From NCBI GenBank assembly GCA_023133415.1, contig JAGLWM010000002.1, forward strand, positions 24,081 to 88,080: DNA of 64,000 nucleotides. The letters are read 5' to 3'. Position 1 is the first letter of the stretch; each line of letters begins with the position of its first letter. The stretch is from Candidatus Pacearchaeota archaeon. GTDB lineage: Archaea; Nanobdellota; Nanobdellia; Pacearchaeales; GW2011-AR1. The position numbers and the translations under genes were made by a program. Below are positions 1 to 64,000 of this stretch, one piece after another. The notes below the pieces were generated by a model, which saw only the letters and a list, made by a program, of their open reading frames with translations, did no database searches and was not told the DNA's origin.

Positions 1-311
1 GGAAGACCAAGGTTAAGAGTATAGAGGAATACAACAATCAAATTATTGAACTTTTAGATGTTGTTAATACTTTGACGACGCAGGTTGCGGAATTAAGAAA
101 GAAGGCGGGGATCGGTAAAAATATTCCTCTGAAAAAAAAATTAGTTGCTGATAAAACTTTAGGCACAAAGGTAGTTCCTGTTGCGAAGAAAAAAATTCTG
201 AAAAAACAAAAGGTTGTGTCTGAGGAAAGGGATATTGAACTAGAGCCTCGTAAGCCGAAGATTGATAGAAAAAAAGTTAGTGAAGTAAAGCAGCCAGCCG
301 AAGAAGAGTAG
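1..311 (+). CDS. C-terminal part of a lysine-rich coiled-coil protein (5' end outside window)
   Basis: The frame stays open from base 3 through the listed 72..311 ORF. K/E-rich low-complexity sequence. Confidence 0.3.
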   Translation, partial: KTKVKSIEEYNNQIIELLDVVNTLTTQVAELRKKAGIGKNIPLKKKLVADKTLGTKVVPVAKKKILKKQKVVSEERDIELEPRKPKIDRKKVSEVKQPAEEE

Positions 312-325
312 GTCGAAAAAAATGT

Positions 326-3300
326 TTAACTTTTAAGTTTTTCTTTAATCTTTTTTATACGTTCATCTATTAATCGTTCTTTAGGAATTGCTTTTGCTTC
401 TGTAGGAAGTTCTTGTTTTTGTTTTAGGATAGTCAAAATATCGAATTTTTTACGGAGGATGTAGATAACCATTATGAGTACAGCTATCAAAATAATAATT
501 AATATGCATATTGTTATCCAAAACAAATATTTTTTTGTTTCTACGGTGAATATTATATTTTCCAAATCACTTTCAACATCATCTACACATTTATTGGCTT
601 GTTTGAGATTATTTTCTGCATTGATAAAGATTCCTTCTTCAATATCTGCATTTAAAGTAGAAACCATGTTTTCACATTCTTTTAATTTTATTAAAATGCC
701 CCTTTCTTGAGTTTTTATTTTTATGTCTAATATTCGTTTTTGTATATTTTCTATTTCTTTTTGATAATAATTTTTAAAATTCATTACGTTTATTTTAAAT
801 GGCTCTGTGATTGTTATGTTGCCTGTTTTTATTATATAAGCAGATTCTTTTTCTCCGATGAAATCTTTAATAATTAAATTTATTTCGAACTCTTTTATTT
901 CTCCGGGTTTTAGTGTTGATATTATTTGTGGATTTATTAGGTAGTGTGTATCTTCAAGGTTTTGGAGGGTGAGGGTTATGTCTGTTATTTCTTCTTCTCC
1001 GGTATTTTTTATTTTTAGTATTATACTTTTCATGAGATTACTTATAACAGCAATTGTTTTTTCAGAATCATATATTATTAATTTTGGTTCTGTCGTTATT
1101 ATATCTTCTATATCTTCACTAATTGCTCCACCGTTTCCGCCTCCATCTCCTCTACTTGGGCAGATTCCACAATCCGAGGGACATGTTGAGCAGGTTTCAT
1201 CTCCATTACATATTCCATCTCCGCAGAAAATATTTCCTGCCGTTGTGCTAAATATTTTATATGCGCCTGCTCTCTCTGTATCAAGATAATAACCGACGAA
1301 TGTAATTTGCACTTGTCCAACATAATCTGTTGAAGGCTGGATATATTTCGTTATTGGTGCGATTCCTACTGCGAATGTGTCCATTCCTGCATCTAAGATT
1401 TCCTCTGTATCGGTTCTTGTTAGGCTCCATGCTAATGATAAGTCGGTCGGGTTGTTTCCAACATTGTCTGCTGTTACTGAAATATTTAAGTTATTTACAA
1501 CGTTACTAAGTATCTCAATATCGCCGACGTCGAAGAGGGCTCCCACGACTTTCCAGAATTCGTGCGTGTAATATGATATTGATGAAATTGTTGCATTAAT
1601 TATTGTTTCCCATTCTCCTGCCATTGGGGCAGAGCCCACGGAATAAGAATAATTGTAGATGCCAGTTTGTTTTTCTGTCATAGGATTGGTGGGGATGATG
1701 TTGCCTGCCGAGTCATAGATTGTGATTGCGATGGAATCTGGGCTGGTGTATATTCCTGATTGTTTAAAAAATGCTTCTGCATAGTAGGTGCCAGTTGCCT
1801 CTACTTCTGGATAGCCGCTAACCTCAACGGAATAACCGCCTCCGATATCAGATGAGACCTGTAATTCTATGTTGGACGAATTCCACGAGTTTGCGTAGTT
1901 ATCAGTATATGTTATGTTTAGGGAGTATGTTTCTTCTGAGAGAGGAACGGACAAGAACCATATGGTTGTTTTTGTTTGGTCGGCTGTGAAATTTTCCATT
2001 GGCATATTCTGGGGATAGGTGGAGGGAAAAGTAAATCCATCGGGGGTATTGAGATAAGCATAAACATTTTTTAACGGATCTATTGCGGTTAGTTGTCCGG
2101 CTATTTTTATTGTGTGGTATGGTAGTGTTATTGCTGGGGCTGTTTCGTTTTGTGTAGTTGTGTTTGGTTTTGTTACATTAAATTCTTGCCATGCAATCGA
2201 GTTATTAATTTGTTCTAATTTATCTTGCGCGTAAACTTTGAATTTGTATGTTCCGACCATAGGAGCGATAAAGGATGTGTTGAATGAGGTTGTGCTTGTG
2301 TTTGACATTGTTATATTTATTGAAGTATAATTGAAGGATACCCATGCGGTGTCCATGTTTGCATCGGATATTGTTGCCGAGATTATTACCTGTTCGCCTG
2401 ATGTTATATTGGAGTCTATTTGGAGGTTTGTTATTTGAGGTGCTTCATAATCTATTATGCTTTTGACGTCGAAACTTGAGTCTGAAGAATCGGTTGTGAC
2501 TGAACGTGAATCGTTCAAAATTATTGTTAGGTAATATGTGCCATATACTCCTGTGCTGTTCCAAGAGTATGTGCAGTTATTTGTTGTAGCGGTATCTGAA
2601 TCGCTATCGGTGCAATAGTTTGTTAAATTAATGTTTGATGCTATTATATTTGTCGTGGAATTTTGTGATTCTCCATAATAGATGTTTGCTGTGAGAGCGT
2701 TTGAATTGGGGTCAGAGACATTAAATATTATTGGATAGTTTCCCTGAGATTGGTTCACCGTTTCTTCTCCATTTGGCTGAATGATATTTATAATTGGTGG
2801 ATGGTTTGCGTGGAAGTAATTTTCTGAGGATATTGAAGAGCAATTGTTTGCGTCACAGACTGCGACCCAGAAACTTGTTGTTGTGTTGTCTGCTGATATG
2901 ATTGTGTAGGAGCATGTTATGGGATTTGTTTGTGCGAGAGTGGTGCTACAGAATGTTTTATCGGTACATCCTTCTGAGAATGTTATAGTTGAAGAATTGC
3001 ATACGTATGCTTGTGTATCATCTGATTCGAGGTCTGTCCAATCGATTGTGAAAGTTACATCTTCTCCTACTCCTTTTGGGTTTGTTGGGGTTGTATCTGT
3101 TGCTATATTGTCTATTGTCGGGGCTGCGTTTGCAACGTGTTCTATTATTATTTGCGGTCTTTGTGATGATGTTGTTGAATCTGATGAAGAAATTTTTGAG
3201 TAGTTTCCTGCGGAGGTATTTGATGCTATTAAGATAATTCCGTAATTATTTGAAGTGCCGTCGATCCAGTCTCTTGCGAGTTCGGTTATTGTGAAGTTGT

Positions 3301-3793
3301 AGTAGTTTCCTGAGGAGTTGAGAAAGATTTGTGTGTCTATCTCGGTTGAGTCGTAGTCGCCTCCGGCTGATGACCAAAGGGACGAGCTTGTTTTATTATT
3401 CCATGATGTTTTTGATTCAATCCATTCAGATGTTAGTTGATAGGCTTTAATGGTTATATTTGAACTTCCTGCAGTAGTTTCTAAATATACCTGAATTATT
3501 GCATCTGTTATTGTGTCTGTTTGTGGGATTGATGAGAGGTTGAATTGCAGGATGGCACGGAATTCTTTATTGGCAGCCGTTTTTCCTATACTTAGTGTCG
3601 TTGCTGTCGGGAAATTGTTATTTGGAAAATCTTCTCTGATATAGGTGTCTTTGCCTTCTGTCGCGTCTGGTTGAGAATTAAAAACAACATGTCCCACTAG
3701 GCCTTGTGGAATTTGTGTAAAAGATATTATTAAAAATCCTAAAATGAATATTAAAAATCCTAAAATAAGTGTAGTTTTTTTTCTTTTTTCCAT
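326..3793 (-). CDS. Large secreted N/S/T-rich surface protein (putative S-layer or adhesin-like glycoprotein)
   Basis: 1155 aa. N-terminal TM/signal, many N-x-S/T sequons, Cys cluster (CGDGICNGDETCSTCPSDCGICP), C-terminal TM plus coiled coil. Confidence 0.55.
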   Translation of the reverse strand: MEKRKKTTLILGFLIFILGFLIISFTQIPQGLVGHVVFNSQPDATEGKDTYIREDFPNNNFPTATTLSIGKTAANKEFRAILQFNLSSIPQTDTITDAIIQVYLETTAGSSNITIKAYQLTSEWIESKTSWNNKTSSSLWSSAGGDYDSTEIDTQIFLNSSGNYYNFTITELARDWIDGTSNNYGIILIASNTSAGNYSKISSSDSTTSSQRPQIIIEHVANAAPTIDNIATDTTPTNPKGVGEDVTFTIDWTDLESDDTQAYVCNSSTITFSEGCTDKTFCSTTLAQTNPITCSYTIISADNTTTSFWVAVCDANNCSSISSENYFHANHPPIINIIQPNGEETVNQSQGNYPIIFNVSDPNSNALTANIYYGESQNSTTNIIASNINLTNYCTDSDSDTATTNNCTYSWNSTGVYGTYYLTIILNDSRSVTTDSSDSSFDVKSIIDYEAPQITNLQIDSNITSGEQVIISATISDANMDTAWVSFNYTSINITMSNTSTTSFNTSFIAPMVGTYKFKVYAQDKLEQINNSIAWQEFNVTKPNTTTQNETAPAITLPYHTIKIAGQLTAIDPLKNVYAYLNTPDGFTFPSTYPQNMPMENFTADQTKTTIWFLSVPLSEETYSLNITYTDNYANSWNSSNIELQVSSDIGGGYSVEVSGYPEVEATGTYYAEAFFKQSGIYTSPDSIAITIYDSAGNIIPTNPMTEKQTGIYNYSYSVGSAPMAGEWETIINATISSISYYTHEFWKVVGALFDVGDIEILSNVVNNLNISVTADNVGNNPTDLSLAWSLTRTDTEEILDAGMDTFAVGIAPITKYIQPSTDYVGQVQITFVGYYLDTERAGAYKIFSTTAGNIFCGDGICNGDETCSTCPSDCGICPSRGDGGGNGGAISEDIEDIITTEPKLIIYDSEKTIAVISNLMKSIILKIKNTGEEEITDITLTLQNLEDTHYLINPQIISTLKPGEIKEFEINLIIKDFIGEKESAYIIKTGNITITEPFKINVMNFKNYYQKEIENIQKRILDIKIKTQERGILIKLKECENMVSTLNADIEEGIFINAENNLKQANKCVDDVESDLENIIFTVETKKYLFWITICILIIILIAVLIMVIYILRKKFDILTILKQKQELPTEAKAIPKERLIDERIKKIKEKLKS

Positions 3794-3892
3794 CCAGTAT
3801 ATAAGAGAGGAGATATTTTTAAAAGCTTTTACTTCACTATATTACTAATTGCTATAAGTGATATTAGAAGTACTCCGAATAATGCCGTATTT

Positions 3893-4216
3893 CTATTTTA
3901 GTTTTACTGCGGTTCCGTAGGCCAACATTTCGGATGCTCCTTGCATTATCATGGAGGTCGAAAATCTGACTCCGATTATTGCGTCGGCACCCATATCTAT
4001 TGCTTCGTTTATCATTCGGTTGAAGGCTTCTTCTCTTGCTTGGGTTGTCATTTTGGTGTATGTTTTTATTTCTCCGCCCACAATTGTTTTAAGTCCAGCT
4101 AGAATGTCTCGTCCGACATGGCGTGCTCGGATTGTGTTGCCTTTTGCAATTCCTAGAATTTTTGTAACCTTTTTTCTTGGTATTTCTAGTCCCGTTGTTG
4201 TTATTAATTCTTTCAT
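3893..4216 (-). CDS. YbjQ/UPF0145 (DUF74) family protein
   Basis: 107 aa with typical YbjQ-family sequence (GADAIIGVRF...AYGTAVKL). Confidence 0.6.
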   Translation of the reverse strand: MKELITTTGLEIPRKKVTKILGIAKGNTIRARHVGRDILAGLKTIVGGEIKTYTKMTTQAREEAFNRMINEAIDMGADAIIGVRFSTSMIMQGASEMLAYGTAVKLK

Positions 4217-4292
4217 TGATTTCTTTCTTTTTTAGAAAAAAAGAAATTTCTCGCAAGTAGAAAAAACTTCTTTTCCAAAACTATGCTTTGAT
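4217..4292. repeat. Module-A miniature repeat (AT-rich, TTTCTTTTTT-AG-AAAAAAAGAAA hairpin) abutting the start codon of the minus-strand gene
   Basis: Near-identical copies at 6185-6460, 7392-7526, 22356-22476 and 59232-59309. Confidence 0.8.
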
Positions 4293-4466
4293 TCATTTTT
4301 CTTTATCCCTCCTTTTTTCTATTTTGTCTTCTTCTTTGCGGAATAAAATAAGGGTGATTCCAATGAGCGTTGGGATTAGGGCGGGGATTATCGCGGAGGT
4401 TTTTATAAAAATGATTATTCCGAGGATTATCCCGGCAATTCCTAAGAAAATTGATTCTTTTGTCAT
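4293..4466 (-). CDS. Small membrane protein (about 57 aa)
   Basis: Internal Met of ORF 4293..4679. The upstream part of that ORF is a translated module-B repeat. Hydrophobic core. Confidence 0.3.
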   Translation of the reverse strand: MTKESIFLGIAGIILGIIIFIKTSAIIPALIPTLIGITLILFRKEEDKIEKRRDKEK

Positions 4467-4544
4467 GGTTTGGTTTAGTTGTTTTAGTTTATAAGTTTTA
4501 GGTAGGGAAAAACTTTGTTTTTCAGTTGGTAGTTGGTAGTACGC

Positions 4545-4680
4545 TTCGCTTGTGGTGGTTTGTTGCGGTCGCTCGGCACATCCCAAATTGCTTGGCAGTT
4601 CTGCACACCCCAAATTGCGGAGTCTTGGAGCGAGTGTCGGGGCGAATGTGGGGCATGGTTGTTCCGCGTGACTTGGCAAC
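4545..4680. repeat. Module-B GC-rich dispersed repeat (core TTGGCAGTTCTGCACACCCCAAATTGCGGAGTCTTGGGGCGA with CCCCAA/TTGGGG hairpin)
   Basis: Related copies at 8040-8245, 11838-11910, 18340-18410, 20575-20640, 22390-22430, 25210-25310, 56343-56480, 58470-58530 and 6370-6405. Confidence 0.8.
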
Positions 4681-5870
4681 TAAAAAGGTAAGTAAAAAAT
4701 TATTGTGGGTATTAATATTGCGCTCATAAGGAAGCTTCTTCGGGTTTGAAATTCGATGCAGGTAAGGCCGAGTGCTGTTGCGGTTGTTAAGATTATTAGG
4801 CCTTGAATTCCTGTGAAGTAGGTTGTGATTATTATTAGGAAAATTAGGATGATGGTTGATATTTTTGTGTAGGGGATTTTGTGGATTTTTGTCGCGATTA
4901 TTTTTGAAATTTTTAGGGAGAGTGGTATTGTGAGGAGGGATGCCATTATGATTGTTGCTAGAATTGTTACGAGGTTTGTTGTTGTGAGGCTTGTGATTTG
5001 AGAGATTGCGAAGGCTGTTCCTGTTCGGGATTTTTGGAAGAGGTAGAGTGTGACGAATGAGATTGACATAACGAGTGTGTTGATGGAGCCGAGGAGAATT
5101 AAGAATTGTTCGCGGTTTAGTTTTTTTGTTATTGTGGATCCGATGATTGCGGCTTGGCTACTTCCGAGTCCTGGGAAAAATGAACAGATTGGAGAGATTA
5201 AGATTGTTGCTATTGTTGGTTTAATAATTTCTTTTTTGTCGATTTTTAGTTTTTCGATTTTCTGTGGTGGAAGAATTGTTTTGGATTTGATAGAGTGAAT
5301 TATTGTGGAGGTTCCGAAGAGGCCGGTTAGGAGGGGGAGAAGGGGTTGGGATATTCCGAGATTAAAGCTACTCAGCCCGAGGAATCCAGCGAGAGTGAAT
5401 ATGAGGATTGCTTTTATTTTGGATTTTTTTTCGTTATAGATTAGAAAGATTGCGATCCAGATTAGGCTGAATCCCATCATGCGTTGGATGAAAGGGTAGA
5501 GCTTTGGCATAAGGATTATGAAGATTGGGATAATGAGAATGAGGGAGATGATTGCGATGGTTGACCCAAGGAGGGTTAGCTTTAGGGCGTGGTGACCTTT
5601 GCCCTCGAGAAGGAGTTCGTGTCCCGGGAGAGTTCCTAAGCAGGTGTCTTCGTTTGGGGCTCCAAGAAAAATTGCTGGGATGAAGTCGATGAATGTGTGG
5701 GTTATTGCCATTGCGGTTAGGAAGATTAGGAGGGTTGTTGTTGGAAGATTTTGGATGAAGGATATGGCAAGAATGAAGATTGCGATGAGGTTGATGTGGA
5801 TTCCGGGGATGAGGCCGGTGATTGTGCCAGAGAGGATGCCAATTATAAGCGGAATGATTAATTCTATCAT
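4680..5870 (-). CDS. TctA/DUF112-family membrane transporter subunit
   Basis: 396 aa polytopic protein. Motif GAPNEDTCLGTLPGHELLLEGKGHHAL resembles the TctA signature. Confidence 0.5.
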   Translation of the reverse strand: MIELIIPLIIGILSGTITGLIPGIHINLIAIFILAISFIQNLPTTTLLIFLTAMAITHTFIDFIPAIFLGAPNEDTCLGTLPGHELLLEGKGHHALKLTLLGSTIAIISLILIIPIFIILMPKLYPFIQRMMGFSLIWIAIFLIYNEKKSKIKAILIFTLAGFLGLSSFNLGISQPLLPLLTGLFGTSTIIHSIKSKTILPPQKIEKLKIDKKEIIKPTIATILISPICSFFPGLGSSQAAIIGSTITKKLNREQFLILLGSINTLVMSISFVTLYLFQKSRTGTAFAISQITSLTTTNLVTILATIIMASLLTIPLSLKISKIIATKIHKIPYTKISTIILIFLIIITTYFTGIQGLIILTTATALGLTCIEFQTRRSFLMSAILIPTIIFYLPF

Positions 5871-6184
5871 TTATTTTGTGGAAGGATGTTGTTATTAATG
5901 TTGTTGGAGATTTTGGATAATTTGCTAATGATGATTTGTTTTTTGTTTTTGTAGGTATCAGGTTTGCCTTGGAATTTTATCGTGTCGCCTTTTTTGAGGC
6001 TGATGAAGGAAGTATCGAAGAGGATTAGTTCCGTTTTTATATTCTCAAGTTGTATTGTTATTTTGTTGTTTGATGGATTTATGGATTGTATTGTTCCAGT
6101 TTGTGTTGGTTTTGTTTGGGAGAGGAAAATGAGGGTTAGGATTCCGAGGAGGGTTAGAATGAGGGTTAGCTTTTGAAGATTCAT
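5867..6184 (-). CDS. Small secreted/anchored hypothetical protein
   Basis: 105 aa, N-terminal signal anchor. Module-A repeat directly upstream. Confidence 0.4.
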   Translation of the reverse strand: MNLQKLTLILTLLGILTLIFLSQTKPTQTGTIQSINPSNNKITIQLENIKTELILFDTSFISLKKGDTIKFQGKPDTYKNKKQIIISKLSKISNNINNNILPQNK

Positions 6185-6460
6185 TGATTTCTTTCTTTTT
6201 TAGAAAAAAAGAAATTTCTCGCAAGTAGAAAAAACTTCCTTTCCAAAACTTCGTTTTGATTTAATTCCATGATTTCTTTCTTTTTTAGAAAAAAAGAAAT
6301 TTCTCGCAAGTAGAAAAAACTTCCTTTCCAAAACTTCGTTTTGATTTAATTCCATGATTTCTTTCTTTTTAGGCAGTTCTGCAGACCCCTAATGTTTGAA
6401 CTCTGGGGCCAAAAAAGAAATTTCTCGCAAGTAGAAAAACTTAATTTCCAAAAATTTATT
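6185..6460. repeat. Tandem array of three module-A units (about 86 bp each). The third unit has a module-B core inserted in its hairpin loop.
   Basis: Direct tandem copies. No unique spacers, so not a CRISPR array. Confidence 0.85.
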
Positions 6461-6480
6461 TTTATAGTCAATTTTTGCCA

Positions 6481-7458
6481 TTATCTTGTTTGGAATTCTA
6501 TTATGTCTTTGTCTTTTAGTATGTGGTCTAGTCCAATTACTTGACCGCCGAATTTTGATGAGGGTCCCCATACTTTTGCTCGTTTAATTTTTTTTGACAT
6601 TCCTTTTAGGATTTTTTCTGCGGCGTCGTGGAAAGTTGTATCTTTTTTTAGTATCATTGGCTCTTTGCTAGGATCCTTTTTCGGTTCTTTTGTATAGACT
6701 CGGATGATTGGGAATGTTTCGAAGATTTTTTGTTTTAAATGTTTTAGTTGTATTTTAGTTGGAGAGTTTGAAAAGAAAACATAGGAGAGATTCTTGTATT
6801 TTGATTTTAGTGTTGCTTCAATTTTTCGCTTTTCCTTTTCTGAGAGGAGGTCTTCTTTATTGTAAATTATAATTATTTTTGCGTGGGTTCTGTAGATGTG
6901 TTTTTCGGCTTTTTTGATTTGATCGAGGTTGTCGATTATGAGGAGGAGGGTATCTGTTGAGTTGATGAGTGATTTGTCGTGATTTGGAAAAGAGGGTTGG
7001 TCGATGATCTGGATTAATGCGTCTTCGAAATGGAAGGTTCCGAGTTGATGTCGGTGAGTTGTGAAGGGATAGGGGGAGGTTTTAGTTTCTTGGTTTGTTA
7101 GAGTTTTGAAGATTGTTGATTTGCCGGTGTTTGGGAATCCTGCGAGGACGCATTGCATGTCGGCTTTTTTGATTCCGATTTGTGTTGATTTGCCAGATTT
7201 TTTTTGTTTGGCTATGGAGGTTTTTAGTTTTTTGTAACGATTGGTTAGATTTTTTCGCATGTTTTCAGAGGATTTGTGTTTTGGGACTTCTTTCATCATA
7301 ATTTCTAGGTATGCGAGTCTTTCTTCGTCTGTTGTTGCTTCTTGGAATTCCTGCTCGGCTTTTTGGTAGAATGGGGATTGGTTTGTTGATGCTATGATTT
7401 CTTTCTCTTTAGAAAAAATTTCTCTTCCACCCAAAATGGCGTACCTCTGTTGAGGCAA
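6481..7458 (-). CDS. DRG-family GTP-binding protein with C-terminal TGS domain
   Basis: G1 GFPNTGKST, G2 FTT, DQPS motif, TGS-like C-terminus. N-terminal 20 aa overlap a module-A repeat, so the true start may be downstream. Confidence 0.75.
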   Translation of the reverse strand: MPQQRYAILGGREIFSKEKEIIASTNQSPFYQKAEQEFQEATTDEERLAYLEIMMKEVPKHKSSENMRKNLTNRYKKLKTSIAKQKKSGKSTQIGIKKADMQCVLAGFPNTGKSTIFKTLTNQETKTSPYPFTTHRHQLGTFHFEDALIQIIDQPSFPNHDKSLINSTDTLLLIIDNLDQIKKAEKHIYRTHAKIIIIYNKEDLLSEKEKRKIEATLKSKYKNLSYVFFSNSPTKIQLKHLKQKIFETFPIIRVYTKEPKKDPSKEPMILKKDTTFHDAAEKILKGMSKKIKRAKVWGPSSKFGGQVIGLDHILKDKDIIEFQTR

Positions 7459-7607
7459 AGTAGAGAAACTTATTTTCCAAAACTGCGTTTTGATTTAGTT
7501 CCATGATTTCTTTAATACTGGAAGGTTTAAGAGAGTTGTGTCGGCGGCGAGGTGTTTGGGTAATGGGTTTTAGTAAGGTTATTAAATGTGTATGTTTTTA
7601 GAAACTT

Positions 7608-8036
7608 ATGGAGAAGGCGGTTATTTGGTTGAGTGTTTTTATTTTGTTGATTGGGGGAGTTGTAGCGCAGGATGGTTGGGGAGAGATTAATATTGAGGAT
7701 TCGGGGGTTGATGCTCAGATGCCAGGTGAGATGCCAAGTGAGATGCCAGGTGAAATGCCAGGTGAGATGCCAGGTGAGATGCCAGGTGAGATGCCAGGTG
7801 AGATGCCAGGTGAGATGCCAAGTGAGATGCCAGGTGAGGCGGTAGAGGGTGAGGTGCAACAAGAGGTTTTATTGCCTGACGAAAGGGGGGATGGGGAACG
7901 GGTAGCAGTGTCAGGGAATGGGAAATTTTATACTACGGATTTTTATATTGCCTTAGGGATAGGTCTTTTTATTTTAGTTGTAATTGGTATTGTGATTTTC
8001 TTTTTGATTCGAGGACCAAAGAATAAGTGGAAGTAG
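7608..8036 (+). CDS. Secreted acidic repeat protein (MPGE/MPSE x10) with C-terminal TM anchor
   Basis: Signal peptide, 12-nt tandem repeat at 7719-7838, C-terminal TM plus basic tail. Confidence 0.6.
7719..7838 (+). repeat. 12-nt tandem repeat (ATGCCAGGTGAG)x10 inside the CDS
   Basis: Directly visible in sequence. Confidence 0.9.
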
Positions 8037-8039
8037 GGG

Positions 8040-8245
8040 TTCACTTTATGGAAAGGTTCAGCTTTGCTGGAAAGGCTTAATCGCTGTTGCGATTGGAAAA
8101 GCTCATGCTTTGCGTGGGGGCTTGGCTGTTAGTGGTTTAAATGTTGCGGTCGCTTGGCATATTCCTAATTGCTTGGCAGTTCTGCGTACCTCAAATTGCG
8201 GAGTATCGGGGTGAATAAAGGGGTACGGTTTGTCCGCGTTAAGAA
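8040..8245. repeat. Full-length module-B repeat
   Basis: The 5' half matches 25230-25300. The 3' core matches 4560-4680. Confidence 0.8.
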
Positions 8246-8266
8246 AAGATTAGTAAAGTTGTTAAA

Positions 8267-8956
8267 TTGAGGTTTCTTTTTAATCTTATGAAGCTGGGTA
8301 TTTTGTTTAGTGGAGGGAAGGATTCGACTTTGGCAGTTTGGATTGCGAAGAAAGAGGGTTATGAATTAGGATGTTTGATTTCGGTTGTTTCTAGAAATAA
8401 GGAGAGTTTTATGTTTCATGTGCCGTCGATTAAGAGTGTTGTGGCGCAGGCGGATGTTATGGGAGTGCCTTTGATTTTGAAGGAGACCACAGGGGTTAGG
8501 GAGAAAGAGCTAATAGATTTGGATATCGCTATTGAGGAGGCTCGGGATAGATTTGGAATTGAGGGCGTCGTGACGGGGGCTGTTTGTTCAGTTTATCAGG
8601 CTTCGAGAGTTCAGAAGATTTGTAATAAGTTGGGACTAGAATGCTTTAATCCTCTTTGGCAAAAGGATCAGGTTGAGTTGTTGAGGGAGTTGATTGCGGA
8701 AAAATTTGAAGTGATTGTTGTTGGTGTTGCGGCTTATCCTTTGGATGAAAAGTTTTTAGGGAGGGAAGTTGATAGTGAGTTTATTAATGAGATGGTGAGG
8801 CTGAAGGAGAAGTTTGATATTAATCCGGCTGGAGAGGGTGGAGAATTTGAGAGTTTTGTTTTGGATTGTCCTTTGTTTGAGAGGGGATTAGAGGTGAAGA
8901 GTTTTGAGGATTTTGGGGAGGGGAATTCTTGGAGAAGGGAGATTGAGACAGAATGA
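8267..8956 (+). CDS. Dph6/MJ0570-family PP-loop ATPase (diphthine-ammonia ligase-like)
   Basis: SGGKDS PP-loop. EGGEFESFVLDCPLF resembles the GEYHT.VLD.PLF motif. Start probably at Met 8288. Confidence 0.65.
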   Translation: MRFLFNLMKLGILFSGGKDSTLAVWIAKKEGYELGCLISVVSRNKESFMFHVPSIKSVVAQADVMGVPLILKETTGVREKELIDLDIAIEEARDRFGIEGVVTGAVCSVYQASRVQKICNKLGLECFNPLWQKDQVELLRELIAEKFEVIVVGVAAYPLDEKFLGREVDSEFINEMVRLKEKFDINPAGEGGEFESFVLDCPLFERGLEVKSFEDFGEGNSWRREIETE

Positions 8957-9480
8957 TATTGATTGTTAATGTTTGTTCTGAGAAATTGCATTATTATGAG
9001 TTTGTGAAGCCAATCGAGGATATTTTGAAAGAGGACTTTTTTGTGAAGCATTATTCTGAGTTGAATGATAGCGATTTGGTTAGGGCTGACAGGGTGATTA
9101 TTTGTGGAACGAGTTTGGGAGATGATTCGTTTTTGAAGGATTTGGAAAAATTTAATTGGATTAAAAATTTTGATAAGCCGTTGCTTGGGATTTGTGCCGG
9201 GTTTCAGATTTTGGGTTTGGTTTTTGGTGGAGAATTAAAAAAGAAATTAGAGATTGGATTTTTTCGTGAGACTTTTGAGAAAGAGTTTTTAGGATTAGAG
9301 GGAGACGTTGAAGTTTATCATTTGCATAATAATTATGTTGAGTTTGGGGGAGAGTTTGAGATTTTTGCCGGGAAGAGTTTTCCGCAGGCTGTGAGGTTTA
9401 GGGGCAAGGATTTTTATGGGGTTTTGTTTCATCCGGAAGTTAGGCAGAAAGAAATGATTTTGAGGTTTGTTGGAAAATGA
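8953..9480 (+). CDS. Class I glutamine amidotransferase-like protein
   Basis: GICAGFQ nucleophile-elbow motif and FHPE. Overlaps the upstream gene by 4 nt. Confidence 0.55.
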   Translation: MILIVNVCSEKLHYYEFVKPIEDILKEDFFVKHYSELNDSDLVRADRVIICGTSLGDDSFLKDLEKFNWIKNFDKPLLGICAGFQILGLVFGGELKKKLEIGFFRETFEKEFLGLEGDVEVYHLHNNYVEFGGEFEIFAGKSFPQAVRFRGKDFYGVLFHPEVRQKEMILRFVGK

Positions 9481-10199
9481 GTTTGATTGAGAGCGTTAAG
9501 AGGAAGAAGGAGTTTTCTATGTTGCCAGATTCTATCGTGGAGCGAGCGCTGAAGGAATCTGGTGAGGATGTTAAAGAGGCTCGGAAGTTGCTTCGGAAAT
9601 ATTTTGGAGTTTTTTTGACGAATCGAGTTTTGAAGGGAAGGGGAGATTTGTTAGGGATTCATATATCGTCGAAGAAGAGGGATTATGAGGATTTTTATTT
9701 TAGGATTTTTGAAGGTATGGATAAAATTAGGAGTGTTGTTGATTTAGGCTGTGGGGTAAATGGATTTTCGTATGAGTATTTGAGAGATGTTATTGGGGAT
9801 GTTGATTATATTGGGGTTGAAGCTGCGGGGCAGTTGGTTGAATTAATGAATAAATATTTTGAGGAGAATGAGTTTAGTGCCTGGGCGATTAAGGGGGACT
9901 TGTTTGATATTGATGGGGTTGTTAAAATATTGGAGAAGAGCGCTAAGCCGAGGGTTGTTTTTTTGTTTCAGGTTGTTGATGCTTTGGAGAGTATGGAAAG
10001 AAATTTTTCTAAGAAGTTTATTTTGAAAGTGATGGAGGGATGTGAATGGATGGTTATTAGTTTGCCATTGGTGAGTTTGGGTGGGAGGAAGAAATTTGAG
10101 GTGAGCAGGAGGTGGTTGGTTGATTTTTTAGAGGAGGAGTTTATTGTCGAAAAGGATTTTGAGATGTTTGGGGAAAGGATTTTGATTTTTAGGAGGTGA
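9477..10199 (+). CDS. Putative SAM-dependent methyltransferase
   Basis: VVDLGCGVNG matches class-I MTase motif I. Otherwise unassigned. Confidence 0.35.
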   Translation: MSLIESVKRKKEFSMLPDSIVERALKESGEDVKEARKLLRKYFGVFLTNRVLKGRGDLLGIHISSKKRDYEDFYFRIFEGMDKIRSVVDLGCGVNGFSYEYLRDVIGDVDYIGVEAAGQLVELMNKYFEENEFSAWAIKGDLFDIDGVVKILEKSAKPRVVFLFQVVDALESMERNFSKKFILKVMEGCEWMVISLPLVSLGGRKKFEVSRRWLVDFLEEEFIVEKDFEMFGERILIFRR

Positions 10200-10236
10200 T
10201 AGTTAGTTATTTAAATTCGGATATTTTTTTGTTGGT

Positions 10237-11148
10237 ATGGTTATATATGTTATCGGACATAAGAGTCCGGATAGTGATTCGGTTTGTGCGGCCTTGGCTG
10301 TTGCGGATTTGAAGAGGCAGTTGGGGGATGATGTCGAGGCTCGGGTTGCTGGAGAGATTAATTCGGAGAGTCGGTTTATTTTGGAGAAGTTTGGAGTTGG
10401 TGTGCCTGATATTTTGGAGGATGCGAGTGGTAAAGAGATTATTTTGGTCGATCATACGGATTTGTCGCAGGCTGTTGTTGGCATGGAGAACGCGGAGATT
10501 GTGGGGATTGTTGATCATCATAAGCTTGGGGATGTTACTACAAGCAAGCCGCTCGAGATTTTGGTTCGGCCGCTTGGGAGCACTTGCACGATTATCAAGG
10601 GATTGTTTGATTATTATGAGAAGAGGATTTCTAGGGAAATTGCGGGGTTGATGCTTTGTGCGATTTTGAGTGATAGTGTTATTTTTAGGTCGCCGACGAC
10701 TACAGATGAAGATAGGAGGGTTGCTCGTGAGTTGGCGGAGATTGCAGGGATCGAGAATTTGGAAGAGTTGGGGATGGAGATGTTTAGGGTAAAGTCTGAG
10801 GTTGAAGGGGTTTTGGCGAGGGATTTGGTAATGAGAGATTATAAGGATTTTGAGATGGGCGGGAAACGGATAGGTATTGGGCAGTTGGAGTTGGTTGATT
10901 TGGAGTTGGTTGCCGGAATTAGAAATGAGTTATTGGAGGAGATGAGGAAGTTGAAGGATGAAGGGAGGCATGCGGTGTTTTTGATGTTGACGGATATTAT
11001 GAAGGAAGGAACGGAATTGCTTTGTGTTTCGGATGAGGAAGGTTTGAGAGAGAGGGTTTTTGGAGATAGTGAGGATGGATGGCTTGAGGGAATGATGAGT
11101 CGGAAGAAGCAGGTGGTGCCTGAACTTGAAAAATATTTTTCAAGTTAG
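10237..11148 (+). CDS. ppaC: Family II (Mn-dependent, DHH/DHHA2) inorganic pyrophosphatase
   Basis: GHKSPDSDS, VDHH, LTDHT-like and SPTT motifs. Collinear with PpaC. Confidence 0.8.
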   Translation: MVIYVIGHKSPDSDSVCAALAVADLKRQLGDDVEARVAGEINSESRFILEKFGVGVPDILEDASGKEIILVDHTDLSQAVVGMENAEIVGIVDHHKLGDVTTSKPLEILVRPLGSTCTIIKGLFDYYEKRISREIAGLMLCAILSDSVIFRSPTTTDEDRRVARELAEIAGIENLEELGMEMFRVKSEVEGVLARDLVMRDYKDFEMGGKRIGIGQLELVDLELVAGIRNELLEEMRKLKDEGRHAVFLMLTDIMKEGTELLCVSDEEGLRERVFGDSEDGWLEGMMSRKKQVVPELEKYFSS

Positions 11149-11220
11149 GTGTTGGTATTAGGTCGCTTTGTATATATTTATATTAGAAAGTTATTTAAGT
11201 AAGGCTGATAATTTTTTGTT

Positions 11221-12471
11221 ATGGAATTTGAAAAAAGGGTTTTGGCGAATGGGTTGACGGTTTTGTTTGAGAAGCGGGATGTTGATGTGACTAGTGTGAT
11301 GTTGGGCGTGAAGTATGGGTCGGCTTATGATTCTATTGAGGAGAAGGGGATGGCGCATTTTATTGAGCATTTGTGTTTTAAGGGGACGAAGAAGCGGACA
11401 GCGAAGCAGATTGTTGATGAAGTTGAGAAGATTGGAGGGGAGGTGAATGCTTTTACTCATGAAGAGATTACGGCTTATTATGTTAAGTTGTCGTCGGAGC
11501 ATTTGGATGTGGCAATGGATGTGATTTTTGATATTTTTTTTAGTCCTGTTTTTCCTGAGGGGGATGTTGGAAGGGAGGCGAGTGTTATCTGTGAGGAGAT
11601 TAAAATGGTTAGAGATAATCCGATGAGACATGCATTGGAGAAAATTAAGGAAAATTTGTATGAGGAACCATTCGGGTTTTTTGGTGGCGGGAGGGCTGAG
11701 GTTGTTCGGCGAATGACAAGGAATCAATTGAAGGGGAGGCATGATGAGGTTTATCTTCCTGAGAATTCGGTTCTTTGTGTTGTTGGGAATAATGATTTTA
11801 GCGAGATAATTTCCCTTGCAGAGAAACTTACTTTGGGGGTCAGAAGTCAGAGGTCGGAAGTCGGGGCCGCTCGGCACACCCCAAATACTCTGAGTTCTGG
11901 GGCGAGTCAGAAGTTGGAGGTGCCGGAGATTGTTGGGAAGATTGTTAAGAATGATGAAAAGAGGGCGGGTTTGGAGCAAGCGAATGTTGTGCTTGGTTTT
12001 CATTTTCCGATGGCGAGCGATAAGGAGCGTTATGCTGCGGAGGTTTTTTCGGCGATTTTGGGGCAGGGGATGAGTTCAAAGCTTTTTGCAGAGGTCCGAG
12101 AGAAGAGGGGTTTGGTTTATGGGGTAAAAACGGATTTGGATATGGGGAAGAATTATGGCTATATGGTGATTTGGGCTGGGACAGATCCAGTGAAGGTTGA
12201 GGAGGTGAAGAGTATCTGTTTAGAGGAGTTTGGGAAGATGGGGGAGATTACTGAGGCTGAGTTGGAGGAAGCGAAGGCTCAGGTTGTTGGGAATTGGAAG
12301 GTTGAGTCAGAGGGGTCTAGTGAGACGGCTGTGAATTTGATTATGGAGGAGATTGCAGGGGATGCTAGGGAGTATTATGATTATGAGGATAGAATTGGTG
12401 AGGTGACGCTTGAGGATATTAAGAAGTTGGCTGGGAAGACTGAGTTCGCTTCGTTTAGTTTGGGGCCATGA
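11221..12471 (+). CDS. M16-family zinc peptidase (pitrilysin-like) carrying an in-frame module-B repeat insertion
   Basis: HFIEH inverted zinc motif. Repeat-derived segment at about 11838-11910 is translated as GVRSQRSEVGAARHTPNTLSSGAS. Confidence 0.75.
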   Translation: MEFEKRVLANGLTVLFEKRDVDVTSVMLGVKYGSAYDSIEEKGMAHFIEHLCFKGTKKRTAKQIVDEVEKIGGEVNAFTHEEITAYYVKLSSEHLDVAMDVIFDIFFSPVFPEGDVGREASVICEEIKMVRDNPMRHALEKIKENLYEEPFGFFGGGRAEVVRRMTRNQLKGRHDEVYLPENSVLCVVGNNDFSEIISLAEKLTLGVRSQRSEVGAARHTPNTLSSGASQKLEVPEIVGKIVKNDEKRAGLEQANVVLGFHFPMASDKERYAAEVFSAILGQGMSSKLFAEVREKRGLVYGVKTDLDMGKNYGYMVIWAGTDPVKVEEVKSICLEEFGKMGEITEAELEEAKAQVVGNWKVESEGSSETAVNLIMEEIAGDAREYYDYEDRIGEVTLEDIKKLAGKTEFASFSLGP

Positions 12472-12493
12472 TAGTTAATTTTAAAAGTTGTAA

Positions 12494-12940
12494 ATGTTTT
12501 TGAGTGTTATGAATTCTTATCAAATAAGGAGTGCTAAGTTAACCGAATCTAAAAAGATTTATTTAGATATTTTAAAGAGGTCTGGTCGAGAGGCATATAA
12601 TGAGCAACTTATTCGTGATTTAATTAAAGACGATTTCTCTATTTGTTTGGTTGCAAAAAAGGCGGGAGAGATTGTGGGTACACTAGGTGCAAGAAGAGAG
12701 GGATATAGGGCATATTGGTTGTATTTTTTGCACTCCAAGGAAGAGGATGATGGTGAAATTGAGGAGTTATTAATGAAAAATTTTTTGGGGACGGTAAAAA
12801 TAAAAAATGCAAATAAGATTGCTTCTGATACTCCTGAAATTAAATTGCTTAAAAGATTTGGTTTTAATGAAGTTGGGAGAATTCCAAAATGGCAGTCGGA
12901 TGGGAAGGATCAAGTAATAATGTTTAAAGAATTAAAGTGA
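12494..12940 (+). CDS. Possible GNAT-like acetyltransferase
   Basis: Weak fold-level resemblance only. Confidence 0.25.
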   Translation: MFLSVMNSYQIRSAKLTESKKIYLDILKRSGREAYNEQLIRDLIKDDFSICLVAKKAGEIVGTLGARREGYRAYWLYFLHSKEEDDGEIEELLMKNFLGTVKIKNANKIASDTPEIKLLKRFGFNEVGRIPKWQSDGKDQVIMFKELK

Positions 12941-13196
12941 ATTAGTTTTGAGTGCTAATGTATAATTTTAAATTCTGTTTTAATGATTTATTTTATGAAA
13001 ATCTTAGTGTGTCGAGGGTTAATGTTTTAGGGAAGATTGATATTGAGAAAATGGGAGAAAAAGTTTTGGCGGGGATGATAAGATTTATAGAGACATGATT
13101 CATGAAATTGCATCGAGAGTTGAAGTTGTTGTCATAGATAATTCTTTTGTGAAAAGTAAATATTCAATCGACTTAGGATATTTTATTGAATAGTTT

Positions 13197-13889
13197 TTAA
13201 TCTTTTAGAAGTGAGAAAAATCTTTTTATTTTGTCTTCGTTGAGTATTTTTATTTCTTTAAATTCTTTTTCGGTGGTTTTGAAAATATTCTCTAATGATT
13301 TGAATTCTTCTAAGAGGTTTTTTGCGGCGACGGGTCCTATTCCTGGGAAGCCTTCGAGAATGAATTGTTTTTGTTCTTTTGGTGTTTTTAGGGTTTTTGT
13401 TTGGCGGATTGTGTTTTGTGTTTTTGATTTTTCATATCGTTTAGCGAGGAGTATTAGAAAATTCGCGGTGTCTTCTTCGTTTTCTGTATAGATTATTGGA
13501 ATTTGAAAATCTGTTGCGATTGATAATAGCATTCCTCTAATGGCATTTTCATGAATGTTGAATTTAGCGTATTCATAATGGAAGCTTTCGAGGATTAGAA
13601 GTTGTTTAGGATATTTTTTCATTTCTTTTAATTGGGAAGTTAAGCGTTTGTCTATTATAGATGAGATGAAATCTGGGAAGGTTTTTCGTTCGACGATTGT
13701 CTCATTAATAAGATAGTCGCCGATTTCGAGGAGTTCGTGTTTTATATTTGCTTTTTGTTGAATGAGGTTTGCGGTAATGAGTGATTGTTTTTCACGGGTA
13801 TCGACGATGATTGAGATTTTTGGGTTTGGGCAAGATTTGGTTTGAGTGAGTGTTGGGGTGGTCGAGAAAATGTTTTCGATTTGTTTCAT
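13197..13889 (-). CDS. XPF/Hef-type ERCC4 nuclease domain protein with C-terminal HhH2
   Basis: VDTRE...ERK..D nuclease motifs. GFPGIGPVAAKNLL helix-hairpin-helix. Confidence 0.75.
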   Translation of the reverse strand: MKQIENIFSTTPTLTQTKSCPNPKISIIVDTREKQSLITANLIQQKANIKHELLEIGDYLINETIVERKTFPDFISSIIDKRLTSQLKEMKKYPKQLLILESFHYEYAKFNIHENAIRGMLLSIATDFQIPIIYTENEEDTANFLILLAKRYEKSKTQNTIRQTKTLKTPKEQKQFILEGFPGIGPVAAKNLLEEFKSLENIFKTTEKEFKEIKILNEDKIKRFFSLLKD

Positions 13890-14149
13890 ATTTTTTTGTT
13901 GATTTTTGTATATAAATATTTTTTTATACGTAATTTTTTAAACTATTTTTTTGTATTATTTTATAATGGTCGGGAAAATGGGAAGTAGTAGCGGGAGTAT
14001 TAGGATTTTGGAAATTATTACAAATAATGGAAGAAGGGGGAAAATGATTAATCAAAATTTGAAAGTTTTAAGAAAACATTTTTCTAATAAAATTTTGGAA
14101 AATAGTTTAGTACAAGCAATTACAAAAAATAATGCATAAATTTGATTTG

Positions 14150-15700
14150 CTATATAAACAGATTTTTTTGGTTTTCTTTTAAATCGAACTCTTTTTTTAT
14201 TTGTTGAATTGCCGAGTGCATTTGTTTTTCTTTGTGGTGTGCGACGTAGTGGAAAATTTCATCTGCTGTTTTTTTGGTAATTAGGATTTTTAATTTCCCT
14301 TTTGAGAGACGCGCGGTTCTTCCTGCTCGTTGAATTTTTCGGATTGCGGAGGGGATTGGTTCGTAGAATATGACTTCGTTTACTTCTGGAATATCGAGTC
14401 CTTCTTCGGCTATGGATGTTGCAACTAGAACATTTATTTTTCCTGCTTTGAATTTTTCTATTATTTCTTTTTGTTCTTTTTGTTTGAGTCCGGTTGTCTT
14501 GCCTTTGCCATGATTTTTGATTGCTTGGCCAACGAAGTTTTCGGCTTTTATATTTGGGATTGTATTTAGCGTTTCTGATATTGTTCGGACGGTCTCTCTG
14601 AATTGGGCGAAGATTATGATTTTGGAGCTAGGGTTTTTTTGGAATTGGTTTTTTACGATTTTTTTTAGTTCGTAGAGTTTTGGATGTTCTTGATTTAATA
14701 ATTGGGCGAGAGAAAATGCTTTTGTGAACTCTGGCATCGTTGTGAGTCTCTGGACGCTTTTGGATTTTTTTTCTGCGGCTTGTTTGAATAGATCTTTTAG
14801 GTAAGAGATGAATGATGAGATTGTTTGGGTTTCGAGAAGGGTGATTGCGTGGGAGATTTTTAGCGCGGTTGCTGTGGCGGATATTGCGAGCATTTTGTTC
14901 AGATCTTTTTTTCTTTTGATTTCTTGCATAAGACGGGATTGAATTTTTAGGAGCATGGTTTTTGAGGGATAGCTAAAGAGGACTCGTCGGTGTTTTAGTT
15001 CAGATACTTTTCTGTTGTAGATTTTTTCTAAAAGGAGTTTTATTTCTAGGAAGTCGGATGGGAAGTCGACTTCGATTTTTTCGAATTCGAGGTCTTGAAG
15101 GTAGGGTTTGACGTCGGGAGAATCTCGGGTTCTGATTTCGACTGCTTTGATTCCGAGGTTGTTGCAAACTTCTTGGATTGTTTTTTTGTCTCCGCCTGGA
15201 GATGCCGTTAGAGCCAAGACTCGTCGGTTGCTGGATTGTGTTTTGTATTTTTGCGCTACAAAGTTGTAGGCATAGTTTTTGAGGCAGCGGTGGCATTCGT
15301 CGACTACGAGGAGGGATACTTCTTTTAGGTCATATAATTCTTTTTTTAGATCGTTTGATATGCATTGTGGGGTTGAAAAGATGAATTCGGCGGTTTCCCA
15401 TATTTCTTTTCTTTTTGTGGAGGGGGTTTTCCCAGTGAAGAGTTGCATGTCTGCCCAGTCTTCGGGAAGGTTTTTTTTGAATGATTCGAAGTGTTGTTCA
15501 ATTAAAGGTTTGGTTGGAGCGAGAATTAGGATTTTTTGAAGTGGGTATTTTTTGAAACGATTGATTGTGAGCATTAGTGCGAGGAGTGTTTTTCCTGTTC
15601 CGGTTGGTAGAATTACTAAGCAATCTTTTTCTTCGCAGGTTTTGTAAATTGCGGACTGGTATTCTCTGGGTTGGATATTTTTTAGTAATTTGTGTGGCAT
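14150..15700 (-). CDS. Hef/FANCM-like SF2 helicase (DECH box)
   Basis: PTGTGKT Walker A, VVDECH, helicase C motifs. Directly upstream of the ERCC4 nuclease gene, so Hef is split. Confidence 0.8.
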   Translation of the reverse strand: MPHKLLKNIQPREYQSAIYKTCEEKDCLVILPTGTGKTLLALMLTINRFKKYPLQKILILAPTKPLIEQHFESFKKNLPEDWADMQLFTGKTPSTKRKEIWETAEFIFSTPQCISNDLKKELYDLKEVSLLVVDECHRCLKNYAYNFVAQKYKTQSSNRRVLALTASPGGDKKTIQEVCNNLGIKAVEIRTRDSPDVKPYLQDLEFEKIEVDFPSDFLEIKLLLEKIYNRKVSELKHRRVLFSYPSKTMLLKIQSRLMQEIKRKKDLNKMLAISATATALKISHAITLLETQTISSFISYLKDLFKQAAEKKSKSVQRLTTMPEFTKAFSLAQLLNQEHPKLYELKKIVKNQFQKNPSSKIIIFAQFRETVRTISETLNTIPNIKAENFVGQAIKNHGKGKTTGLKQKEQKEIIEKFKAGKINVLVATSIAEEGLDIPEVNEVIFYEPIPSAIRKIQRAGRTARLSKGKLKILITKKTADEIFHYVAHHKEKQMHSAIQQIKKEFDLKENQKNLFI

Positions 15701-15788
15701 AGAAAAAATAAATTGGGAGGGTATTTATAGGTTGCGAGATTGTCGGGTTTATTTTAATAAAGATGTAATAGTATTATTTTTTACTCGA

Positions 15789-17276
15789 TTATTTCTTTTG
15801 AATTTTGAAATAAATAAAAGTTGGGATTTTCATTTGTTTCTCATTTATTTTAATATTTATAAAAATTTTTCTTCCTTCGTGGAAAGCTATGATGTTAAAA
15901 TTTTTTAGCAAGAATGGACTTAAATAATTAGAAAAAGTATGTGAAGGTTCTTGCACTATCAATTGTCCGTCAAATATCGGCAAATTTACAATTTCTTGCG
16001 TATGATAATTATTTTCTTTTTTATATGATAAAAGCATAAGGGGATGAGCTACAATTATCCCTGCTGTCCCATTTTTTTTCAAAACCCTATAAATTTCTTT
16101 AAAGGCAGTTGTCGGATTTTTTGCATAATGAATCGCACAATTACTTATTATAATATCAAATGAATTATTTTGAAAAGGCAAATTATTAAAATTTGCAATT
16201 TGCATATATTTTTTTAAATGAGGATACTTGTTTATCCCTTCCTGTATCATGTTTTTTGAAGAATCAATTCCTATAACTTCTGCACCCCGTAGATAGCAAT
16301 AATTCAAATCATCACCAATGCCACATCCAATATCGAGAATTTTTTTATTTTCTATATTCCCTAATTCTTTTTTTAATAAGTTTATATGTTCCGCATTATT
16401 AATTTCAAACCTTTTTCCTTTGTGGAGATAATCTTGATATTTTTTGTCATATTGTGTTTCATATCTTTTACTACACCTAACAATAATATTATACATACCA
16501 CCTTTGATAAAATTTATAAAAAAATCAACTTTCTTGTTTGGTCTGGCAATAATTTTTTCATCAATTTGAAGTCCGCATTTGTTAAGCCATTCTTCTGCGG
16601 CTTTTTCCGTTTTCCATTCGTAATAATGAAATTTCTTACTAAATGAATCAATTTTGCAAATAGGAATAGATAAAATGAAATTTGATTTATCAGGAGATTT
16701 TTTGACAAGTTGTGATAGATATAATGTAGGGTCTTTAGTGTGCTCAATTGAATCCATAAACAAATATGTATCAAAATTTCCGGGATACTTTTGATTATCC
16801 ATATTATCAATTTTGAAATTAATTTGTTTTTCCCACGAAGGGACTTTGTAGTTTAAGATAATTTTAGCAAAGTTTATTGTCGAGGAATCCATATCAATTA
16901 AAGTCAATTTTTTATTGTCTTGTAATACATATTCAAAAACATATTTAGAGGGTGTTCCAAAACCAATTTCTGCAATTGATTCAGGATTTATTTTATTAAG
17001 AAATTTTATTACAGCATCTTGTCTTATTTGATGATAAGAATTCTTTACTAAATTTAATAAATGGAGTGTTAGATTCATTTCTTTTGTTGAATAAATTTTA
17101 TTATTATATTTTTGCTCAACTGCACACATATCATAATCAATTGCCTTTTCTATAATTTTTTTTTCAGATGAGTTTATGGCTTTAATGAGAAATTTAAATT
17201 CTTGTTTATAGGCAGGATTATTTATTACGAATTTGGTTCTTTGTATTGTTTTTTGTCTTAATTTTATTTTATCCAT
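15789..17276 (-). CDS. Two-domain class I SAM-dependent methyltransferase
   Basis: ILDIGCGIGDD motif I in C-terminal half. Second EIGFG motif in N-terminal half. A-rich composition unlike neighbours. Confidence 0.55.
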   Translation of the reverse strand: MDKIKLRQKTIQRTKFVINNPAYKQEFKFLIKAINSSEKKIIEKAIDYDMCAVEQKYNNKIYSTKEMNLTLHLLNLVKNSYHQIRQDAVIKFLNKINPESIAEIGFGTPSKYVFEYVLQDNKKLTLIDMDSSTINFAKIILNYKVPSWEKQINFKIDNMDNQKYPGNFDTYLFMDSIEHTKDPTLYLSQLVKKSPDKSNFILSIPICKIDSFSKKFHYYEWKTEKAAEEWLNKCGLQIDEKIIARPNKKVDFFINFIKGGMYNIIVRCSKRYETQYDKKYQDYLHKGKRFEINNAEHINLLKKELGNIENKKILDIGCGIGDDLNYCYLRGAEVIGIDSSKNMIQEGINKYPHLKKYMQIANFNNLPFQNNSFDIIISNCAIHYAKNPTTAFKEIYRVLKKNGTAGIIVAHPLMLLSYKKENNYHTQEIVNLPIFDGQLIVQEPSHTFSNYLSPFLLKNFNIIAFHEGRKIFINIKINEKQMKIPTFIYFKIQKK

Positions 17277-17283
17277 TTTGAAT

Positions 17284-17898
17284 TTATATAACTGTTAGTG
17301 CTAATGCTAAAAACAGCATCGCGATTGTGAATACGACGGTCCACAGTGCTCGGCTTGCGTAGAAAATTTTTGATCCGTCGAGTCGGCTGAATGGGATTAC
17401 GGACCATGCGATGAAGTAGATTGAAAGTTTTGCGAATAATTCGAATCCTGCGATGTAGGCGGTTATTGCCAAGATTAGGTTCGTGATTATTCCCCAAATT
17501 GCAATCCATGCCATGTGCCATTCTGTTACTTCGCTAAATCTATATAATCCGTGTCTTCGGGTTGCTCGTTCCGGTTTTGCCTTGACATCGAATTCTAATA
17601 CTCCGAGCCAGAGGAAGAATCCTTTTGAGAAGAGAGTTAGGAGAAGTGGGAGCCAAATCATTGGGATAGGTTTGTTAAAGTGCATATCTTTTCTGAAGCC
17701 ATATTGGTAAAGTGTCCAAAATTTTGTTTTGATGTCGGTTTCGAATTTGTAGGCGACGATTTTTTTTGCGAGGATGTTTGCGGTTATTATTATTAGAAAG
17801 CTTAGAGTTGCGGCATATAGGATGTCGGTGTTTTTGAAGGAGACGGCTAGGGCCAGGACAATTGCGGTTATGATAACTACGAAAGGTTCTTTGTTCAT
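17284..17898 (-). CDS. Polytopic membrane protein (possible degenerate S2P/M50-like; LDG motif but no HExxH)
   Basis: SRLDGSKIF near C-terminus. No catalytic HExxH. Confidence 0.3.
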   Translation of the reverse strand: MNKEPFVVIITAIVLALAVSFKNTDILYAATLSFLIIITANILAKKIVAYKFETDIKTKFWTLYQYGFRKDMHFNKPIPMIWLPLLLTLFSKGFFLWLGVLEFDVKAKPERATRRHGLYRFSEVTEWHMAWIAIWGIITNLILAITAYIAGFELFAKLSIYFIAWSVIPFSRLDGSKIFYASRALWTVVFTIAMLFLALALTVI

Positions 17899-18040
17899 AG
17901 TAAAAGAAGTTTATTATTTTTTATAAAGCTTTTCAAATTAAACATTTTTTGTTAAGGGAGTGTTGAAATATAGATTTAATGCTAGGTTATATGTTTTTGA
18001 ACATAGAAATGTATTTAAATGAAAAGTTTGTTGGTGTTTC

Positions 18041-18337
18041 ATGTTGAAGATAAAAAGACTTAGTGAAGTTATTGGAAGGCGAGTTTATACTGATTCGGGA
18101 GACTTGTTTGGAGTGATTGAGGAAGTTAACTTGGTTGATAATCGGATTGATGGTTGGAGGATTGTTGTTTCGAGGGAGTCTGGAATGATTGAGATTTTGG
18201 GTGGAGCTCGAGGGGTTATTGTTCCGCACCAGTTTATTAAGGCGATTGGAGATATTATTATTATTAATAAGAATGCAGTTCCGGTTAGGCAGGAAGAAGA
18301 GGATGGGGATCTTGGCTTTGATTCTGAAGAAGAGTAA
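18041..18337 (+). CDS. PRC-barrel domain protein
   Basis: 98 aa, GRRVYTDSGDLFGVIEEVNLV pattern. Acidic tail. Confidence 0.55.
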   Translation: MLKIKRLSEVIGRRVYTDSGDLFGVIEEVNLVDNRIDGWRIVVSRESGMIEILGGARGVIVPHQFIKAIGDIIIINKNAVPVRQEEEDGDLGFDSEEE

Positions 18338-18436
18338 TTTTAATTTTTAGCGCAAATTTTGTCGTGGTAGTTCTGCGTACCCACTAATTTGCTTGGCAGT
18401 GATACACCAAGATAAAGAATTGAGGGTAAGAATTGT

Positions 18437-18793
18437 TTAATCTTTACAATATCTTTCTAAATCATCTATTCCTCTTTGATAAGCGCCTTTTTTAGAAAAC
18501 TGTGCATTAGTGTAATATTTTTTGAACAAATCGTAAGCATGTTCAGAAGATTGAACTGGAATTTCAGGATTTATAAGAGGGTTTGTTAAAGATCTAAGTT
18601 TTGTTATATCAATTATCGGCAAATCCTGTCTCCACATCGCACTACCATTTTGGAAAGTTAAAGAAGCATCTAAAAAAGTGCGTGTTTCATTTACTCTATT
18701 ATCAAGTAATTTTTGAGTCCTAGAAACAAAACTAGATTTATAAGTGTGATCTATTCTATCAGACATTGCTTGTAATTGCTCGCCAATTGACAT
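18437..18793 (-). CDS. Hypothetical protein
   Basis: ORF only. A-rich. Confidence 0.3.
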   Translation of the reverse strand: MSIGEQLQAMSDRIDHTYKSSFVSRTQKLLDNRVNETRTFLDASLTFQNGSAMWRQDLPIIDITKLRSLTNPLINPEIPVQSSEHAYDLFKKYYTNAQFSKKGAYQRGIDDLERYCKD

Positions 18794-19032
18794 TTTATTC
18801 TCCTTATAAAGGAGGGTAGGATATATAAAACTTTCGGTTCATTGGTCTTTTGGAAGTAGTAACAATTCTTACTCATTCTCAAATTAGGCGATTGTGGAAA
18901 TTGAGATTAATATGCAATTATCGTTTTTAAAAGTTTATGGGTTTCAGATTTTTTGCATGGTTTGTAAATATGTTCTAAGTTTATAATCTTAACTTCAGAT
19001 AAATTTATATAAGATTTTAGTTTGGGAAATGT

Positions 19033-19515
19033 ATGATATTTGACAATCCATTTTTTACGGAAATGTTGTTGCCTTTTTTATTAGTGTTCGTTGTAGTGTT
19101 TGCGATTTTGCAGAAGTCGAAAATTTTGGGAGAGGGGAAGGCGCAGGTTGATGCGATGGTTGCATTGGTCGTTGGTTTGATTTTGATTGGGGTTCCAGGT
19201 CCGCGAGATATTTTGGTTGGAATTATGCCCTGGATGGCGGTTGGTGTTGCGGTGATTTTAGTATTTTTGATTTTGTATGGTTTTGTTGCTGGGGATTTGA
19301 GTGGGGCGGGCACGCCTGCTTGGTTGAAGAATGTATTTATGGGTTTGGCGACATTGTTTACTTTAGGTGTTGTTTTATTTGTGAGTGGCTTGGGATCGAA
19401 GCTATGGGATTCGTTTGGAGGGAGTAGCGATGTTTGGATGAACGTTATTATGATTGTTTTGGTTCTTGGGGCAATGGCGGTTGCGATTTTTGGTGCGAAG
19501 AAGAAAAAAGATTAA
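19033..19515 (+). CDS. Paralogous small membrane protein 1 of 3
   Basis: Shares N-terminal motif FAIL(Q/K)K(S/T)xILGE with the next two genes. Confidence 0.55.
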   Translation: MIFDNPFFTEMLLPFLLVFVVVFAILQKSKILGEGKAQVDAMVALVVGLILIGVPGPRDILVGIMPWMAVGVAVILVFLILYGFVAGDLSGAGTPAWLKNVFMGLATLFTLGVVLFVSGLGSKLWDSFGGSSDVWMNVIMIVLVLGAMAVAIFGAKKKKD

Positions 19516-19538
19516 CTGGAAAGATATATAAATAAGAT

Positions 19539-20036
19539 TTGTTTGTAGAAACCATGGTTACGACTATTACTGATGTTTTGAATATCTGGAATGAGATAGG
19601 TGTGTTTTCTTATGTGATTCCGTTTCTGTTGATTTTTGCGGTTGTGTTTGCGATTTTGAAGAAGACGGGAATTTTGGGAGATGAGAATGACGGGATTTTG
19701 GCTATTATTGCGGTTGCGTTGGGATTGTTGTCGTTGCAATTTGATTTTGTGTCGGAGTTTTTTGCGGTAATTTTTCCGAGGTTTGGGATTGGGTTGAGTA
19801 TATTTTTGGTATTGATTATTTTGGCTGGGTTTTTCTTTCCTAAGGCTACAGGTGAAAAGGTTCCTGGTGGTTGGATTGGGATGGCTGTTGGGATTGGGGT
19901 TGTGCTCTGGGCGTTGAGTTCGTGGGATAGGTGGACTAGTTCTATTGGTTTTGGGGGATGGTTTACTGAGAATTTTTGGGCATTAATTGTATTGGGGATT
20001 ATTATTGCTGTTATCGTGATTGTGACTAAGAAGTGA
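19539..20036 (+). CDS. Paralogous small membrane protein 2 of 3
   Basis: Tandem paralogue. Confidence 0.55.
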   Translation: MFVETMVTTITDVLNIWNEIGVFSYVIPFLLIFAVVFAILKKTGILGDENDGILAIIAVALGLLSLQFDFVSEFFAVIFPRFGIGLSIFLVLIILAGFFFPKATGEKVPGGWIGMAVGIGVVLWALSSWDRWTSSIGFGGWFTENFWALIVLGIIIAVIVIVTKK

Positions 20037-20094
20037 TGGAGTAAAATCTTTTGGGGTTGCAAATATTTATAAATATCTTTTTGGTTAATGTAAT

Positions 20095-20571
20095 ATGGTA
20101 GAAGCTTCGGTTTCAGCGATTGGGTATTTTATGCCTATTTTTGCATTTATGTTAGTGTTTATTGTAATTTATACTTTATTAAAGAGTACGAAGATTTTGG
20201 GTGAGAGTGAGGCTGTTATGCTTTTTATTTCGTTTATATTGTCGTCCTTTTTTATTGTAGAGGCGAGTTTGGTTGAGTTTGTGCAAGTTGGTGGTGCTTG
20301 GATGGCGGTTTTTGTCTTTGTTGTGTTTTTTTTGTTAGTGATTGTCGCGTTTATTCCTGGGATTGATTTGGCTAAGTTTTTTGGTGCAAAGAATTGGTTT
20401 GCTTGGGTTTTGTTGGGTTTGATGGTTGGGTTTTTTATCATTAGTTCGGCTTATATTTTTAATTGGGTTGTGAGCTGGGGGATGGTTAGGAGTTGGTTTG
20501 ATACGGAATGGTTTGGGATGATTTTACTGTTGGTTATAGCTGGGGTTGTTTCTTGGAAGATTAAAGCTTGA
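20095..20571 (+). CDS. Paralogous small membrane protein 3 of 3
   Basis: Tandem paralogue. Confidence 0.55.
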   Translation: MVEASVSAIGYFMPIFAFMLVFIVIYTLLKSTKILGESEAVMLFISFILSSFFIVEASLVEFVQVGGAWMAVFVFVVFFLLVIVAFIPGIDLAKFFGAKNWFAWVLLGLMVGFFIISSAYIFNWVVSWGMVRSWFDTEWFGMILLLVIAGVVSWKIKA

Positions 20572-20779
20572 TTTTTAGCGAAAATTTTGTCGTGATAATT
20601 TTTTTATGTGCGCATGCACACTGCAAAAATTCTAACTTAAAAATTTCCTGCTAAAAATCAAGCTTGTTTGAGATGTTATTTGCGAATGTCGCGCTTCATA
20701 AAGTGCTGAAAAATGTTGTTAACTTGTTCGCGCGGGAAAAGTAAAATTTATAAATAACATTAACAATAGTTTATTTATT

Positions 20780-21283
20780 ATGGTGAGTTTAAAAATAGAG
20801 GTGAAGAAGAAGGATGTTACTTGGGCAGTTTTTTTGGTTGTTATGTTGGCTGTCGGTGTTGTTTATGCTTATGGGACTTCTAATCCGTCGGTGATGGGGC
20901 ATAGTTGGAGAGAGATTAATTTTGATGATGATTTTTGTAAGTATGTGACTGGCAGCAATTGTGTCGGGGGAGGAGCTTGCGTAGATACTTCATGGTCTCC
21001 TAATAGTAATACAATTTGTAGTGGTGATAGTTTTACTCAGACAAGTAATTGTGGCAACACTCGGACTACTGTCGGGACGATGAGCTGTGCGCCTTCATGT
21101 GTTCCTGATGGTCAATTAGCTGAAGTAGGTCCTGCTCCATATCAAAATTGTCAAGGTGGAACATATCCAAGAACTAGTATTCAGTATAATACAGAGGCAT
21201 GGACGAATTGTTGCAGTGGAACAATTTCAAGGTTATGTGCTGTACCTGGATATAGTACCCAGAATACTATTATGTGTGCATAG
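20780..21283 (+). CDS. Secreted cysteine-rich protein
   Basis: N-terminal signal anchor. About 16 Cys in the mature part. Confidence 0.5.
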   Translation: MVSLKIEVKKKDVTWAVFLVVMLAVGVVYAYGTSNPSVMGHSWREINFDDDFCKYVTGSNCVGGGACVDTSWSPNSNTICSGDSFTQTSNCGNTRTTVGTMSCAPSCVPDGQLAEVGPAPYQNCQGGTYPRTSIQYNTEAWTNCCSGTISRLCAVPGYSTQNTIMCA

Positions 21284-21671
21284 CTATTGGTATATAATCT
21301 TTAAAGAAAAGCACAAGATATGAAATGCCTTGTGTCGTATTGTTTTTATTTTGCCGAATATTCCGTGTCTTGCCGTGGAGATGAAATTTGAGAAAACTCC
21401 TATATTTTCTTGTTGATTTTCTTTAGAATTTTCAAGATAATTTTAGAATAATTTCATTTAATTGCGTCAGCATCTCTTTTCTAAATCTTGATTTCCAGAA
21501 TATTCTATCTATTGTTATTATTTCAGATAGGTGTGTATTTTACATAAGTTTTTTCTTAGTTCAAAATTTGAAGTTCTATTATGGCAGGCAATAGATTTTT
21601 ATTATATAATATACTTTTTTTCATAAGATAATTTGACATGTTAGTTTGTTAATATATAGTTTAAATTAAAA

Positions 21672-22355
21672 TTATTTTTTACTTATCTTTTTCATTTCGT
21701 TAATATTATCGATTAGAGGGTTCATTAGTTTCGCGACGGTTCCGTGGAGATTGTCTAGATCTTTGTGTATCATTGCGGAAGATTCTCCGAATTCCCCTAT
21801 TTTTCCTAGAACTGCTTGTTGGAGTTGCTGAATTGAATTTTCTATTCTTTTTAGTCGGTCATCGATGTCATCAACTTTATTTTGTATTTGATTTTTGAAT
21901 GAGACAATGTCTCCGATTTTTGATTTGTAGTTTTCTAGTTTTTCGGTTGCTATTTGTTCGGCTATTTCAGATATTGTTCCGGCGTCAAAAGATCCCTGTG
22001 GTGCATAGTAGTCTTGTTCGGGATAGGCTTGCGGTGTTTCTTGATAGTATGCTTCTTGAGGTGGCAAGGGTTGAGGTGGCGAGATTTCTGGAGCTTGAGG
22101 CTGTGGCGTTGGGGGTATTTCTTGGGCTGGAGCTTGAGGCTGTGGAGATGGCTGTGGCATTGGTATTATTGAAGGTTGCATCCCTTCGGGAGTTGTTTGA
22201 GTTTCCGGGGGAGCCACAGCATTTTTGATCTTGGCCTGATTTAGGGAATCGTTTATTTCTGAAGGAGAGATTCCTTCATTTTGAAGCTGTGCCATTATTT
22301 CGGTATCAGATTTATTTTGTTGTTGCATTTCTATTACTCGATCAAGTGTTGCCAT
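21672..22355 (-). CDS. P/Q-rich protein with C-terminal coiled coil
   Basis: Start set at Met of MATLDRV. The upstream 17 codons of the track ORF are a translated module-A/B repeat. Confidence 0.5.
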   Translation of the reverse strand: MATLDRVIEMQQQNKSDTEIMAQLQNEGISPSEINDSLNQAKIKNAVAPPETQTTPEGMQPSIIPMPQPSPQPQAPAQEIPPTPQPQAPEISPPQPLPPQEAYYQETPQAYPEQDYYAPQGSFDAGTISEIAEQIATEKLENYKSKIGDIVSFKNQIQNKVDDIDDRLKRIENSIQQLQQAVLGKIGEFGESSAMIHKDLDNLHGTVAKLMNPLIDNINEMKKISKK

Positions 22356-22476
22356 GATTTCTTTCTCTTTAGAAAAGAGAAATTTCTCTCGCGCCGTTCG
22401 GCACACCCCAAATTGCGGAATGCTGGGGCGAGTAGAGAAACTTTCTTTCCAAAACTTCGTTTTGATTTAATTCCAT
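22356..22476. repeat. Composite module-A repeat with embedded module-B core
   Basis: A-left + B-core + A-right arrangement. Confidence 0.8.
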
Positions 22477-22477
22477 C

Positions 22478-22858
22478 TTATTCTTTAGGTTTTGTAGTTT
22501 TTATTTCTTTGTTAATTAATTTTTCGACATCTTTTTTCCGCATAAATTCTAATGGTTGAAAGTCTTTTAGCATTCTTTCAATGACAGCCATTTCTTCTCG
22601 TTTTACGAATTTGTTGAATTCGGTTAGCAGGGAGTTTGTGGTTTTTTTGATTTTTTCTAGGTCTTGTTTTATTTCTTGGTTGTTTTGTTTTAGTTCTTTT
22701 AGTTCATTGTCTGTGTCTTGTCTTGAGGATATTAGGTTTTTTCCTAAGAGGAGGACTCTTTCTCGAATTAGTTTGTTTCGTTCGTCTAGGTCTCGGAGTC
22801 TAGTATTAAAGTCGGAGAGGAGGAATTTTATTTGGCTGTCTTGTGGTAGGTCGACCAT
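22478..22858 (-). CDS. Coiled-coil hypothetical protein
   Basis: 126 aa, heptad-rich. Confidence 0.4.
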   Translation of the reverse strand: MVDLPQDSQIKFLLSDFNTRLRDLDERNKLIRERVLLLGKNLISSRQDTDNELKELKQNNQEIKQDLEKIKKTTNSLLTEFNKFVKREEMAVIERMLKDFQPLEFMRKKDVEKLINKEIKTTKPKE

Positions 22859-22928
22859 ATTGGTGATTAGTTTGAGAAGTTTATAATTGTTTAGTATAGA
22901 TATATTTTAATATTGTTTTACTTTTGTT

Positions 22929-25199
22929 TTGCTTATGATGTTTAAGGACGATGCACCGCTTTATTCTTATGAGGTTGTGCGTGAAAGTGGCGAGAATGTG
23001 ATGTATGTGAATTATTTAGGGGCGATGATTGTTCCTTCGCTGATGGATTCGGCGGAGGTTTTTGGGAGAACGATTGATGATTTGAGGGAGGAGTCGAATA
23101 TTGCACGGATTGTTTTTGTGCAGCAGAGGAATTATTCTTATGATTTTGTACAGGTTAGGATGTTGATTGGGGTCGCAAATTTGTTTAATTTTTTGACTAA
23201 ACAGGAAAAGATTGTTTCGCCGGAGAAGTTGTCGCATTTGGGGGAGAATTATCATGATGCTTATATTTTTTTGAATCGTATTGTGAATGAGTTATTGTCT
23301 ATGGATCCGATTTTGGCCTATCGTGAATTGAGAGATAATCTTTTTAGTCAGCGAGCTAAGCTGGGAGTCGATAATGATGAATATGTTCGGGTTCTAGAAA
23401 GAGTTGTTGATTTTTTTGATGAGTTGGAATTGATTAAGAAGTTGAAGGGTTTTTTTGATTCGTATTCTGTTGGAGATCGGGCGATTTATGGTGAAGTTTT
23501 TCGGGCAGATATTATGCCGAATTTTACTTTTACGCGGATGATTGCGAAGTTGCCAGCTGATGCTGAGATTGTGAAGCAGTATAGGATAGCGGAGGGGAGT
23601 GATGAGAGTTTGGTTAGTATTTTTCGTCGGCCAAATAAGGCGAAGTTGATTTATCATTTGTCGCCGCCGGAATATTTGTTGGATGAGGATCATCATATGT
23701 TGCTTAATTTGGCTCGTAATGTTTTGATTGAACATAGGCCGACTTCGGAGGAGTTTGGTGATCCAGAAAGGATGAGGCAGATTTTTTTTAATGTTGCTCG
23801 GGATCTTTTGAGTGATTTGGCTTTGAGCAAAAATATTGTTTTGAGTTATCAGGATTTGAAGAAGTTGGCGAATATTTTGGTTAGGCATACGATTGGGTTT
23901 GGGATTTTGGAGGTGTTGCTGCGGGATGAGGAGCTGCAGGACATTATGGTTAATGCGCCGGTTAGTTTGTCTAATATCTTTGTGAGGCATAATGAGTTTG
24001 GGGAGTGTATTTCTAATTTGGTTCCTTCTAAGGAGGATGCGGATTCTTGGGCTGCTAAGTTTAGGATGACATCGGGTCGGGCTTTGGACGAGGCGAATCC
24101 GATTTTGGATACGAATTTGGATTTGGCAGATATTAGTGCGAGGGTTGCGATTATTCAGCAGCCGCTTTCGGCAGGGGGTCTGGCTTATACTTTGAGAAGA
24201 CATCGAACTTCTCCTTGGACATTGCCTTTGTTTGTGAAAAATAAAATGATTGATTCTTTGGGCGCGGGGCTTCTTAGTTTTATGATTGATGGGGCTCGGA
24301 CGATGTTGGTTGCGGGAACTAGGAGTTCAGGAAAGACGTCGCTTCTTGGTAGTTTGCTTTTGGAGATTATGCCAAATAAGAGGATTATTACGGTTGAGGA
24401 TACTCTTGAGTTGCCCGTTTCGAGTATGAGGAAGTTGGATTATGATATTTTGTCGATGAAGGTTAGGTCGGCTTTGATGGGTGAGTCGACGGAGGTTTCT
24501 GCTGAGGAGGGGATTAGAGCTAGTTTGCGTTTAGGGGATTCGTCGTTGATTGTTGGGGAAATTCGTTCGGAGGAGGCGAGGGCATTGTATGAGGCTATGA
24601 GGGTTGGGGCTTTGGCGAATGTTGTTGCAGGCACTATTCATGGCGGGACTCCTTATTCTGTTTTTGATAGGGTTTGTAATGATTTGGGTGTTCCGATTAC
24701 GAGTTTTAAGGCAACGGATTTGGTTGTGGTTGCTAATCCGATTAAGTCGGCTGATGGGTTACACTCTTGGAGACGGGTTTTGCAGATTACGGAGGTTCGG
24801 AAGCATTGGACGAAGGATCCGGAGGTTGAAGGAGGTTTTGTTGATTTGATGAAGTATGATGTGAAGGAGGATAAGATGAAGCCGACGGATGATTTGATGA
24901 ATGGAGATTCGGAGATTATGAAGGATATTGCGTCGAATGTTAAGGGTTGGGCTGGTGATTGGGATGCGGTTTGGGATAATGTTGTTTTGAGGTCGAAGAT
25001 TAAACAGGAGAGTGTTGATTTTGCGGAGAGGATGAAGATGCCGGAGATTTTGGAGAGTGAGTTTGTGGTGAAGTCAAATAATGCGTTTCATCAAATTTCG
25101 GATGAGATTGTTCAAGATGTTGGATTGCCGGTGGGTGATCAGGTTTTTCCGAAGTGGAAGAGATGGCTGGAAAGAGAGTCTAAAAAATTAAATCTTTGA
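22929..25199 (+). CDS. FlaI/VirB11/GspE-family secretion ATPase with long N-terminal extension
   Basis: Walker A GTRSSGKTSLLGSLL, Walker B region TVEDTLEL. 756 aa. Confidence 0.75.
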   Translation: MLMMFKDDAPLYSYEVVRESGENVMYVNYLGAMIVPSLMDSAEVFGRTIDDLREESNIARIVFVQQRNYSYDFVQVRMLIGVANLFNFLTKQEKIVSPEKLSHLGENYHDAYIFLNRIVNELLSMDPILAYRELRDNLFSQRAKLGVDNDEYVRVLERVVDFFDELELIKKLKGFFDSYSVGDRAIYGEVFRADIMPNFTFTRMIAKLPADAEIVKQYRIAEGSDESLVSIFRRPNKAKLIYHLSPPEYLLDEDHHMLLNLARNVLIEHRPTSEEFGDPERMRQIFFNVARDLLSDLALSKNIVLSYQDLKKLANILVRHTIGFGILEVLLRDEELQDIMVNAPVSLSNIFVRHNEFGECISNLVPSKEDADSWAAKFRMTSGRALDEANPILDTNLDLADISARVAIIQQPLSAGGLAYTLRRHRTSPWTLPLFVKNKMIDSLGAGLLSFMIDGARTMLVAGTRSSGKTSLLGSLLLEIMPNKRIITVEDTLELPVSSMRKLDYDILSMKVRSALMGESTEVSAEEGIRASLRLGDSSLIVGEIRSEEARALYEAMRVGALANVVAGTIHGGTPYSVFDRVCNDLGVPITSFKATDLVVVANPIKSADGLHSWRRVLQITEVRKHWTKDPEVEGGFVDLMKYDVKEDKMKPTDDLMNGDSEIMKDIASNVKGWAGDWDAVWDNVVLRSKIKQESVDFAERMKMPEILESEFVVKSNNAFHQISDEIVQDVGLPVGDQVFPKWKRWLERESKKLNL

Positions 25200-25414
25200 T
25201 TTGATTTTTTTGGAGAGGTTTTCTGTACGGATAAATTCAGCTTTGCTGGAAAGGTTCACCTCATGGAGAAGTTCATGCTTCGCATGGAGGCTTGGTTGGT
25301 TGAAAAGATTTTTGAATGAAAGAGTTTTTGCGTTTTTATGAGAAAATTGTTTTGGGTTGTAATTGGTGCTGAGCAGGAAGGCTTTGTGTATAAAGTAGCC
25401 TCTGTGTATAAAGT

Positions 25415-25858
25415 CTAGAACTGTAAATTAGCTCCCATATGCTTTGTAACTTCCAAAACTATCTTATCAAAGGTTTTTCCTAAATTAAATTCACCAATAA
25501 ATCTATCAACATCTCCATTTATATGTTCTTTGAATAACCTTGTTGGGGCATCAACTCTTAGTATATCTTTAACAAGTTTTTTTGCCTTATCATTAATCAT
25601 TTCAGCATCAATAGGCAATCTATTTATCTGATTATATGTTCCATGGGGACTAGTAATGGGTATAGCAGTGAAATACTTTTCTCTTTTTATTTTTTCTTTG
25701 TCTGAGAGAACTAGAAATGGATGTCTACTTTTTGTACCCGTATTTAATCCATCAATATTTTTATATTTTCCATCTGTTTGAATATTAACCTTCCTCCCCT
25801 CTAGACAACAATTAAACATTAATACCATTCCCCGTTCTATATTTGGAAAAAGTGGCAT
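25415..25858 (-). CDS. PemK/MazF-like toxin-fold protein
   Basis: RHPFLVLSD...AIPITS resembles the MazF/Kid core. Confidence 0.4.
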   Translation of the reverse strand: MPLFPNIERGMVLMFNCCLEGRKVNIQTDGKYKNIDGLNTGTKSRHPFLVLSDKEKIKREKYFTAIPITSPHGTYNQINRLPIDAEMINDKAKKLVKDILRVDAPTRLFKEHINGDVDRFIGEFNLGKTFDKIVLEVTKHMGANLQF

Positions 25859-25859
25859 A

Positions 25860-26090
25860 TTAAAATATTAAGAATTTTAATTCATTCGGAGATTCTTCTA
25901 TTACATTCCTTGTAACCTTACAGATAGAGGCACCAGAAATAAAAGAATCCATAATCATTGTAGTAAGTGCAAAGGAAGGATATTCTCCAGTCTCTTTATC
26001 TAAAAACTCTTTCATCTTATCGAATAATTCTTTTTCATTTATTTGTTCTTTTTTTTCTATTAACAAAACTTCTTCAAGATACTCACACAT
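25860..26090 (-). CDS. Small hypothetical protein (possible toxin partner)
   Basis: 76 aa. Overlaps the upstream Panacea gene by 8 nt. Confidence 0.3.
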   Translation of the reverse strand: MCEYLEEVLLIEKKEQINEKELFDKMKEFLDKETGEYPSFALTTMIMDSFISGASICKVTRNVIEESPNELKFLIF

Positions 26091-26541
26091 CTAAATACTC
26101 TCCACTTTTTAATTCTTCTAATATCTCTTTTATTTGAGTCTCTTTATCTGAAAAATCTGTATGCTTTTCTTTGATTATTCTTATTATTTCATCTTCGGAA
26201 CAATTTAACTTTTTAAGGTAGTGAATTGAAGCCACAACTTCCAACCAAAAATTTTCTTTCCCATTGATAAAATTTAAAAAATTATTAAATTTATTCTCCA
26301 TAGATTCATCTTCAAATTTTATCTTATCCAAAGATTCAAAATCTACATTAAAACCATCTTTTGTAAGCTGGATTGAATATGGTCCATAATGATACCAATT
26401 AAATTCATATCCGATATTTAAATCAAACATACTCTGAAGTATATATGTGAACTTTTGTAATTTTAATCTGTTTTCAAAAGAAAACATATCAAAAGAATCA
26501 TATTTCCTATTTATTAATCCCGCTATAATATTTGGATTCAT
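26083..26541 (-). CDS. Panacea (DUF4065, SocA/GepA-like) domain protein
   Basis: LKLQKFTYILQ...WYHYGPY matches the Panacea antitoxin domain signature. Confidence 0.55.
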   Translation of the reverse strand: MNPNIIAGLINRKYDSFDMFSFENRLKLQKFTYILQSMFDLNIGYEFNWYHYGPYSIQLTKDGFNVDFESLDKIKFEDESMENKFNNFLNFINGKENFWLEVVASIHYLKKLNCSEDEIIRIIKEKHTDFSDKETQIKEILEELKSGEYLDV

Positions 26542-26655
26542 ATTAAAATTACTTTTATCACCCTTTATAAAATATAATGTATTCTAATGTTTATAAATAT
26601 AATGTATTTTTTCAGGTACCTAAATCTTTAAGTAGTTCAGGAACCTGAATTTACT

Positions 26656-26820
26656 ATGAAGATTCGTAAAGTCTTAGACAAAAAAGTTGGTGAAACGGAA
26701 TACTCAAAGTATCTTGTTACACTCCCAAAGAATATAGTTTTAGAATCAAAACTTTTAGGAGAAGACGTTGAAGTAGTTCTAAAAAACGATAAAATAATTC
26801 TTCAGAAAAAGAAAATCTAG
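26656..26820 (+). CDS. AbrB/MazE (SpoVT-AbrB swapped-hairpin) small DNA-binding protein, 54 aa
   Basis: Not in the ORF track (below 60 aa). LVTLPKNIVLESKLLGEDVEVVLKNDKIIL. Flanked by TTCAGGTACCTGAA-type palindromes. Confidence 0.5.
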   Translation: MKIRKVLDKKVGETEYSKYLVTLPKNIVLESKLLGEDVEVVLKNDKIILQKKKI

Positions 26821-26923
26821 TCTAATTTCTAATTTAAGCATTAAATAAATTCAGGTACCGAAACATTTATATATCTAGCATTTGCTATTCAGGTACCTGA
26901 TATTACTCGGGAATTAAGACAAA

Positions 26924-28165
26924 ATGGAACAAGTATTAAAAACAAAATGGAAGCAAATGAATAGAGAGGAGCGAGGCAGACTACTCTACAACACCGTTAA
27001 AATAGTTAAAACTTCTACAGGTTGGAAAGTCCCTTCTCAAACACGAGGTGGCTCTGGAGACAGATACACTGTTAGATTTAATGGACATAAGCCTAAGTGT
27101 AATTGTCCAGATTGTTATATGAGAAAGAAAAAATGTAAACATATCTATGCAGTAGAGTTTTATATTAAACAAGAAATAAACAAAGAAGGTAGATTAAAAC
27201 AAACAAAGGGAATAAGAGTAACTTACGGGCAAAAATGGAATGCCTATGACAAATCACAAACTAACGAAAAATTAGTTTTTATGAAACTCCTAAAAGATTT
27301 AACAACTTTCGTTGAGCAACCTAAATATAAATTCGGTCGTCCAACTTTACCAATGTCCGAAATGGTTTTTAATTCGGTTATGAAAATCTATTCAACTTTC
27401 TCTCTTAGAAGATTCATGTCAGATAGCAAGATTGCGAAAGAATTTGGCTTGATTAATTTTGTGCCTTGTTATTCTTCAATTGGGCATTTTTTACAAAAAA
27501 AGGGATTGACTCCTGTTTTGATTAACCTAATTAAAACTAGTGCTTCTCCATTAAAAGACGTTGAAACTGATTTTGCTTGTGATGCTTCTGGTTTTTCGAC
27601 TTCAAGATTTGCCAGGTGGTTTGATACAAAATGGGGTAAAGAAAAGAAATATAGAATTTGGTTAAAAGCACACATTTGTTCTGGAGTGAAAACGAATATT
27701 ATAACTTCTGTAGAAATTACAGAGGGTCACGCAAATGATAGTCCTCAGCTTTCTTCATTAGTTCGGCAAACTGTCGAGCGGTTTGAGGTGAGGGAAGTTA
27801 GCTGTGACCGAGCATATAGTTCTAAGCAGAACTTACAGCTCATCGCAGATGAGGGGGCAACCCCCTTCATCCCCTTTAAATCAAATGTAAAAGGAAAACG
27901 TACTGGCGGTGGTGCTTGGAAAAAGATGTATCATTATTTTATGTATAAACATGAAGAATTTCTAAAGCATTATCACAAGCGTTCAAATGTCGAGACTTGT
28001 TTTCATATGATTAAAACTAAATTTAGGGACAATCTCCGAAGTAAAACCCAGACTGCTCAAGTTAATGAATTGCTTTGTAAAATTTTAGCACATAATATTT
28101 GTGTTGTGATTCAGGAAGTTAATGAGCTTGGACTTAGTGGGGAGTTTGTTGTGGAGGAAAAATGA
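26924..28165 (+). CDS. IS4/IS5-like DDE transposase with N-terminal SWIM zinc finger
   Basis: CNCPDCYMRKKKCKH zinc finger. YHKRSNVETCFHMIK fits the Y(2)R(3)E(6)K signature. Acidic DDE residues. Confidence 0.65.
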   Translation: MEQVLKTKWKQMNREERGRLLYNTVKIVKTSTGWKVPSQTRGGSGDRYTVRFNGHKPKCNCPDCYMRKKKCKHIYAVEFYIKQEINKEGRLKQTKGIRVTYGQKWNAYDKSQTNEKLVFMKLLKDLTTFVEQPKYKFGRPTLPMSEMVFNSVMKIYSTFSLRRFMSDSKIAKEFGLINFVPCYSSIGHFLQKKGLTPVLINLIKTSASPLKDVETDFACDASGFSTSRFARWFDTKWGKEKKYRIWLKAHICSGVKTNIITSVEITEGHANDSPQLSSLVRQTVERFEVREVSCDRAYSSKQNLQLIADEGATPFIPFKSNVKGKRTGGGAWKKMYHYFMYKHEEFLKHYHKRSNVETCFHMIKTKFRDNLRSKTQTAQVNELLCKILAHNICVVIQEVNELGLSGEFVVEEK

Positions 28166-29661
28166 TTAAAATCCATATTAATTGATTTGTCCTTAATGAT
28201 CCTCTCAGTTACTTCCCTTAATAATTTTCTTAATTGAAATATTTCTATATTTAGTTGGAATATTCCAATATCTTTATTTTTTTCATATTCTTTTTCCAAG
28301 TAATTATCTAAAGATAAATCTGCACTTCGATCAATTTTATTATAATATAATTTAGAAATTTCTTTCTGTTTTTCTTTTGAAAAATTAGGAATCAAAAATT
28401 TAACTAAAATATCAGGAGTTATCGCTGGGACTGTTCCCTTACATACGTATTTTTTTATAAGTTTTTGAAAAATCTGACTTGAAAAATAACAAAGAACAAA
28501 AATTTTAGTATGTATTTCACCATCAATGAATATCCCAGATGTACTTTGATTAATATATGTTTTTCCGAGAACTTTTTCATCGTAGAAAAATATATCCCCC
28601 ACACTTCCCCTAGATCCAAATATTAAATCTCCATCTTTTAGGGTATTATTCATCTTAGTATGCACCCATAATTCTTTTTGTAATATATTTTTATGGATGT
28701 TTTTTGGACTTAACCACAAATAAGATTCTTGGGACATATTATCTTTCGGATAATAGTAATCTTTTGGGGTTTGTCCAGTTTTAATATCCTCTAATGAAAT
28801 ATGAAAATACCCGCCACTATAATTTCTAATTAAGCTATTAATTTCCTTAAACTCTTCTCCATATAATCCAGTATCCAACCTACCCTCTTTTTTAATTTGT
28901 GAGATTTTTGGATAGTTAAATTTTGAATCATTTTTAATCTGATTTTTAATCAGTTCTTGTTTAATCTCTTGTTCAATTAAATCATTTTTTATTTTAATCT
29001 GATTTTCTTTGTCAATAATATTTTGAACCATGAACGAAACATATTCTTCTATTTTTTTGGGATAGGGGTGATTTTTTTTAGTAGGATAAGGAATATTTAT
29101 ATTTAAGAATCTTTTACCACCACGCCTCATAAGTCCAGCTCTTGGAACCTCTAAGTCACAAGCCTCTTGACCATATATATCCTTTAATAATGCAAATAAA
29201 TAAAATTTATTTATTCCAGGTTTCAATTCTAACTTAAACATATGGCTACTAAAATTATGATTAAGTTTATTTTTAGCTAATGCACATGCACCAATACTTT
29301 TATTGCTTCCAGTAGAAGTATAAATAATATCAAATTTTTGAATGTTTCTAAATTTATTTATTTTGAATGATTTATTCTTTTCGGGATTAATATATTCAAA
29401 ACAATTTGGACATTCAGAGTCTAATAAAAATTGCTCTCCAGTTAGAGATGCAGTTTTTAAATATTTAGAACTTGTATCAAAATCAACAAATTCCTCCTCA
29501 CTCATATCATTACCCTTTCCCACGTCAACCAATAAATCACTAAGTAATCTCATATTGGTATTCTTTAAAATAGTTTTGAAATCGGAAGCACTTAGGGAAC
29601 TCTCTTTATTAAATATTGTAGAAATTTTTACACTTTTCTGATCACTTACATAGCTTTCCAT
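28111..29661 (-). CDS. R-M specificity subunit (HsdS/BcgI-B-like, two TRDs)
   Basis: TRD-terminal motif ITPDILVKFLIPNFSKEKQKEI, central coiled coil. Sits immediately downstream of the MTase gene. Confidence 0.6.
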   Translation of the reverse strand: MESYVSDQKSVKISTIFNKESSLSASDFKTILKNTNMRLLSDLLVDVGKGNDMSEEEFVDFDTSSKYLKTASLTGEQFLLDSECPNCFEYINPEKNKSFKINKFRNIQKFDIIYTSTGSNKSIGACALAKNKLNHNFSSHMFKLELKPGINKFYLFALLKDIYGQEACDLEVPRAGLMRRGGKRFLNINIPYPTKKNHPYPKKIEEYVSFMVQNIIDKENQIKIKNDLIEQEIKQELIKNQIKNDSKFNYPKISQIKKEGRLDTGLYGEEFKEINSLIRNYSGGYFHISLEDIKTGQTPKDYYYPKDNMSQESYLWLSPKNIHKNILQKELWVHTKMNNTLKDGDLIFGSRGSVGDIFFYDEKVLGKTYINQSTSGIFIDGEIHTKIFVLCYFSSQIFQKLIKKYVCKGTVPAITPDILVKFLIPNFSKEKQKEISKLYYNKIDRSADLSLDNYLEKEYEKNKDIGIFQLNIEIFQLRKLLREVTERIIKDKSINMDFNHFSSTTNSPLSPSSLTS

Positions 29662-29663
29662 TT

Positions 29664-31853
29664 TTAATTAATTTTATTTAAATGGAAAGCATTTTTAATT
29701 TCTTCCTCTTGTCTCTTCAAAAATTCTTTAAAATCTTCTCTCAAGCTTGTAAAATCTTCATTACGATTACTAGTTTTTTCGAAAGTATTTTGATCAATTA
29801 TAAATGTTGGACTAAACTGTACAACCCTATTTTTAGTCTTAACCTCATAGCCAATATTTTTAACCTCTTTAGTGAAAACTTCATAATCTGATTTAAGAAT
29901 TTTTTTTATTTCATTAGGTTTAGGCTTATAGGCGATAATTACTGTTGTTGCAACACCTGTTTCTCCAAAGGTGTTTCCAGGCAGATCAAATAGTGCCACA
30001 ATTCGCATTCGGTTGATTATCCATCTTCGGATATTTTTCCATTCTTTTATGGAAGCAATTGAATTAGATAGAACAATCCCCATTCTTCCGCCTTCTTCAA
30101 GTAATTTGTAAGAATTTTCTAAAAATAATACTCCCATATCCATAGACTTCGGTAAATTGCCTGGCTTCCCATCTTTCTTCTTATCTGGTTTTTCTTTATA
30201 TGTTTGATAAAGTTCAATTGTTTCTTTTGGTAAATCCCATTTCCCTTTAGCTCCTGTTTTTAAATCCCTACCCTTACCAAATGGAGGGTTGGTTGCAATA
30301 ACTTTATATTTTTTAATCTCAATATTATTATCACTTAAATTCTCCCAAGTTTCTGGATTAAAATTTTTAGTAGTAAAATATCCTGCTTTCATAATTTTTC
30401 CATTTTCTAATAATTTTTGAGAGAGGGAATCCATTTGTTCAAGAGTTGCTCCTCCATCTCCATTTAGCACCAAGTTTAGTTCTGCAAGTTTTAAGTTACT
30501 GCCCTCTATATCAAAACCATAGAAATGGCTTGCATTATCTGGAAAATCCTTCTCTTTCCTATAAGAATGTCTAAATGCCATCGCTGGGAAATCTGCGATT
30601 CCACAACAGGGATCACAAAGTTCTTCTCCAGGAATAGGATTTAATAATTTGATTATATTTTGCACGACAGGAATAGGGGTAAAAAATTGTCCCTTGTCAG
30701 CTTTTTGTTTTTCATCCCCGAAATTATTAAAAATAATTTGATTAAAACTCTCGCTTTTAGCTTTTAAGATTGCTCTTTGTTGAAACGCTTCAATTAATGC
30801 TATTAAGAATTTTTCATCGTTTGAGTCACTAGATTTAAAATCCTTACTATAATTAAATGAGGGTTTAGATAAAACATTTCCATATTCCCTTTTTGCATCT
30901 TTATATAGTTGATTTATTCTTTCCTTAAAACTTTTCTCTGCTAATCCATCAACTCTTTTTTCTGAAGGTAAAATATAGAATTGTAAATTAGACTTATTTT
31001 TTATACTTCTTTTTTCATCAAAGACTTTCAATGTTAAAAACTCTACTATTAAACTTCTCACAGGACTCTTTGGTTTAATTTTATCATTTTCTCTTTTTAA
31101 AACATGCATCAAGTCTGTAAAGGTACTTTCATCAATAACATCTAAGGAGTCAAATTTTAATTTTGCCAGATTAGAAATACTCTCATTGTTCTCAATAAAG
31201 TCTTTCTGGCAAGGTAGATTAATCAACAAATCTCTATTTTGGATATTTATATCATGTAGCCCTTCCTCTTGCAATTCTCTGTCCTCATAGAATCTTCGCA
31301 AATCAGAATTACCCAACTTTTTTAATATAATTACTTCTTCCTTGTCATCAAAATAAATACCAAAAATCCTATCTTTTGAGGTATTCTTTTCCATCATTGA
31401 GTGCAATTGATTCTCTATAACTGATTGAACATTATCCCCTTGCTTTTTTTTAGCCTCAAAAACAACCAACATCATTTTATTCATTTCTCTGAAATCTTTG
31501 TTTTGTTTTGCTTTTTCATAAGTCTTTAACCATTCTTTCTCTTTGAACACTACTATATCTGCCCTAAGTGGAGTCTTTGTATTTCCTTTTGGCTGGCTAA
31601 ATTCTACACAGATATATTCCTTGTTATATGTCCCAGAATTAACCATGCTCCAAGTCATTCTTGCCCGAAACCATTCTTCAGAAAAATTTCCTTTAGCGTC
31701 TTTTGTTTTTGCCTTTGAGCAAAATGCACTAATATTAAGTTCTTTTTCGTACCAATCTTTATCAATTAAATCTAGTTTTGAATACTTTGACTCAAACTTT
31801 CTAAAATAATCCTGGAATTTTTCATCACTCATCTTCTTCCTCCCAGCAAACAT
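29664..31853 (-). CDS. BcgI-A-like Type IIB R-M subunit: N-terminal PD-(D/E)xK endonuclease (HSDR_N-like) fused to gamma-class N6-adenine methyltransferase
   Basis: RADIVVF...VVFEAKKK (D/ExK). MTase motif I DPCCGIADF and motif IV NPPFG. 729 aa. Confidence 0.65.
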   Translation of the reverse strand: MFAGRKKMSDEKFQDYFRKFESKYSKLDLIDKDWYEKELNISAFCSKAKTKDAKGNFSEEWFRARMTWSMVNSGTYNKEYICVEFSQPKGNTKTPLRADIVVFKEKEWLKTYEKAKQNKDFREMNKMMLVVFEAKKKQGDNVQSVIENQLHSMMEKNTSKDRIFGIYFDDKEEVIILKKLGNSDLRRFYEDRELQEEGLHDINIQNRDLLINLPCQKDFIENNESISNLAKLKFDSLDVIDESTFTDLMHVLKRENDKIKPKSPVRSLIVEFLTLKVFDEKRSIKNKSNLQFYILPSEKRVDGLAEKSFKERINQLYKDAKREYGNVLSKPSFNYSKDFKSSDSNDEKFLIALIEAFQQRAILKAKSESFNQIIFNNFGDEKQKADKGQFFTPIPVVQNIIKLLNPIPGEELCDPCCGIADFPAMAFRHSYRKEKDFPDNASHFYGFDIEGSNLKLAELNLVLNGDGGATLEQMDSLSQKLLENGKIMKAGYFTTKNFNPETWENLSDNNIEIKKYKVIATNPPFGKGRDLKTGAKGKWDLPKETIELYQTYKEKPDKKKDGKPGNLPKSMDMGVLFLENSYKLLEEGGRMGIVLSNSIASIKEWKNIRRWIINRMRIVALFDLPGNTFGETGVATTVIIAYKPKPNEIKKILKSDYEVFTKEVKNIGYEVKTKNRVVQFSPTFIIDQNTFEKTSNRNEDFTSLREDFKEFLKRQEEEIKNAFHLNKIN

Positions 31854-31998
31854 AAACTTTTTTCCCAGCTAAATTCTCAGGTAAATATATTTTAGATGCA
31901 GAATTGCCATTTTTGCTTGGAGCTTTCTCTAAACATCTATTAAAATTAATTTTCTTAAGAACAATTTCACCTTTTATAATTTTTATTTCGCTTTCCAT
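31825..31998 (-). CDS. Small AbrB-like protein (57 aa), possible controller of the R-M operon
   Basis: Not in the ORF track. MESEIKIIKGEIVLKK...KIYLPENLAGKKVYV. Overlaps the start of the A-subunit gene. Confidence 0.35.
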   Translation of the reverse strand: MESEIKIIKGEIVLKKINFNRCLEKAPSKNGNSASKIYLPENLAGKKVYVCWEEEDE

Positions 31999-32090
31999 TG
32001 TAGCTACTAATAGCTTTTAATAGCTACCAACCTTTATAAACATTGTTCAGGTACCGAAACATTTATAAGTTTAAACTACAATAAGTAGCC

Positions 32091-32600
32091 ATGATAAACA
32101 AAGTAAGAAAAATAGCAGAAGATGTCTTTAGCTCACTTGGAAGCGGATATGCCGAAGAGGTCTACGAGAAAGCAATGGAAGTAGGTTTGAGGCTGGAAAA
32201 GATTCCTTACGAAAACCAAAGAGTTCTACCAGTATTTTACAAAAACTTCGCTGTGGGTATGTCTAAGCCTGATTTAATAATCAAAGATACCGAAGGAGGA
32301 GAAAAAATTATTTTAGAACTTAAAGCCACACCATCCGCAACTGGAATGAAAGAAGAGGTTCAATTACAGAAATATCTTCAAACTCTAAAAATGAAAAAAG
32401 GAATTATTATTAATTTCCCTCAAACTAACAAAGATGGTCCAGGTGCAGAGATTGAATTTAAGGAAGTTAGCGATGAGTTAAATAAGTGTGATAAATGTGG
32501 AAAAATTCTTTGTCATGGAGCTGAGTGTGAAACATGTGTTAAGGAAGAAGCTAAAAGATTGAAGGAAGCTGAGAAGAAAGAGAAGGCTGTGGATGAATGA
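32091..32600 (+). CDS. GxxExxY-family (PD-(D/E)xK-like) protein with C-terminal CxxC zinc ribbon
   Basis: LGSGYAEEVYEKAM...IILELKA. Two CxxC pairs. Confidence 0.6.
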   Translation: MINKVRKIAEDVFSSLGSGYAEEVYEKAMEVGLRLEKIPYENQRVLPVFYKNFAVGMSKPDLIIKDTEGGEKIILELKATPSATGMKEEVQLQKYLQTLKMKKGIIINFPQTNKDGPGAEIEFKEVSDELNKCDKCGKILCHGAECETCVKEEAKRLKEAEKKEKAVDE

Positions 32601-32920
32601 ATCAAGTGGACGAATTTTATGGAATTGTTAGAATAATTTTCCTCGTACTAGGTGGTATTCTTATAGGGTTTCTTCTTTGGCACCCTAGTCAGAATGATTA
32701 TGTTAGTAAAATAGATTATAATTTACTTTATCAAGATTATCAAGAATTACAGCAAGAAAATCAAGAGATAAAAGAGGATATTGGAAAGTTATTGATTGAA
32801 TATTATGGGAAACCTATCGTGTGGGATATTATTGGAATTACTAAATATAAAAAAGGTTTGTGTGCTTTAAAAATAGTATTAAAGGAAGAGATTCCATTAA
32901 TAAATAAGTTACCTTGTTAA
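32597..32920 (+). CDS. Small membrane protein
   Basis: Single TM plus coiled region. Inside the mobile element. Confidence 0.35.
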   Translation: MNQVDEFYGIVRIIFLVLGGILIGFLLWHPSQNDYVSKIDYNLLYQDYQELQQENQEIKEDIGKLLIEYYGKPIVWDIIGITKYKKGLCALKIVLKEEIPLINKLPC

Positions 32921-32923
32921 AGA

Positions 32924-33208
32924 ATGAGTATAAATTTAATTGTCTTAGGATTAAGTCTTGATTTTTTCGGAGTTGCTATATTAATATTAGTAACTCTCTT
33001 TGGAACTTGGCATCAAAAAGTTCACACAGCAAAGTGGAGCAAAAAATATTATTGGGAGGGGAGAATATTTGATTTTAGAAAATTTCCTCCAAGATTGAGG
33101 AAAGTTTTGAAATATGGATTCATTCCTCCTAAGCATATGTGGAATTCAGTCGGCTTCTTATTAATTGGTTTAGGCTTCTTGCTTCAAATAATAGGAAATC
33201 TTAGATAA
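32924..33208 (+). CDS. Small membrane protein (2 TM)
   Basis: Inside the mobile element, just before the right TIR. Confidence 0.35.
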   Translation: MSINLIVLGLSLDFFGVAILILVTLFGTWHQKVHTAKWSKKYYWEGRIFDFRKFPPRLRKVLKYGFIPPKHMWNSVGFLLIGLGFLLQIIGNLR

Positions 33209-33300
33209 GTTTCTGTGTATAAAGTAAGCTCTTATTTAGACTTTATACACAAAGCTGAGCAGGAAGATAATTTTATAAAGATTGGACTGTTTAAAACGAT

Positions 33301-33699
33301 ATGATTAAGTTTAGAGATGATAGTCCTAATGCTCGGGCGAAGGAGCTTGAGGGCAAGGTGGAGAGTCTTCTTGCTGATAATAAATGGAAGGAAGGTCAGA
33401 GAATTATGAAGGTAGCTATAAAGACTGCTGAGAGGGGGGATTCTCTTGTTTATGTTAGAGAGTTGAAAGACAAGTATGACTCGATTAAATCAAGTAAAAA
33501 TCCTTATACTGGGGGATTTAGGGATATTCGGTATTTGTTGTTTGGGGTTTTTGTTGTTGGTCTTTTATTTTTGTTTAATAGCATTACTGGCAATGTTGTT
33601 GGTGGCTTAGGGAGAGATAGTGTAGGTTTGGTTGGTTTTATTCTGATGGGTTTGTGTGTCGGTGGGTATTTTTTAGTTAAAAAGGGTAACGGCTTTTGA
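33301..33699 (+). CDS. Hypothetical protein with C-terminal TM pair
   Basis: ORF only. Confidence 0.35.
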   Translation: MIKFRDDSPNARAKELEGKVESLLADNKWKEGQRIMKVAIKTAERGDSLVYVRELKDKYDSIKSSKNPYTGGFRDIRYLLFGVFVVGLLFLFNSITGNVVGGLGRDSVGLVGFILMGLCVGGYFLVKKGNGF

Positions 33700-33780
33700 T
33701 TGATATTTTTATTGGAGTTGTTTTTTTATTTTGGGAGGTGGAGGAAAGTTTAAGAGTATTGTTATTTTGATTTTAGTGAG

Positions 33781-35952
33781 GTGATTATGGTTAGTACTGA
33801 AGATATTTTGAAGAAGTATGGGTCGAAGATAGAGAGGCAGATGAGGGGATATGATGCTTCGAGTGGGAAGCGGAGTTTTAGTAAGAGTTATGAAAAGTTT
33901 CGGGTTTCGATGTTACCAGAGTTTTCACGGTATGAGAGGTGGTGTAAGTCGATGGGGAATTTGTTTGCTATTAAGGTTGGGGAGAAAGATAAGAGGAGGA
34001 TTGACCGGGCGATTGAGATTGCGCATTTGAATGTTTCTACTAGTGAGGTTGTTGTTTTCTCTACGATGTTGTTATTTTTGACTTTGTTTGGGGGAATTTT
34101 GTTATTTACTGCAATTTGGTTATTAACTGGAGTTTTTTCTTTTATGTTTTTATTTTTTATTTTTATTTTTTCAATTTTTTCATTTTTCTATTCATCGAAG
34201 GCTCCGGAGAGATTGGCGGTGAAGTGGCGGCTGAAGGCTTCGAGTCAGATGGTTCCGGCGATTTTGTATATTGTGATTTATATGAAGCATACGAGTAATT
34301 TTGAGAAGGCTGTGGCTTTTGCGGCTGAGCATTTGCAACCACCATTGAGTTTGGATTTTAAGAAGATTTTTTGGGATGTTGAAGTTGGGAAGTTTTCGAC
34401 CATTAAAGATTCGGTTGATAATTATTTGCTCGGTTGGAGGGATTATAGTTTGGAGTTTATTGGAGCGTTTCATTTGATTGAGTCAAGTTTGTATGAGCCA
34501 AGTGAGGATCGGAGAGTGCAGGTTTTGGAGAAGAGTTTGCAGGTTATTCTGGATGGTGTTTATGATAAGATGTTGAAATATACGCATGATGCGAAGGCGC
34601 CGCTGACGAATGTTTATATGTTAGGGATTGTTTTGCCGACGCTGGCTTTGGCTATTTTACCGCTTGCTTCGACGATGCTTGGGGGCGCGATTGCTTGGTA
34701 TCATGTGTTTTTGATTTTTAATGTGTTGGTGCCGTTTATGGTAATTTATATGACGAATGATGTTATGATGAGGAGGCCTGGTGGCTATGGGGAGTCTAGT
34801 TTGCTTGAGAGGAATCCACTTTATTCGAAGTATAAGAGTAGCGTTGGATATTGGAAAGGGTTTTTTTGTGCGTTGCCTTTCTTTTTGATTGGGCTGATTC
34901 CTTTTTTGTGGAGATATACTGATGCGCCACTTTTGATTGGGACGACGCGGGATTATTCTTGGTCGCAATTGGGTTTGGGTTTTTTGGGGGGTGGTGGAGT
35001 TTTTGGAATTTTGACTGATTCTGCTGGGAACTTATCTGGGCCTTTTGGTTCGGGTGCTTTGCTTTTGAGTTTGGGGATTCCGGCTGCTGTTGCCATTGTT
35101 TTTATTGTTGCGTTTAGAGAGAAGACAGAGGAGATTTTGGTTACGAGAAATAAGTATAAGGAAGTTGAGAGCGAGTTTACGTCGTCGCTATTTCAGTTGG
35201 GAAATAGAATTGGGGATGGGTCGCCTGCGGAAATTGCTTTTTTGAAGGTTTCGAGTTCTGTTAAGGGAACTGCGACTGAGGGGTTTTTTAGGATAGTGAA
35301 TGAGAATATTGGGCAGTTGGGGATGAGTTTGGAGAGGGCTCTTTTTGATCCGAAGAGGGGCGCGGTTGTTTTTTATCCTTCGCAGTTGATTGCTACTTCG
35401 ATGAAGATTTTGGTTGAGTCGGTGAAGAAGGGGTTGCAGGTTGCGGCGCGGAGCTTGATGTCGATTAGTGATTATGTTAAAAATATCAAGAAGATTAATG
35501 ATAGGTTGAATGATTTGTTGGCGGATATTATTTCGGACATGAAGTCGAATATGACTTTTTTGGCGCCGTTGTTGTCTGGGATTATTGTTGGGTTGGCTGG
35601 AATGATTACGACGATTCTTGGAACTCTGCATGAGATGTTTTCTTCTGGCGTTTTGACTGGGGAGGGGATTTTAGCCGCTGGAGGTGTTGCTGGAATTTTA
35701 TCGATTTTTGATGTGACGAAGATGATTCCGACTTATTGGTTGCAGATTGCCGTTGGGATTTATTTGATTGAGGTTGTTTTTATTTTGACGTCGACTCTTG
35801 TTACAATTAAGAGTGGGAGGGATCCTTTGCAGGCGACGGCGGAGACTGGGAAAAATTTGAAGGTTTCGATGATTCTATATTTGGTTGTTGCGATGGGGAG
35901 TATAATAGGTTTGACTGTTATTGGGGCTGTTGCTTTGGCTGGGCTTACTTAG
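33781..35952 (+). CDS. FlaJ/TadC-like polytopic membrane platform protein of a type IV pilus/archaellum-like system
   Basis: 723 aa, many TM segments and two cytoplasmic domains. Locus context with ATPase, pilins and peptidase. Confidence 0.5.
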   Translation: MIMVSTEDILKKYGSKIERQMRGYDASSGKRSFSKSYEKFRVSMLPEFSRYERWCKSMGNLFAIKVGEKDKRRIDRAIEIAHLNVSTSEVVVFSTMLLFLTLFGGILLFTAIWLLTGVFSFMFLFFIFIFSIFSFFYSSKAPERLAVKWRLKASSQMVPAILYIVIYMKHTSNFEKAVAFAAEHLQPPLSLDFKKIFWDVEVGKFSTIKDSVDNYLLGWRDYSLEFIGAFHLIESSLYEPSEDRRVQVLEKSLQVILDGVYDKMLKYTHDAKAPLTNVYMLGIVLPTLALAILPLASTMLGGAIAWYHVFLIFNVLVPFMVIYMTNDVMMRRPGGYGESSLLERNPLYSKYKSSVGYWKGFFCALPFFLIGLIPFLWRYTDAPLLIGTTRDYSWSQLGLGFLGGGGVFGILTDSAGNLSGPFGSGALLLSLGIPAAVAIVFIVAFREKTEEILVTRNKYKEVESEFTSSLFQLGNRIGDGSPAEIAFLKVSSSVKGTATEGFFRIVNENIGQLGMSLERALFDPKRGAVVFYPSQLIATSMKILVESVKKGLQVAARSLMSISDYVKNIKKINDRLNDLLADIISDMKSNMTFLAPLLSGIIVGLAGMITTILGTLHEMFSSGVLTGEGILAAGGVAGILSIFDVTKMIPTYWLQIAVGIYLIEVVFILTSTLVTIKSGRDPLQATAETGKNLKVSMILYLVVAMGSIIGLTVIGAVALAGLT

Positions 35953-36019
35953 GCAATGGTTGGATAGGCAATGGTTGGATAGGCAATGGTTGGATAGGCA
36001 ATGGTTGGATAGGCAATGG
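35951..36019 (+). repeat. 15-bp minisatellite (AGGCAATGGTTGGAT)x4.6, followed by GC hairpin GCGCTC-TGTG-GAGCGC
   Basis: Directly visible. Confidence 0.9.
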
Positions 36020-36089
36020 GCTTGTTGCGCTCTGTGGAGCGCGACTTGTTTGGCTTGGAAGGTTCTATATTGTTGATTATTGTTGAATT

Positions 36090-36461
36090 TTGATGGTGAG
36101 GGATTTTCGGGATTTGGACGTTTGGAAGAGGGCGTTTTTGTTTGGTAAGGAAATTTATAAGGTGACTTCTGGGTTTCCAAAAAGTGAAGTTTATGGGTTA
36201 ACTTCGCAGCTGAGAAGGGCGGCGGTCAGTATTTCGTCTAATATTGCTGAAGGATGCGGAAGGAGGACAAGTAAGGACTTTGTTTCGTTTTTACATAATG
36301 CGATGGGGAGTATTCGGGAGGTTGAAAATCAGGTTATGCTGGCTGGTGAGGTTGGGTATTTGGAGAAAGTGAAGGCTGAGGAGTTGGTGAAGGAATTGAA
36401 TAATATGGGGAGAATGTTGAATAGGTTTATTGGGCATGTTTCTGGATTGGAGATAGAATAA
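36090..36461 (+). CDS. Four-helix-bundle protein (23S rRNA intervening-sequence protein / Avd-like family)
   Basis: DLDVWKRA...GLTSQLRRAAVSISSNIAEG matches the TIGR02436-type signature. Confidence 0.7.
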   Translation: MMVRDFRDLDVWKRAFLFGKEIYKVTSGFPKSEVYGLTSQLRRAAVSISSNIAEGCGRRTSKDFVSFLHNAMGSIREVENQVMLAGEVGYLEKVKAEELVKELNNMGRMLNRFIGHVSGLEIE

Positions 36462-36499
36462 GAAAGTTTTATAAATAAAAGAGTTGTGGTTGTTTTAAG

Positions 36500-36850
36500 A
36501 TGGTGAATAAGAAGGGGCAGCAGATGACGCTTGGGACGATTATCGCGATTGTTTTGGGGATTGCTGTTTTGGTGTTTTTGATTTTTGGATTTTCGACTGG
36601 ATGGACTAATTTGTGGGATAGGATTACGGCTTTTGGTGGGGGTGAAGCAAATGTCGATACAATCGTTCAGGCTTGTGCTTTGAAGTGTGCGACGCAAGAT
36701 GTATATGGGTTTTGTATTGCGAATCAGACTTTGAAAATTGGAAAGGGTGAGGATGATATTAAGGAATCTTGTAATATTTTGGCGACTAATGACAAGTATA
36801 AGAAGTATGGGATTAAGAGTTGTCCTGGGATTGCTTGCCCTGGGCCCTAA
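36500..36850 (+). CDS. Type IV pilin-like protein (class III signal peptide)
   Basis: KKGQQMTLGTIIAIVLGIAVLVF prepilin-like N-terminus. Cys-containing globular part. Confidence 0.55.
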   Translation: MVNKKGQQMTLGTIIAIVLGIAVLVFLIFGFSTGWTNLWDRITAFGGGEANVDTIVQACALKCATQDVYGFCIANQTLKIGKGEDDIKESCNILATNDKYKKYGIKSCPGIACPGP

Positions 36851-37124
36851 TTTGTTTTAGGAATCTTTATTAATTAGTTTAGTGTTTTATTCTTATGGAA
36901 ATGTAAGCTTATATAAGCTTTCGATTTCATTTTATGAAGGAAGATAAAAATGGAAATGGAGGAGATTGTTAAGATTTTGATTTTTGTGGTTGTGCTGATT
37001 ATAATGATTGGGGGTTTTATTTTGCTTAGTGGTAAGGGTGGGGATTTGATTGAGGGGATTAGGAGTGCTTTGAGGTTTGGACGATGAGCAAAATCGAAGA
37101 TTTTGCAGGTCGCAGGGGTGAAGA

Positions 37125-38414
37125 ATGATTTGTGAAAATAAGGTTGGGGCTGTAAATTGGACTATTGGTAAGTTATTGAATGTTGTTTTGTTGGTTATTG
37201 TTTTGGTTTTGATTATTTATGGGATAACGACTGGGGGATTAAAGCCGTTGATTGATAGTCTTGAGGTGAAGTTTGACGAGGTGCAGATTTTGTTGGGATT
37301 TAAGGAGGCTTTGTATAGTGGTTGTTATAAAACTAAAATTGTGGATTTGGGAGGAGGTGAGGAGTTTTTGGTTAGTTTGGGGATTGTTGGGCGGGATGCT
37401 GTTTTGGAGATTTGTAGAGATGGGGTGTGTAGTATTAATGAGAGTGAGATTGGTGCGTATCGTATTGTTAAGGGAGTTGTTGAGAAATTTGATGATGGGG
37501 AGTGGAGTGTGTGTGGTTTAGTATTTGGTGATAGATTAAGTTCTGTGAAATTTAATTGGGAAATGTATCATAAGGGGGTTGATGTTTTGGAGAATGCTGG
37601 TGTGAAAGATTTGTATAATAGGGGGTTTACTCGGCAGTTTATTTTGTATGGGGATGGGGATGTCTACGCGATTTGGCAGAATGGATATTGGAGAGTTACG
37701 GGGGGGGGTAAAATATCTAATGCTGAGAATTGGGTTAAAGAAGGGGAAAATTGGGTTCTTAAAGATTGGTGTGGTAAAATAATAAAAAAAGTCAAAAATT
37801 ATTATAGTGGAACTGATGATGATGAAGCTATTGATGTGTTTGCCGAAGAGGTTAGAAGGGGATATGATGATAAGGTTTATTGGCAGGAGACGATTCCAAC
37901 AAAACCTGATGTAGAATATATTAGTGGTTTCGGTCATGGAGAAATTATTGGGACGCTTGTAGGTGATATAGGGTGGTTCTTTGATAAGTTGGATGATGAT
38001 GAAGAAGTTGAAAAATTAAAGTTGGAATTTAAGAAAAGAAAAAAAATGTATTTGAACGAGGCGAGACTTTCTGATGACGATGTTAAGAGATTGGGGGATG
38101 CCATTAAGGGTAAAAAGATTAATGTTACGGGTAAAGAATTTGAAGTAGGGGCGGAAGGGACTAGAGAGTTTCCAATTGTTAGTTTTTCTGGAGATGAGAA
38201 GTTTGGGTTAAGACATAGTTTTAATGCTAAAATGAATAGTGACTTTATTCCGGGTGTTAAGTTGAGATATTTCCCAGTTAATCTCGTTAAATGGGGTGAA
38301 TCTGCGTGGAGTGATGTTGGCAATGAAGAATATTATAGATTATATGAAAGAAACTTTAAGGAGGTCTATGAGGCTACTTTGATTAGTCAGTTTTTGAGAG
38401 AGAAATGCAAATAA
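37125..38414 (+). CDS. Large secreted/pilin-like protein with N-terminal TM
   Basis: 429 aa, N-terminal hydrophobic helix. Conserved AGGTCGCAGG motif upstream. Confidence 0.4.
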   Translation: MICENKVGAVNWTIGKLLNVVLLVIVLVLIIYGITTGGLKPLIDSLEVKFDEVQILLGFKEALYSGCYKTKIVDLGGGEEFLVSLGIVGRDAVLEICRDGVCSINESEIGAYRIVKGVVEKFDDGEWSVCGLVFGDRLSSVKFNWEMYHKGVDVLENAGVKDLYNRGFTRQFILYGDGDVYAIWQNGYWRVTGGGKISNAENWVKEGENWVLKDWCGKIIKKVKNYYSGTDDDEAIDVFAEEVRRGYDDKVYWQETIPTKPDVEYISGFGHGEIIGTLVGDIGWFFDKLDDDEEVEKLKLEFKKRKKMYLNEARLSDDDVKRLGDAIKGKKINVTGKEFEVGAEGTREFPIVSFSGDEKFGLRHSFNAKMNSDFIPGVKLRYFPVNLVKWGESAWSDVGNEEYYRLYERNFKEVYEATLISQFLREKCK

Positions 38415-38896
38415 TAAATAAGAGAGGTGCGTTGTTGAGTGAAGGGAGTGTAAAAGTTATCATAGCGGTTGCGGTTGTTGTGGGAATGGTTTATTTATTG
38501 GTCAGTTTATTCTCTCCCGTTTTTGATGAGGCTGATGAGACGGCGAAATCTTATTTTGAGACATTGGAAAGGGCGATTGAGGATGTGGGTGGAGGAAGTA
38601 GTTTTTTTATGTTGGATAATGGGGATGATGATTTGAATTTTTATTTGGTTTATTTTGGGAATACTGTTGAGTTTAGGGAGGATGGGAAAGTGTTTACGCA
38701 TAAGAGAGGCAAGGGGGAATATGTTCTTTGTGTTTGCTCTGAAAATAAGAAGGTTGTAGTTTGTAAATATTGTGAGGAGATGAAGTTGCCTGTGAGGCTG
38801 GAGGGTGGGGGTGATGAATGGATTGTTGGAGAAGGAAAAAGAATGAGTTTATATAAAACGACGGAGGTTTATGATGTATCTGTTAAAGTTGAATAG
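38405..38896 (+). CDS. Pilin-like protein (class III signal)
   Basis: NKRGALLSEGSVKVIIAVAVVVGMV. Confidence 0.5.
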   Translation: MQIINKRGALLSEGSVKVIIAVAVVVGMVYLLVSLFSPVFDEADETAKSYFETLERAIEDVGGGSSFFMLDNGDDDLNFYLVYFGNTVEFREDGKVFTHKRGKGEYVLCVCSENKKVVVCKYCEEMKLPVRLEGGGDEWIVGEGKRMSLYKTTEVYDVSVKVE

Positions 38897-39023
38897 GAAG
38901 GGGGCGATTGTTTCGGATGAGACGATCAAGTGGATTGGGTATCTTGGGCTTCTGGCTGCGGTGAGTTTTGCAATTTGGAAGATTGTTTCGAAGGTGATGG
39001 GTTAATTTTATTAAGTTGTTTTT

Positions 39024-40049
39024 ATGGGTATGTGTATGGATGAAAAGAGTGTGTTTTGTGAAGTGACAGGGGTATCATGTGGTTCGTCCGTGTTGGGAAA
39101 TAAAAAAGGGGACTATAAGTGGGGAATTATGTTGTCGTTGATTTTGGGTCTGATGGTTTTGAGTTTGAGTTTGTATTTTATTTTTCATGAGCTTTGGACC
39201 GAGGAAGATACGGAGAGGCAGATTTGTAGGCAGAGTATTCAGTTGAGGTCGTTGTTGCCAGATGCGACGATTGCGGGTTTTAATGTAGACTCGTTTAAGG
39301 ATGAATATCCGTTAAAGTGTAGGACGCATGTTGTGGAGATTAGTGAGAGGGAGATTAGAGAGGGTGAGGCTGGAAAGATTATTGCTGAGACTATGGCGGA
39401 GTGTTGGGCGCTTTATGATAATGGGGATGCTAGTGCCTTTCCTGCCAAGTTTTTTAAGTCGAGTACGTGTGTTCCTTGTGCTAGGATTCATTTGACGGTT
39501 GAGGCAAAAAAGGAGTTGGGAAGTAAGAAGATTGATATTCGGAAGGCTTTGGATTTGCCGATGGGTAAGGATTATTCGTATTATCTTTATTTGCGAGATT
39601 CAGGGAAAAAGTTTTCGGCGTTTGATTTTGGGAATGAAGTGCCGTTTGATTTAGAAGGTGACGGGTTTTATATTGGGAGTGATCTTACGTTTTGGGAGAA
39701 TGTTATTTTAAAAAATAAGCTTAATAATGGGGAGTTTACGGCGAGGATGAGAACTCTTGATATTTCATTGCCCAGAGTTTTTGATGCTACGAAAGGAGAC
39801 TTGCTGATTAATTATGGGATTGTTACTATTCAAGATGAAGACTTTGGTGATTATATTCCTTATTTGTTTTATTTTCAGACTGAGCAAGGAAATCCGTTTA
39901 ATGAAGTAAGTAAGGATTTTATTTTTAATTTTTGGGATTTGCTTCCGAAGGCTTTGAGTTCTCTTTGGAATGTTCCAGAAAAAGGATTGGATGCGTTTAT
40001 TAAAAGGGATATTGGTTTTTGTGAAGAGTGGGAGGGAATTCCTGCATGA
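39024..40049 (+). CDS. Secreted protein with N-terminal anchor
   Basis: NKKGDYKWGIMLSLILGLMVL. 341 aa. Confidence 0.4.
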   Translation: MGMCMDEKSVFCEVTGVSCGSSVLGNKKGDYKWGIMLSLILGLMVLSLSLYFIFHELWTEEDTERQICRQSIQLRSLLPDATIAGFNVDSFKDEYPLKCRTHVVEISEREIREGEAGKIIAETMAECWALYDNGDASAFPAKFFKSSTCVPCARIHLTVEAKKELGSKKIDIRKALDLPMGKDYSYYLYLRDSGKKFSAFDFGNEVPFDLEGDGFYIGSDLTFWENVILKNKLNNGEFTARMRTLDISLPRVFDATKGDLLINYGIVTIQDEDFGDYIPYLFYFQTEQGNPFNEVSKDFIFNFWDLLPKALSSLWNVPEKGLDAFIKRDIGFCEEWEGIPA

Positions 40050-40402
40050 TGAATAAGAGAGGTTCTCTTTTGAATGAGGTTATAATCCATGTGATTTTGA
40101 TTAGTTTGGTTTTTGCGATTTTTCTGTTTGCGATGGCGGGGCGAATTGATGGACGGGATGTTAAGCAACAGGTTTTGGAGAAGCAAATTGCGTTGTTGAT
40201 TGATTCGGCGGAGGCTGGGATGAGTTTCGAGATTAGTAAGATAAATGTAAATGGGGTTGTTGGAGAGCTTGAAATTCGGGATGGTCGGGTTTTTGTTGGG
40301 ATAGGTGGGTTTCGTTCGGTTAAGGGGTATCCTTATTTTTCTAAGTATTCAGTTGATGTTGATGAAGAGAAAGATAAATTTGTGGTGAGGGTCGAAAAAT
40401 GA
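40028..40402 (+). CDS. Pilin-like protein (class III signal)
   Basis: NKRGSLLNEVIIHVILISLVFAIF. Confidence 0.5.
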   Translation: MGGNSCMMNKRGSLLNEVIIHVILISLVFAIFLFAMAGRIDGRDVKQQVLEKQIALLIDSAEAGMSFEISKINVNGVVGELEIRDGRVFVGIGGFRSVKGYPYFSKYSVDVDEEKDKFVVRVEK

Positions 40403-41025
40403 GATTTTTCGAGGTCGCAGGTTGTAGGTCGGCCTCAAATGGGCATGACTCTACTGACTCTCAGGTCGCAGGTGGGAGGGAGAAGGGAAGAGGTGTTGGG
40501 AGGGAGTTTGGGAAGAAGGGGCAGATGGCAGAGGGGATTCATATGATATATCGGTTAATGATGGTTTCGTTGGTTGCATTTGTTGTATTTGGGGCTGGAT
40601 CATTTGTGTATACTTATTATATTGATGTTCGGGATGTTGAGGCTCGGATTTTGGCGAGAGAGGTTGTGGAGTGTTTGGTTGAGGATGGAGTTTTGGATTT
40701 GCGTGGAGATGTTGAGGGGAAGATTGAAGATTGTGGTATTGCTAGTGATGAGAGGATTTATGTTGGGGTTGAGGTTGTTGATGGGGATGGAAAAAATATA
40801 GCAAAGTTTAGCGAGGGGGATAGTGGGGCGCTTTGGATTAGGGATTTATTTGGAAAGGCTATAGTGACTGGGAATGCGGTGATGGGTCATGAGAATATTG
40901 AGGGGATTGCTATGTATAAGCCTGGGTATTACGAGGGGAATTATTCTGTTTTTGTTTTGGATGATGATGATAAATTTGAAGGGGTGATGATGATGGAGGT
41001 TTTGGTGAATTATGGGGACGAGTAG
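40399..41025 (+). CDS. Pilin-like protein
   Basis: The N-terminus of the track ORF is translated hexamer repeat. KKGQMAEGIHMIYRLMMVSLVAF is the likely real signal. Confidence 0.45.
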   Translation: MRFFEVAGCRSASNGHDSTDSQVAGGREKGRGVGREFGKKGQMAEGIHMIYRLMMVSLVAFVVFGAGSFVYTYYIDVRDVEARILAREVVECLVEDGVLDLRGDVEGKIEDCGIASDERIYVGVEVVDGDGKNIAKFSEGDSGALWIRDLFGKAIVTGNAVMGHENIEGIAMYKPGYYEGNYSVFVLDDDDKFEGVMMMEVLVNYGDE

Positions 41026-41377
41026 TTTCGGTAGTCGGTGGCACCCTTACAAATTCAAAGCAAAAATTGGTTGGGGCAGTCCCTCGGTAGTCGGTAGTCG
41101 TGGGGTGGGGAAACGGGGAGTGGTTGCGAATTTTATTGTATTTTTTGGGGCGACGATTGCGATTGTTTTGATTTTGGTTGTGTATATGATTGGGGGCGGG
41201 ATTATTAAGAAGTTGAATAAATCTGCTGCAGATATTGCGATTTATGATGAGAGTGATATTGAAATTGATAATATTTTTGATTATTCGGATCGGTATGTTT
41301 TGTTGAGTGAAGCGAAGTTTTTGGTTGCTGGAGGAAAGGGCTTGGATGATTCGTTGTTGGAGGTTGGTTATGGATAG
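41012..41377 (+). CDS. Pilin-like protein
   Basis: GKRGVVANFIVFFGATIAIVLIL. Confidence 0.45.
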   Translation: MGTSSFGSRWHPYKFKAKIGWGSPSVVGSRGVGKRGVVANFIVFFGATIAIVLILVVYMIGGGIIKKLNKSAADIAIYDESDIEIDNIFDYSDRYVLLSEAKFLVAGGKGLDDSLLEVGYG

Positions 41378-41444
41378 GGGTAGGGTGCAGGTCGGAGGTC
41401 GCAGGTCGCAGGTCGCAGGTCGGAGGTCGCAAAGAAGAGGAGAG

Positions 41445-42002
41445 ATGGGAAAACGTGGGCAGTTTTTTTCTTTTCTTTTGGTTTTGATAACTTTGGCAAT
41501 GTGTGGAACTTCTGTTGGGATTTATATGATTCAGCAAGAGGGGGTGCAGAGTTCTTTGGTTTCGCCGTTAGTTGTTTTAGAGGTTCGGGATGCTAAGGAT
41601 GTTTTTGAGATGAGGGAGGTTGAGTTGATTGAGATGAGTTTGAGGAATATGCAGAGTGAGTTTGGGACGGACGAGTTTTTGGATGAGTTTAGAGGTGTGT
41701 TTATTTCTGGGATTAGTGATGAAATGAAGAATTTTATTTTTTCGAATTTGACTTGGAAGGGTGAGGTTGTAAAGAGGGAGGATATTGAGGATGTTTTTTT
41801 GGAGAATGTTGTTTATAATGAAGGATTGAGCCGTGTCGATTCTAATGAAATGGTTTTTGGACGGGGGAAGATTGGGAAGAGTTTTGAGTTGAGGGCGTTG
41901 GATATTACTAAGACGAATTTTGCAGTTGATTTTAATTTTGAATTTGATAGAGAATATTTGATAACGAGAGAGGGTAGGGGTTTTAGGGTGGAGGCATCGT
42001 GA
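41445..42002 (+). CDS. Pilin-like protein (start moved to the Met preceded by GAGGAG)
   Basis: MGKRGQFFSFLLVLITLAM. Upstream part of the track ORF is (AGGTCGC)n repeat. Confidence 0.5.
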   Translation: MGKRGQFFSFLLVLITLAMCGTSVGIYMIQQEGVQSSLVSPLVVLEVRDAKDVFEMREVELIEMSLRNMQSEFGTDEFLDEFRGVFISGISDEMKNFIFSNLTWKGEVVKREDIEDVFLENVVYNEGLSRVDSNEMVFGRGKIGKSFELRALDITKTNFAVDFNFEFDREYLITREGRGFRVEAS

Positions 42003-42134
42003 GAATGAAATATGAAACGTCGGTGGTTGATGACACTCTCACGAATTTAAAACAAAAATCAGTTGGGGCAGACCCTCGGTGGTTGGATACGGCTGGATTT
42101 GATTTGTGTAGAAAAAAAATAAGGGAGGTGGAAG

Positions 42135-42311
42135 ATGGATTACGGAGGAGTTGATAGGCGGAAGACGAAGAAAGATTTGAAGAGGAAGCGGTTGGTTCGG
42201 GGATATAAGAGGGGTGGGAAGTTTAGGTCGGCTAATGTTGACGAGAAGAGTGGGGAGAAGAGGGACAAGATGGGGAAGGTTGTTGTGGGAAAGAAGAAAA
42301 GGAAGGTTTAA
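42135..42311 (+). CDS. Small highly basic protein (58 aa)
   Basis: Not in the ORF track. AGGGAGGTG SD-like sequence upstream. K/R-rich. Confidence 0.3.
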   Translation: MDYGGVDRRKTKKDLKRKRLVRGYKRGGKFRSANVDEKSGEKRDKMGKVVVGKKKRKV

Positions 42312-42624
42312 ATAAATTGGAAAGATTGAAGTTGTATGAGTAAAAAGGTGTTGCGGTGGTTGAATTATTTAGCTGTTGGCGTTGGGTTGACTGCATTGGG
42401 GTTTTTGATTTTTGGGATAATTAGAGCTTTGTTGGAGCTATGATGAATAAATATTTTTTAGACTGGTTGGGTAATATGATTAATTATTCTATTTTGTTAT
42501 TGATTTTTTTACGAAGTTTTAATTCGGGTTATTTTAGTTTGCTTGATATGTCATTGTCTGCTTTTGGGCTTGTTGCTTCGGTAATTATTTTTACTGTGCA
42601 TTTGATTAATGAGGAGAATTTAAA

Positions 42625-43479
42625 ATGATAGAATTTGGTTTTTTATTTTGGTTGTTTTTGGGTGGGATTATTGTTGCTGGTCTACAGGATTTGAAACGAC
42701 GCGAGGTTGATAATTGGTTGTGTTTGTTTTTGATGGTTAGTGGATTTGTGTTTGTTTTTTATGGAGCGATTTTGTCTGGAGATTCGGATGTTATTTTTCA
42801 TGCTGGGTTTTTGTTGGTTGTGATGTTTGTTATTATGAATTTGTTTTATTATGCGAGGGTTTTTGCCGGGGGAGATGCGAAACTGTTGGTTTCTATGACG
42901 GTGTTTTTTTTGGGTGCGAGTTTTTTTGGATCGATGGTTAAGGTTGGAATTTTTCTTTTGCTTTTAATGATTAGTGGTTCTGCTTATGGTTTAATTTATT
43001 CTTTAGTTTTGTATTTTAAAGATTTTAAGAAGGTGAATGCGAAGATGGGGAAATTGGCAGTTGGTAATTGGTGGTCGATGGTTGTTCTTGGTGTGGGTGT
43101 AGTTTTGATGTTGTTTGGATTTTGGAATTGGATTTTTTTTATGTTTGGGATTTTGATTTTTATTTTTCCGTTGCTCTATATTTTTGCGAGGGGGTTAGAG
43201 AATGTTTCAATGATTCGTGAGGTTTCGGGGCGGGAGCTTCAGGAGGGGGATTGGCTGGTCGAGGATGTAATTGCCAGAAATCGGGAGGTGATTAAAGCTG
43301 ATTGGGATGGTTTGAGTTTGAGTGATATTGAATTGTTGAAAAATAAAAGGAAGATTTTGATTAAAGACGGATTGCCATTTGTGCCGGCGTTTTTGATTGC
43401 GTTTTTGGGGTATGCAATATTTTTGGAAAAAATATTGGTGTATTTCGGGTTGGATATTGGGCTTTTGGTTGGAGGATAA
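42625..43479 (+). CDS. A24-family prepilin/preflagellin peptidase (FlaK/PibD-like)
   Basis: First catalytic Asp in DLKRREVDNWL after TM1. Second in the GGDAKLL motif. Confidence 0.7.
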   Translation: MIEFGFLFWLFLGGIIVAGLQDLKRREVDNWLCLFLMVSGFVFVFYGAILSGDSDVIFHAGFLLVVMFVIMNLFYYARVFAGGDAKLLVSMTVFFLGASFFGSMVKVGIFLLLLMISGSAYGLIYSLVLYFKDFKKVNAKMGKLAVGNWWSMVVLGVGVVLMLFGFWNWIFFMFGILIFIFPLLYIFARGLENVSMIREVSGRELQEGDWLVEDVIARNREVIKADWDGLSLSDIELLKNKRKILIKDGLPFVPAFLIAFLGYAIFLEKILVYFGLDIGLLVGG

Positions 43480-43480
43480 T

Positions 43481-44071
43481 TTAAGGTATTCTTGGTGGGA
43501 GGATTGGGATTTCTTCTATTTTGGGTTCTTTTGGTTTTTCTGGAATTTCTATATCCTTGGCCTTTAGTATTTCTTTTTGGAGAGATTCTAATTCTTCTTC
43601 AGAGGCTTGTTTCTTTTGGGTTTCGTCACCGTAGATTGGGATGATTTCTAAAAGTGCATGGTTCATGATTTTTAGTTCGTTGATTTTGATTTCGTTTGGA
43701 GAGAATTTGTCTTGGAGTTTTTTGCTGACTTCTTGTGTAATGAGCTTTGAGGATTCCGGAATTTTGTCGAGATGTTCTTTTGGGATAATTAGAGAGTGGC
43801 CTTTGCTTAAGGGGTTTAGTTCTAGGATTGCGATATAATTTTTGTCTTCGGCAATTTTGTAGGATGGGGTTTTGTTTGCGGCGATTGAGCAGAATATGCA
43901 TTGTCCGCCGAGGTGGGTTAGATTGTTTTGTTTGATGAAGGTCTCGATTTGTTCGTTGGTCATGGAGTTGATTTGGTCGGCTATTTGTGAACGTTTGTCT
44001 TCTGGAAAGTTGTCTAATTGGGTCAGAAGGTGTTCTTTGATTTTGGATGCTTCTTCGTTTGTAATTGGCAT
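43481..44071 (-). CDS. HIT-like family protein
   Basis: GGQCIFCSI...GHSLIIPKEHL resembles the HIT core. Confidence 0.45.
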   Translation of the reverse strand: MPITNEEASKIKEHLLTQLDNFPEDKRSQIADQINSMTNEQIETFIKQNNLTHLGGQCIFCSIAANKTPSYKIAEDKNYIAILELNPLSKGHSLIIPKEHLDKIPESSKLITQEVSKKLQDKFSPNEIKINELKIMNHALLEIIPIYGDETQKKQASEEELESLQKEILKAKDIEIPEKPKEPKIEEIPILPPRIP

Positions 44072-44237
44072 AGTTTATAAAAGGTGAAGGGGGTTATAAG
44101 TTTTGGGTTATTAAGTTTAAGTGAAGTTTTTTCTGAAACATAATGAAAGAAGAATTTGCTCGAGGGACTGAGGGTCAGTAATTCTCTATAAATTTTAGCC
44201 ATGAGGTAGGAATATTTATAAAAATTTATTTTTCAAT

Positions 44238-44567
44238 ATGTATATGAGACAGGTAGTTTTGGATATCGAAAAAGAGGCGCCAATTGGAATTGTTGGTGGG
44301 AAAGCAAGAGGAATGTTTATTTTGAAGTCTCTTGAAGAGAAATTAAACGAAGAAGTAGATGATGGAGAAAAAGTAATTATTCCTAGATTTTTTGTAGTTC
44401 CATCTTCGCTAAGTCTTTCAAATAATCATAAGAGACTTTTAGCTACAGCAGATTCATTATTTTATGGAGGCAAAGAATATGGGGAGAGATATCCTATTGA
44501 AACAGGTGAAAAGGTTAGAGTAGTAAGTGATGGAGAAAAAGGACTTGTGTTCAATCTGTCAAGATAG
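44238..44567 (+). CDS. Hypothetical protein
   Basis: ORF only. Confidence 0.3.
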   Translation: MYMRQVVLDIEKEAPIGIVGGKARGMFILKSLEEKLNEEVDDGEKVIIPRFFVVPSSLSLSNNHKRLLATADSLFYGGKEYGERYPIETGEKVRVVSDGEKGLVFNLSR

Positions 44568-44709
44568 TGGTTTTTGTGAAGTGCGAGATAAGGGCTTTCG
44601 ATTTGTTTTTTAAGAGAAATGAAAATTTGATTTCGACTAACATGAGATTATCAATGGTTTGTTATTAAAATCAAAGAGAGAATTAGAAATAAGAATTATC
44701 AGAATATTT

Positions 44710-44988
44710 TTATCCGACGACTCTTCTGTAGTCGATGAGCTCGACGGAAGAGACTCCTGGAATTTTGCTTAGTGCGTTTTCTACTTTGTCGGATTGTTCA
44801 TCTTCAGAAAGTGCAATTGTTATGATTAATGCCTTTAGTCCGAATGCGATTGGTTCTTCTTTTGCTTCATTGAAGATTCCAGACTCGAAGGATTCTACTG
44901 TTTTTTTTATTTTTGTTCTAAGTTCTTCTAGATTTATGTCTATGTTTTCAGGCATTATTTTAAATTGTATTCCTACTGTGGCCGCCAT
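44710..44988 (-). CDS. ef1b: Elongation factor 1-beta (aEF-1beta)
   Basis: IMPE...EEPIAFGLKAL...GVSSVELID matches the aEF1B family. 92 aa. Confidence 0.85.
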   Translation of the reverse strand: MAATVGIQFKIMPENIDINLEELRTKIKKTVESFESGIFNEAKEEPIAFGLKALIITIALSEDEQSDKVENALSKIPGVSSVELIDYRRVVG

Positions 44989-45065
44989 TCGTATGTGAAC
45001 CTAACGGTTTTCCTGACAAATCATTTTTCTCTTGAGGGTGATTGTTTTGCAATATTTATTTTTCA

Positions 45066-45212
45066 TCATGGGCCTTTGTATCCACATTTTGGACATTTAT
45101 ATTCGATTGAAAGACTTCTGCATTTGTCGCATCGCAGGATTTCGTTGCCGCATTTTGGGCAGGGGAATCTTACTATTTTTGATGTTTCTTTTGTACAGCT
45201 TGTGCATTTCAT
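45066..45212 (-). CDS. Zn-ribbon protein (48 aa, four CxxC)
   Basis: Not in the ORF track. MKCTSCTKE...CPKCGNE...CDKC...CPKCGY. Lies just upstream of ef1b. Confidence 0.5.
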   Translation of the reverse strand: MKCTSCTKETSKIVRFPCPKCGNEILRCDKCRSLSIEYKCPKCGYKGP

Positions 45213-45337
45213 ATTCAGTTATCTTGTTTTTGGTTTATAAGTTTTGCTGTGGCAGAAAGTTGATGGTTAAGGATTAATGATTTACAAGTGCGATGTATCC
45301 CAATAATACTTAAATAGTGAGGATGGGTTTTTGAAAT

Positions 45338-46303
45338 ATGAAAAATTATGATTTATTGGTTGATCGGATTGCCAAGTCTGCTAATTTGGAAAGGGAGGAG
45401 ATTGAGCGGAAGGTTGAGGCGAAAAAGGCGAAGTTGTCGGGGCTGATTTCAAAGGAAGGTGCGGCGCAGATTATTGCGGCTGAGTTGGGGATTAATTTTG
45501 AGGATGAGGATTTGAAGATTGCGGAGTTGATTGGTGGGCTTCGGAAGGTGAATGTTGTTGGGAAGATTATGAATATTTTTCCTGTTCGTGAGTTTGAAAA
45601 GAATGACAGGAAGGGAAAGGTTGCGAATTTTATTTTGGCGGATGATAGTGGAAGTACGAGGGTTGTTCTGTGGGATGTTAATCATATTGTGTTGATTGAG
45701 AATAAGGAGATTGAGGTGGGGGATGTTGTTGAGATTAGAAATGGGTCGACTCGGGATTCGGAGATTCATCTTTCGAGTTTTGGTGAGTTGAAGAAGAGTG
45801 AGGTTGTCATGGATGAAGTTAAGAATGCGCCGGCTGTGAGCGAGGTGAGTTTAGATGAGGTTAGGCAGGGTATGAATGTTAGGGCTCGAGGTGTTGTTGT
45901 TCAGGTTTTTCAGCCGAGATTTTATTCGGTTTGTCCGACTTGTAATAAGAAGGTGGTTAAGTCGGCAGTCGGGGATGAGAAGGGGAAGGAGGAATATAGG
46001 TGTGCTGAGCATGGAGTTGTTGAGAAGGTGGATCGTGCGATTTTGAATTTTGTTTTAGATGATGGGACAGAGAGTATGAGGGTTGTGATGTTTTCGGATC
46101 AGATTAAGCAATTGATTCCTGAAGAAGATTTAAAAGATGAGATGAAGGCTGCGGCGTTTCGGGATGATTTTTTGGGAACGGAAATTTATTTATCTGGTAG
46201 AATTAATCGTAATCAATTGTTTAATAATTTGGAAATTGTTGCCAATAATATTGAGAGGGTTGATGTGGAAAAGTTGATTGTTGAGTTAGATGATAAAAAG
46301 TAG
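45338..46303 (+). CDS. rpa: Replication protein A (ssDNA-binding, OB folds plus zinc ribbon)
   Basis: RPA-like N-terminal OB fold. CPTCNKK...CAEHG zinc motif. Confidence 0.7.
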   Translation: MKNYDLLVDRIAKSANLEREEIERKVEAKKAKLSGLISKEGAAQIIAAELGINFEDEDLKIAELIGGLRKVNVVGKIMNIFPVREFEKNDRKGKVANFILADDSGSTRVVLWDVNHIVLIENKEIEVGDVVEIRNGSTRDSEIHLSSFGELKKSEVVMDEVKNAPAVSEVSLDEVRQGMNVRARGVVVQVFQPRFYSVCPTCNKKVVKSAVGDEKGKEEYRCAEHGVVEKVDRAILNFVLDDGTESMRVVMFSDQIKQLIPEEDLKDEMKAAAFRDDFLGTEIYLSGRINRNQLFNNLEIVANNIERVDVEKLIVELDDKK

Positions 46304-46338
46304 TTGTTTTGTTATAGCTTTTTAGATGGGTTTTTAAT

Positions 46339-46818
46339 TTGAATTTTGTTTCATTGAGGATGTTATTCAGAACGCATATTGTATTTTCGCTGGCGGTTTA
46401 TTTTTTGCTTGCTTATTTTTTGGAGATGCCATTTTTTGTTTTGGGATTTGTTTTGTTTGCGATGGCGTTCGTTGATATTGATATTAAAAATAGCAAGTTT
46501 GGAAACCATTGGTATTTTCGACCATTGCAGTGGATGACGAAGCATCGGGGTGTTTTGCATAGTCTGGTTGCTTGCGTGTTTTTGAGTTTGGCTGTTGGGG
46601 CAATTAGTTTATGGGGCGGATTTGGTTTTTTTGTGGGATATGTTTCGCATTTGTTTTTAGATTGTTTGACTAGGAGTGGGGTTAAATTGTTTTGGCCGTT
46701 TAATTGGAAGGTTCGGGGTTTTGTGAAGAGTGGGGGAATTGTGGAGGAGGTTATTTTTGTTTTGTTTTTGCTGGGGGATATAGGGTTATTCGTCTGGGGA
46801 ATTATTGAGATTGTTTAG
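46339..46818 (+). CDS. Membrane-bound metal-dependent hydrolase (YdjM/DUF457-like)
   Basis: HSLVACVF...SHLFLDCLT pattern. Confidence 0.45.
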   Translation: MNFVSLRMLFRTHIVFSLAVYFLLAYFLEMPFFVLGFVLFAMAFVDIDIKNSKFGNHWYFRPLQWMTKHRGVLHSLVACVFLSLAVGAISLWGGFGFFVGYVSHLFLDCLTRSGVKLFWPFNWKVRGFVKSGGIVEEVIFVLFLLGDIGLFVWGIIEIV

Positions 46819-47003
46819 AAGTGGATGACATATCTGTTTTTGTCAAAAGTGAACGCTACATTTTTTTTGGGCTTGCGTTTTTTATTGTTTCCGTGTCTTT
46901 AATTTTTATTATTTTTTGTATTATAATAATTTAGATAGTGTATTTTATCTTGAAGTGTTAATTATTCAACAAAATTTATATAAGAGTTTCGGTGTTGATT
47001 GTG

Positions 47004-47105
47004 ATGAATAAAGAGGGGATTTCTGCTGTTGTTGCTACGGTGTTGATTATTTTGGTTACGGTTATTCTAATTTTGGACAGGGGATTATTTTGGATGATGT
47101 TATAA
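47004..47105 (+). pseudogene. Truncated archaeal pilin N-terminal fragment
   Basis: MNKEGISAVVATVLIILVTVIL then premature stop. Coordinates approximate (plus or minus 2). Confidence 0.4.
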
Positions 47106-47281
47106 TTTGGAATAAGGTTCTTGATGAGAGGGAGATTAAAAATATTTATAGGATTCAGAAATAGAAATTTAATAAATTTTTTTGATTTATGGAAGTGAAT
47201 AGTTCTTTAAATGAAGAGTTAAATCCTTGAACAATAGGTCTTTAGATTAAGGATTATTATAGGGTATTATGACGGTGTTAA

Positions 47282-48340
47282 TTGGTTCTTTTTGATGATA
47301 TAAATTCTTATAAAGGATTGGTTGTATTTTGTTGTATGGATGATGATGATAGTAAGAAAGTAAAAAAGGTTTCTAAGAAAAAGGAAGAAAAGGGGCCGCA
47401 GTTGATTGATTTGCCTGGTGTCGGGCCTGGTGCTGTTGCGAAATTGGAAGCTGCTGGGATTTATGAATTGATGGGGTTGGCTGTTTTGACTCCGGCGCAG
47501 TTGAGTGAGACTGCCGGGATGAGTGAGTCGGTTGCGCGGAAGGCGATTCAGGCTGCGCGAAAGATGATGGACATGGGTTTTGTTGATGGATTGGAGCATG
47601 AGGAGAAGAGGAAAGAATTGTTTCATATTACTACTGGATCTAAAAATTTAGATAATTTGCTTGGGGGAAAAGGGCTTGAGACGAAGTCGATCACCGAGGC
47701 CTTCGGGGCTTTTGGGTCGGGGAAAACACAATTGGCTTTGTCTCTTGCTGTTGGTGTTCAGTTGCCGATTGAGAATGGTGGCGCAAATGGGAAGGCGGTT
47801 TATATCGATACGGAGGGGACGTTTCGGCCGGAAAGGGTTAGGCAGTTTGCGGAAGGGATTGGCGCGAATCCGGAAAAGGTGTTGAAGAATATTTTAGTTG
47901 CACGGGCTTTTAATTCGGATCATCAGATGTTGTTGCTTGATAGGGTTGCAGAGTTGATTAAGGATGGTGAGCCGATTAGGTTGATGATTATTGATTCTTT
48001 GACGGCGCATTTTAGGGCGGAGTTCAGTGGTCGGGGTCAGTTGGCGGATAGACAGCAGAGATTGAATAGGTATTTGCATAATTTAATGAAGGTGGCTGAG
48101 CAGAATAATATTGCGGTTTATGTGACGAATCAGGTTATGTCGGACCCGGCGCAGTTGTTTGGAGATCCTACGAAGGCGATTGGTGGGAATATTGTTGGGC
48201 ATGCTTGTACATATCGGATGTATTTGAGGCGAGGGAAGAAAGATTCGAGAGTTTGTAAGTTGATTGATAGTCCGAATTTGCCGGATAATGAGACTGTGTT
48301 TATGATTGAGACGGATGGTTTACGAGACATCGACATTTAA
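47282..48340 (+). CDS. radA: RadA recombinase
   Basis: N-terminal HhH (LIDLPGVGPGAVAKLEAAG), Walker A GAFGSGKTQ. Alternative start at MDDDD. Confidence 0.9.
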   Translation: MVLFDDINSYKGLVVFCCMDDDDSKKVKKVSKKKEEKGPQLIDLPGVGPGAVAKLEAAGIYELMGLAVLTPAQLSETAGMSESVARKAIQAARKMMDMGFVDGLEHEEKRKELFHITTGSKNLDNLLGGKGLETKSITEAFGAFGSGKTQLALSLAVGVQLPIENGGANGKAVYIDTEGTFRPERVRQFAEGIGANPEKVLKNILVARAFNSDHQMLLLDRVAELIKDGEPIRLMIIDSLTAHFRAEFSGRGQLADRQQRLNRYLHNLMKVAEQNNIAVYVTNQVMSDPAQLFGDPTKAIGGNIVGHACTYRMYLRRGKKDSRVCKLIDSPNLPDNETVFMIETDGLRDIDI

Positions 48341-48441
48341 TTTTAATTCTTAGCGACTTATACTTCGTTGAACGAACCCTCACGTACTCTTGTACGCTAC
48401 GGAACCGTTCGCCTTGCCTAAGTCTGCTAAGAATTAAAATT
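48339..48441. repeat. 103-bp element flanked by perfect 16-bp inverted repeat AATTTTAATTCTTAGC / GCTAAGAATTAAAATT with internal CGTAC-TCTT-GTACG hairpin
   Basis: Directly visible. TAAGTCTGCTA recurs at about 48505. Confidence 0.6.
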
Positions 48442-48930
48442 GTTGTTTTGGGATGTATGTATTTTTTGTAAAAGGTGGCTTTTGTGTACCGTCCGTCTTA
48501 TCTAAGTCTGCTACCTGAAATTTGAAGAGTATTCCGAATTATTATATAATTACTGGGAAAGAATTAAAATTGATTGGAGGGGTGAGATATAGGATTTTTG
48601 GAAAAGTATCGAAGACCGAGGAAAGTTGGCAGGGTAAAAGGTTTTGTTAATGAGATTAAAATGTATTTTAAGGTGAGGAGTATAATTAGTTCTGCAAAAG
48701 TTTATCCAGAGAGTGCGGAGAAAGATGCTAAGGATTTGTTTAAAATTTTTTTAAGATGATGATTTCAATGGATAAAGATGGGGAGAACTCAGAACTCAGA
48801 TGATGGAAAGGGAATGGGCGGGAGCTATAGGAAGATGAGGGGATTATTAGTGGTGGAGTGGTTAAGGATTTTTAGTTGTGGTAGTGTTAAGATTTTGCAG
48901 AAGTTTTATAAAGTATTTGTTTTATAGTAT

Positions 48931-51900
48931 TTGAAGATGGTGGTGAAATTTGGGAGATTTTCTTTGCTGGGAATTTTTTTGGTCGTCGGTGTTTTGATGG
49001 GGTTGGGGCTTGTTTCTGCGTGGGTTGATTGTATGAGTTTTGAGGAGATGAATGGGGGGACGGCTGATTCTTGTTATGCTGCTGAAGGTTGCGTTGTAAC
49101 TTCTGATGATGGAACTGTTTTTGGTTTTAATTCTAGTAATGTTGTTGTGGATCCTTTTTGTAGTTCTGATTATTCTAATTATTGTTGTTTGCCAAAGATG
49201 TGTTGGCAATGGGATGCGACTGATCAATCAACTTGTGAAACAAATGATAATACTTTGAATTGTACTTGGAATGGTTTTTCCGAAACATTCTATTTAATGA
49301 ATGGTTCTGAATATACTGTTAATGGAACTTGTCATGGGAATTGGGACGCTATGGGGGATGATAGTTGGGGAGGTGTTAGTGATGGTTGTTGGCAAAATGA
49401 TGGGAATAAGCAAGTATGTATGAATAGTGAGAATCAGCAGAAATGTTCTTGGAAGGAAAATGATCAGAATCAAAATCCTTGGTGTGGGGTAAAGACTTTG
49501 GGTGATGCTTTGATGAAGAATTCTGGGGCTACTAGTATTGATATAGGATGTTGTGAGCAGAAGGGTTGTTGGAGTTATGATGGTAATGAATCTCAGTGTA
49601 TGAGTGATGGAACTTTTTCAGGACTTTGTACTTATGTGAATAAAACTGATGATCCTTGGTGTCCTAATCCGGAGGGTTGCTGTTATGCTAAGTCGTGTTA
49701 TGAGATCGGTGATAATGAGACGCTTTGTAATAGCTTGAAAATGGATATGATGATGCCCTGTGTTTTTAATGAGAGTAATTCTGGTATCTGTGAGGATATG
49801 GGTGGTGGTGGATTTATGTTTTTTGAGGATAGTGATTCGTGTTTTAATCAGGGTGGGTGGTATAATTCTACAGGTGATTGTGTGATGCCTAGTGGTGATT
49901 TCGGTGCTGGTGCTGGTGGTTTTATGTTTGGTGGAGGAGCTCACTGTTGGTTTGCGGATAATCAGCCATTGGTTTGTGGGAATATAACTGGTTGTGCTTA
50001 TTGTGTTGAAGGTGATGGTCCGAATGGAGTAGATAATTCTTCTAATAATATTTGTAGTGGTGTTCAGGTTGGATGGTGTGAAGGACACGTGGCTGGAGAT
50101 ATAACTTATGATAATGCAGATAATAGTGATGATTTGGCTTGTTCACATATACAAATTAAGTCTGCTTGTAATTACGGGCCTTTGCCTAATTGTGTTTGGA
50201 ATTCTTCCGCGAATTTGACCGGTGCTTTTTGTGCACCTGGAGCGAGTTCTGTGGTAAAGTCTGCGCCTCCTGTTGGTTTTTGTGAGCATCCGGATTCTAA
50301 GAATAATTATACTTTATGTACGCAGTTGATTGAGGAGTTTATGATGCCGTGTGTCTGGGATAATAGTTCTACGATTGTGAAGAATTGTACATTTAATCCC
50401 GGGGCGGTGTTTGGTTCGGGAGGGGAAACTGATTTGGGGATGGTTGGTAGTGATACGGCTTGTACTGCTGCTGGAGGGACTTGGCAGACAGAGTATTATC
50501 TTGAGGACGATATTTTGAAACAGGATTCGTGGTGTGAGATGACTGGATTTTTTAGTGTTGATAATGGTGCTGGCGAGGGCAATAAAGGGAATTGTGATAC
50601 TTCGTGTTGGGCTTGTGAGTTTAAGTATGATGGCAGTGATTGGGAAAATGGGACAGTTGCGCAGAGTGCTTGTGTCGGTTCGGCTTTAGGATATTGCGCT
50701 TGGACAAATGATAGTAATTCATTTAACGGAAAGGGATGGTGTGATTATCCTACCGAGATGGAGAGTGGCGGGGCTAAAGATTGTAATTTTGAGTGTGAAG
50801 GGTGTAATTTTATGAATAATCCTGAGAGTGCTTGCTTAGGTAGTGTTGTTGATTGTAAGTGGGTTGATGATGACCAGTCAGCTATTAATGGTTCTTGTGT
50901 TGATACATCAAAGAAGGTTTGCGATAGTGATTGTTTCTCATGTTATGATTCTGATAATTGCTATAATAGTAATGTTAGTTGTTCGTGGGATAATGATTTC
51001 GCATTATGTAAGCCGATGGGATATGAGGGGGAGGTTTGTTTTAATGGGGTAGATGATGATGGAGATGGGATGGTTGATTGCGGAGATCCTGATTGTGGTT
51101 TTGATAATTTCTGTGGGGGTTCGGTATTTGGGGGAGATTGTTTTGCCCAGATTAATGAGGGAGATTGTAACACAACATTTGCATTTGAATTAGGAGGGGA
51201 TGATTTGAATTGCACTTGGGTGACTAATGATTGGGATAGTGAGGGACATTGTGATATGCCCGGTTCTAATTGTTGGCAGTATGATAGTGATTTGGTTGCT
51301 TGCGGGGCTATTCCTGGATGTACGAATGATTCTAGTAATATGATGATGGGCGGAAATTCTATGTGTGATATTAATATGACTAAAGTGGATGCATCTAATT
51401 GTTGGGGTAATAATAATGAGAGTGTTTGTTCTGGAGATTGTCAGTGGGTTAATGATAGTTGGTGTGAGACAGAGGAAGCAGCTGGAAATGAGTGGTGTAA
51501 TAGTACTGGTGGATGGTGTGATTTTAAACCGTTTGCGACTTGTATGAGTTTGAATTCAACTAGTTGTGGAGCTAATTCTAATTGCACTTGGCATAATGAT
51601 GGTTTTTCTATGACAGCTGGAGAGGAGGATGGCTGGTGCGATGTGGCTTGTTTTAATCCGGATTGGCTGGTTGATGAGTGTGAAAATGTTAGTTTAGGAG
51701 GGCTTTGTGAATATAGAAATATGAGTGAGACTTGTCAGCCGGAGATCTTTATGATGATGGGAATGGGGGGTGGAGGGAAATCCGGATGTTGGCAATATGA
51801 TGGGAACGAAACAGGGTGTGGATTGAATAGTTTTAATTGCCAGTATAAAAATGATAGTTATGCTAATAATAATAAATCTGTTACGGAGCCTGCGGGATGG

Positions 51901-53643
51901 TGTATGGATAAAGCAGAGTTTGAGCATTTTGGAGATATGAAAGGGGATGTTATTGAGTTAGCTATGGATGCTGGGAATAGTTTTGGACAGAATGGTCCAG
52001 AGAATGAATCTGGTGTTAGTGGGGAGGTCGATTTGATTGGAATGGGAATGAGGGTGACTGATAATGGGTTTAATTTTGGTGCTGGGGTTTATAATATTAG
52101 TAGTGCTTTAGTGTGTAATGGATATATGGTTGGAGCTGGAATGAGCTTTGATGGGAGTGTAAATGAGGGGGATTTGGGTGAAGGGGATGCTACGACGAAG
52201 TTTTATTGGTATTTGGATACAAATGGTAATGAGTCTGATGGGTGTATTGCTTATGGCGGAAGTAATAGTAGTGGTTATGAATTTATGATTAGTTATATTT
52301 CAAGTAATGAAACTGGGAGTATTGTGGAGACCAAGAAGCTTATGAAATGTGGTGATGATGGATGGGTGTCTACTAATGTAATGATTACTACAAGTAAACA
52401 GATGAGTTGCGGAGAGATTGGTGGCGTGATGGTTGCTGTAGAGAAACAGGGTTTAGAATCGTTTGCGGAGTATGATAAGACTGCGAATATGAGAATTTTT
52501 ATGGCAAGTTCTAATGGTAGTGATTCTAGAACGGATCCTTCAGATTATATTGGTCCGGGATATTATACTCCGGGTATGATTGATTTTGGTTTTGTGGATT
52601 GTTCTAATCCTAATACTAAAGATCCGAAGTGTAAGAATATGCAGAAGTTTGGGTTTAATGTTTTTGAGGAGTGTATGAACGGCGTTGATGATGATGAGAA
52701 TGGTTTGGTTGATTGTTATGATCCCATGTGTTTGTTTACACCTAAGTGTGCGGAACTTTTAGGATTGGATGCATTCGCATTCGCGATAGTAGATGGTGAT
52801 AAGACCGCTCCGACGGTGATGTTTAGTGAAGTTGATGTTTTGTCAGATGCGGCGTTTATGAAGATTGATACCAATGAACCGTCTAGCTTAAATGTAACCT
52901 TTTACCATAATGATTCTACCTGTAGCGTTGAAGACACTGTTTTGAGTGATGTGGGAGATGATGCGTATCAGGCTTATGCAAAGTTTAAACCGTTCCATTC
53001 TGTTGATTTGATGGATGATAATTTAAACAATTCTTTAGAAAATGGAACTACTTATTATTATAAAATTAAGGTTTGTGACCCTTCGGATAATTGTGCGGTT
53101 TCTGCTTGTTCTAATTTTACGACGGAATCTAGTGATGTAGCCAAACAATTTATTTTTAAGCTTGATTTGCCTGATGGGTATACTGTTGATATTCCTGCTC
53201 TGAATGAGACGAGCTATAATTTTACTAAGGAGTTCGGAGGGGTGGTTTATGATGTGGGTATTAAGACGAATACTTCGGTCACTAAGAATATGAATTTTAC
53301 TGTGCACAGTAATTGTGGTAGTGGTATGAGTATTGGGTTTTATGGTGTGAATATTTTTGAACCTACAAAAATTGATTTGTCTAACGCGTTTATTTGTGAT
53401 GAGGATACGAATATGATGGGAATGAATTCAAGTCTTAAAAAATGGGATACCTTAATTGACGAGATGCATCTTGGAGGGGCTAGTGATTATATCCAGATAG
53501 AGATGCCAGTTGCATATAATTCCGCTAATACTTTTAATTTTGTGGATGATGGTGGGCTTAATCCTCAGGATGTTGATGATTATGTAAATTGTTCGGGGAC
53601 GACTACAACGGTTTGTAAGGTTCCTGTGTCATTGGGATTTTAA
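48931..53643 (+). CDS. Giant (1570 aa) secreted cysteine-rich repeat protein
   Basis: Signal/TM N-terminus. Recurring CWQ(Y/N)DGNE motifs. Two NGVDDDGDGxVDCxDPxC motifs resembling MopE-like metal-binding repeats. Confidence 0.6.
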   Translation: MKMVVKFGRFSLLGIFLVVGVLMGLGLVSAWVDCMSFEEMNGGTADSCYAAEGCVVTSDDGTVFGFNSSNVVVDPFCSSDYSNYCCLPKMCWQWDATDQSTCETNDNTLNCTWNGFSETFYLMNGSEYTVNGTCHGNWDAMGDDSWGGVSDGCWQNDGNKQVCMNSENQQKCSWKENDQNQNPWCGVKTLGDALMKNSGATSIDIGCCEQKGCWSYDGNESQCMSDGTFSGLCTYVNKTDDPWCPNPEGCCYAKSCYEIGDNETLCNSLKMDMMMPCVFNESNSGICEDMGGGGFMFFEDSDSCFNQGGWYNSTGDCVMPSGDFGAGAGGFMFGGGAHCWFADNQPLVCGNITGCAYCVEGDGPNGVDNSSNNICSGVQVGWCEGHVAGDITYDNADNSDDLACSHIQIKSACNYGPLPNCVWNSSANLTGAFCAPGASSVVKSAPPVGFCEHPDSKNNYTLCTQLIEEFMMPCVWDNSSTIVKNCTFNPGAVFGSGGETDLGMVGSDTACTAAGGTWQTEYYLEDDILKQDSWCEMTGFFSVDNGAGEGNKGNCDTSCWACEFKYDGSDWENGTVAQSACVGSALGYCAWTNDSNSFNGKGWCDYPTEMESGGAKDCNFECEGCNFMNNPESACLGSVVDCKWVDDDQSAINGSCVDTSKKVCDSDCFSCYDSDNCYNSNVSCSWDNDFALCKPMGYEGEVCFNGVDDDGDGMVDCGDPDCGFDNFCGGSVFGGDCFAQINEGDCNTTFAFELGGDDLNCTWVTNDWDSEGHCDMPGSNCWQYDSDLVACGAIPGCTNDSSNMMMGGNSMCDINMTKVDASNCWGNNNESVCSGDCQWVNDSWCETEEAAGNEWCNSTGGWCDFKPFATCMSLNSTSCGANSNCTWHNDGFSMTAGEEDGWCDVACFNPDWLVDECENVSLGGLCEYRNMSETCQPEIFMMMGMGGGGKSGCWQYDGNETGCGLNSFNCQYKNDSYANNNKSVTEPAGWCMDKAEFEHFGDMKGDVIELAMDAGNSFGQNGPENESGVSGEVDLIGMGMRVTDNGFNFGAGVYNISSALVCNGYMVGAGMSFDGSVNEGDLGEGDATTKFYWYLDTNGNESDGCIAYGGSNSSGYEFMISYISSNETGSIVETKKLMKCGDDGWVSTNVMITTSKQMSCGEIGGVMVAVEKQGLESFAEYDKTANMRIFMASSNGSDSRTDPSDYIGPGYYTPGMIDFGFVDCSNPNTKDPKCKNMQKFGFNVFEECMNGVDDDENGLVDCYDPMCLFTPKCAELLGLDAFAFAIVDGDKTAPTVMFSEVDVLSDAAFMKIDTNEPSSLNVTFYHNDSTCSVEDTVLSDVGDDAYQAYAKFKPFHSVDLMDDNLNNSLENGTTYYYKIKVCDPSDNCAVSACSNFTTESSDVAKQFIFKLDLPDGYTVDIPALNETSYNFTKEFGGVVYDVGIKTNTSVTKNMNFTVHSNCGSGMSIGFYGVNIFEPTKIDLSNAFICDEDTNMMGMNSSLKKWDTLIDEMHLGGASDYIQIEMPVAYNSANTFNFVDDGGLNPQDVDDYVNCSGTTTTVCKVPVSLGF

Positions 53644-53644
53644 G

Positions 53645-54007
53645 ATGGAAATGAAAAAAATTGAGTGTTTTGTGGGAATATTTTTGGTTGGGTTTATAAT
53701 GTTTGGTTTAGTTTCTGGTGCAGGTTATAATATCGTTGTGCCTTCTGCTACACCTGATGGTAATGATGGTTCAGGCGGAAGTGGTGGGGGCGGTGCTACT
53801 ACTAATGTTACAGATAATGAAACAGTTTCTAGTGATGAAGCGAGTGAGGAAGGGAGTGCTGAAAAAGATGTTTCTGAGGGGGATGAATCAGTTGGTGAAG
53901 GGGTTATAGAGGATATTAAAGATGGTAGTTTGGGCGTATGGGTTTTGATTATCGCGGTTATTATAATTGTTGCTGGGGTTGTTTTTTGGAAGAAGCGGAT
54001 TAATTAG
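53645..54007 (+). CDS. Small acidic G/S-rich secreted protein with C-terminal TM anchor
   Basis: Signal peptide, GSGGSGGGG stretch, TM plus KKRIN tail. Confidence 0.5.
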   Translation: MEMKKIECFVGIFLVGFIMFGLVSGAGYNIVVPSATPDGNDGSGGSGGGGATTNVTDNETVSSDEASEEGSAEKDVSEGDESVGEGVIEDIKDGSLGVWVLIIAVIIIVAGVVFWKKRIN

Positions 54008-54155
54008 TGGTAGTAGTTAGTTGTTCTATAAAAAATAATGATGAGCCAAATTAGAATTAGATTTAAGAAAAATGGTTTTAGTTTTTGATTTTATTTGGAA
54101 AGATTTTTTAGAAAGGTTATAACTATACAAATTTTTAAAAAGGGACATTTCGTTT

Positions 54156-55634
54156 TTGTGTATGGTAGATGTTTTGGAAAAAGCTGGCGAGGAAGGATTG
54201 GCTTTGACTTTTGATGATGTTCTTTTGGTTCCTGCGTATAGCGACGTTGTTCCGGCGAATGTTGACCTGAATACGAATCTTACTTCTGATATTTCTTTGA
54301 AGATTCCGTTGATTAGTGCGGATATGGATACCGTTAGTGGTGCGGATATGGCGAGGGCTATGGCACTTCAGGGAGGGATTGGTTTTCTTTGGAAGTCAAG
54401 TCTGGAGGAGCAGGTTTTTGCTGTTGAGGATGTTAAGAATACTTTAAATAGGAAAATTGATAAGCCGATTAGTGTCGGGTCTAATAAGACCAAGAGGGAT
54501 GTTCTTAAGATTTTGGAGCGTTATCAGAATCGATTTTCTTCGTTGGTTGTTGTTGATGAAGATAGGCGTGTGGTTGGGTTGGTTACGGGGGATAAGACGC
54601 GGTTTGCTAAGGATGAGAGTTTGGTTAGGGATTTTATGGTAGAGGACGTGATTGTTTCTGGTGAGGATACGAGTGTTTTGGGGGCTTATAATTTAATGAA
54701 GAAATCTATGGTTCCGAAATTGATTTTGACGGATTCGGAAGGGAGATTAGCTGGGATGTATTGTTTTGGAGATGTGAAGAGTATTATTGAAGGGGATAGA
54801 AATTTGTATAATGTGGACGCGCGGGGGCAGTTGAGGGTTGGTGCGAATATTGGTGTTAATGATTTGGAGCGGGCGGAGAGGTTGTTGAGGAAGGGTTGTG
54901 ATGTGTTGTTGATTGGGACAGCGCATGGGTATTCAAAGAATGTGATTGAAACAGTGAAGGCTGTTAGGGATAATTTTAAGGGGAAATATGATTTTGGTTT
55001 GGTTGCTGGGAATGTTGCAACCTATGAAGGGGCGAGGGCTTTGTTTGAGGCTGGTGCTGATGCTGTGAAGGTTGGGATTGGTCCGGGTTCGATTTGCACA
55101 ACGAGGGTTGTTGCTGGGGCGGGTGTTCCTCAGATGACGGCGATTTACGAAGTGGTTAGGGCTGCAAAAGAATTTGGGAGATATGTTATTGCTGATGGTG
55201 GGATTAGGTATAGTGGAGATATTGTTAAGGCTATGGGTGCTGGGGCTTCGTGTGTTATGATGGGGAGTGTTTTTGCTGGCGCGGAGGAAGCTCCTGGTGA
55301 GTCAATGAAGGTGGGCGGTCAGAAGTTTAAGAGTTATCGGGGGATGGGTTCGCAGGGGGCAATGAAAGATAATTTGAGTTCTTTAGAAAGATATTCTCAG
55401 AAGACCGGGAAAATGGTTCCTGAAGGTGTTGAAGGGATGGTGCCGTATAAAGGGAAGGTTTGTGAGATTATTTTTCAGTATCTTGGTGGGCTTAGATCGG
55501 GGATGGGGTATGTTGGTGCGAAGAATATTTTGGAGTTACAGAAAGCGAAATTTAATCGAGTTACGAATGCGGGGCAAGTTGAAGCTAGGCCGCATGATGT
55601 GGAGATAATCAAAAAATCTTCCAACTATAAATAA
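54156..55634 (+). CDS. guaB: IMP dehydrogenase with CBS pair
   Basis: [11 protein letters not shown] active-site loop, [11 protein letters not shown] insert. Confidence 0.9.
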
Positions 55635-55688
55635 ATTAAAATTGTTGATTGAGTGAATGTTTATTAAGTTTAAATTTTTTATTGAGTT

Positions 55689-56342
55689 ATGGAATCAAAT
55701 AAGAAGTCCTCGGAATTTAATTTTTATGAGGCGGCATTGGTTAAGCGGACTGAGTTGTTTAAGGATTGTACTAATATTGTTGTGGGTGGTGGGGATTTGA
55801 ACGCGGATATTTTATTTGTTGGGGAGGCGCCGGGGCGGAACGAGGATTTGACTGGTGTTCCTTTCTGTGGGGCGGCTGGTAAGAATTTAGACAAGTTGTT
55901 GGATAGTGTGGGATTGAAGAGGAGCGATATTTATATTGCGAATATTTTGAAATGCCGACCGCCGTTGAATCGGGATCCGTTGCCTGAGGAGATTAGAGCA
56001 CATACTCCGTGGTTATTGAAGCAGATTAAAGATATGAAGCCAAAGGTGGTTTGTTCGCTTGGGAATTATGCGACGAAGTTTTTTTTGGCGTTAGGCGATG
56101 TTGAGAATATGAATGGTCAGCCGGGGATTACACAGGTTCATGGGCAAGTTCGGGAAATTGAGATTCGGTATTCGGGATTGGGTATTCGGGATTCGGAGGG
56201 GCAGGGGGCAGGGGCGGTTTTGAAGTTTAAACTAATTCCGCTATTTCATCCTGCGGCGATTATTTATAATAGAACGAAGTTGACTCCGTTGTGGGAAACG
56301 GATATGGAAATAGTTAAGAGAGAGACGAGAGTTAGGGATTAG
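55689..56342 (+). CDS. udg: Family 4 uracil-DNA glycosylase
   Basis: GEAPGRNEDLTGVPFCGAAGKNLD and HPAA motifs. Confidence 0.8.
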   Translation: MESNKKSSEFNFYEAALVKRTELFKDCTNIVVGGGDLNADILFVGEAPGRNEDLTGVPFCGAAGKNLDKLLDSVGLKRSDIYIANILKCRPPLNRDPLPEEIRAHTPWLLKQIKDMKPKVVCSLGNYATKFFLALGDVENMNGQPGITQVHGQVREIEIRYSGLGIRDSEGQGAGAVLKFKLIPLFHPAAIIYNRTKLTPLWETDMEIVKRETRVRD

Positions 56343-56480
56343 GTATTAGGCCGCTCAGCATATTCCTAATATTTGGCAGTTCTGCATACCCGTTGGATTG
56401 GGCACTAGAATCTGCAAGTAGGCATCCCAAATTGCTTGGCAGTTCTGCACACCCTAAATTGCGAAGTCTTGGGGCGAATT
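56343..56480. repeat. Two tandem module-B cores
   Basis: GGCAGTTCTGCA(T/C)ACCC...TTGG(G)GCGA twice. Confidence 0.8.
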
Positions 56481-56617
56481 TTAGGGTAGGATTTGGGATT
56501 TGGTATTTGGAAGGGAACGGGGTATCGGGATATTTTTTCTTTTGTCAAATAAAAGAAATGCTCACATATTTTTTAAAGAAAAGGAAGTAAAAAATATGCA
56601 ATTTCCAGAAGTTTTTA

Positions 56618-56911
56618 TTAAATAACTTCTTCAACTTTCTTTCCTGATTCTTCCTTAAACTTAATTCCTTTTTCTTTTAAGGCAGATTTCATATTCTCGC
56701 CAAATTTTCCTGCAATTGCGAAATTAACTTTTTTATCAGCTAACATATATGCTACAGAAAAACCAGCTCCGCCGCCTCCTGTTGCGAAAGGGTTCTTCAC
56801 TGATTCTATTAACTTTTTATCTTGAAAAATAAGATAATAAGGTGCTCTTCCGCCTCTTTGACTTATTTCTGAAGTTTTATTTTTTCCTTCTGATGCTACA
56901 GCTATTTTCAT
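56618..56911 (-). CDS. NifX/NafY-like dinitrogenase FeMo-cofactor-binding domain protein
   Basis: KIAVASEG...GGGGAG...AIAGKFGENM pattern. Confidence 0.6.
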   Translation of the reverse strand: MKIAVASEGKNKTSEISQRGGRAPYYLIFQDKKLIESVKNPFATGGGGAGFSVAYMLADKKVNFAIAGKFGENMKSALKEKGIKFKEESGKKVEEVI

Positions 56912-57420
56912 TTTTTAACCTCCATTAATTTATTTATTAATATTCCTTGGATAATAGATGCGATTATCATAACAAAAGATAAAATCAAAATGTATTTCCA
57001 TCCAAAATAGAAAATAGCAATTGGCAATAAAGGAATTTTAATTGCTCTATTGTATAAAAAACAAGCAATGAGTCCGTAACTTAAACCTTTATTTTTTAAA
57101 TCTGCCAGAAGCGGATACCACATATAGATTGGTCCTGTGGACAATATGCCTCCAATAATAGTAAAAAACCATTTTTTAATTCCTTTTTCTCTAAGATGTT
57201 TCATTACAAATTTTGGAGTTATAAAATAGTTACTTAAACTCATTAAAACGAAAACAAGAATAAATATGGGAATTATTTTCAGAAGAATATTATAAAAAAA
57301 GTTCATGCTTGAAGAAAATAAATCTTTCCTAAAGATAAATAACAAAAGATAAATTAATAATATAGTTATTAGAAAGTACCAAGATCCCGAAATCTGTTTT
57401 AATTTATTTTTTATATCCAT
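56908..57420 (-). CDS. Predicted permease subunit (possibly split DUF318-like)
   Basis: Polytopic. Overlaps neighbours by 4 nt. Confidence 0.3.
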   Translation of the reverse strand: MDIKNKLKQISGSWYFLITILLIYLLLFIFRKDLFSSSMNFFYNILLKIIPIFILVFVLMSLSNYFITPKFVMKHLREKGIKKWFFTIIGGILSTGPIYMWYPLLADLKNKGLSYGLIACFLYNRAIKIPLLPIAIFYFGWKYILILSFVMIIASIIQGILINKLMEVKK

Positions 57421-57421
57421 A

Positions 57422-57832
57422 TTAAAATATCTCCAAAATTAGTATTGTAATTATAGCCACGACAATAGCTAAAATAAATGCTGTGATGTTTCTTAACAAA
57501 GCAAATTTTTTTCCTAAGATTGTTGATTCTGCTGGCAGTTGTATTAATCCAACTGTTACCCATGCAACTAAAAAAGCAGTAACAGCCAACAGGCTAATGC
57601 CTTGAGTTAAAAGTTCGCCTCCAAAAATATAACTTGTTATGGGATTTCCTGCGGATATACTGCCAACTAAACTTCCAATGATAGAATCTGAAAATATGTT
57701 TTTAGTGAATACGGTTGTGTAAAATGATTTTGGGATTAAAATGGAAATTAAACTTATAAGTAAAATGGTTCCAAATATCATAGGAAATGCTTTCCATAAT
57801 CCTTTCCCGGCCTTTATTATGGCTTTCTTCAT
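57422..57832 (-). CDS. Predicted permease subunit
   Basis: Polytopic. Operon context. Confidence 0.3.
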   Translation of the reverse strand: MKKAIIKAGKGLWKAFPMIFGTILLISLISILIPKSFYTTVFTKNIFSDSIIGSLVGSISAGNPITSYIFGGELLTQGISLLAVTAFLVAWVTVGLIQLPAESTILGKKFALLRNITAFILAIVVAIITILILEIF

Positions 57833-57833
57833 A

Positions 57834-58172
57834 TCAATGATTGCAGTTCGAATTTAATTTTTTGAGATTATTTATGTTTTCAATAACTCCTTTCACGGTT
57901 TCGTAATTGCCTGTTCTAAGCTTCACTCCTTTTTTGTTAAATAATACTATTGCTCTTTGTCCTATACCTAATGAGAATACAATATCGGGTCTAAATTCCA
58001 TAATTTGGTCAACAGGAGTTATATCAAGGTTTGAGTGTTCCAGTTTATTCTTTATTATTGTAATTTCTTTTGTGCCTGTTTCATAAATCGCGAAATGAGA
58101 ACAATGACCAAAATGTTCACTGAGTTTGGAATTAAGTCCTTTGTTTTCATCTATTGCTATTAATAATTTCAT
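57834..58172 (-). CDS. NifX/NafY-like FeMo-cofactor-binding domain protein
   Basis: KLLIAID...HFGHCSHFAIYE...GIGQRA pattern. Confidence 0.55.
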   Translation of the reverse strand: MKLLIAIDENKGLNSKLSEHFGHCSHFAIYETGTKEITIIKNKLEHSNLDITPVDQIMEFRPDIVFSLGIGQRAIVLFNKKGVKLRTGNYETVKGVIENINNLKKLNSNCNH

Positions 58173-58314
58173 TTCTTCTTTTAGAGCACTTGGTTTTAGT
58201 TATGAATACATAGTCATTATATTATTTAAATATTTCGTCCTGCATAAATGTTTGCCTGAAGGATTGCATTCTTCTTTTAAAAATAATTGAGTTTAATATG
58301 AGATTATTGATTAA

Positions 58315-58530
58315 TTATCTTCTTCTAAGAGGGGCTGATCGAGGAGGTGCGTCACGGATTTGAGTGAATTTATAGTGAACCGATTTTGTTTTCAAATTGC
58401 ACTTTTTACACTCGTCTTGCATAGTATATATTTTGCATTTTGGGCATTTTTTGAGTTTTGTACCGCTCAGTGTACCCCTAATCTTTTGGCAGTTCTGCAC
58501 ACTCCAAATTGTGGAATTTTGGGGCGTCAT
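58315..58530 (-). CDS. nop10: H/ACA RNP subunit Nop10 with repeat-derived N-terminal extension
   Basis: LKKCPKCKIYTMQDECKKCNLKT matches the Nop10 zinc ribbon. First 23 codons come from module-B sequence. Start overlaps the aIF2alpha stop (ATGA). Confidence 0.7.
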   Translation of the reverse strand: MTPQNSTIWSVQNCQKIRGTLSGTKLKKCPKCKIYTMQDECKKCNLKTKSVHYKFTQIRDAPPRSAPLRRR

Positions 58531-59231
58531 TTTTCTTCAGTTGCAAAAAATTCGCAGTTGTTTTCTTTTGCTCGTTTTTCTAGTTTTTCTAGAATTTTTG
58601 TCATTTCTTTTTTGCCTTGTTTGAAATCTTCTACTGTTAGTTTTAGGGAGAGTTTTCCTGCCGAGATATAGGTTACTTTTAGATTGTCGTTTTTTAGGTC
58701 GAAGATTTTTTTTATTCGTGTTATTCCATCATTTTCTAGGCATTTGATTTTTATATTTTGGCGAAGCTGTTCTTTCTTTCGTTTTTTGTTGATGATTTTT
58801 TTGATTGCTTCTTGATTTTCTTTTGGAATGTATTTTTGAAGTAGTTCGGGGTTTATTTTTGTTGCTCTTGTAAACTCGGATAGGTCTTTAAAGTCGTTTA
58901 GTATTTTTTCTTTAATTTCTTTTTCTTTTTCTTTTAGGATTTGTTTGAATGCGACGTTGATTGCTTGTGATTGTTTGAATTTTTGCATTACCTCTTTTTT
59001 TTCTTTTAAGGTTACTCTTCTTAGGGATAGATGGGCATGGTCGCCTTCGATTCTTAGGATTTTGCAGACGATTTGTTTGTTTGGGACGACATATTGTCGC
59101 ATGAGTTTGATTCGGCCGGCGGCGATTTCGGAAGAAATTATTGTTCCTTCGTGGCCGTTTGGCATTTCTACGAATGTGATTGTGTTTGTCACTTTCTTGA
59201 CCTTACAGGGTATTAAGTCTCCCTCTTTCAT
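58527..59231 (-). CDS. eif2a: Translation initiation factor 2 alpha subunit (aIF-2alpha)
   Basis: S1 domain, HLSLRRV signature. Module-A repeat directly upstream. Confidence 0.8.
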   Translation of the reverse strand: MKEGDLIPCKVKKVTNTITFVEMPNGHEGTIISSEIAAGRIKLMRQYVVPNKQIVCKILRIEGDHAHLSLRRVTLKEKKEVMQKFKQSQAINVAFKQILKEKEKEIKEKILNDFKDLSEFTRATKINPELLQKYIPKENQEAIKKIINKKRKKEQLRQNIKIKCLENDGITRIKKIFDLKNDNLKVTYISAGKLSLKLTVEDFKQGKKEMTKILEKLEKRAKENNCEFFATEEK

Positions 59232-59309
59232 TGATTTCTTTCTTTTTTAGAAAAAAAGAAATTTCTCGCAAGTAGAAAAAACTTCTTTTCCAAAACTGTG
59301 TTTTGATTT
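59232..59309. repeat. Module-A repeat
   Basis: Identical to the 4217-4292 copy. Confidence 0.8.
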
Positions 59310-59388
59310 AGTTCCATTGTTGTTTTTAGGAAATTTGTTTATTTAAATTTTTCACCCTCGCATACAATTAAGTTATGCTGGGATAGAT

Positions 59389-59559
59389 TCACAAGACTTC
59401 TTCGACTTTGGCTCGGATTTTTGCTTTGCCTGCAGATGGTAGAGCCAGGATTGCATTGCAACCTAGGCATCGAACTTTTGTAGAGGCCTTTCCGAAGATG
59501 GTTTGAGTCTCTTTGCATTTTGAGCATTTTACTCTTATGAATTTTCCGTTTTGTTTCAT
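59389..59559 (-). CDS. rps27e: Ribosomal protein S27e
   Basis: Not in the ORF track (56 aa). MKQNGKFIRVKCSKCKETQTIFGKASTKVRCLGCNAILALPSAGKAKI with C4 zinc finger. Track ORF 59339..59527 is the wrong frame. Confidence 0.75.
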   Translation of the reverse strand: MKQNGKFIRVKCSKCKETQTIFGKASTKVRCLGCNAILALPSAGKAKIRAKVEEVL

Positions 59560-59650
59560 GGGTTTTGATGACGATTTTGGTTTTTAAGGTTTGGGGTTTC
59601 TTAGGCTTTGTGTATAAAGTCTGAATAAGGACTTACTTTTTACACAGGAA

Positions 59651-59941
59651 TTAACTTGTCGAAAAGTGAGAAAAAACCCATAATAAGACCATTGAAACAA
59701 AAACTATTCCCATACCCCAGTTTTGTAGTAATTTTATTAATTCCTTATCTTTTATCTCCAATAAGTTTGAGAATCCCGAGGAAGCTATCATAATTATTCC
59801 TCCAAACATCAACAACATAAGAAGACTTCCCAAGCTACCAATATATTCACTCATAATGTTTCTAAAAAAAGAATAGCTTTCTAAAATAAATGCTACAATA
59901 AAAGAGAGTAAAATTGTTTGTTTAATGTCTTTTTTGTTCAT
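59651..59941 (-). CDS. Small membrane protein (3 TM)
   Basis: Last gene of the tight operon. 4-nt overlap. Confidence 0.4.
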   Translation of the reverse strand: MNKKDIKQTILLSFIVAFILESYSFFRNIMSEYIGSLGSLLMLLMFGGIIMIASSGFSNLLEIKDKELIKLLQNWGMGIVFVSMVLLWVFSHFSTS

Positions 59942-61116
59942 TCCTCAACATCCTTCCGTTTAGCCAGACTAAACCTAAAACCTTTAACTACCTCAACACA
60001 TCCACAAACATCCTTATCAGAAACATCTCCTTTAAGAATATGAGAGCCAAGCCTCACGCCACAAAGCATCGAGTAAGTATCATAAAGCCCCTTCTTTTTT
60101 AATATCCCAATAAGTTTCTCTTTATCTTCAGGCATTAAACATTTATCAAACTCTTTCACTTTGGCAATCTTATTTGAACCAAAGATAGAATCGACATCAA
60201 GCTGCTTAGCGTAATCAATCAATTTTCCTTCCAGTTCTCCCTTTCTCTCTTTTAATTCTCCTAATTGCATCTTAACTTTAGAATATTCATCAACAAGCTT
60301 AACCCCATCATCTTTCTTAAATTCCTCAACAGATTTTTCTTCAAGTTCTACTTCATGTTTGAAACTTGGGCATATACCTTTGTAAACACAATAATTACAT
60401 AATCCTGTTTGATTTCTTGGGAACTCTGTCGTAGATTCAATCTCTTTAATTTTATCACAAACATCTTGTTGTAATTTTTCTAATTGCTCATCACTCCTTT
60501 CTGAAACTGCATCCTTATTAAAAGCCAACATGTGCCAAACTAACTTAACAGATTTTGCATCTTTGAATTTATCTTTAACCCAAATAGAATAAAGGGCTAG
60601 TTGTCTGTCAGCATCTGCTTCTTCTTGGTCTTTCATCCGAGCATTTGTTTTATAATCGCAGACATAATAATTTCCTTCGTTATCACAAGCCAATTTATCA
60701 ATTCTAACGTGCCATTGATTTCCGTCAGGTAGAGTCATTCGGTCAGTTGTTTCTAGTCCCAAAATTGTTAATTGGTCGAACGGCTTATATTTATCATAAT
60801 AGTCAGCGATATATTGGAGCCCCATTTTTTTGTAATTCTCAGCAGTTATTCCCTGGTCTGCTTTTGCTACTAAAATATCATCAGAGTATTCTTTTTCCCA
60901 TAGGTCTTTGTAAAATTTTAGAAGCATTGCTTTGGAAACTCTTTTTTTGAATCTCTTATCTTTGTAGAGTTTCTCAAGGGTCTGATGAACTAAATCCCCC
61001 ATAAAACATTCAATTGTCGTTGGAGTATCTACTTTAATTCTATCAATATATTTTAGTTTATACTGATAAGGACATGTTTCAAAGGTTGAGATACGGGAGT
61101 GTGAGTAGGCTGTCAT
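59938..61116 (-). CDS. Cas4/RecB-like PD-(D/E)xK nuclease with Fe-S cysteine cluster and C-terminal coiled-coil extension
   Basis: N-terminal ETCPYQYKLKY, DYKT motif, QLALY, C-x2-C-x5-C (CNYCVYKGIC). Confidence 0.6.
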   Translation of the reverse strand: MTAYSHSRISTFETCPYQYKLKYIDRIKVDTPTTIECFMGDLVHQTLEKLYKDKRFKKRVSKAMLLKFYKDLWEKEYSDDILVAKADQGITAENYKKMGLQYIADYYDKYKPFDQLTILGLETTDRMTLPDGNQWHVRIDKLACDNEGNYYVCDYKTNARMKDQEEADADRQLALYSIWVKDKFKDAKSVKLVWHMLAFNKDAVSERSDEQLEKLQQDVCDKIKEIESTTEFPRNQTGLCNYCVYKGICPSFKHEVELEEKSVEEFKKDDGVKLVDEYSKVKMQLGELKERKGELEGKLIDYAKQLDVDSIFGSNKIAKVKEFDKCLMPEDKEKLIGILKKKGLYDTYSMLCGVRLGSHILKGDVSDKDVCGCVEVVKGFRFSLAKRKDVEE

Positions 61117-61118
61117 AT

Positions 61119-62057
61119 TTAATTTTCCAATGCTTTAGAATATTTCAGCGATTTAATATAATTTTTCATAAATTCCCAATCAGGTCTTTCTTTTGAATTT
61201 ATAGGTAGCATTATTTTTGATTTTTCCATTCTTTCTTGATGCCATTTTCTACCGTAGTTAAAACGATATTTTTCTTTCTTTATCATAACTATAAGAAACA
61301 TCGCTATATATGGATTGAGTTTAAATCGTGGATATAAAACATTTACACTATCTAACGCCCAAAAAGATTCTGGTTGGTAATATGTTTCTCCAACACTGCC
61401 ATCATAATTAACCGTTATTGTATTACCCTTCTGATTGGGCGCTATGCCAAGAAATGCACTAACCCCATTATTTTTATCTATAGAAGAAACGAAGGGGCAG
61501 TCTCCCCTATCTTTTAATTTAGAAAGCACAATTCTTTTACCCTTCTTTATCTCAAATATTTCTGTATAATCAAAATATTTAAATTTTTTACTTCTTAATT
61601 CAATTTTCTCCTCTATAGCAGATTCCGACACAGCTACATAATCTTTAATGTCATTTTTTTCAGCCCATACAGGAATTTTTTCTGGGATTTTTATATTTCC
61701 TATCCTATCTGGAGTAACCTGTCTACCATAAACAAATCTAAATTTTTGCTTTCTCAATATTAAAACAAAATAAAAAAATTCCTCCAAACTCATTTCTTTT
61801 TTAGGAGTCAATACTAAACAATTATCATCGATACAGCATGACTCTCCTTGATAAAAAGCTTGACATATTGTTCCTGTATTGGGAAGAGATATAACATTCT
61901 TATATTTTGGATTTATGTCAAAATATCCATAAATTCCCCTATTCTTCCCTTTTGATGAAATTAAGGGTGTACCATTATCCCTTTTTTTTAAATCTCTTTT
62001 GGAATGATATTCTCTTTGTCCATAGTCAATATTAAAAAAGTCATATATTGTTGTCAT
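61119..62057 (-). CDS. R-M specificity (HsdS/BcgI-B-like) subunit
   Basis: Internal duplication with TRD-terminal motifs (IGNIKIPEKIP / IMLPINSKERPDWEFMKNYIKSL). Confidence 0.45.
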   Translation of the reverse strand: MTTIYDFFNIDYGQREYHSKRDLKKRDNGTPLISSKGKNRGIYGYFDINPKYKNVISLPNTGTICQAFYQGESCCIDDNCLVLTPKKEMSLEEFFYFVLILRKQKFRFVYGRQVTPDRIGNIKIPEKIPVWAEKNDIKDYVAVSESAIEEKIELRSKKFKYFDYTEIFEIKKGKRIVLSKLKDRGDCPFVSSIDKNNGVSAFLGIAPNQKGNTITVNYDGSVGETYYQPESFWALDSVNVLYPRFKLNPYIAMFLIVMIKKEKYRFNYGRKWHQERMEKSKIMLPINSKERPDWEFMKNYIKSLKYSKALEN

Positions 62058-62058
62058 T

Positions 62059-63903
62059 TTAATTCTTTAATTCTTTGTAAAGAATGTATTTTTTTATTTC
62101 CAACTCAAAAAGTTCTTTATTTAACTCCTCATAATTTGTTTCTAGATAAGCCTCTGCGCACCATTCATTCTCTGCATTCACACATTTCTTAATACTATGT
62201 TCCTTAATTTCTTTTTTGTTTTTATAATTATATATCCATTTATCCTTTATCTGGTTCCACGTACCATGATAATCTACTCTACCTAGATTTTTCACCTTGA
62301 TAAATCCATCATCTTTCCAATGACCAAAATAAGTTTCAAAATCTTTTTGATGTGGTGAATGTGCCTTAAATACTAGAATGGAAGTAACTGTACTAGCAGA
62401 GGGGTTGAATAACTCATCTGGCATAGAAAATACCGCTTCAAGAGTATGTTTTTCAAGTAATTTTTTCTTCCATTCGTAATCTTTCCCAGTTTGTGATAGA
62501 ACACAGCTAATTGGAATAATCGCGACACAAAGACCGTTTTTATCTAGGCAATCTAGATTATGATAAATAAACTCTAATTCTGAAATTGAAGTTGAATATG
62601 GGGGATTTAAAAAACCTATTGTCGGATGGTGTTTTTTAACTTTTTCTTTCATTCCATTACTAAGTGAATCCCCTTGATAAATATTAGATTTTCCATCTCC
62701 CCTCATCATCATATTAGAACAAGCATATGTAAACATATCACTTCTCTGCTCAACGCCAATAAGTTGATTTTCTTTAATATTCTTTTTCTTCTCTTCTTTA
62801 TTCCCAGCTAAGTCTAAAAGTTTTTTCATACCTTTAATTAAAAATCCAGCAGTTCCACAACAACTATCATAAATAACGTCATCAACATCGGGGTTTGCAA
62901 TTTCTACAAAAAGGTCCGTAATATGTTGTGGAGTTAAAACTAACCCAAGTTTTTTATCCCCATAAACGTACCTTATAAACTCAGAATAAAATTGTCCAAG
63001 AATATCATATCCAATATGTTCATATTCCGTAAAGGGAAATACCTTTTTATCTAATTCAAATATTAAATCTCTTAATAATGTGTTTCTTTCGTCCTCTCCA
63101 GTTTCTTTATTTCTTATTTTTTTAGCTATCGAAAGATTATTTGATTGGGATATTTTATTATATTCTCCAAGCAAAACCTTTATCTTTTCATCACCTAATT
63201 TTTTACCCCTCAGCACTCTTTCAATAGCTTTCAATAAGTCCTCTACTAGCTCCTGTGGAGTTTTCTCTAAAGGATAAGACTTTCTAAAATCTTTATTTTG
63301 TAATGCTGTTAAAATCCCACTAACTATTGTCGCCCTTTCATTTTCAGGAACAGAGTAATTATATAAAAAATCATTTAATTCCGAGGCAAAAATCAATATA
63401 TTTTCATCTTTCAATTTTTCAGCAGTTTCTTTTTTCTCAAAAATATTTAAGTAATCATAGATACTTAATAATTCTTTATCGCTTAGTTCCCTTGCATCCG
63501 AAGATTCTTTATTTATTAAGAAGTTTGATATTGTTAATTTATCTTTATTTTCTCCGCTTACTGCAATTGCGATTACATTAAAATCTTTTTTTAGAAATTC
63601 TGCATAATGCAATACTCCGTCAACGGCATATTTTTCTGGATTTTTTCCCTCGCTATCCTTTCTTTGATGGTTTTTTATATCAGCCTTACATTCTACTATT
63701 ATCGCATAATCGATGACTGAAGGAAAAGTAATTATAAATTCTGGATAACCTGCTTTGCCACTTAATGTTTTAGAAGATTTTCCTAATAATTCTTTTATAA
63801 ATTTATTTTTTGTTCTTTGTTCTTCAAATTTTATATTTCTAAATAATCCATCTGTTTTAAAATGCGTTCTAACAAAATCCTCTGTTATTCTTTCGTTTAC
63901 CAT
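62059..63903 (-). CDS. BcgI-A-like fusion: PD-ExK endonuclease domain plus gamma-class N6-adenine methyltransferase
   Basis: YPEFIITF...IIVECKAD. Motif I DSCCGTAGFL, motif IV NPPYS. Confidence 0.6.
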   Translation of the reverse strand: MVNERITEDFVRTHFKTDGLFRNIKFEEQRTKNKFIKELLGKSSKTLSGKAGYPEFIITFPSVIDYAIIVECKADIKNHQRKDSEGKNPEKYAVDGVLHYAEFLKKDFNVIAIAVSGENKDKLTISNFLINKESSDARELSDKELLSIYDYLNIFEKKETAEKLKDENILIFASELNDFLYNYSVPENERATIVSGILTALQNKDFRKSYPLEKTPQELVEDLLKAIERVLRGKKLGDEKIKVLLGEYNKISQSNNLSIAKKIRNKETGEDERNTLLRDLIFELDKKVFPFTEYEHIGYDILGQFYSEFIRYVYGDKKLGLVLTPQHITDLFVEIANPDVDDVIYDSCCGTAGFLIKGMKKLLDLAGNKEEKKKNIKENQLIGVEQRSDMFTYACSNMMMRGDGKSNIYQGDSLSNGMKEKVKKHHPTIGFLNPPYSTSISELEFIYHNLDCLDKNGLCVAIIPISCVLSQTGKDYEWKKKLLEKHTLEAVFSMPDELFNPSASTVTSILVFKAHSPHQKDFETYFGHWKDDGFIKVKNLGRVDYHGTWNQIKDKWIYNYKNKKEIKEHSIKKCVNAENEWCAEAYLETNYEELNKELFELEIKKYILYKELKN

Positions 63904-64000
63904 TATATAATTTAAGAAATGCGACTATTTAAATTGTGCGGTGATTTTGTAGTAACTTCCCAATAGTCCTAGCAATTCTCAACAACAAATTGACTACTAA

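Follow-up and report, generated by a model that had tools for sequence, protein, structure and literature searches.

Gene organisation and the carrying element

The window analysed here is a stretch of 64,000 nucleotides from a tiny archaeon of the DPANN group, in which three co-oriented genes on the minus strand were examined. Gene A (26083-26541) encodes a stand-alone protein of 152 aa assigned to a DarG C-terminal domain/Panacea superfamily, gene B (25860-26090) an acidic protein of 76 aa for which no homologues could be detected beyond the triad, and gene C (25415-25858) a basic protein of 147 aa that presumably belongs to a divergent MazF/PemK-like family. The ATG of B lies within the last codons of A (ATGTGTGA), giving an A/B overlap of 8 nt, and C starts 1 nt past the stop codon of B (TAATATG). 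These open reading frames and their overlap are exactly those described in an earlier note on this DNA; all three are real genes and none is a chance ORF. The 'FPNI..G' N-terminus of the 147 aa version of C is kept in its homologues, which favours the start at 25858 over the shorter 137 aa call made by NCBI.

A putative archaeal promoter was predicted from the sequence at 26564-26599 on the minus strand. It contains two TATA-like boxes (TTTATAAA) that fall in a duplicated AATACATTATATTT(A/T)TAAA, the proximal box being approximately 27 nt upstream of the ATG of A, implying a leaderless or near-leaderless transcript. There is no space for separate promoters ahead of B or C, and we infer that A-B-C forms a single operon.

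A low-GC insertion of 7.9 kb carries the triad, which lies 19 nt inward of the left inverted repeat, at the left end of the element where the earlier note had placed it. The element is flanked by an ATPase gene and by the gene at 33301. The left boundary (25368-25414) is composed of a direct repeat GCTGAGCAGGAAG (25368-25380), a terminal inverted repeat GCTTTGTGTATAAAGT (25381-25396) and a subterminal copy (25398-25414) that runs up to the stop codon of C. The right boundary (33209-33266) contains a subterminal copy (33209-33225), the inverted terminal repeat ACTTTATACACAAAGC (33240-33255) and the second copy of the direct repeat (33254-33266). The 16-nt inverted repeat is perfect, and the 13-nt direct repeat occurs in exactly 2 copies in the 64 kb, compared to 0.04 expected. 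The repeat immediately 3' of the operon contains UACACA when read as RNA. At two other triad loci (L014 and L024) the same repeat motif follows the stop codon of C and the homology ends exactly at the outer edge of the motif. The carrying element is transposon-like, with the triad as end cargo; it also carries restriction-modification genes, and an IS5-like transposase is likewise found beside the triad. The idea that hsdS had been truncated by an IS insertion was dropped, as no terminal repeats belong to the transposase itself and both genes may simply converge. A viral origin was also rejected, with only two weak A-family matches in IMG/VR and none in the collections of phages and plasmids. 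Scanned with the 16-mer repeat, IMG/VR yielded a raw count of 23 single matches.

Properties and relatives of the three proteins

The structure of A was modelled using AF2 with a pLDDT of 94, and a Foldseek search of the PDB gave 7yk3_B, the DarG chain of the Mtb DarTG complex, as the best match; the structural similarity is modest (probability 0.92, TM 0.56, E 0.37). The same chain was the top PDB match for a profile of 66 diverse A relatives (E=1.1e-3), with the YGPYS and LE..AS.H motifs in common. PADLOC matched A to DarG with an E-value of 2.3e-8 over profile positions 179-217, and the NCBIfam DarG model was matched by 56 of the 66 relatives, while A itself scored 24.5 against a cut-off of 250. 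When the A profile was aligned using hhalign with eight annotated SocA/PanA proteins, a set that includes the validated phi52237 PanA, the match had a probability of 86% (E=5e-6, 70 columns) and spanned the conserved LQK..Y helix and GP hairpin. A bears the sequences RLKLQKFTY and YGPY, corresponding to the Panacea-type central helix LKLQKL.Y followed by a GP(V) beta-hairpin, and across the 66 relatives R25, Q29, K30 and G53 are invariant and P54 nearly so.

The Pfam model PF13274 gave no match to A and 25 close homologues at E≤1, nor to 10 longer distant relatives at E≤0.01, and annotation of A as DUF4065 was not obtained directly from Pfam, NCBIfam or PHROG. The identification of A as a Panacea (DUF4065) protein in the earlier note thus holds as superfamily kinship and fails at the level of the Pfam family: as judged from profile comparison A is a distant Panacea relative, and among characterised proteins it comes closest to the DarT-binding domain at the C-terminus of DarG. 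No SecB match was found in Pfam or NCBIfam scans or in PDB searches, the predicted fold being helical and similar to the DarG C-terminal domain. Clustered at 50% identity, the A family forms at least 2,591 clusters, and Pfam has no entry for it. Homologues of A carry the label 'YwgA' at JGI.

C has a pI of 9.4 and matched PF02452 with 18.6 bits (E=0.0023), which is below the curated cut-off of 23.1. The same model was matched by 15 of 20 C orthologues from triads, with a best E-value of 6e-7, and the profile of the C family gave eight PDB matches, all of them MazF, Kid or PemK (best E=0.02, ~95 columns). The MazF/PemK-like character previously suggested for C is consequently seen in the family, although C alone stays under the threshold. 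The near-invariant residues of C are C17, G21, H46, F48, P67, S70 and R107. In the alignment H46 falls at the MazF 'RP' position and 'PITS' (P67, S70) at the MazF 'TG/TS'. The position of H46 is, we assume, that of the catalytic Arg of B. subtilis MazF, and the canonical archaeal MazF of locus L036 likewise has a His there. A single-sequence AlphaFold2 model of C had a pLDDT of 31 and was unusable for fold comparison. C is presumably a member of the divergent MazF/PemK family and a putative endoribonuclease toxin.

B, which like A is acidic, has a pI of 4.5 and a charge of -7.5. Its recognisable features are one invariant Asp (D48), a strand-like 'sIFKv' motif and a C-terminal P..F tail. Searches of Pfam, NCBIfam, PADLOC and PHROG gave no match, the Pfam and NCBIfam scans contained no AbrB/SpoVT (MazE) or DNA-binding signature, and no obvious membrane-spanning stretch or enzymatic motif was seen in the sequence. 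The top PDB match, a designed PPR protein, was rejected as a repeat/low-complexity artefact with no accepted stretch. In some proteins of the A family the C-terminus is extended by a segment with a motif resembling B (hhalign P=0.003, marginal); one such fused gene was looked up and was not accompanied by a coupled toxin gene.

Conservation of the triad and exchange of partners

Close homologues of A were defined as those scoring at least 140 bits, and the 41 loci that contain one were scanned with profile models of B and C. B was found in 34 and C in 30 of these loci, with the gene order A, B, C invariable wherever B and C were found. Of the 34 close-A loci whose contig runs on for at least 700 nt downstream, 26 contain the complete triad with its genes translationally coupled. 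Spacings are mostly between -8 and +6 nt, the commonest junctions being -8, -4, -1 or +1 nt. The hosts are Pacearchaeota, Woesearchaeota, Nanobdellati and MAGs labelled Methanosarcinales. Within the A-homologue neighbourhoods B was seen only alongside C, and never without it where the contig allows. Relatives of B and C came solely from these neighbourhoods; word-based homologue searches recovered a single match to B and nothing for C.

Each of the three genes is intact and evolves under purifying selection, with rough dN/dS values of 0.24 for A, ~0.38 for B and 0.49 for C (all below 1); B is a fast-evolving companion of the well-conserved A, and degenerate loci are few (L004, L013). A is 55-66% identical between loci whose C copies share only 35-44%. 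Pairwise distances gave a partial rho of 0.49 for A-B, 0.30 for A-C and 0.30 for B-C, in a test that ignores shared phylogeny and in which the C distances are near saturation.

Other loci of the A family carry different genes in the second and third positions. One type encodes A, a 139-aa protein and a canonical MazF (PF02452, 4e-23), another A, a 128-aa protein and a ParE-like toxin (7e-11), a third A, a 68-aa protein and a PIN protein (3e-5), and a fourth A, a DUF5678 protein and a 139-aa protein. Comparison of B with the middle proteins of loci L036, L038, L040, L046, L047 and L074 revealed no significant shared domain. The middle gene varies with the toxin while A stays conserved, suggesting that the middle gene behaves as the cognate antitoxin. 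At other loci A is paired directly with its partner: a PIN-like protein at L060 (PF01850, E=0.0027) and a RelE/ParE-like protein at L008 (PF05016, E=0.012), both of them weak matches under the cut-off, and at ~11 loci an HD-domain protein with a length of 420-460 aa. Such direct pairing points to a Panacea-like promiscuity, and diverse toxin-type partners in short operons, which are a Panacea trait, were found for the A family. On a Rhodococcus plasmid a SocA-domain antitoxin gene annotated by PGAP adjoins a PemK/MazF toxin gene. A MazE/AbrB-like ORF at 26656-26820 (PF04014, E=2e-4) was considered as the antitoxin of C and rejected, being divergent, non-adjacent and associated with the triad only in L014.

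Comparison with known systems and proposed roles

The triad extends an already known type of system and is not a new type. A resembles the antitoxin of PanAT systems (Kurata 2022, PMC8832971; Ernits 2023, PMC10440598) in its LQK..Y helix and GP beta-hairpin, and in both cases the antitoxin-side gene is upstream of the toxin gene and the partners are promiscuous, those of A being MazF-like, MazF, ParE-like, PIN and HD proteins. Pairs of PanA with MazF-like toxins have been experimentally validated (PMC8832971). A Panacea domain that stands alone neutralises toxins directly; within multidomain PanA proteins another domain neutralises and Panacea is the proposed sensor (PMC10440598), and this division between a separate neutralising module and an accessory or sensory Panacea domain is the logic proposed for the triad. 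One clear difference is that PF13274 misses A and its relatives and that the C-terminal half of A is not alignable with PanA. A second is that the presumed neutraliser is a separate, obligatory protein of 70-80 aa encoded after A, rather than a fused N-terminal domain. Third genes turned up in the PanA survey as rare accessories. The hosts of the triad are DPANN and other archaea.

The C-terminal domain of DarG (DarTG; PDB 7YK3) shares the motifs L.IQK..Y, YGPYS and (L)E(L)LAS.H with A. DUF4065 is homologous to this DarT-inhibiting domain, a helical unit that binds a nucleic-acid-modifying toxin and inhibits it (PMC13621843). In contrast to DarG, A is a single-domain protein without the N-terminal macrodomain (ADP-ribosyl glycohydrolase) and without a DarT neighbour, the candidate toxin here being MazF-like. 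The MazEF, PemIK and Kis-Kid systems are like the triad in that a MazF/PemK-like toxin follows a small, acidic, coupled protein; they differ in that B has no AbrB/SpoVT signature and that the triad has an additional conserved first gene. Three genes, with the antitoxin functions divided over two proteins as proposed for the triad, are found in the tripartite systems TAC, HipBST, paaR-paaA-parE and omega-epsilon-zeta. In TAC the antitoxin tail docks on a dedicated helper, and HipBST originated by the splitting of one protein (PMC10627512). A is not a chaperone of the SecB type, however, or recognisable as a DNA-binding regulator, and no homology to components of these systems was detected.

The conserved and coupled order of the genes and the MazF/PemK-like C bear out the toxin-antitoxin-like triad suggested by the earlier note. 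The reading preferred here, which is considered about equally likely to be right or wrong, is a tripartite type II-like toxin-antitoxin or defence module in which the antitoxin would be split, B acting as the toxin-specific neutraliser and A as a conserved platform or sensor. B is acidic, its gene immediately precedes the toxin gene and is coupled to it, and it co-varies with A, features that we propose are those of a cognate antitoxin or adaptor. C would be the toxin, presumably a sequence-specific endoribonuclease. B would be translated by coupling just ahead of C and would neutralise it specifically, probably via its C-terminal strand and P..F tail, in the manner of the short linear antitoxin segments that block MazF-type toxins. 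A would partner B as scaffold, stabiliser or trigger sensor, such that A and B together may correspond to a multidomain PanA antitoxin divided over two polypeptides. C would be freed, and the cell arrested, if the element were lost or if a trigger acted on either A or B. The sequences directly show how the genes are arranged, how far they are conserved, which families they relate to and what surrounds them; the roles of A and B are proposed from genomic context and analogy, and we infer the toxicity of C, the binding partners and the biological role. In type II systems the toxin is usually the better-conserved partner; the faster evolution of C relative to A and B is unusual for this type and counts against a split antitoxin.

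A further argument against the split antitoxin is that stand-alone Panacea domains neutralise unaided, so that A alone might suffice. This leads to the strongest alternative, a rather unlikely one in our assessment, in which the operon is a classical PanAT-type pair where A neutralises C directly and B is accessory, serving as an operon regulator, a stabiliser or a weaker second antitoxin. Such an arrangement would agree with the direct toxin binding of stand-alone members of the DarG C-terminal domain/Panacea superfamily (PMC8832971; PMC10440598), with the two-gene loci in which A adjoins PIN-like, RelE/ParE-like or HD proteins and the middle gene is missing, and with the adjoining SocA-domain and PemK/MazF genes of the Rhodococcus plasmid. 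The closest A subfamily nevertheless nearly always has a middle gene that is specific to the toxin type, B shows no DNA-binding signature in the Pfam and NCBIfam scans, and the conservation of A between loci with strongly diverged C copies is odd if the surface of A must track C.

It is improbable that the genes serve neither addiction nor defence, with A as a general nucleic-acid-mimicking regulator of nucleases and A-B-C as a regulated RNA-processing unit or a decayed remnant. The C-terminal domain of DarG reportedly acts by ssDNA mimicry (Deep et al. 2023, cited in PMC13621843), and the HD proteins that adjoin A at ~11 loci are not classical toxins (compare the ywgA locus of B. subtilis); the few degenerate loci would suit a remnant. 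The intact state of all three genes under purifying selection argues against this, as do an operon architecture typical of toxin-antitoxin systems, the recognisable toxin families at sister loci and a location within the terminal repeat of a mobile element, where restriction-modification genes and a transposase are neighbours. The version given in the earlier note, in which B is a novel toxin neutralised by A and C a second toxin or unrelated neighbour, is very improbable: Panacea antitoxins do have numerous partners among unrelated and unannotated toxins (PMC8832971) and B has no known homologues, but B is small, strongly acidic and free of any membrane-spanning stretch or enzymatic motif that could be seen, is coupled to C and found only with it where the contig allows, and is swapped at sister loci for unrelated middle proteins beside recognisable MazF, ParE and PIN.

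Taken beyond this locus, the split-antitoxin reading could apply to the A family as a whole, which would then make up a class of modular three-component systems that is widespread in archaea, extends to some bacteria and has escaped annotation; this extension is considered rather unlikely. The class would consist of a conserved hub with swappable adaptor-toxin cassettes and HD nucleotidases, in which the A hub could be a trigger sensor or a nucleic-acid mimic and the small middle protein could set the toxin specificity. If so, a split-antitoxin architecture has been overlooked by toxin-antitoxin discovery pipelines that search for two genes. Panacea-type antitoxins are the best example of a single domain that tames many toxins, and whether the domain acts as neutraliser or sensor is debated; with the Panacea-like domain and the presumed neutraliser on separate proteins, the triad would allow a clean test between these roles. 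The large family of proteins similar to the DarG C-terminal domain, which links DarG, PanA and 'YwgA', escapes the current Pfam model and is common in DPANN archaea, where the biology of toxin-antitoxin and defence systems is almost unexplored. The triad adjoins, on the inner side, the terminal repeat of a transposon that bears restriction-modification genes, a location that fits a role in stabilisation of mobile elements or in their defence.

Organisation and conservation of the predicted three-gene operon

Gene A (26083–26541, 152 aa), gene B (25860–26090, 76 aa) and gene C (25415–25858, 147 aa) all lie on the minus strand, in agreement with the coordinates given in the earlier note. The 8 nt overlap between A and the 76-aa ORF that it described was also found, with the ATG of B embedded in the 3′ end of A (ATGTGTGA), and the stop codon of B is one base from the start codon of C (TAATATG). 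The products are 100% identical to KAT36_00850, KAT36_00845 and KAT36_00840, respectively, of the Candidatus Pacearchaeota (DPANN) MAG from which the window derives, each annotated at NCBI as 'hypothetical protein'. A duplicated TATA-like box (TTTATAAA) was read from the sequence approximately 27 nt upstream of the A ATG and there is no space for internal promoters within A-B-C, so the three genes look like a single operon; they also look translationally coupled, with a transcript that is leaderless or nearly so.

An alignment of A homologues was scanned against one genome per species and the JGI metagenomes, which gave 91 loci, and the 41 with an A homologue of at least 140 bits (window included) were taken as the close-A set. 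Profile models detected B in 34 and C in 30 of these 41 loci, and the order A, B, C was kept without exception where both were carried. The junctions were mostly −8, −4 or −1 nt for A-B and −4 to +6 nt for B-C. In 34 close-A loci the contig extends at least 700 nt downstream; 26 of these contained intact B and C, two were visibly degenerate (L004 and L013) and the remaining six had other genes downstream of A. The records assign their hosts to Pacearchaeota, Woesearchaeota and Nanobdellati and to MAGs labelled Methanosarcinales.

Rough Nei-Gojobori analysis gave dN/dS values of 0.24 for A, 0.38 for B and 0.49 for C, which are indicative only as dS was saturated and which point to purifying selection on all three proteins, with the strongest constraint on A. 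Evolution is fast in B and C, with mean column identities of 33% and 27%, respectively, compared to 60% for A, and a word-based protein search returned one homologue for B and none for C. The putative toxin C appears to evolve faster than both A and B, the reverse of type II systems in general, where conservation is usually higher in the toxin than in its partner. None of the readings proposed below accounts for this; an arms race may lie behind it if the module is defensive.

Family assignment of A and C

Gene A had been assigned to the Panacea (DUF4065) domain in the earlier note. No Pfam match, PF13274 (DUF4065/Panacea) included, was obtained for A, for 25 close homologues or for 10 of the longer distant relatives, and DarG appears to be the sole meaningful family match in the model scans: the PADLOC DarG model matched A with an E-value of 2.3e-8 at profile positions 179–217, and the NCBIfam DarG model was matched by 56 of 66 diverse A relatives (best E = 2.4e-8). 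The AlphaFold2 model of A (pLDDT 94, pTM 0.90) consists of a helical domain with one β-hairpin, and its best match in the PDB was 7YK3 chain B, the DarG chain of the M. tuberculosis DarTG complex (probability 0.92, TM 0.56, E = 0.37), with nothing else credible in that search. The same chain ranked first for a profile of 66 A representatives (E = 1.1e-3), in an alignment spanning two signature segments, L.IQK..Y....F..(Y)GPYS and (L)E(L)LAS.H. Eight genuine PanA/SocA-domain proteins, among them the PanA of Burkholderia prophage phi52237, which has been validated experimentally, were compared with A profile to profile. The probability was 86% (E = 5e-6) across the first 70 columns at the N-terminus, where the helix and GP hairpin singled out in the Panacea domain are found (PMC8832971). 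Homology between DUF4065 proteins and the DarT-inhibiting C-terminal domain of DarG is stated in a recent paper (PMC13621843). From these profile and model comparisons we conclude that A is a stand-alone member of the DarG-CTD/Panacea superfamily, with the C-terminal domain of DarG a closer relative than PF13274, so that the superfamily kinship of the original assignment stands and the DUF4065 label, judged by the Pfam model, does not. The A family, with 2,591 clusters at 50% identity and E ≤ 1e-3, is concluded to be large and without a Pfam model; some members are labelled 'YwgA' by JGI.

The match of C to PF02452 (PemK_toxin) did not reach the cut-off of 23.1 bits (18.6 bits, E = 0.0023), and 15 of 20 C orthologues from other triads matched this model (best 6e-7). 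The PDB matches of the C-family profile were MazF, Kid and PemK chains only (best E = 0.02, approximately 95 aligned columns). The conserved residues of C fall on MazF motif positions, with H46 replacing the 'RP' arginine, followed by 'PITS' and R107 in 'vl.DR..Ri.k'; a histidine at the first motif position is also present in the canonical archaeal MazF of locus L036. The protein is basic (pI 9.4). On this basis the PemK/MazF-type assignment made previously is upheld and C is accepted as a divergent MazF/PemK-family protein and putative toxin.

Gene B and the proposed split antitoxin

No match to B was obtained in Pfam, NCBIfam, PADLOC, PHROGs or the PDB. The protein is acidic (pI 4.5, net charge −7.5) and its sole invariant residue, D48, lies within the motif 'fAl.sMi.Ds', which is followed by a strand-like segment, 'sIFKv', and a C-terminal tail in which an aromatic residue is conserved, often with a proline ahead of it (..P..F..). 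The gene is located immediately upstream of the toxin-like gene C. This combination of size, charge, position and fast evolution is typical of a cognate antitoxin and atypical of a toxin, and B is most likely a cognate neutraliser or adaptor.

Stand-alone Panacea neutralises toxins directly (Ernits et al., PMC10440598), and in multidomain PanA it is the other domain (PAD1, Phd-C or ZBD) that neutralises, with Panacea proposed as a sensor (PMC10440598). By analogy, we propose a split antitoxin, a reading that we hold to be evenly balanced, in which C would be a MazF-type toxin, B a linear neutraliser specific for C, and A a conserved platform or sensor partnering B. Whereas multidomain PanA unites neutraliser and Panacea in one protein, the triad would distribute the same logic over two polypeptides, A and B. 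The main rival, in which A would be the antitoxin by itself and B an accessory, draws on the direct neutralisation of toxins by stand-alone Panacea and is considered rather unlikely. A non-TA role or a decayed remnant is improbable, and the toxin role suggested for the 76-aa ORF in the earlier note is very improbable, the antitoxin-like properties of B standing against it. The toxin–antitoxin triad of that note is thus retained as a TA-like set of Panacea-superfamily and MazF-like proteins, with the role of the small ORF revised.

The A-B partnership of the split antitoxin is hinted at by two comparisons. The partial correlations of pairwise distances (rho, with shared phylogeny left in) were 0.49 for A-B and 0.30 for both A-C and B-C. 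Several longer A-family proteins (P0096, P0104, P0114, P0117, P0127, P0128, P0130, P0144 and P0159) carry an 80–120-aa C-terminal extension with the motif ..aiYymL.Da....lvg.niFRp.e..P.pD.., which aligned marginally with the B core (hhalign P = 0.003), and these may be fused A+B forms. In the one fused gene inspected, that of P0127 (loci L103 and L104), a coupled downstream toxin gene was absent.

Other three-gene versions have A followed, in order, by a 139-aa protein and a canonical MazF (L036; PF02452, 3.7e-23), a 128-aa protein and a ParE-like toxin (L040 and L043; 6.8e-11), a 68-aa protein and a PIN protein (L074 and L079; 2.8e-5), or a 134-aa protein with a DUF5678 segment and a 139-aa protein (L046). 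The middle gene switches with the toxin and A stays similar. Two-gene versions have A then a PIN-like protein (L060; PF01850 E = 0.0027, under cut-off), a RelE/ParE-like protein then A (L008; PF05016 E = 0.012, under cut-off), or, at approximately 11 loci of more distant A-family members (L053, L055, L056, L059, L061, L066, L068, L070, L082, L087 and L088), A then a 420–460-aa HD-domain protein (HD + HD_assoc_2), called by Pfam in L053 and by size in the rest, with visible HD motifs in L066 and L088. We take this last arrangement to be that of the B. subtilis ywgA locus, and it may represent an uncharacterised regulator/inhibitor-enzyme pair. As A-family genes stand ahead of such varied cassettes, A is promiscuous in its partners as Panacea is. 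That PanA can pair with MazF-like toxins was known before (PMC8832971). What seems to be new is a split architecture of three genes that is obligatory, conserved and recurrent with several toxin families, together with the large unannotated A family in archaea.

The carrying element and associated repeats

The triad, placed at the left end of an element in the earlier note, lies just within the terminal inverted repeat at the extreme end of a 7.9-kb insertion (approximately 25381–33253, or 33255 with the full right repeat) with a GC content of 0.30 compared to 0.38 and 0.40 for the flanks. The inverted repeat (GCTTTGTGTATAAAGT) is perfect over 16 nt (25381–25396 and 33240–33255), the boundary regions (25368–25414 and 33209–33266) each hold a subterminal repeat copy, and a flanking 13-nt direct repeat (GCTGAGCAGGAAG) occurs twice in the 64 kb window, both times at the element ends (expected 0.04). 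The cargo comprises A-B-C, a MazE/AbrB-like ORF, an IS5-family DDE transposase, a type I-like specificity subunit, an N6/Eco57I-type methyltransferase and a PD-(D/E)XK nuclease, and the insertion resembles a cargo-bearing transposon whose target duplication, or att core, is unusually long. The stretch from the transposase through the AbrB-like ORF and A-B-C to the terminal repeat is shared, in collinear order and at 70–73% nucleotide identity, with metagenomic locus L014; the flanks are unrelated on both sides and homology ends precisely at the repeat's outer edge. Related transposases adjoin A in L012, L018, L025 and L045. The element-end position, the cargo genes and the collinearity with L014 fit a role for the triad as cargo that stabilises or defends a mobile element. 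Essentially no A-family relatives were found in viral, plasmid and phage collections.

The MazE/AbrB(SpoVT)-like ORF (26656–26820, plus strand, 54 aa; PF04014 E = 2e-4, under cut-off) is divergent from the triad and was rejected as a conserved partner of the MazF-like gene, a same-position homologue being found in L014 only. The convergent transposase and hsdS-like genes overlap by 55 nt at their 3′ ends (28111–28165), placing the last 16 or so residues of the specificity subunit inside the transposase gene; none of the element's scanned ORFs was recognisable as a gene for a restriction (R) subunit.

Directly 3′ of C is a repeat reading ACTTTATACACAGAGGCT ACTTTATACACAAAGCC in the operon sense (window 25379–25414; L014 4126–4161; L024 about 1052–1090; just past the C stop in L019, L020, L023 and L031). 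As it is kept in several metagenomic triads, in some as a degenerate TTTTTGTGACA, these triads may also lie at the end of an element. Within the repeat is ACA, the cleavage site of E. coli MazF. A palindromic motif, TTCAGGTACC(T)GAA, has five copies in promoter regions (26611–26649, 26850–26901 and 32046–32067), two between A and the AbrB-like ORF, two ahead of the transposase and one ahead of the PD-(D/E)XK gene, and within this set an identical 22-nt sequence (TTCAGGTACCGAAACATTTATA) recurs at 26850 and 32046. These palindromes may be operators of an element-encoded regulator, possibly the AbrB-like protein.

The same 17-nt terminal motif as in this element (GGCTTTGTGTATAAAGT) is also present, with a degenerate inverted copy, at 59604–59650, where it directly follows the final gene of another low-GC island on the minus strand, one that includes a 312-aa protein and a 392-aa protein, Cas4/RecB-like by eye. 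A second, related element probably has one end here and runs past the window edge. Across the window the GC skew is +0.45 to +0.72 where genes are on the plus strand (for example 7000–13000 and 33000–56000) and falls to negative values in both low-GC islands; strand or coding-strand compositional bias is very strong in this DPANN genome.

Follow-up and report, generated by a model that had tools for sequence, protein, structure and literature searches.

A Cas4-family Fe-S nuclease and a BcgI-like restriction-modification pair carried by an IS903-like transposon of a Pacearchaeota archaeon

Do four tightly packed genes in a 64,000-nucleotide stretch of Candidatus Pacearchaeota DNA (the window hereafter) encode one new defence system, or are they a collection of passengers on a mobile element? 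The original prediction favoured the former, and described the genes as a BcgI-like restriction-modification (R-M) pair extended, in the manner of BREX or DISARM, by an Fe-S nuclease and a membrane protein. The ORF coordinates and spacing of the four minus-strand genes were exactly reproduced, viz., gaps of 1 nt and 2 nt followed by a 4-nt overlap between the nuclease gene and that of a 96-aa protein, and such a string is probably co-transcribed. The features of the locus are as follows.

25380-33256, plus strand: sister transposon with the same inverted repeats and its own 9-bp duplication (GAGCAGGAA)
59595-59603, no strand assigned: copy of the 9-bp target-site duplication, GGTTTCTTA (TAAGAAACC on the element strand); the second copy is at L001 5105-5113, outside the window
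59604-59650, no strand assigned: transposon right end, in which the terminal inverted repeat (TIR; GGCTTTGTGTATAAAGT at 59604-59620) and an inner inverted copy make up a hairpin
59651-59941, minus strand: gene for a small protein of 96 aa with three hydrophobic segments, a variable passenger (ORF list)
59938-61116, minus strand: gene for a 392-aa Fe-S PD-(D/E)XK nuclease of the Cas4 family, pfam12705 branch (ORF list)
61119-62057, minus strand: gene for a 312-aa specificity (S) subunit with two target-recognition domains (ORF list; Methylase_S and PADLOC Specificity_II matches)
62059-63903, minus strand: gene for a 614-aa nuclease-methyltransferase (ORF list)
63904-63968, minus strand: intergenic region separating the transposase gene from the first R-M gene, with a predicted promoter inferred from a TTTAAATA box about 30 nt 5' of the ATG
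63969-64000, minus strand: last 32 nt of a DDE transposase gene, the remainder of which is past the window end

The block had been said to start at a transposon TIR, and the inverted repeat at 59605-59650 confirms this. The sister elements L002-L005 and L095 have this right end at the corresponding position with about 90% conservation, and the hairpin folds at -9.7 kcal/mol (z = -2.0). A copy at 33210-33255 was considered as the partner of this end and rejected, as it is the end of the second, separate transposon; the true partner is located at L001 5114-5130, outside the window, and an exact 9-bp target duplication of its own flanks each of the two elements. The transposase gene (L001 5943-7148) encodes a 401-aa protein, probably of the IS5 family, with a DDE_Tnp_1 match at 3e-22 and a SWIM finger, which scores 126 bits against its best NCBIfam model, transpos_IS5_2 (cut-off 140). 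The transposase of the sister transposon (26924-28165) is 85% identical, but that element carries a different cargo: a Type IIG enzyme of 729 aa, an S-like protein of 516 aa, a PDDEXK_3/GxxExxY protein of 169 aa and small membrane ORFs.

Exact 9-bp duplications enclose three elements in different host contexts, whose inverted repeats match at 14-16 of 16 bases, and a further 24 complete elements, 1.8-11.4 kb in length, were found in metagenomes; in all 27, the ends take the form GGCTTTGT..A.AAG and the 9-bp duplications are exact. The E. coli IS903-type reference has GGCTTTGTTGAATAAATC ends and a 9-bp duplication, and the archaeal elements have ends like these. We conclude that window positions 59604-64000 are the larger part of a 6.4-kb unit transposon, IS903-like and probably of the IS5 family. 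Like IS903, the archaeal elements have the terminal bases GGCTTTGT...AATAA(G/A), a 9-bp duplication and a homologous DDE_Tnp_1 core; unlike IS903, their transposase is about 100 aa longer, carries the SWIM zinc finger at its N-terminus and is only 23% identical over the core to the E. coli IS903-type transposase (E = 3e-11). While IS903 is a bare 1.06-kb element, most of the archaeal elements have passenger genes amounting to 2-9 kb, and DNA-methylase-based cargo is present in 20 of the 26 non-redundant complete elements. The cassette is also foreign by composition, as had been proposed: its third codon positions (A38 C9 G15 T38) differ from those of the host plus-strand genes (A12 C4 G37 T47), and the extreme strand bias of the host is absent from it.

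The assignment of the first two genes of the string agrees with the original prediction of a PD-ExK nuclease fused to a gamma-class N6-adenine methyltransferase, followed by an HsdS-like subunit in a BcgI-like architecture. The 614-aa protein matches Pfam N6_Mtase (1e-28) and is covered over its full length by the PADLOC model REase_MTase_IIG (PDLC03608; 2e-121); it contains the DSCCGTAGF and NPPY motifs, and in 20 homologues P54, E71, C72, K73, N433, P434 and P435 are invariant, with E55 conserved in at least 90%. Two stretches of the 312-aa protein match Methylase_S (9e-31), and residues 23-304 match the 341-position PADLOC model Specificity_II (PDLC03591; 6e-26). The pair resembles BcgI-type Type IIB systems in its two-gene layout, in an A-like protein that combines an N-terminal PE...ECK nuclease motif with a gamma-class NPPY methyltransferase, and in an S protein that is encoded separately, is about 310-340 aa long and has two recognition domains. 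BcgI-type enzymes cut on both sides of their site as an A2B protomer, and the likeness of the present pair to them is one of sequence and gene layout; the pair differs from them in that an additional nuclease gene comes after it and a transposon carries it. All other complete contexts examined have the same module (47-83% identical) by itself: it occurs in Sphingomonas, Levybacteria, Woesearchaeota and another transposon with neither the nuclease gene nor the membrane protein gene. Thus, judging by its domains and neighbourhoods, the pair appears to be a self-sufficient BcgI-like Type IIB/IIG R-M module that is ordinary by itself.

The last gene of the string gave a different picture. The 96-aa protein has three hydrophobic 19-residue windows, which fits the three transmembrane segments proposed for it. 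It has no family match in Pfam, PADLOC, NCBIfam or PHROGs, no relatives in 91 related loci (a singleton in the clustering of 92 loci), and is the one member of its 90% identity cluster. What follows the nuclease gene differs between the sister elements: in L002 it is a gene for a DSPc phosphatase, in L095 unrelated ORFs of 127 aa and 73 aa. These comparisons indicate that the 96-aa gene is a variable passenger and no component of a system.

The co-directional tight packing and the 4-nt overlap of the nuclease and membrane genes are what would be expected if all four genes, the membrane protein included, formed one new BREX/DISARM-like defence system. This is largely refuted by the neighbourhood data, as the R-M and S genes are found alone elsewhere, the gene after the nuclease differs in each sister element and the membrane protein is a singleton. 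The HMM searches likewise lend nothing to a BREX/DISARM-like extension: no PADLOC model of the signature genes (PglZ, BrxC and BrxL for BREX; DrmA, DrmB and DrmC for DISARM) matches any of the four proteins, whose PADLOC matches are confined to R-M, Cas4 and a weak DruK. Membership in MADS was rejected too, given that the NCBIfam MAD2 model scores 45.5 bits against the 614-aa protein (cut-off 720) and the 312-aa protein has no NCBIfam MAD5 match; the sister element L002 scores 431 and 106 bits against MADS models, also below cut-off. We therefore regard a four-gene system as very improbable.

What, then, is the 392-aa nuclease? Its assignment as a Cas4-family Fe-S nuclease holds, with a PDDEXK_1 match at 3e-30 and with C15, D140, K156 (in the DYK motif), Q172, Y176, C240, C243 and C249 invariant in 127 diverse homologues. 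In these 127 sequences, the motif set of Cas4 proper (RecB-type motifs, QxxxY and four Fe-S Cys) is invariant or nearly so, including D154-Y-K156. Cas4 proper, acting in CRISPR adaptation, was nevertheless rejected, as the match to Cas4 TIGR00372 is weak (35.9 bits) and below the curated cut-off of 65, and there is no cas1/cas2 or CRISPR array: no cas genes occur in the Pfam-annotated neighbourhoods of the nuclease, and no CRISPR-like repeat family is found among the repeats of the window. The C-terminal coiled coil described earlier is correct in part, since a long helix (270-306) is present, but it is followed in a high-confidence model by a small alpha/beta domain. In this model, the predicted fold is nearer to those of AdnAB, AddB and ACE1 than to that of true Cas4. 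ACE1, which boosts defence by prokaryotic Argonaute (pAgo; PMC12094033), is a 266-aa protein that lacks the C-terminal domain and trims DNA guides as a heterodimer with pAgo, whereas no Argonaute is present here; the nuclease domains of AdnAB/AddAB are fused to SF1 helicase motors, whereas the 392-aa protein has no helicase domain. It belongs to a very conserved DPANN family, and is predicted to be an active nuclease with a defined polarity.

The nuclease adjoins restriction systems of types I, IIB/IIG and III as well as PLD-SNF2 systems (82 loci). Of the 412 genes within three positions of the nuclease, 46 are of the R-M class, against 18 of 576 at six or more positions (OR 3.9, p = 6e-7), and 27 of 50 fully flanked loci have such genes near it; as local R-M genes were detected by HMMs built from the same loci, these counts are approximate. 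The link between the nuclease and R-M genes is thus real, but it is not new: solo-Cas4 proteins of DPANN next to R-M genes were already reported by Hudaiberdiev et al. in 2017 (PMC5704561). Like the solo-Cas4/pfam12705 proteins of DPANN and CPR described there, the present protein is an Fe-S nuclease of the Cas4 family that is found in DPANN beside R-M genes and away from CRISPR loci; what appears to go beyond that study are the 82-locus numbers, the polarity, the overlaps at operon level, the variety of partner types, the architecture of two domains in 392 aa with a confident model, and the carriage on transposons. The UvrD-Cas4-like fusions of the same study similarly place a pfam12705-type nuclease recurrently by the Mod/Res genes of Type III R-M, though the nuclease described here has no helicase fusion and its partners extend beyond Type III. 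The idea of an accessory nuclease may therefore still hold in a more general form, as the link extends to many R-M types, often at the level of an operon, and is not specific to this M/S pair, next to whose family the nuclease is not conserved.

Could the nuclease simply be a stand-alone defence or repair gene that gathers in the same islands and cargo bays, uncoupled from R-M? About half of its loci have no recognisable R-M gene within four genes, and toxin-antitoxin, HEPN/MNT, Fic, NYN, CARF-like, Bro-N and VirB4-like genes are found nearby too. Some genomes have 2-3 copies, the R-M partners vary too widely to form a specific complex with it, and the DNA homology of the sister elements starts at the nuclease ATG and stops at its stop codon, so that the nuclease behaves as an independent module. 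Against this, R-M genes are downstream of the nuclease in 31 loci, compared with 3 in which they are upstream, and mostly share its strand; overlapping or short-gap chains that begin with the nuclease run on into genes of Type I, III, IIG or PLD-SNF2 systems in at least 13 species-level loci (with overlaps of -1, -4, -8 and -17 nt directly into R-M genes); and all four nuclease-bearing transposons also carry an R-M system. On balance, we consider an uncoupled neighbour unlikely, though it deserves serious weight. In the window itself, the nuclease is downstream of the R-M genes, contrary to most loci. We counted this reversed order, the loci without R-M, the phage recombination exonucleases among the remote homologues, and the ease with which an independent module could accumulate in defence islands, against our own reading.

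The nuclease might also serve the mobile element, processing ends and gaps after cut-and-paste transposition or promoting recombination in the manner of phage exonucleases. It is on transposons in four cases, VirB4/TraC-like and integrase genes are near some copies, its full-length architecture is common to actinophage RecB-like exonucleases, and PHROG 'exonuclease' families also match it. However, no close relative was found among 2.9 million viral contigs, and a DDE_Tnp_1 homologue is near the nuclease in just 1 of 80 GTDB species-representative loci, where it is distant (27% identity). IS903-type elements need only their own transposase for transposition. The nuclease is present in only 4 of the 26 complete elements (4 of the approximately 20 that carry R-M), and hence is dispensable for both restriction and transposition. 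A role in maintaining the element thus seems improbable.

Based on the above, we hold it somewhat more probable than otherwise that the locus is the cargo of an IS903-like transposon made up of a complete R-M pair, a generic accessory nuclease acting on DNA ends and a variable membrane gene. The passenger genes form one co-directional, tightly packed string, in which the A subunit would both cut and methylate while the S subunit would recognise a bipartite site, so that the pair would spare modified host DNA and cleave unmodified incoming DNA. On the ends made by the restriction enzyme, the nuclease would plausibly resect or nick, thereby finishing the destruction of restricted DNA; alternatively, it would aid the repair of self-inflicted breaks when the transposon brings R-M into an unmethylated genome, in host archaea assumed to be without a RecBCD/AddAB-type enzyme. 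Given that the nuclease is highly conserved and its R-M partners are varied (I, IIB/IIG, III and PLD-SNF2), any functional coupling that may exist between them is more likely to be mediated by their DNA product than by a specific protein complex.

To our knowledge, CRISPR is mostly absent from DPANN archaea and CPR bacteria, and few defences are known in them. The locus and its relatives provide a concrete, testable case for the role of the widespread 'solo Cas4' of these groups, as one conserved nuclease is found in operons with four restriction classes and has sometimes moved with them on a transposon. More tentatively, and with less than even confidence, we propose that the 392-aa nuclease may be a type-independent restriction partner in DPANN, taking the role of RecBCD/AddAB in the full degradation of restricted foreign DNA or in rescue of the host from self-restriction, and that, separately, the IS903-like elements may be the first documented archaeal transposon family specialised in defence cargo, spreading R-M, sometimes along with the nuclease, among genome-reduced archaea mostly without CRISPR. 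Passenger-carrying DNA transposons were undetected in archaea in a 2019 survey (PMC6563490), and the 26 complete elements with precise ends show a route by which R-M systems move between very small genomes.

The ORF call confirms exactly the positions of the four minus-strand genes in the original prediction; the first three are separated by 1 nt and 2 nt, and the last two overlap by 4 nt. Directly upstream of them, L001 has the gene of a 401-aa DDE transposase; L001 is a longer copy of this region that is the reverse of the window and extends past the window end (window coordinate = 71117 minus L001 coordinate).

Genes of the locus (the four genes from the ORF call)
62059-63903, minus strand: protein 1, nuclease-methyltransferase, 614 aa
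61119-62057, minus strand: protein 2, specificity (S) subunit, 312 aa
59938-61116, minus strand: protein 3, nuclease, 392 aa
59651-59941, minus strand: protein 4, membrane protein, 96 aa
63969-64000: last 32 nt, the only part in the window, of the DDE transposase gene, read from L001

The locus comprises a complete BcgI-like restriction-modification (R-M) module and an Fe-S nuclease, co-oriented and tightly packed. Protein 1 matches Pfam N6_Mtase and, over its whole length, the PADLOC fused restriction-methyltransferase model (2e-121), and among 20 homologues of 47-74% identity the P54, E71, C72 and K73 of its nuclease motif PE...ECK are invariant, E55 is at least 90% conserved and the NPP(Y) methyltransferase motif is likewise invariant. 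In protein 2, Methylase_S is matched in two stretches, and the protein also fits the PADLOC model for Type II specificity subunits. Together the two proteins have what we take to be the BcgI layout. The family is broad in bacteria and archaea (3801 matches), and in all other complete contexts examined the R-M pair stands alone, viz., in Sphingomonas, where it adjoins an IS1595 transposase, in one Woesearchaeota and one Levybacteria genome, and on a contig beside a transposase of the same SWIM plus DDE kind as that of the window. Since it occurs alone in these contexts, the pair is a self-sufficient, horizontally mobile module, and by itself it is ordinary.

Protein 3 is 100% identical to an NCBI protein of Candidatus Pacearchaeota (DPANN), the window being part of a metagenome-assembled genome of that group. 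It matches PDDEXK_1 at 3e-30 and the Cas4 models weakly (35.9 bits vs a cut-off of 65). Its family has 2020 matches at 1e-5, the best 120 of which are 65-91% identical to it and about 392 aa long, and 334 clusters at 1e-30 in a library clustered at 50% identity. In 127 diverse members C15, H44, D140, K156, Q172, Y176, C240, C243 and C249 are invariant, residues that make up the RecB-type catalytic set and a four-cysteine Fe-S site. The AlphaFold model built from this 127-sequence alignment is confident (pLDDT 96.6) and replaced one of pLDDT 55 obtained with a shallow 18-sequence alignment. In this model the C-terminal 130 residues consist of a single long helix and then a small alpha/beta domain, and a profile search of PDB sequences with residues 262-392 found no relative, with nothing below E = 0.3. 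By sequence, the nuclease matches only AdnAB in the PDB, and marginally. Actinophage 'RecB-like exonucleases' (392-398 aa) share its two-domain shape over the full length, and it is matched by PHROG 'exonuclease' families; a scan of 2.9 million viral contigs found no close relatives. Protein 3 is intact and of the AdnAB/AddB/ACE1 type of Fe-S nuclease.

The 96-aa protein has three hydrophobic segments, no family match in Pfam, PADLOC, NCBIfam or PHROGs, and no relatives in the other 91 loci, and it is the sole member of its 90% identity cluster. Sister elements have other genes in its slot, either one for a dual-specificity phosphatase or unrelated ORFs of 127 aa and 73 aa. It is not a component of any conserved system. 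The reading of the four genes as one novel system, put forward in the original prediction, seems very improbable, given that this gene is variable and that the R-M pair stands alone elsewhere. The observation is confirmed, and the domain assignments and mobile element of the original prediction are right, but its new system and its BREX/DISARM analogy are not supported.

Compared with related contigs at the DNA level, L001 is a mosaic. Three parts are conserved at 85-90%, namely the region of the transposase, the ORF of the nuclease and a 51-nt hairpin that follows the last gene; this conservation does not extend to the R-M genes or to the small gene at the end. The hairpin contains the 17-mer GGCTTTGTGTATAAAGT, a second, inverted copy of which was located by blastn-short 6.4 kb away in L001, and the identical 9 bases TAAGAAACC flank both copies. 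A sister element of 8.1 kb in another genome (L002) has the same end structure and the duplication GGTGGTGTT, and the window itself holds a second such IS903-like cargo transposon with the 9-bp duplication GAGCAGGAA. The inverted pair at 33210 and 59605 noted in the original prediction therefore represents the right ends of two separate transposons in opposite orientation. A single 26-kb transposon bounded by these sites was rejected, as the two copies pair with different partners and have separate 9-bp duplications, and the intervening DNA is like the host in composition and contains housekeeping genes.

Second transposon of the window
25380-33256: whole element; it also contains two small membrane ORFs
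26924-28165: transposase
28111-29661, minus strand: 516-aa S-like protein with weak similarity to MADS MAD5
29664-31853, minus strand: 729-aa Type IIG enzyme
32091-32600: PDDEXK_3/GxxExxY protein

The transposases of the two window transposons are 85% identical and their cargo is different, which makes them separate acquisitions. Third codon positions are A38 C9 G15 T38 in both elements and A12 C4 G37 T47 in the plus-strand genes of the host, the mirror image being seen in its minus-strand genes; this composition unlike that of the host supports a recent arrival of both. The strand asymmetry of the host DNA is extreme across the window (for example, 33300-56300 and 7000-13000), the plus strand being G+T rich regardless of gene orientation with a GC skew of 0.45-0.72 per kb. 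Usual replication skews are far below this.

Other features of the window include two families of intergenic repeats. At least six copies of a unit of about 85-120 nt, AAAAAAGAAATTTCTCGCAAGTAGAAAAAACTTC..TTCCAAAACT..GTTTTGATTTA.TTCCAT, lie directly upstream of gene starts (4200-4317, 6168-6370, 6411-6463, 7392-7513, 22352-22485 and 59215-59332). This unit has no Rfam match, as is true of the whole window when scanned with Rfam, and could serve as a promoter or leader common to several genes, or represent a small mobile repeat. The second repeat (4561-4642, 6368-6409, 8142-8223, 22388-22429, 56405-56486 and 58455-58536) includes GGCAGTTCTGCACACCCCAAATTGCGGAGTCTTGGGGC and has CCCCAA...TTGGGG hairpin potential. 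Two tandem repeats, about 14 copies of the 12-nt unit GAGATGCCAGGT at 7693-7860 and 4-6 copies of the 15-nt unit GGTTGGATAGGCAAT at 35929-36018, are taken to be coding. A 1570-aa plus-strand ORF (48931-53643) has no Pfam match on record in the contig annotation.

A transposase scan of metagenomes gave 80 loci, where automated screening for inverted ends adjoined by an exact 9-bp duplication recovered 24 further complete elements of 1.8 to 11.4 kb. The ends of all of these have the form GGCTTTGT..A.AAG. IS903 has the same type of ends and 9-bp duplication, and an IS5-family element of E. coli ends in GGCTTTGTTGAATAAATC and is flanked by the duplication GGTTAACTA. The transposase core of the latter is 23% identical to that of the archaeal elements (E = 3e-11), for which the best NCBIfam model is IS5-family with a score just under the cut-off. 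An additional SWIM zinc finger at the N terminus distinguishes the archaeal transposases from that of IS903. A 43-aa ribbon-helix-helix-like ORF (MVKITKSFRVEPKLWTDVKVYVAKHDIDLSSFLEDAIKEKLKK; L001 5672-5803, minus strand, outside the window), divergent from the transposase gene and kept in L002 and in another compared locus, L004, is a possible candidate for a transposon regulator.

DNA-methylase-based systems, viz., IIG/IIB enzymes with or without S subunits, N6_N4 methylases, and C5 methylases with MORC-like ATPases, form the cargo of 20 of the 26 non-redundant complete elements. One of the 26 is a bare IS, and a few carry unrelated cargo (inositol-phosphate synthase, glycosyltransferases, a protease). 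In two metagenome loci (L104 100-5818 and L116 2162-8319) sister transposons bear a C5 cytosine methylase, a 123-124-aa ORF and a MORC-like HATPase_c_3 protein; the Dcm-plus-MORC context is familiar from defence islands. The Cas4-like nuclease is present in four of the 26, each time with a different R-M type alongside. The absence of the nuclease from most elements led us to reject it as a second transposition nuclease (like TnsA in Tn7), and likewise makes a role in mobile-element maintenance improbable. The transposon carrying the R-M module and the nuclease has moved as a unit. According to a survey of 2019, transposons with passenger genes had not been detected in archaea (PMC6563490), and we found no published description of an IS903-like DPANN transposon family in the literature searched, which may be incomplete. 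The IS903-like transposons that carry defence cargo in DPANN archaea are the freshest part of our findings.

The neighbourhoods of the nuclease were sampled at 80 loci from species-representative genomes, with ORFs called and clustered and the main clusters labelled with Pfam. Nearly all of these loci are from Woesearchaeota, Pacearchaeota or Nanoarchaeota, and some genomes have 2-3 copies. The flanks lack synteny. Classes that recur next to the nuclease are gamma-class N6 methyltransferases (HsdM and IIG types), N6_N4 methyltransferases, HsdR, Res helicases and PLD-SNF2 proteins, together with HEPN/MNT, Fic, NYN, CARF-like and VirB4-like genes. The main rival explanation, that the nuclease is an independent resident of defence islands, we regard as rather unlikely. 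Scored with HMMs built from the same locus clusters, R-M-class genes account for 46 of the 412 genes at three or fewer positions from the nuclease vs 18 of 576 at six or more (odds ratio 3.9, p = 6e-7), and 27 of the 50 loci having at least three genes per side have one within three positions. Gene order is strongly polar, R-M genes lying downstream of the nuclease in 31 loci and upstream in three, the exceptions being the window and its sister elements. In at least 13 loci the ORFs leading from the nuclease to Type I, Type III, IIG or PLD-SNF2 genes overlap or are very closely spaced, and the same pattern is seen in Pfam-annotated contigs (Type III, Type I and PLD-SNF2/Eco57I partners). Hudaiberdiev et al. 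(2017; PMC5704561) had noted that solo-Cas4 adjoins R-M genes in several DPANN genomes and is probably active in uncharacterised defence pathways; thus, the link is real and not new. It is a known, unexplained pattern that is now quantified; the counts, the polarity and the variety of partners are what is new here.

Given that the nuclease is conserved at 65-90% while its partners come from four unrelated R-M classes, coupling through a DNA product is likelier than coupling by a complex of dedicated proteins. ACE1, in which a Cas4-family nuclease boosts a self-sufficient defence system, provides a precedent (PMC12094033). We lean, by a little, towards a transposon-borne R-M module accompanied by a nuclease acting on its DNA products. 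The R-M enzyme would methylate host sites and cut unmodified DNA, and the nuclease would then act on the resulting ends or single-stranded regions, perhaps completing destruction of the invader, or aiding repair of the host chromosome when a new restriction system cuts unmethylated self DNA. Such a repair role would directly favour a transposon that brings R-M genes into naive genomes.
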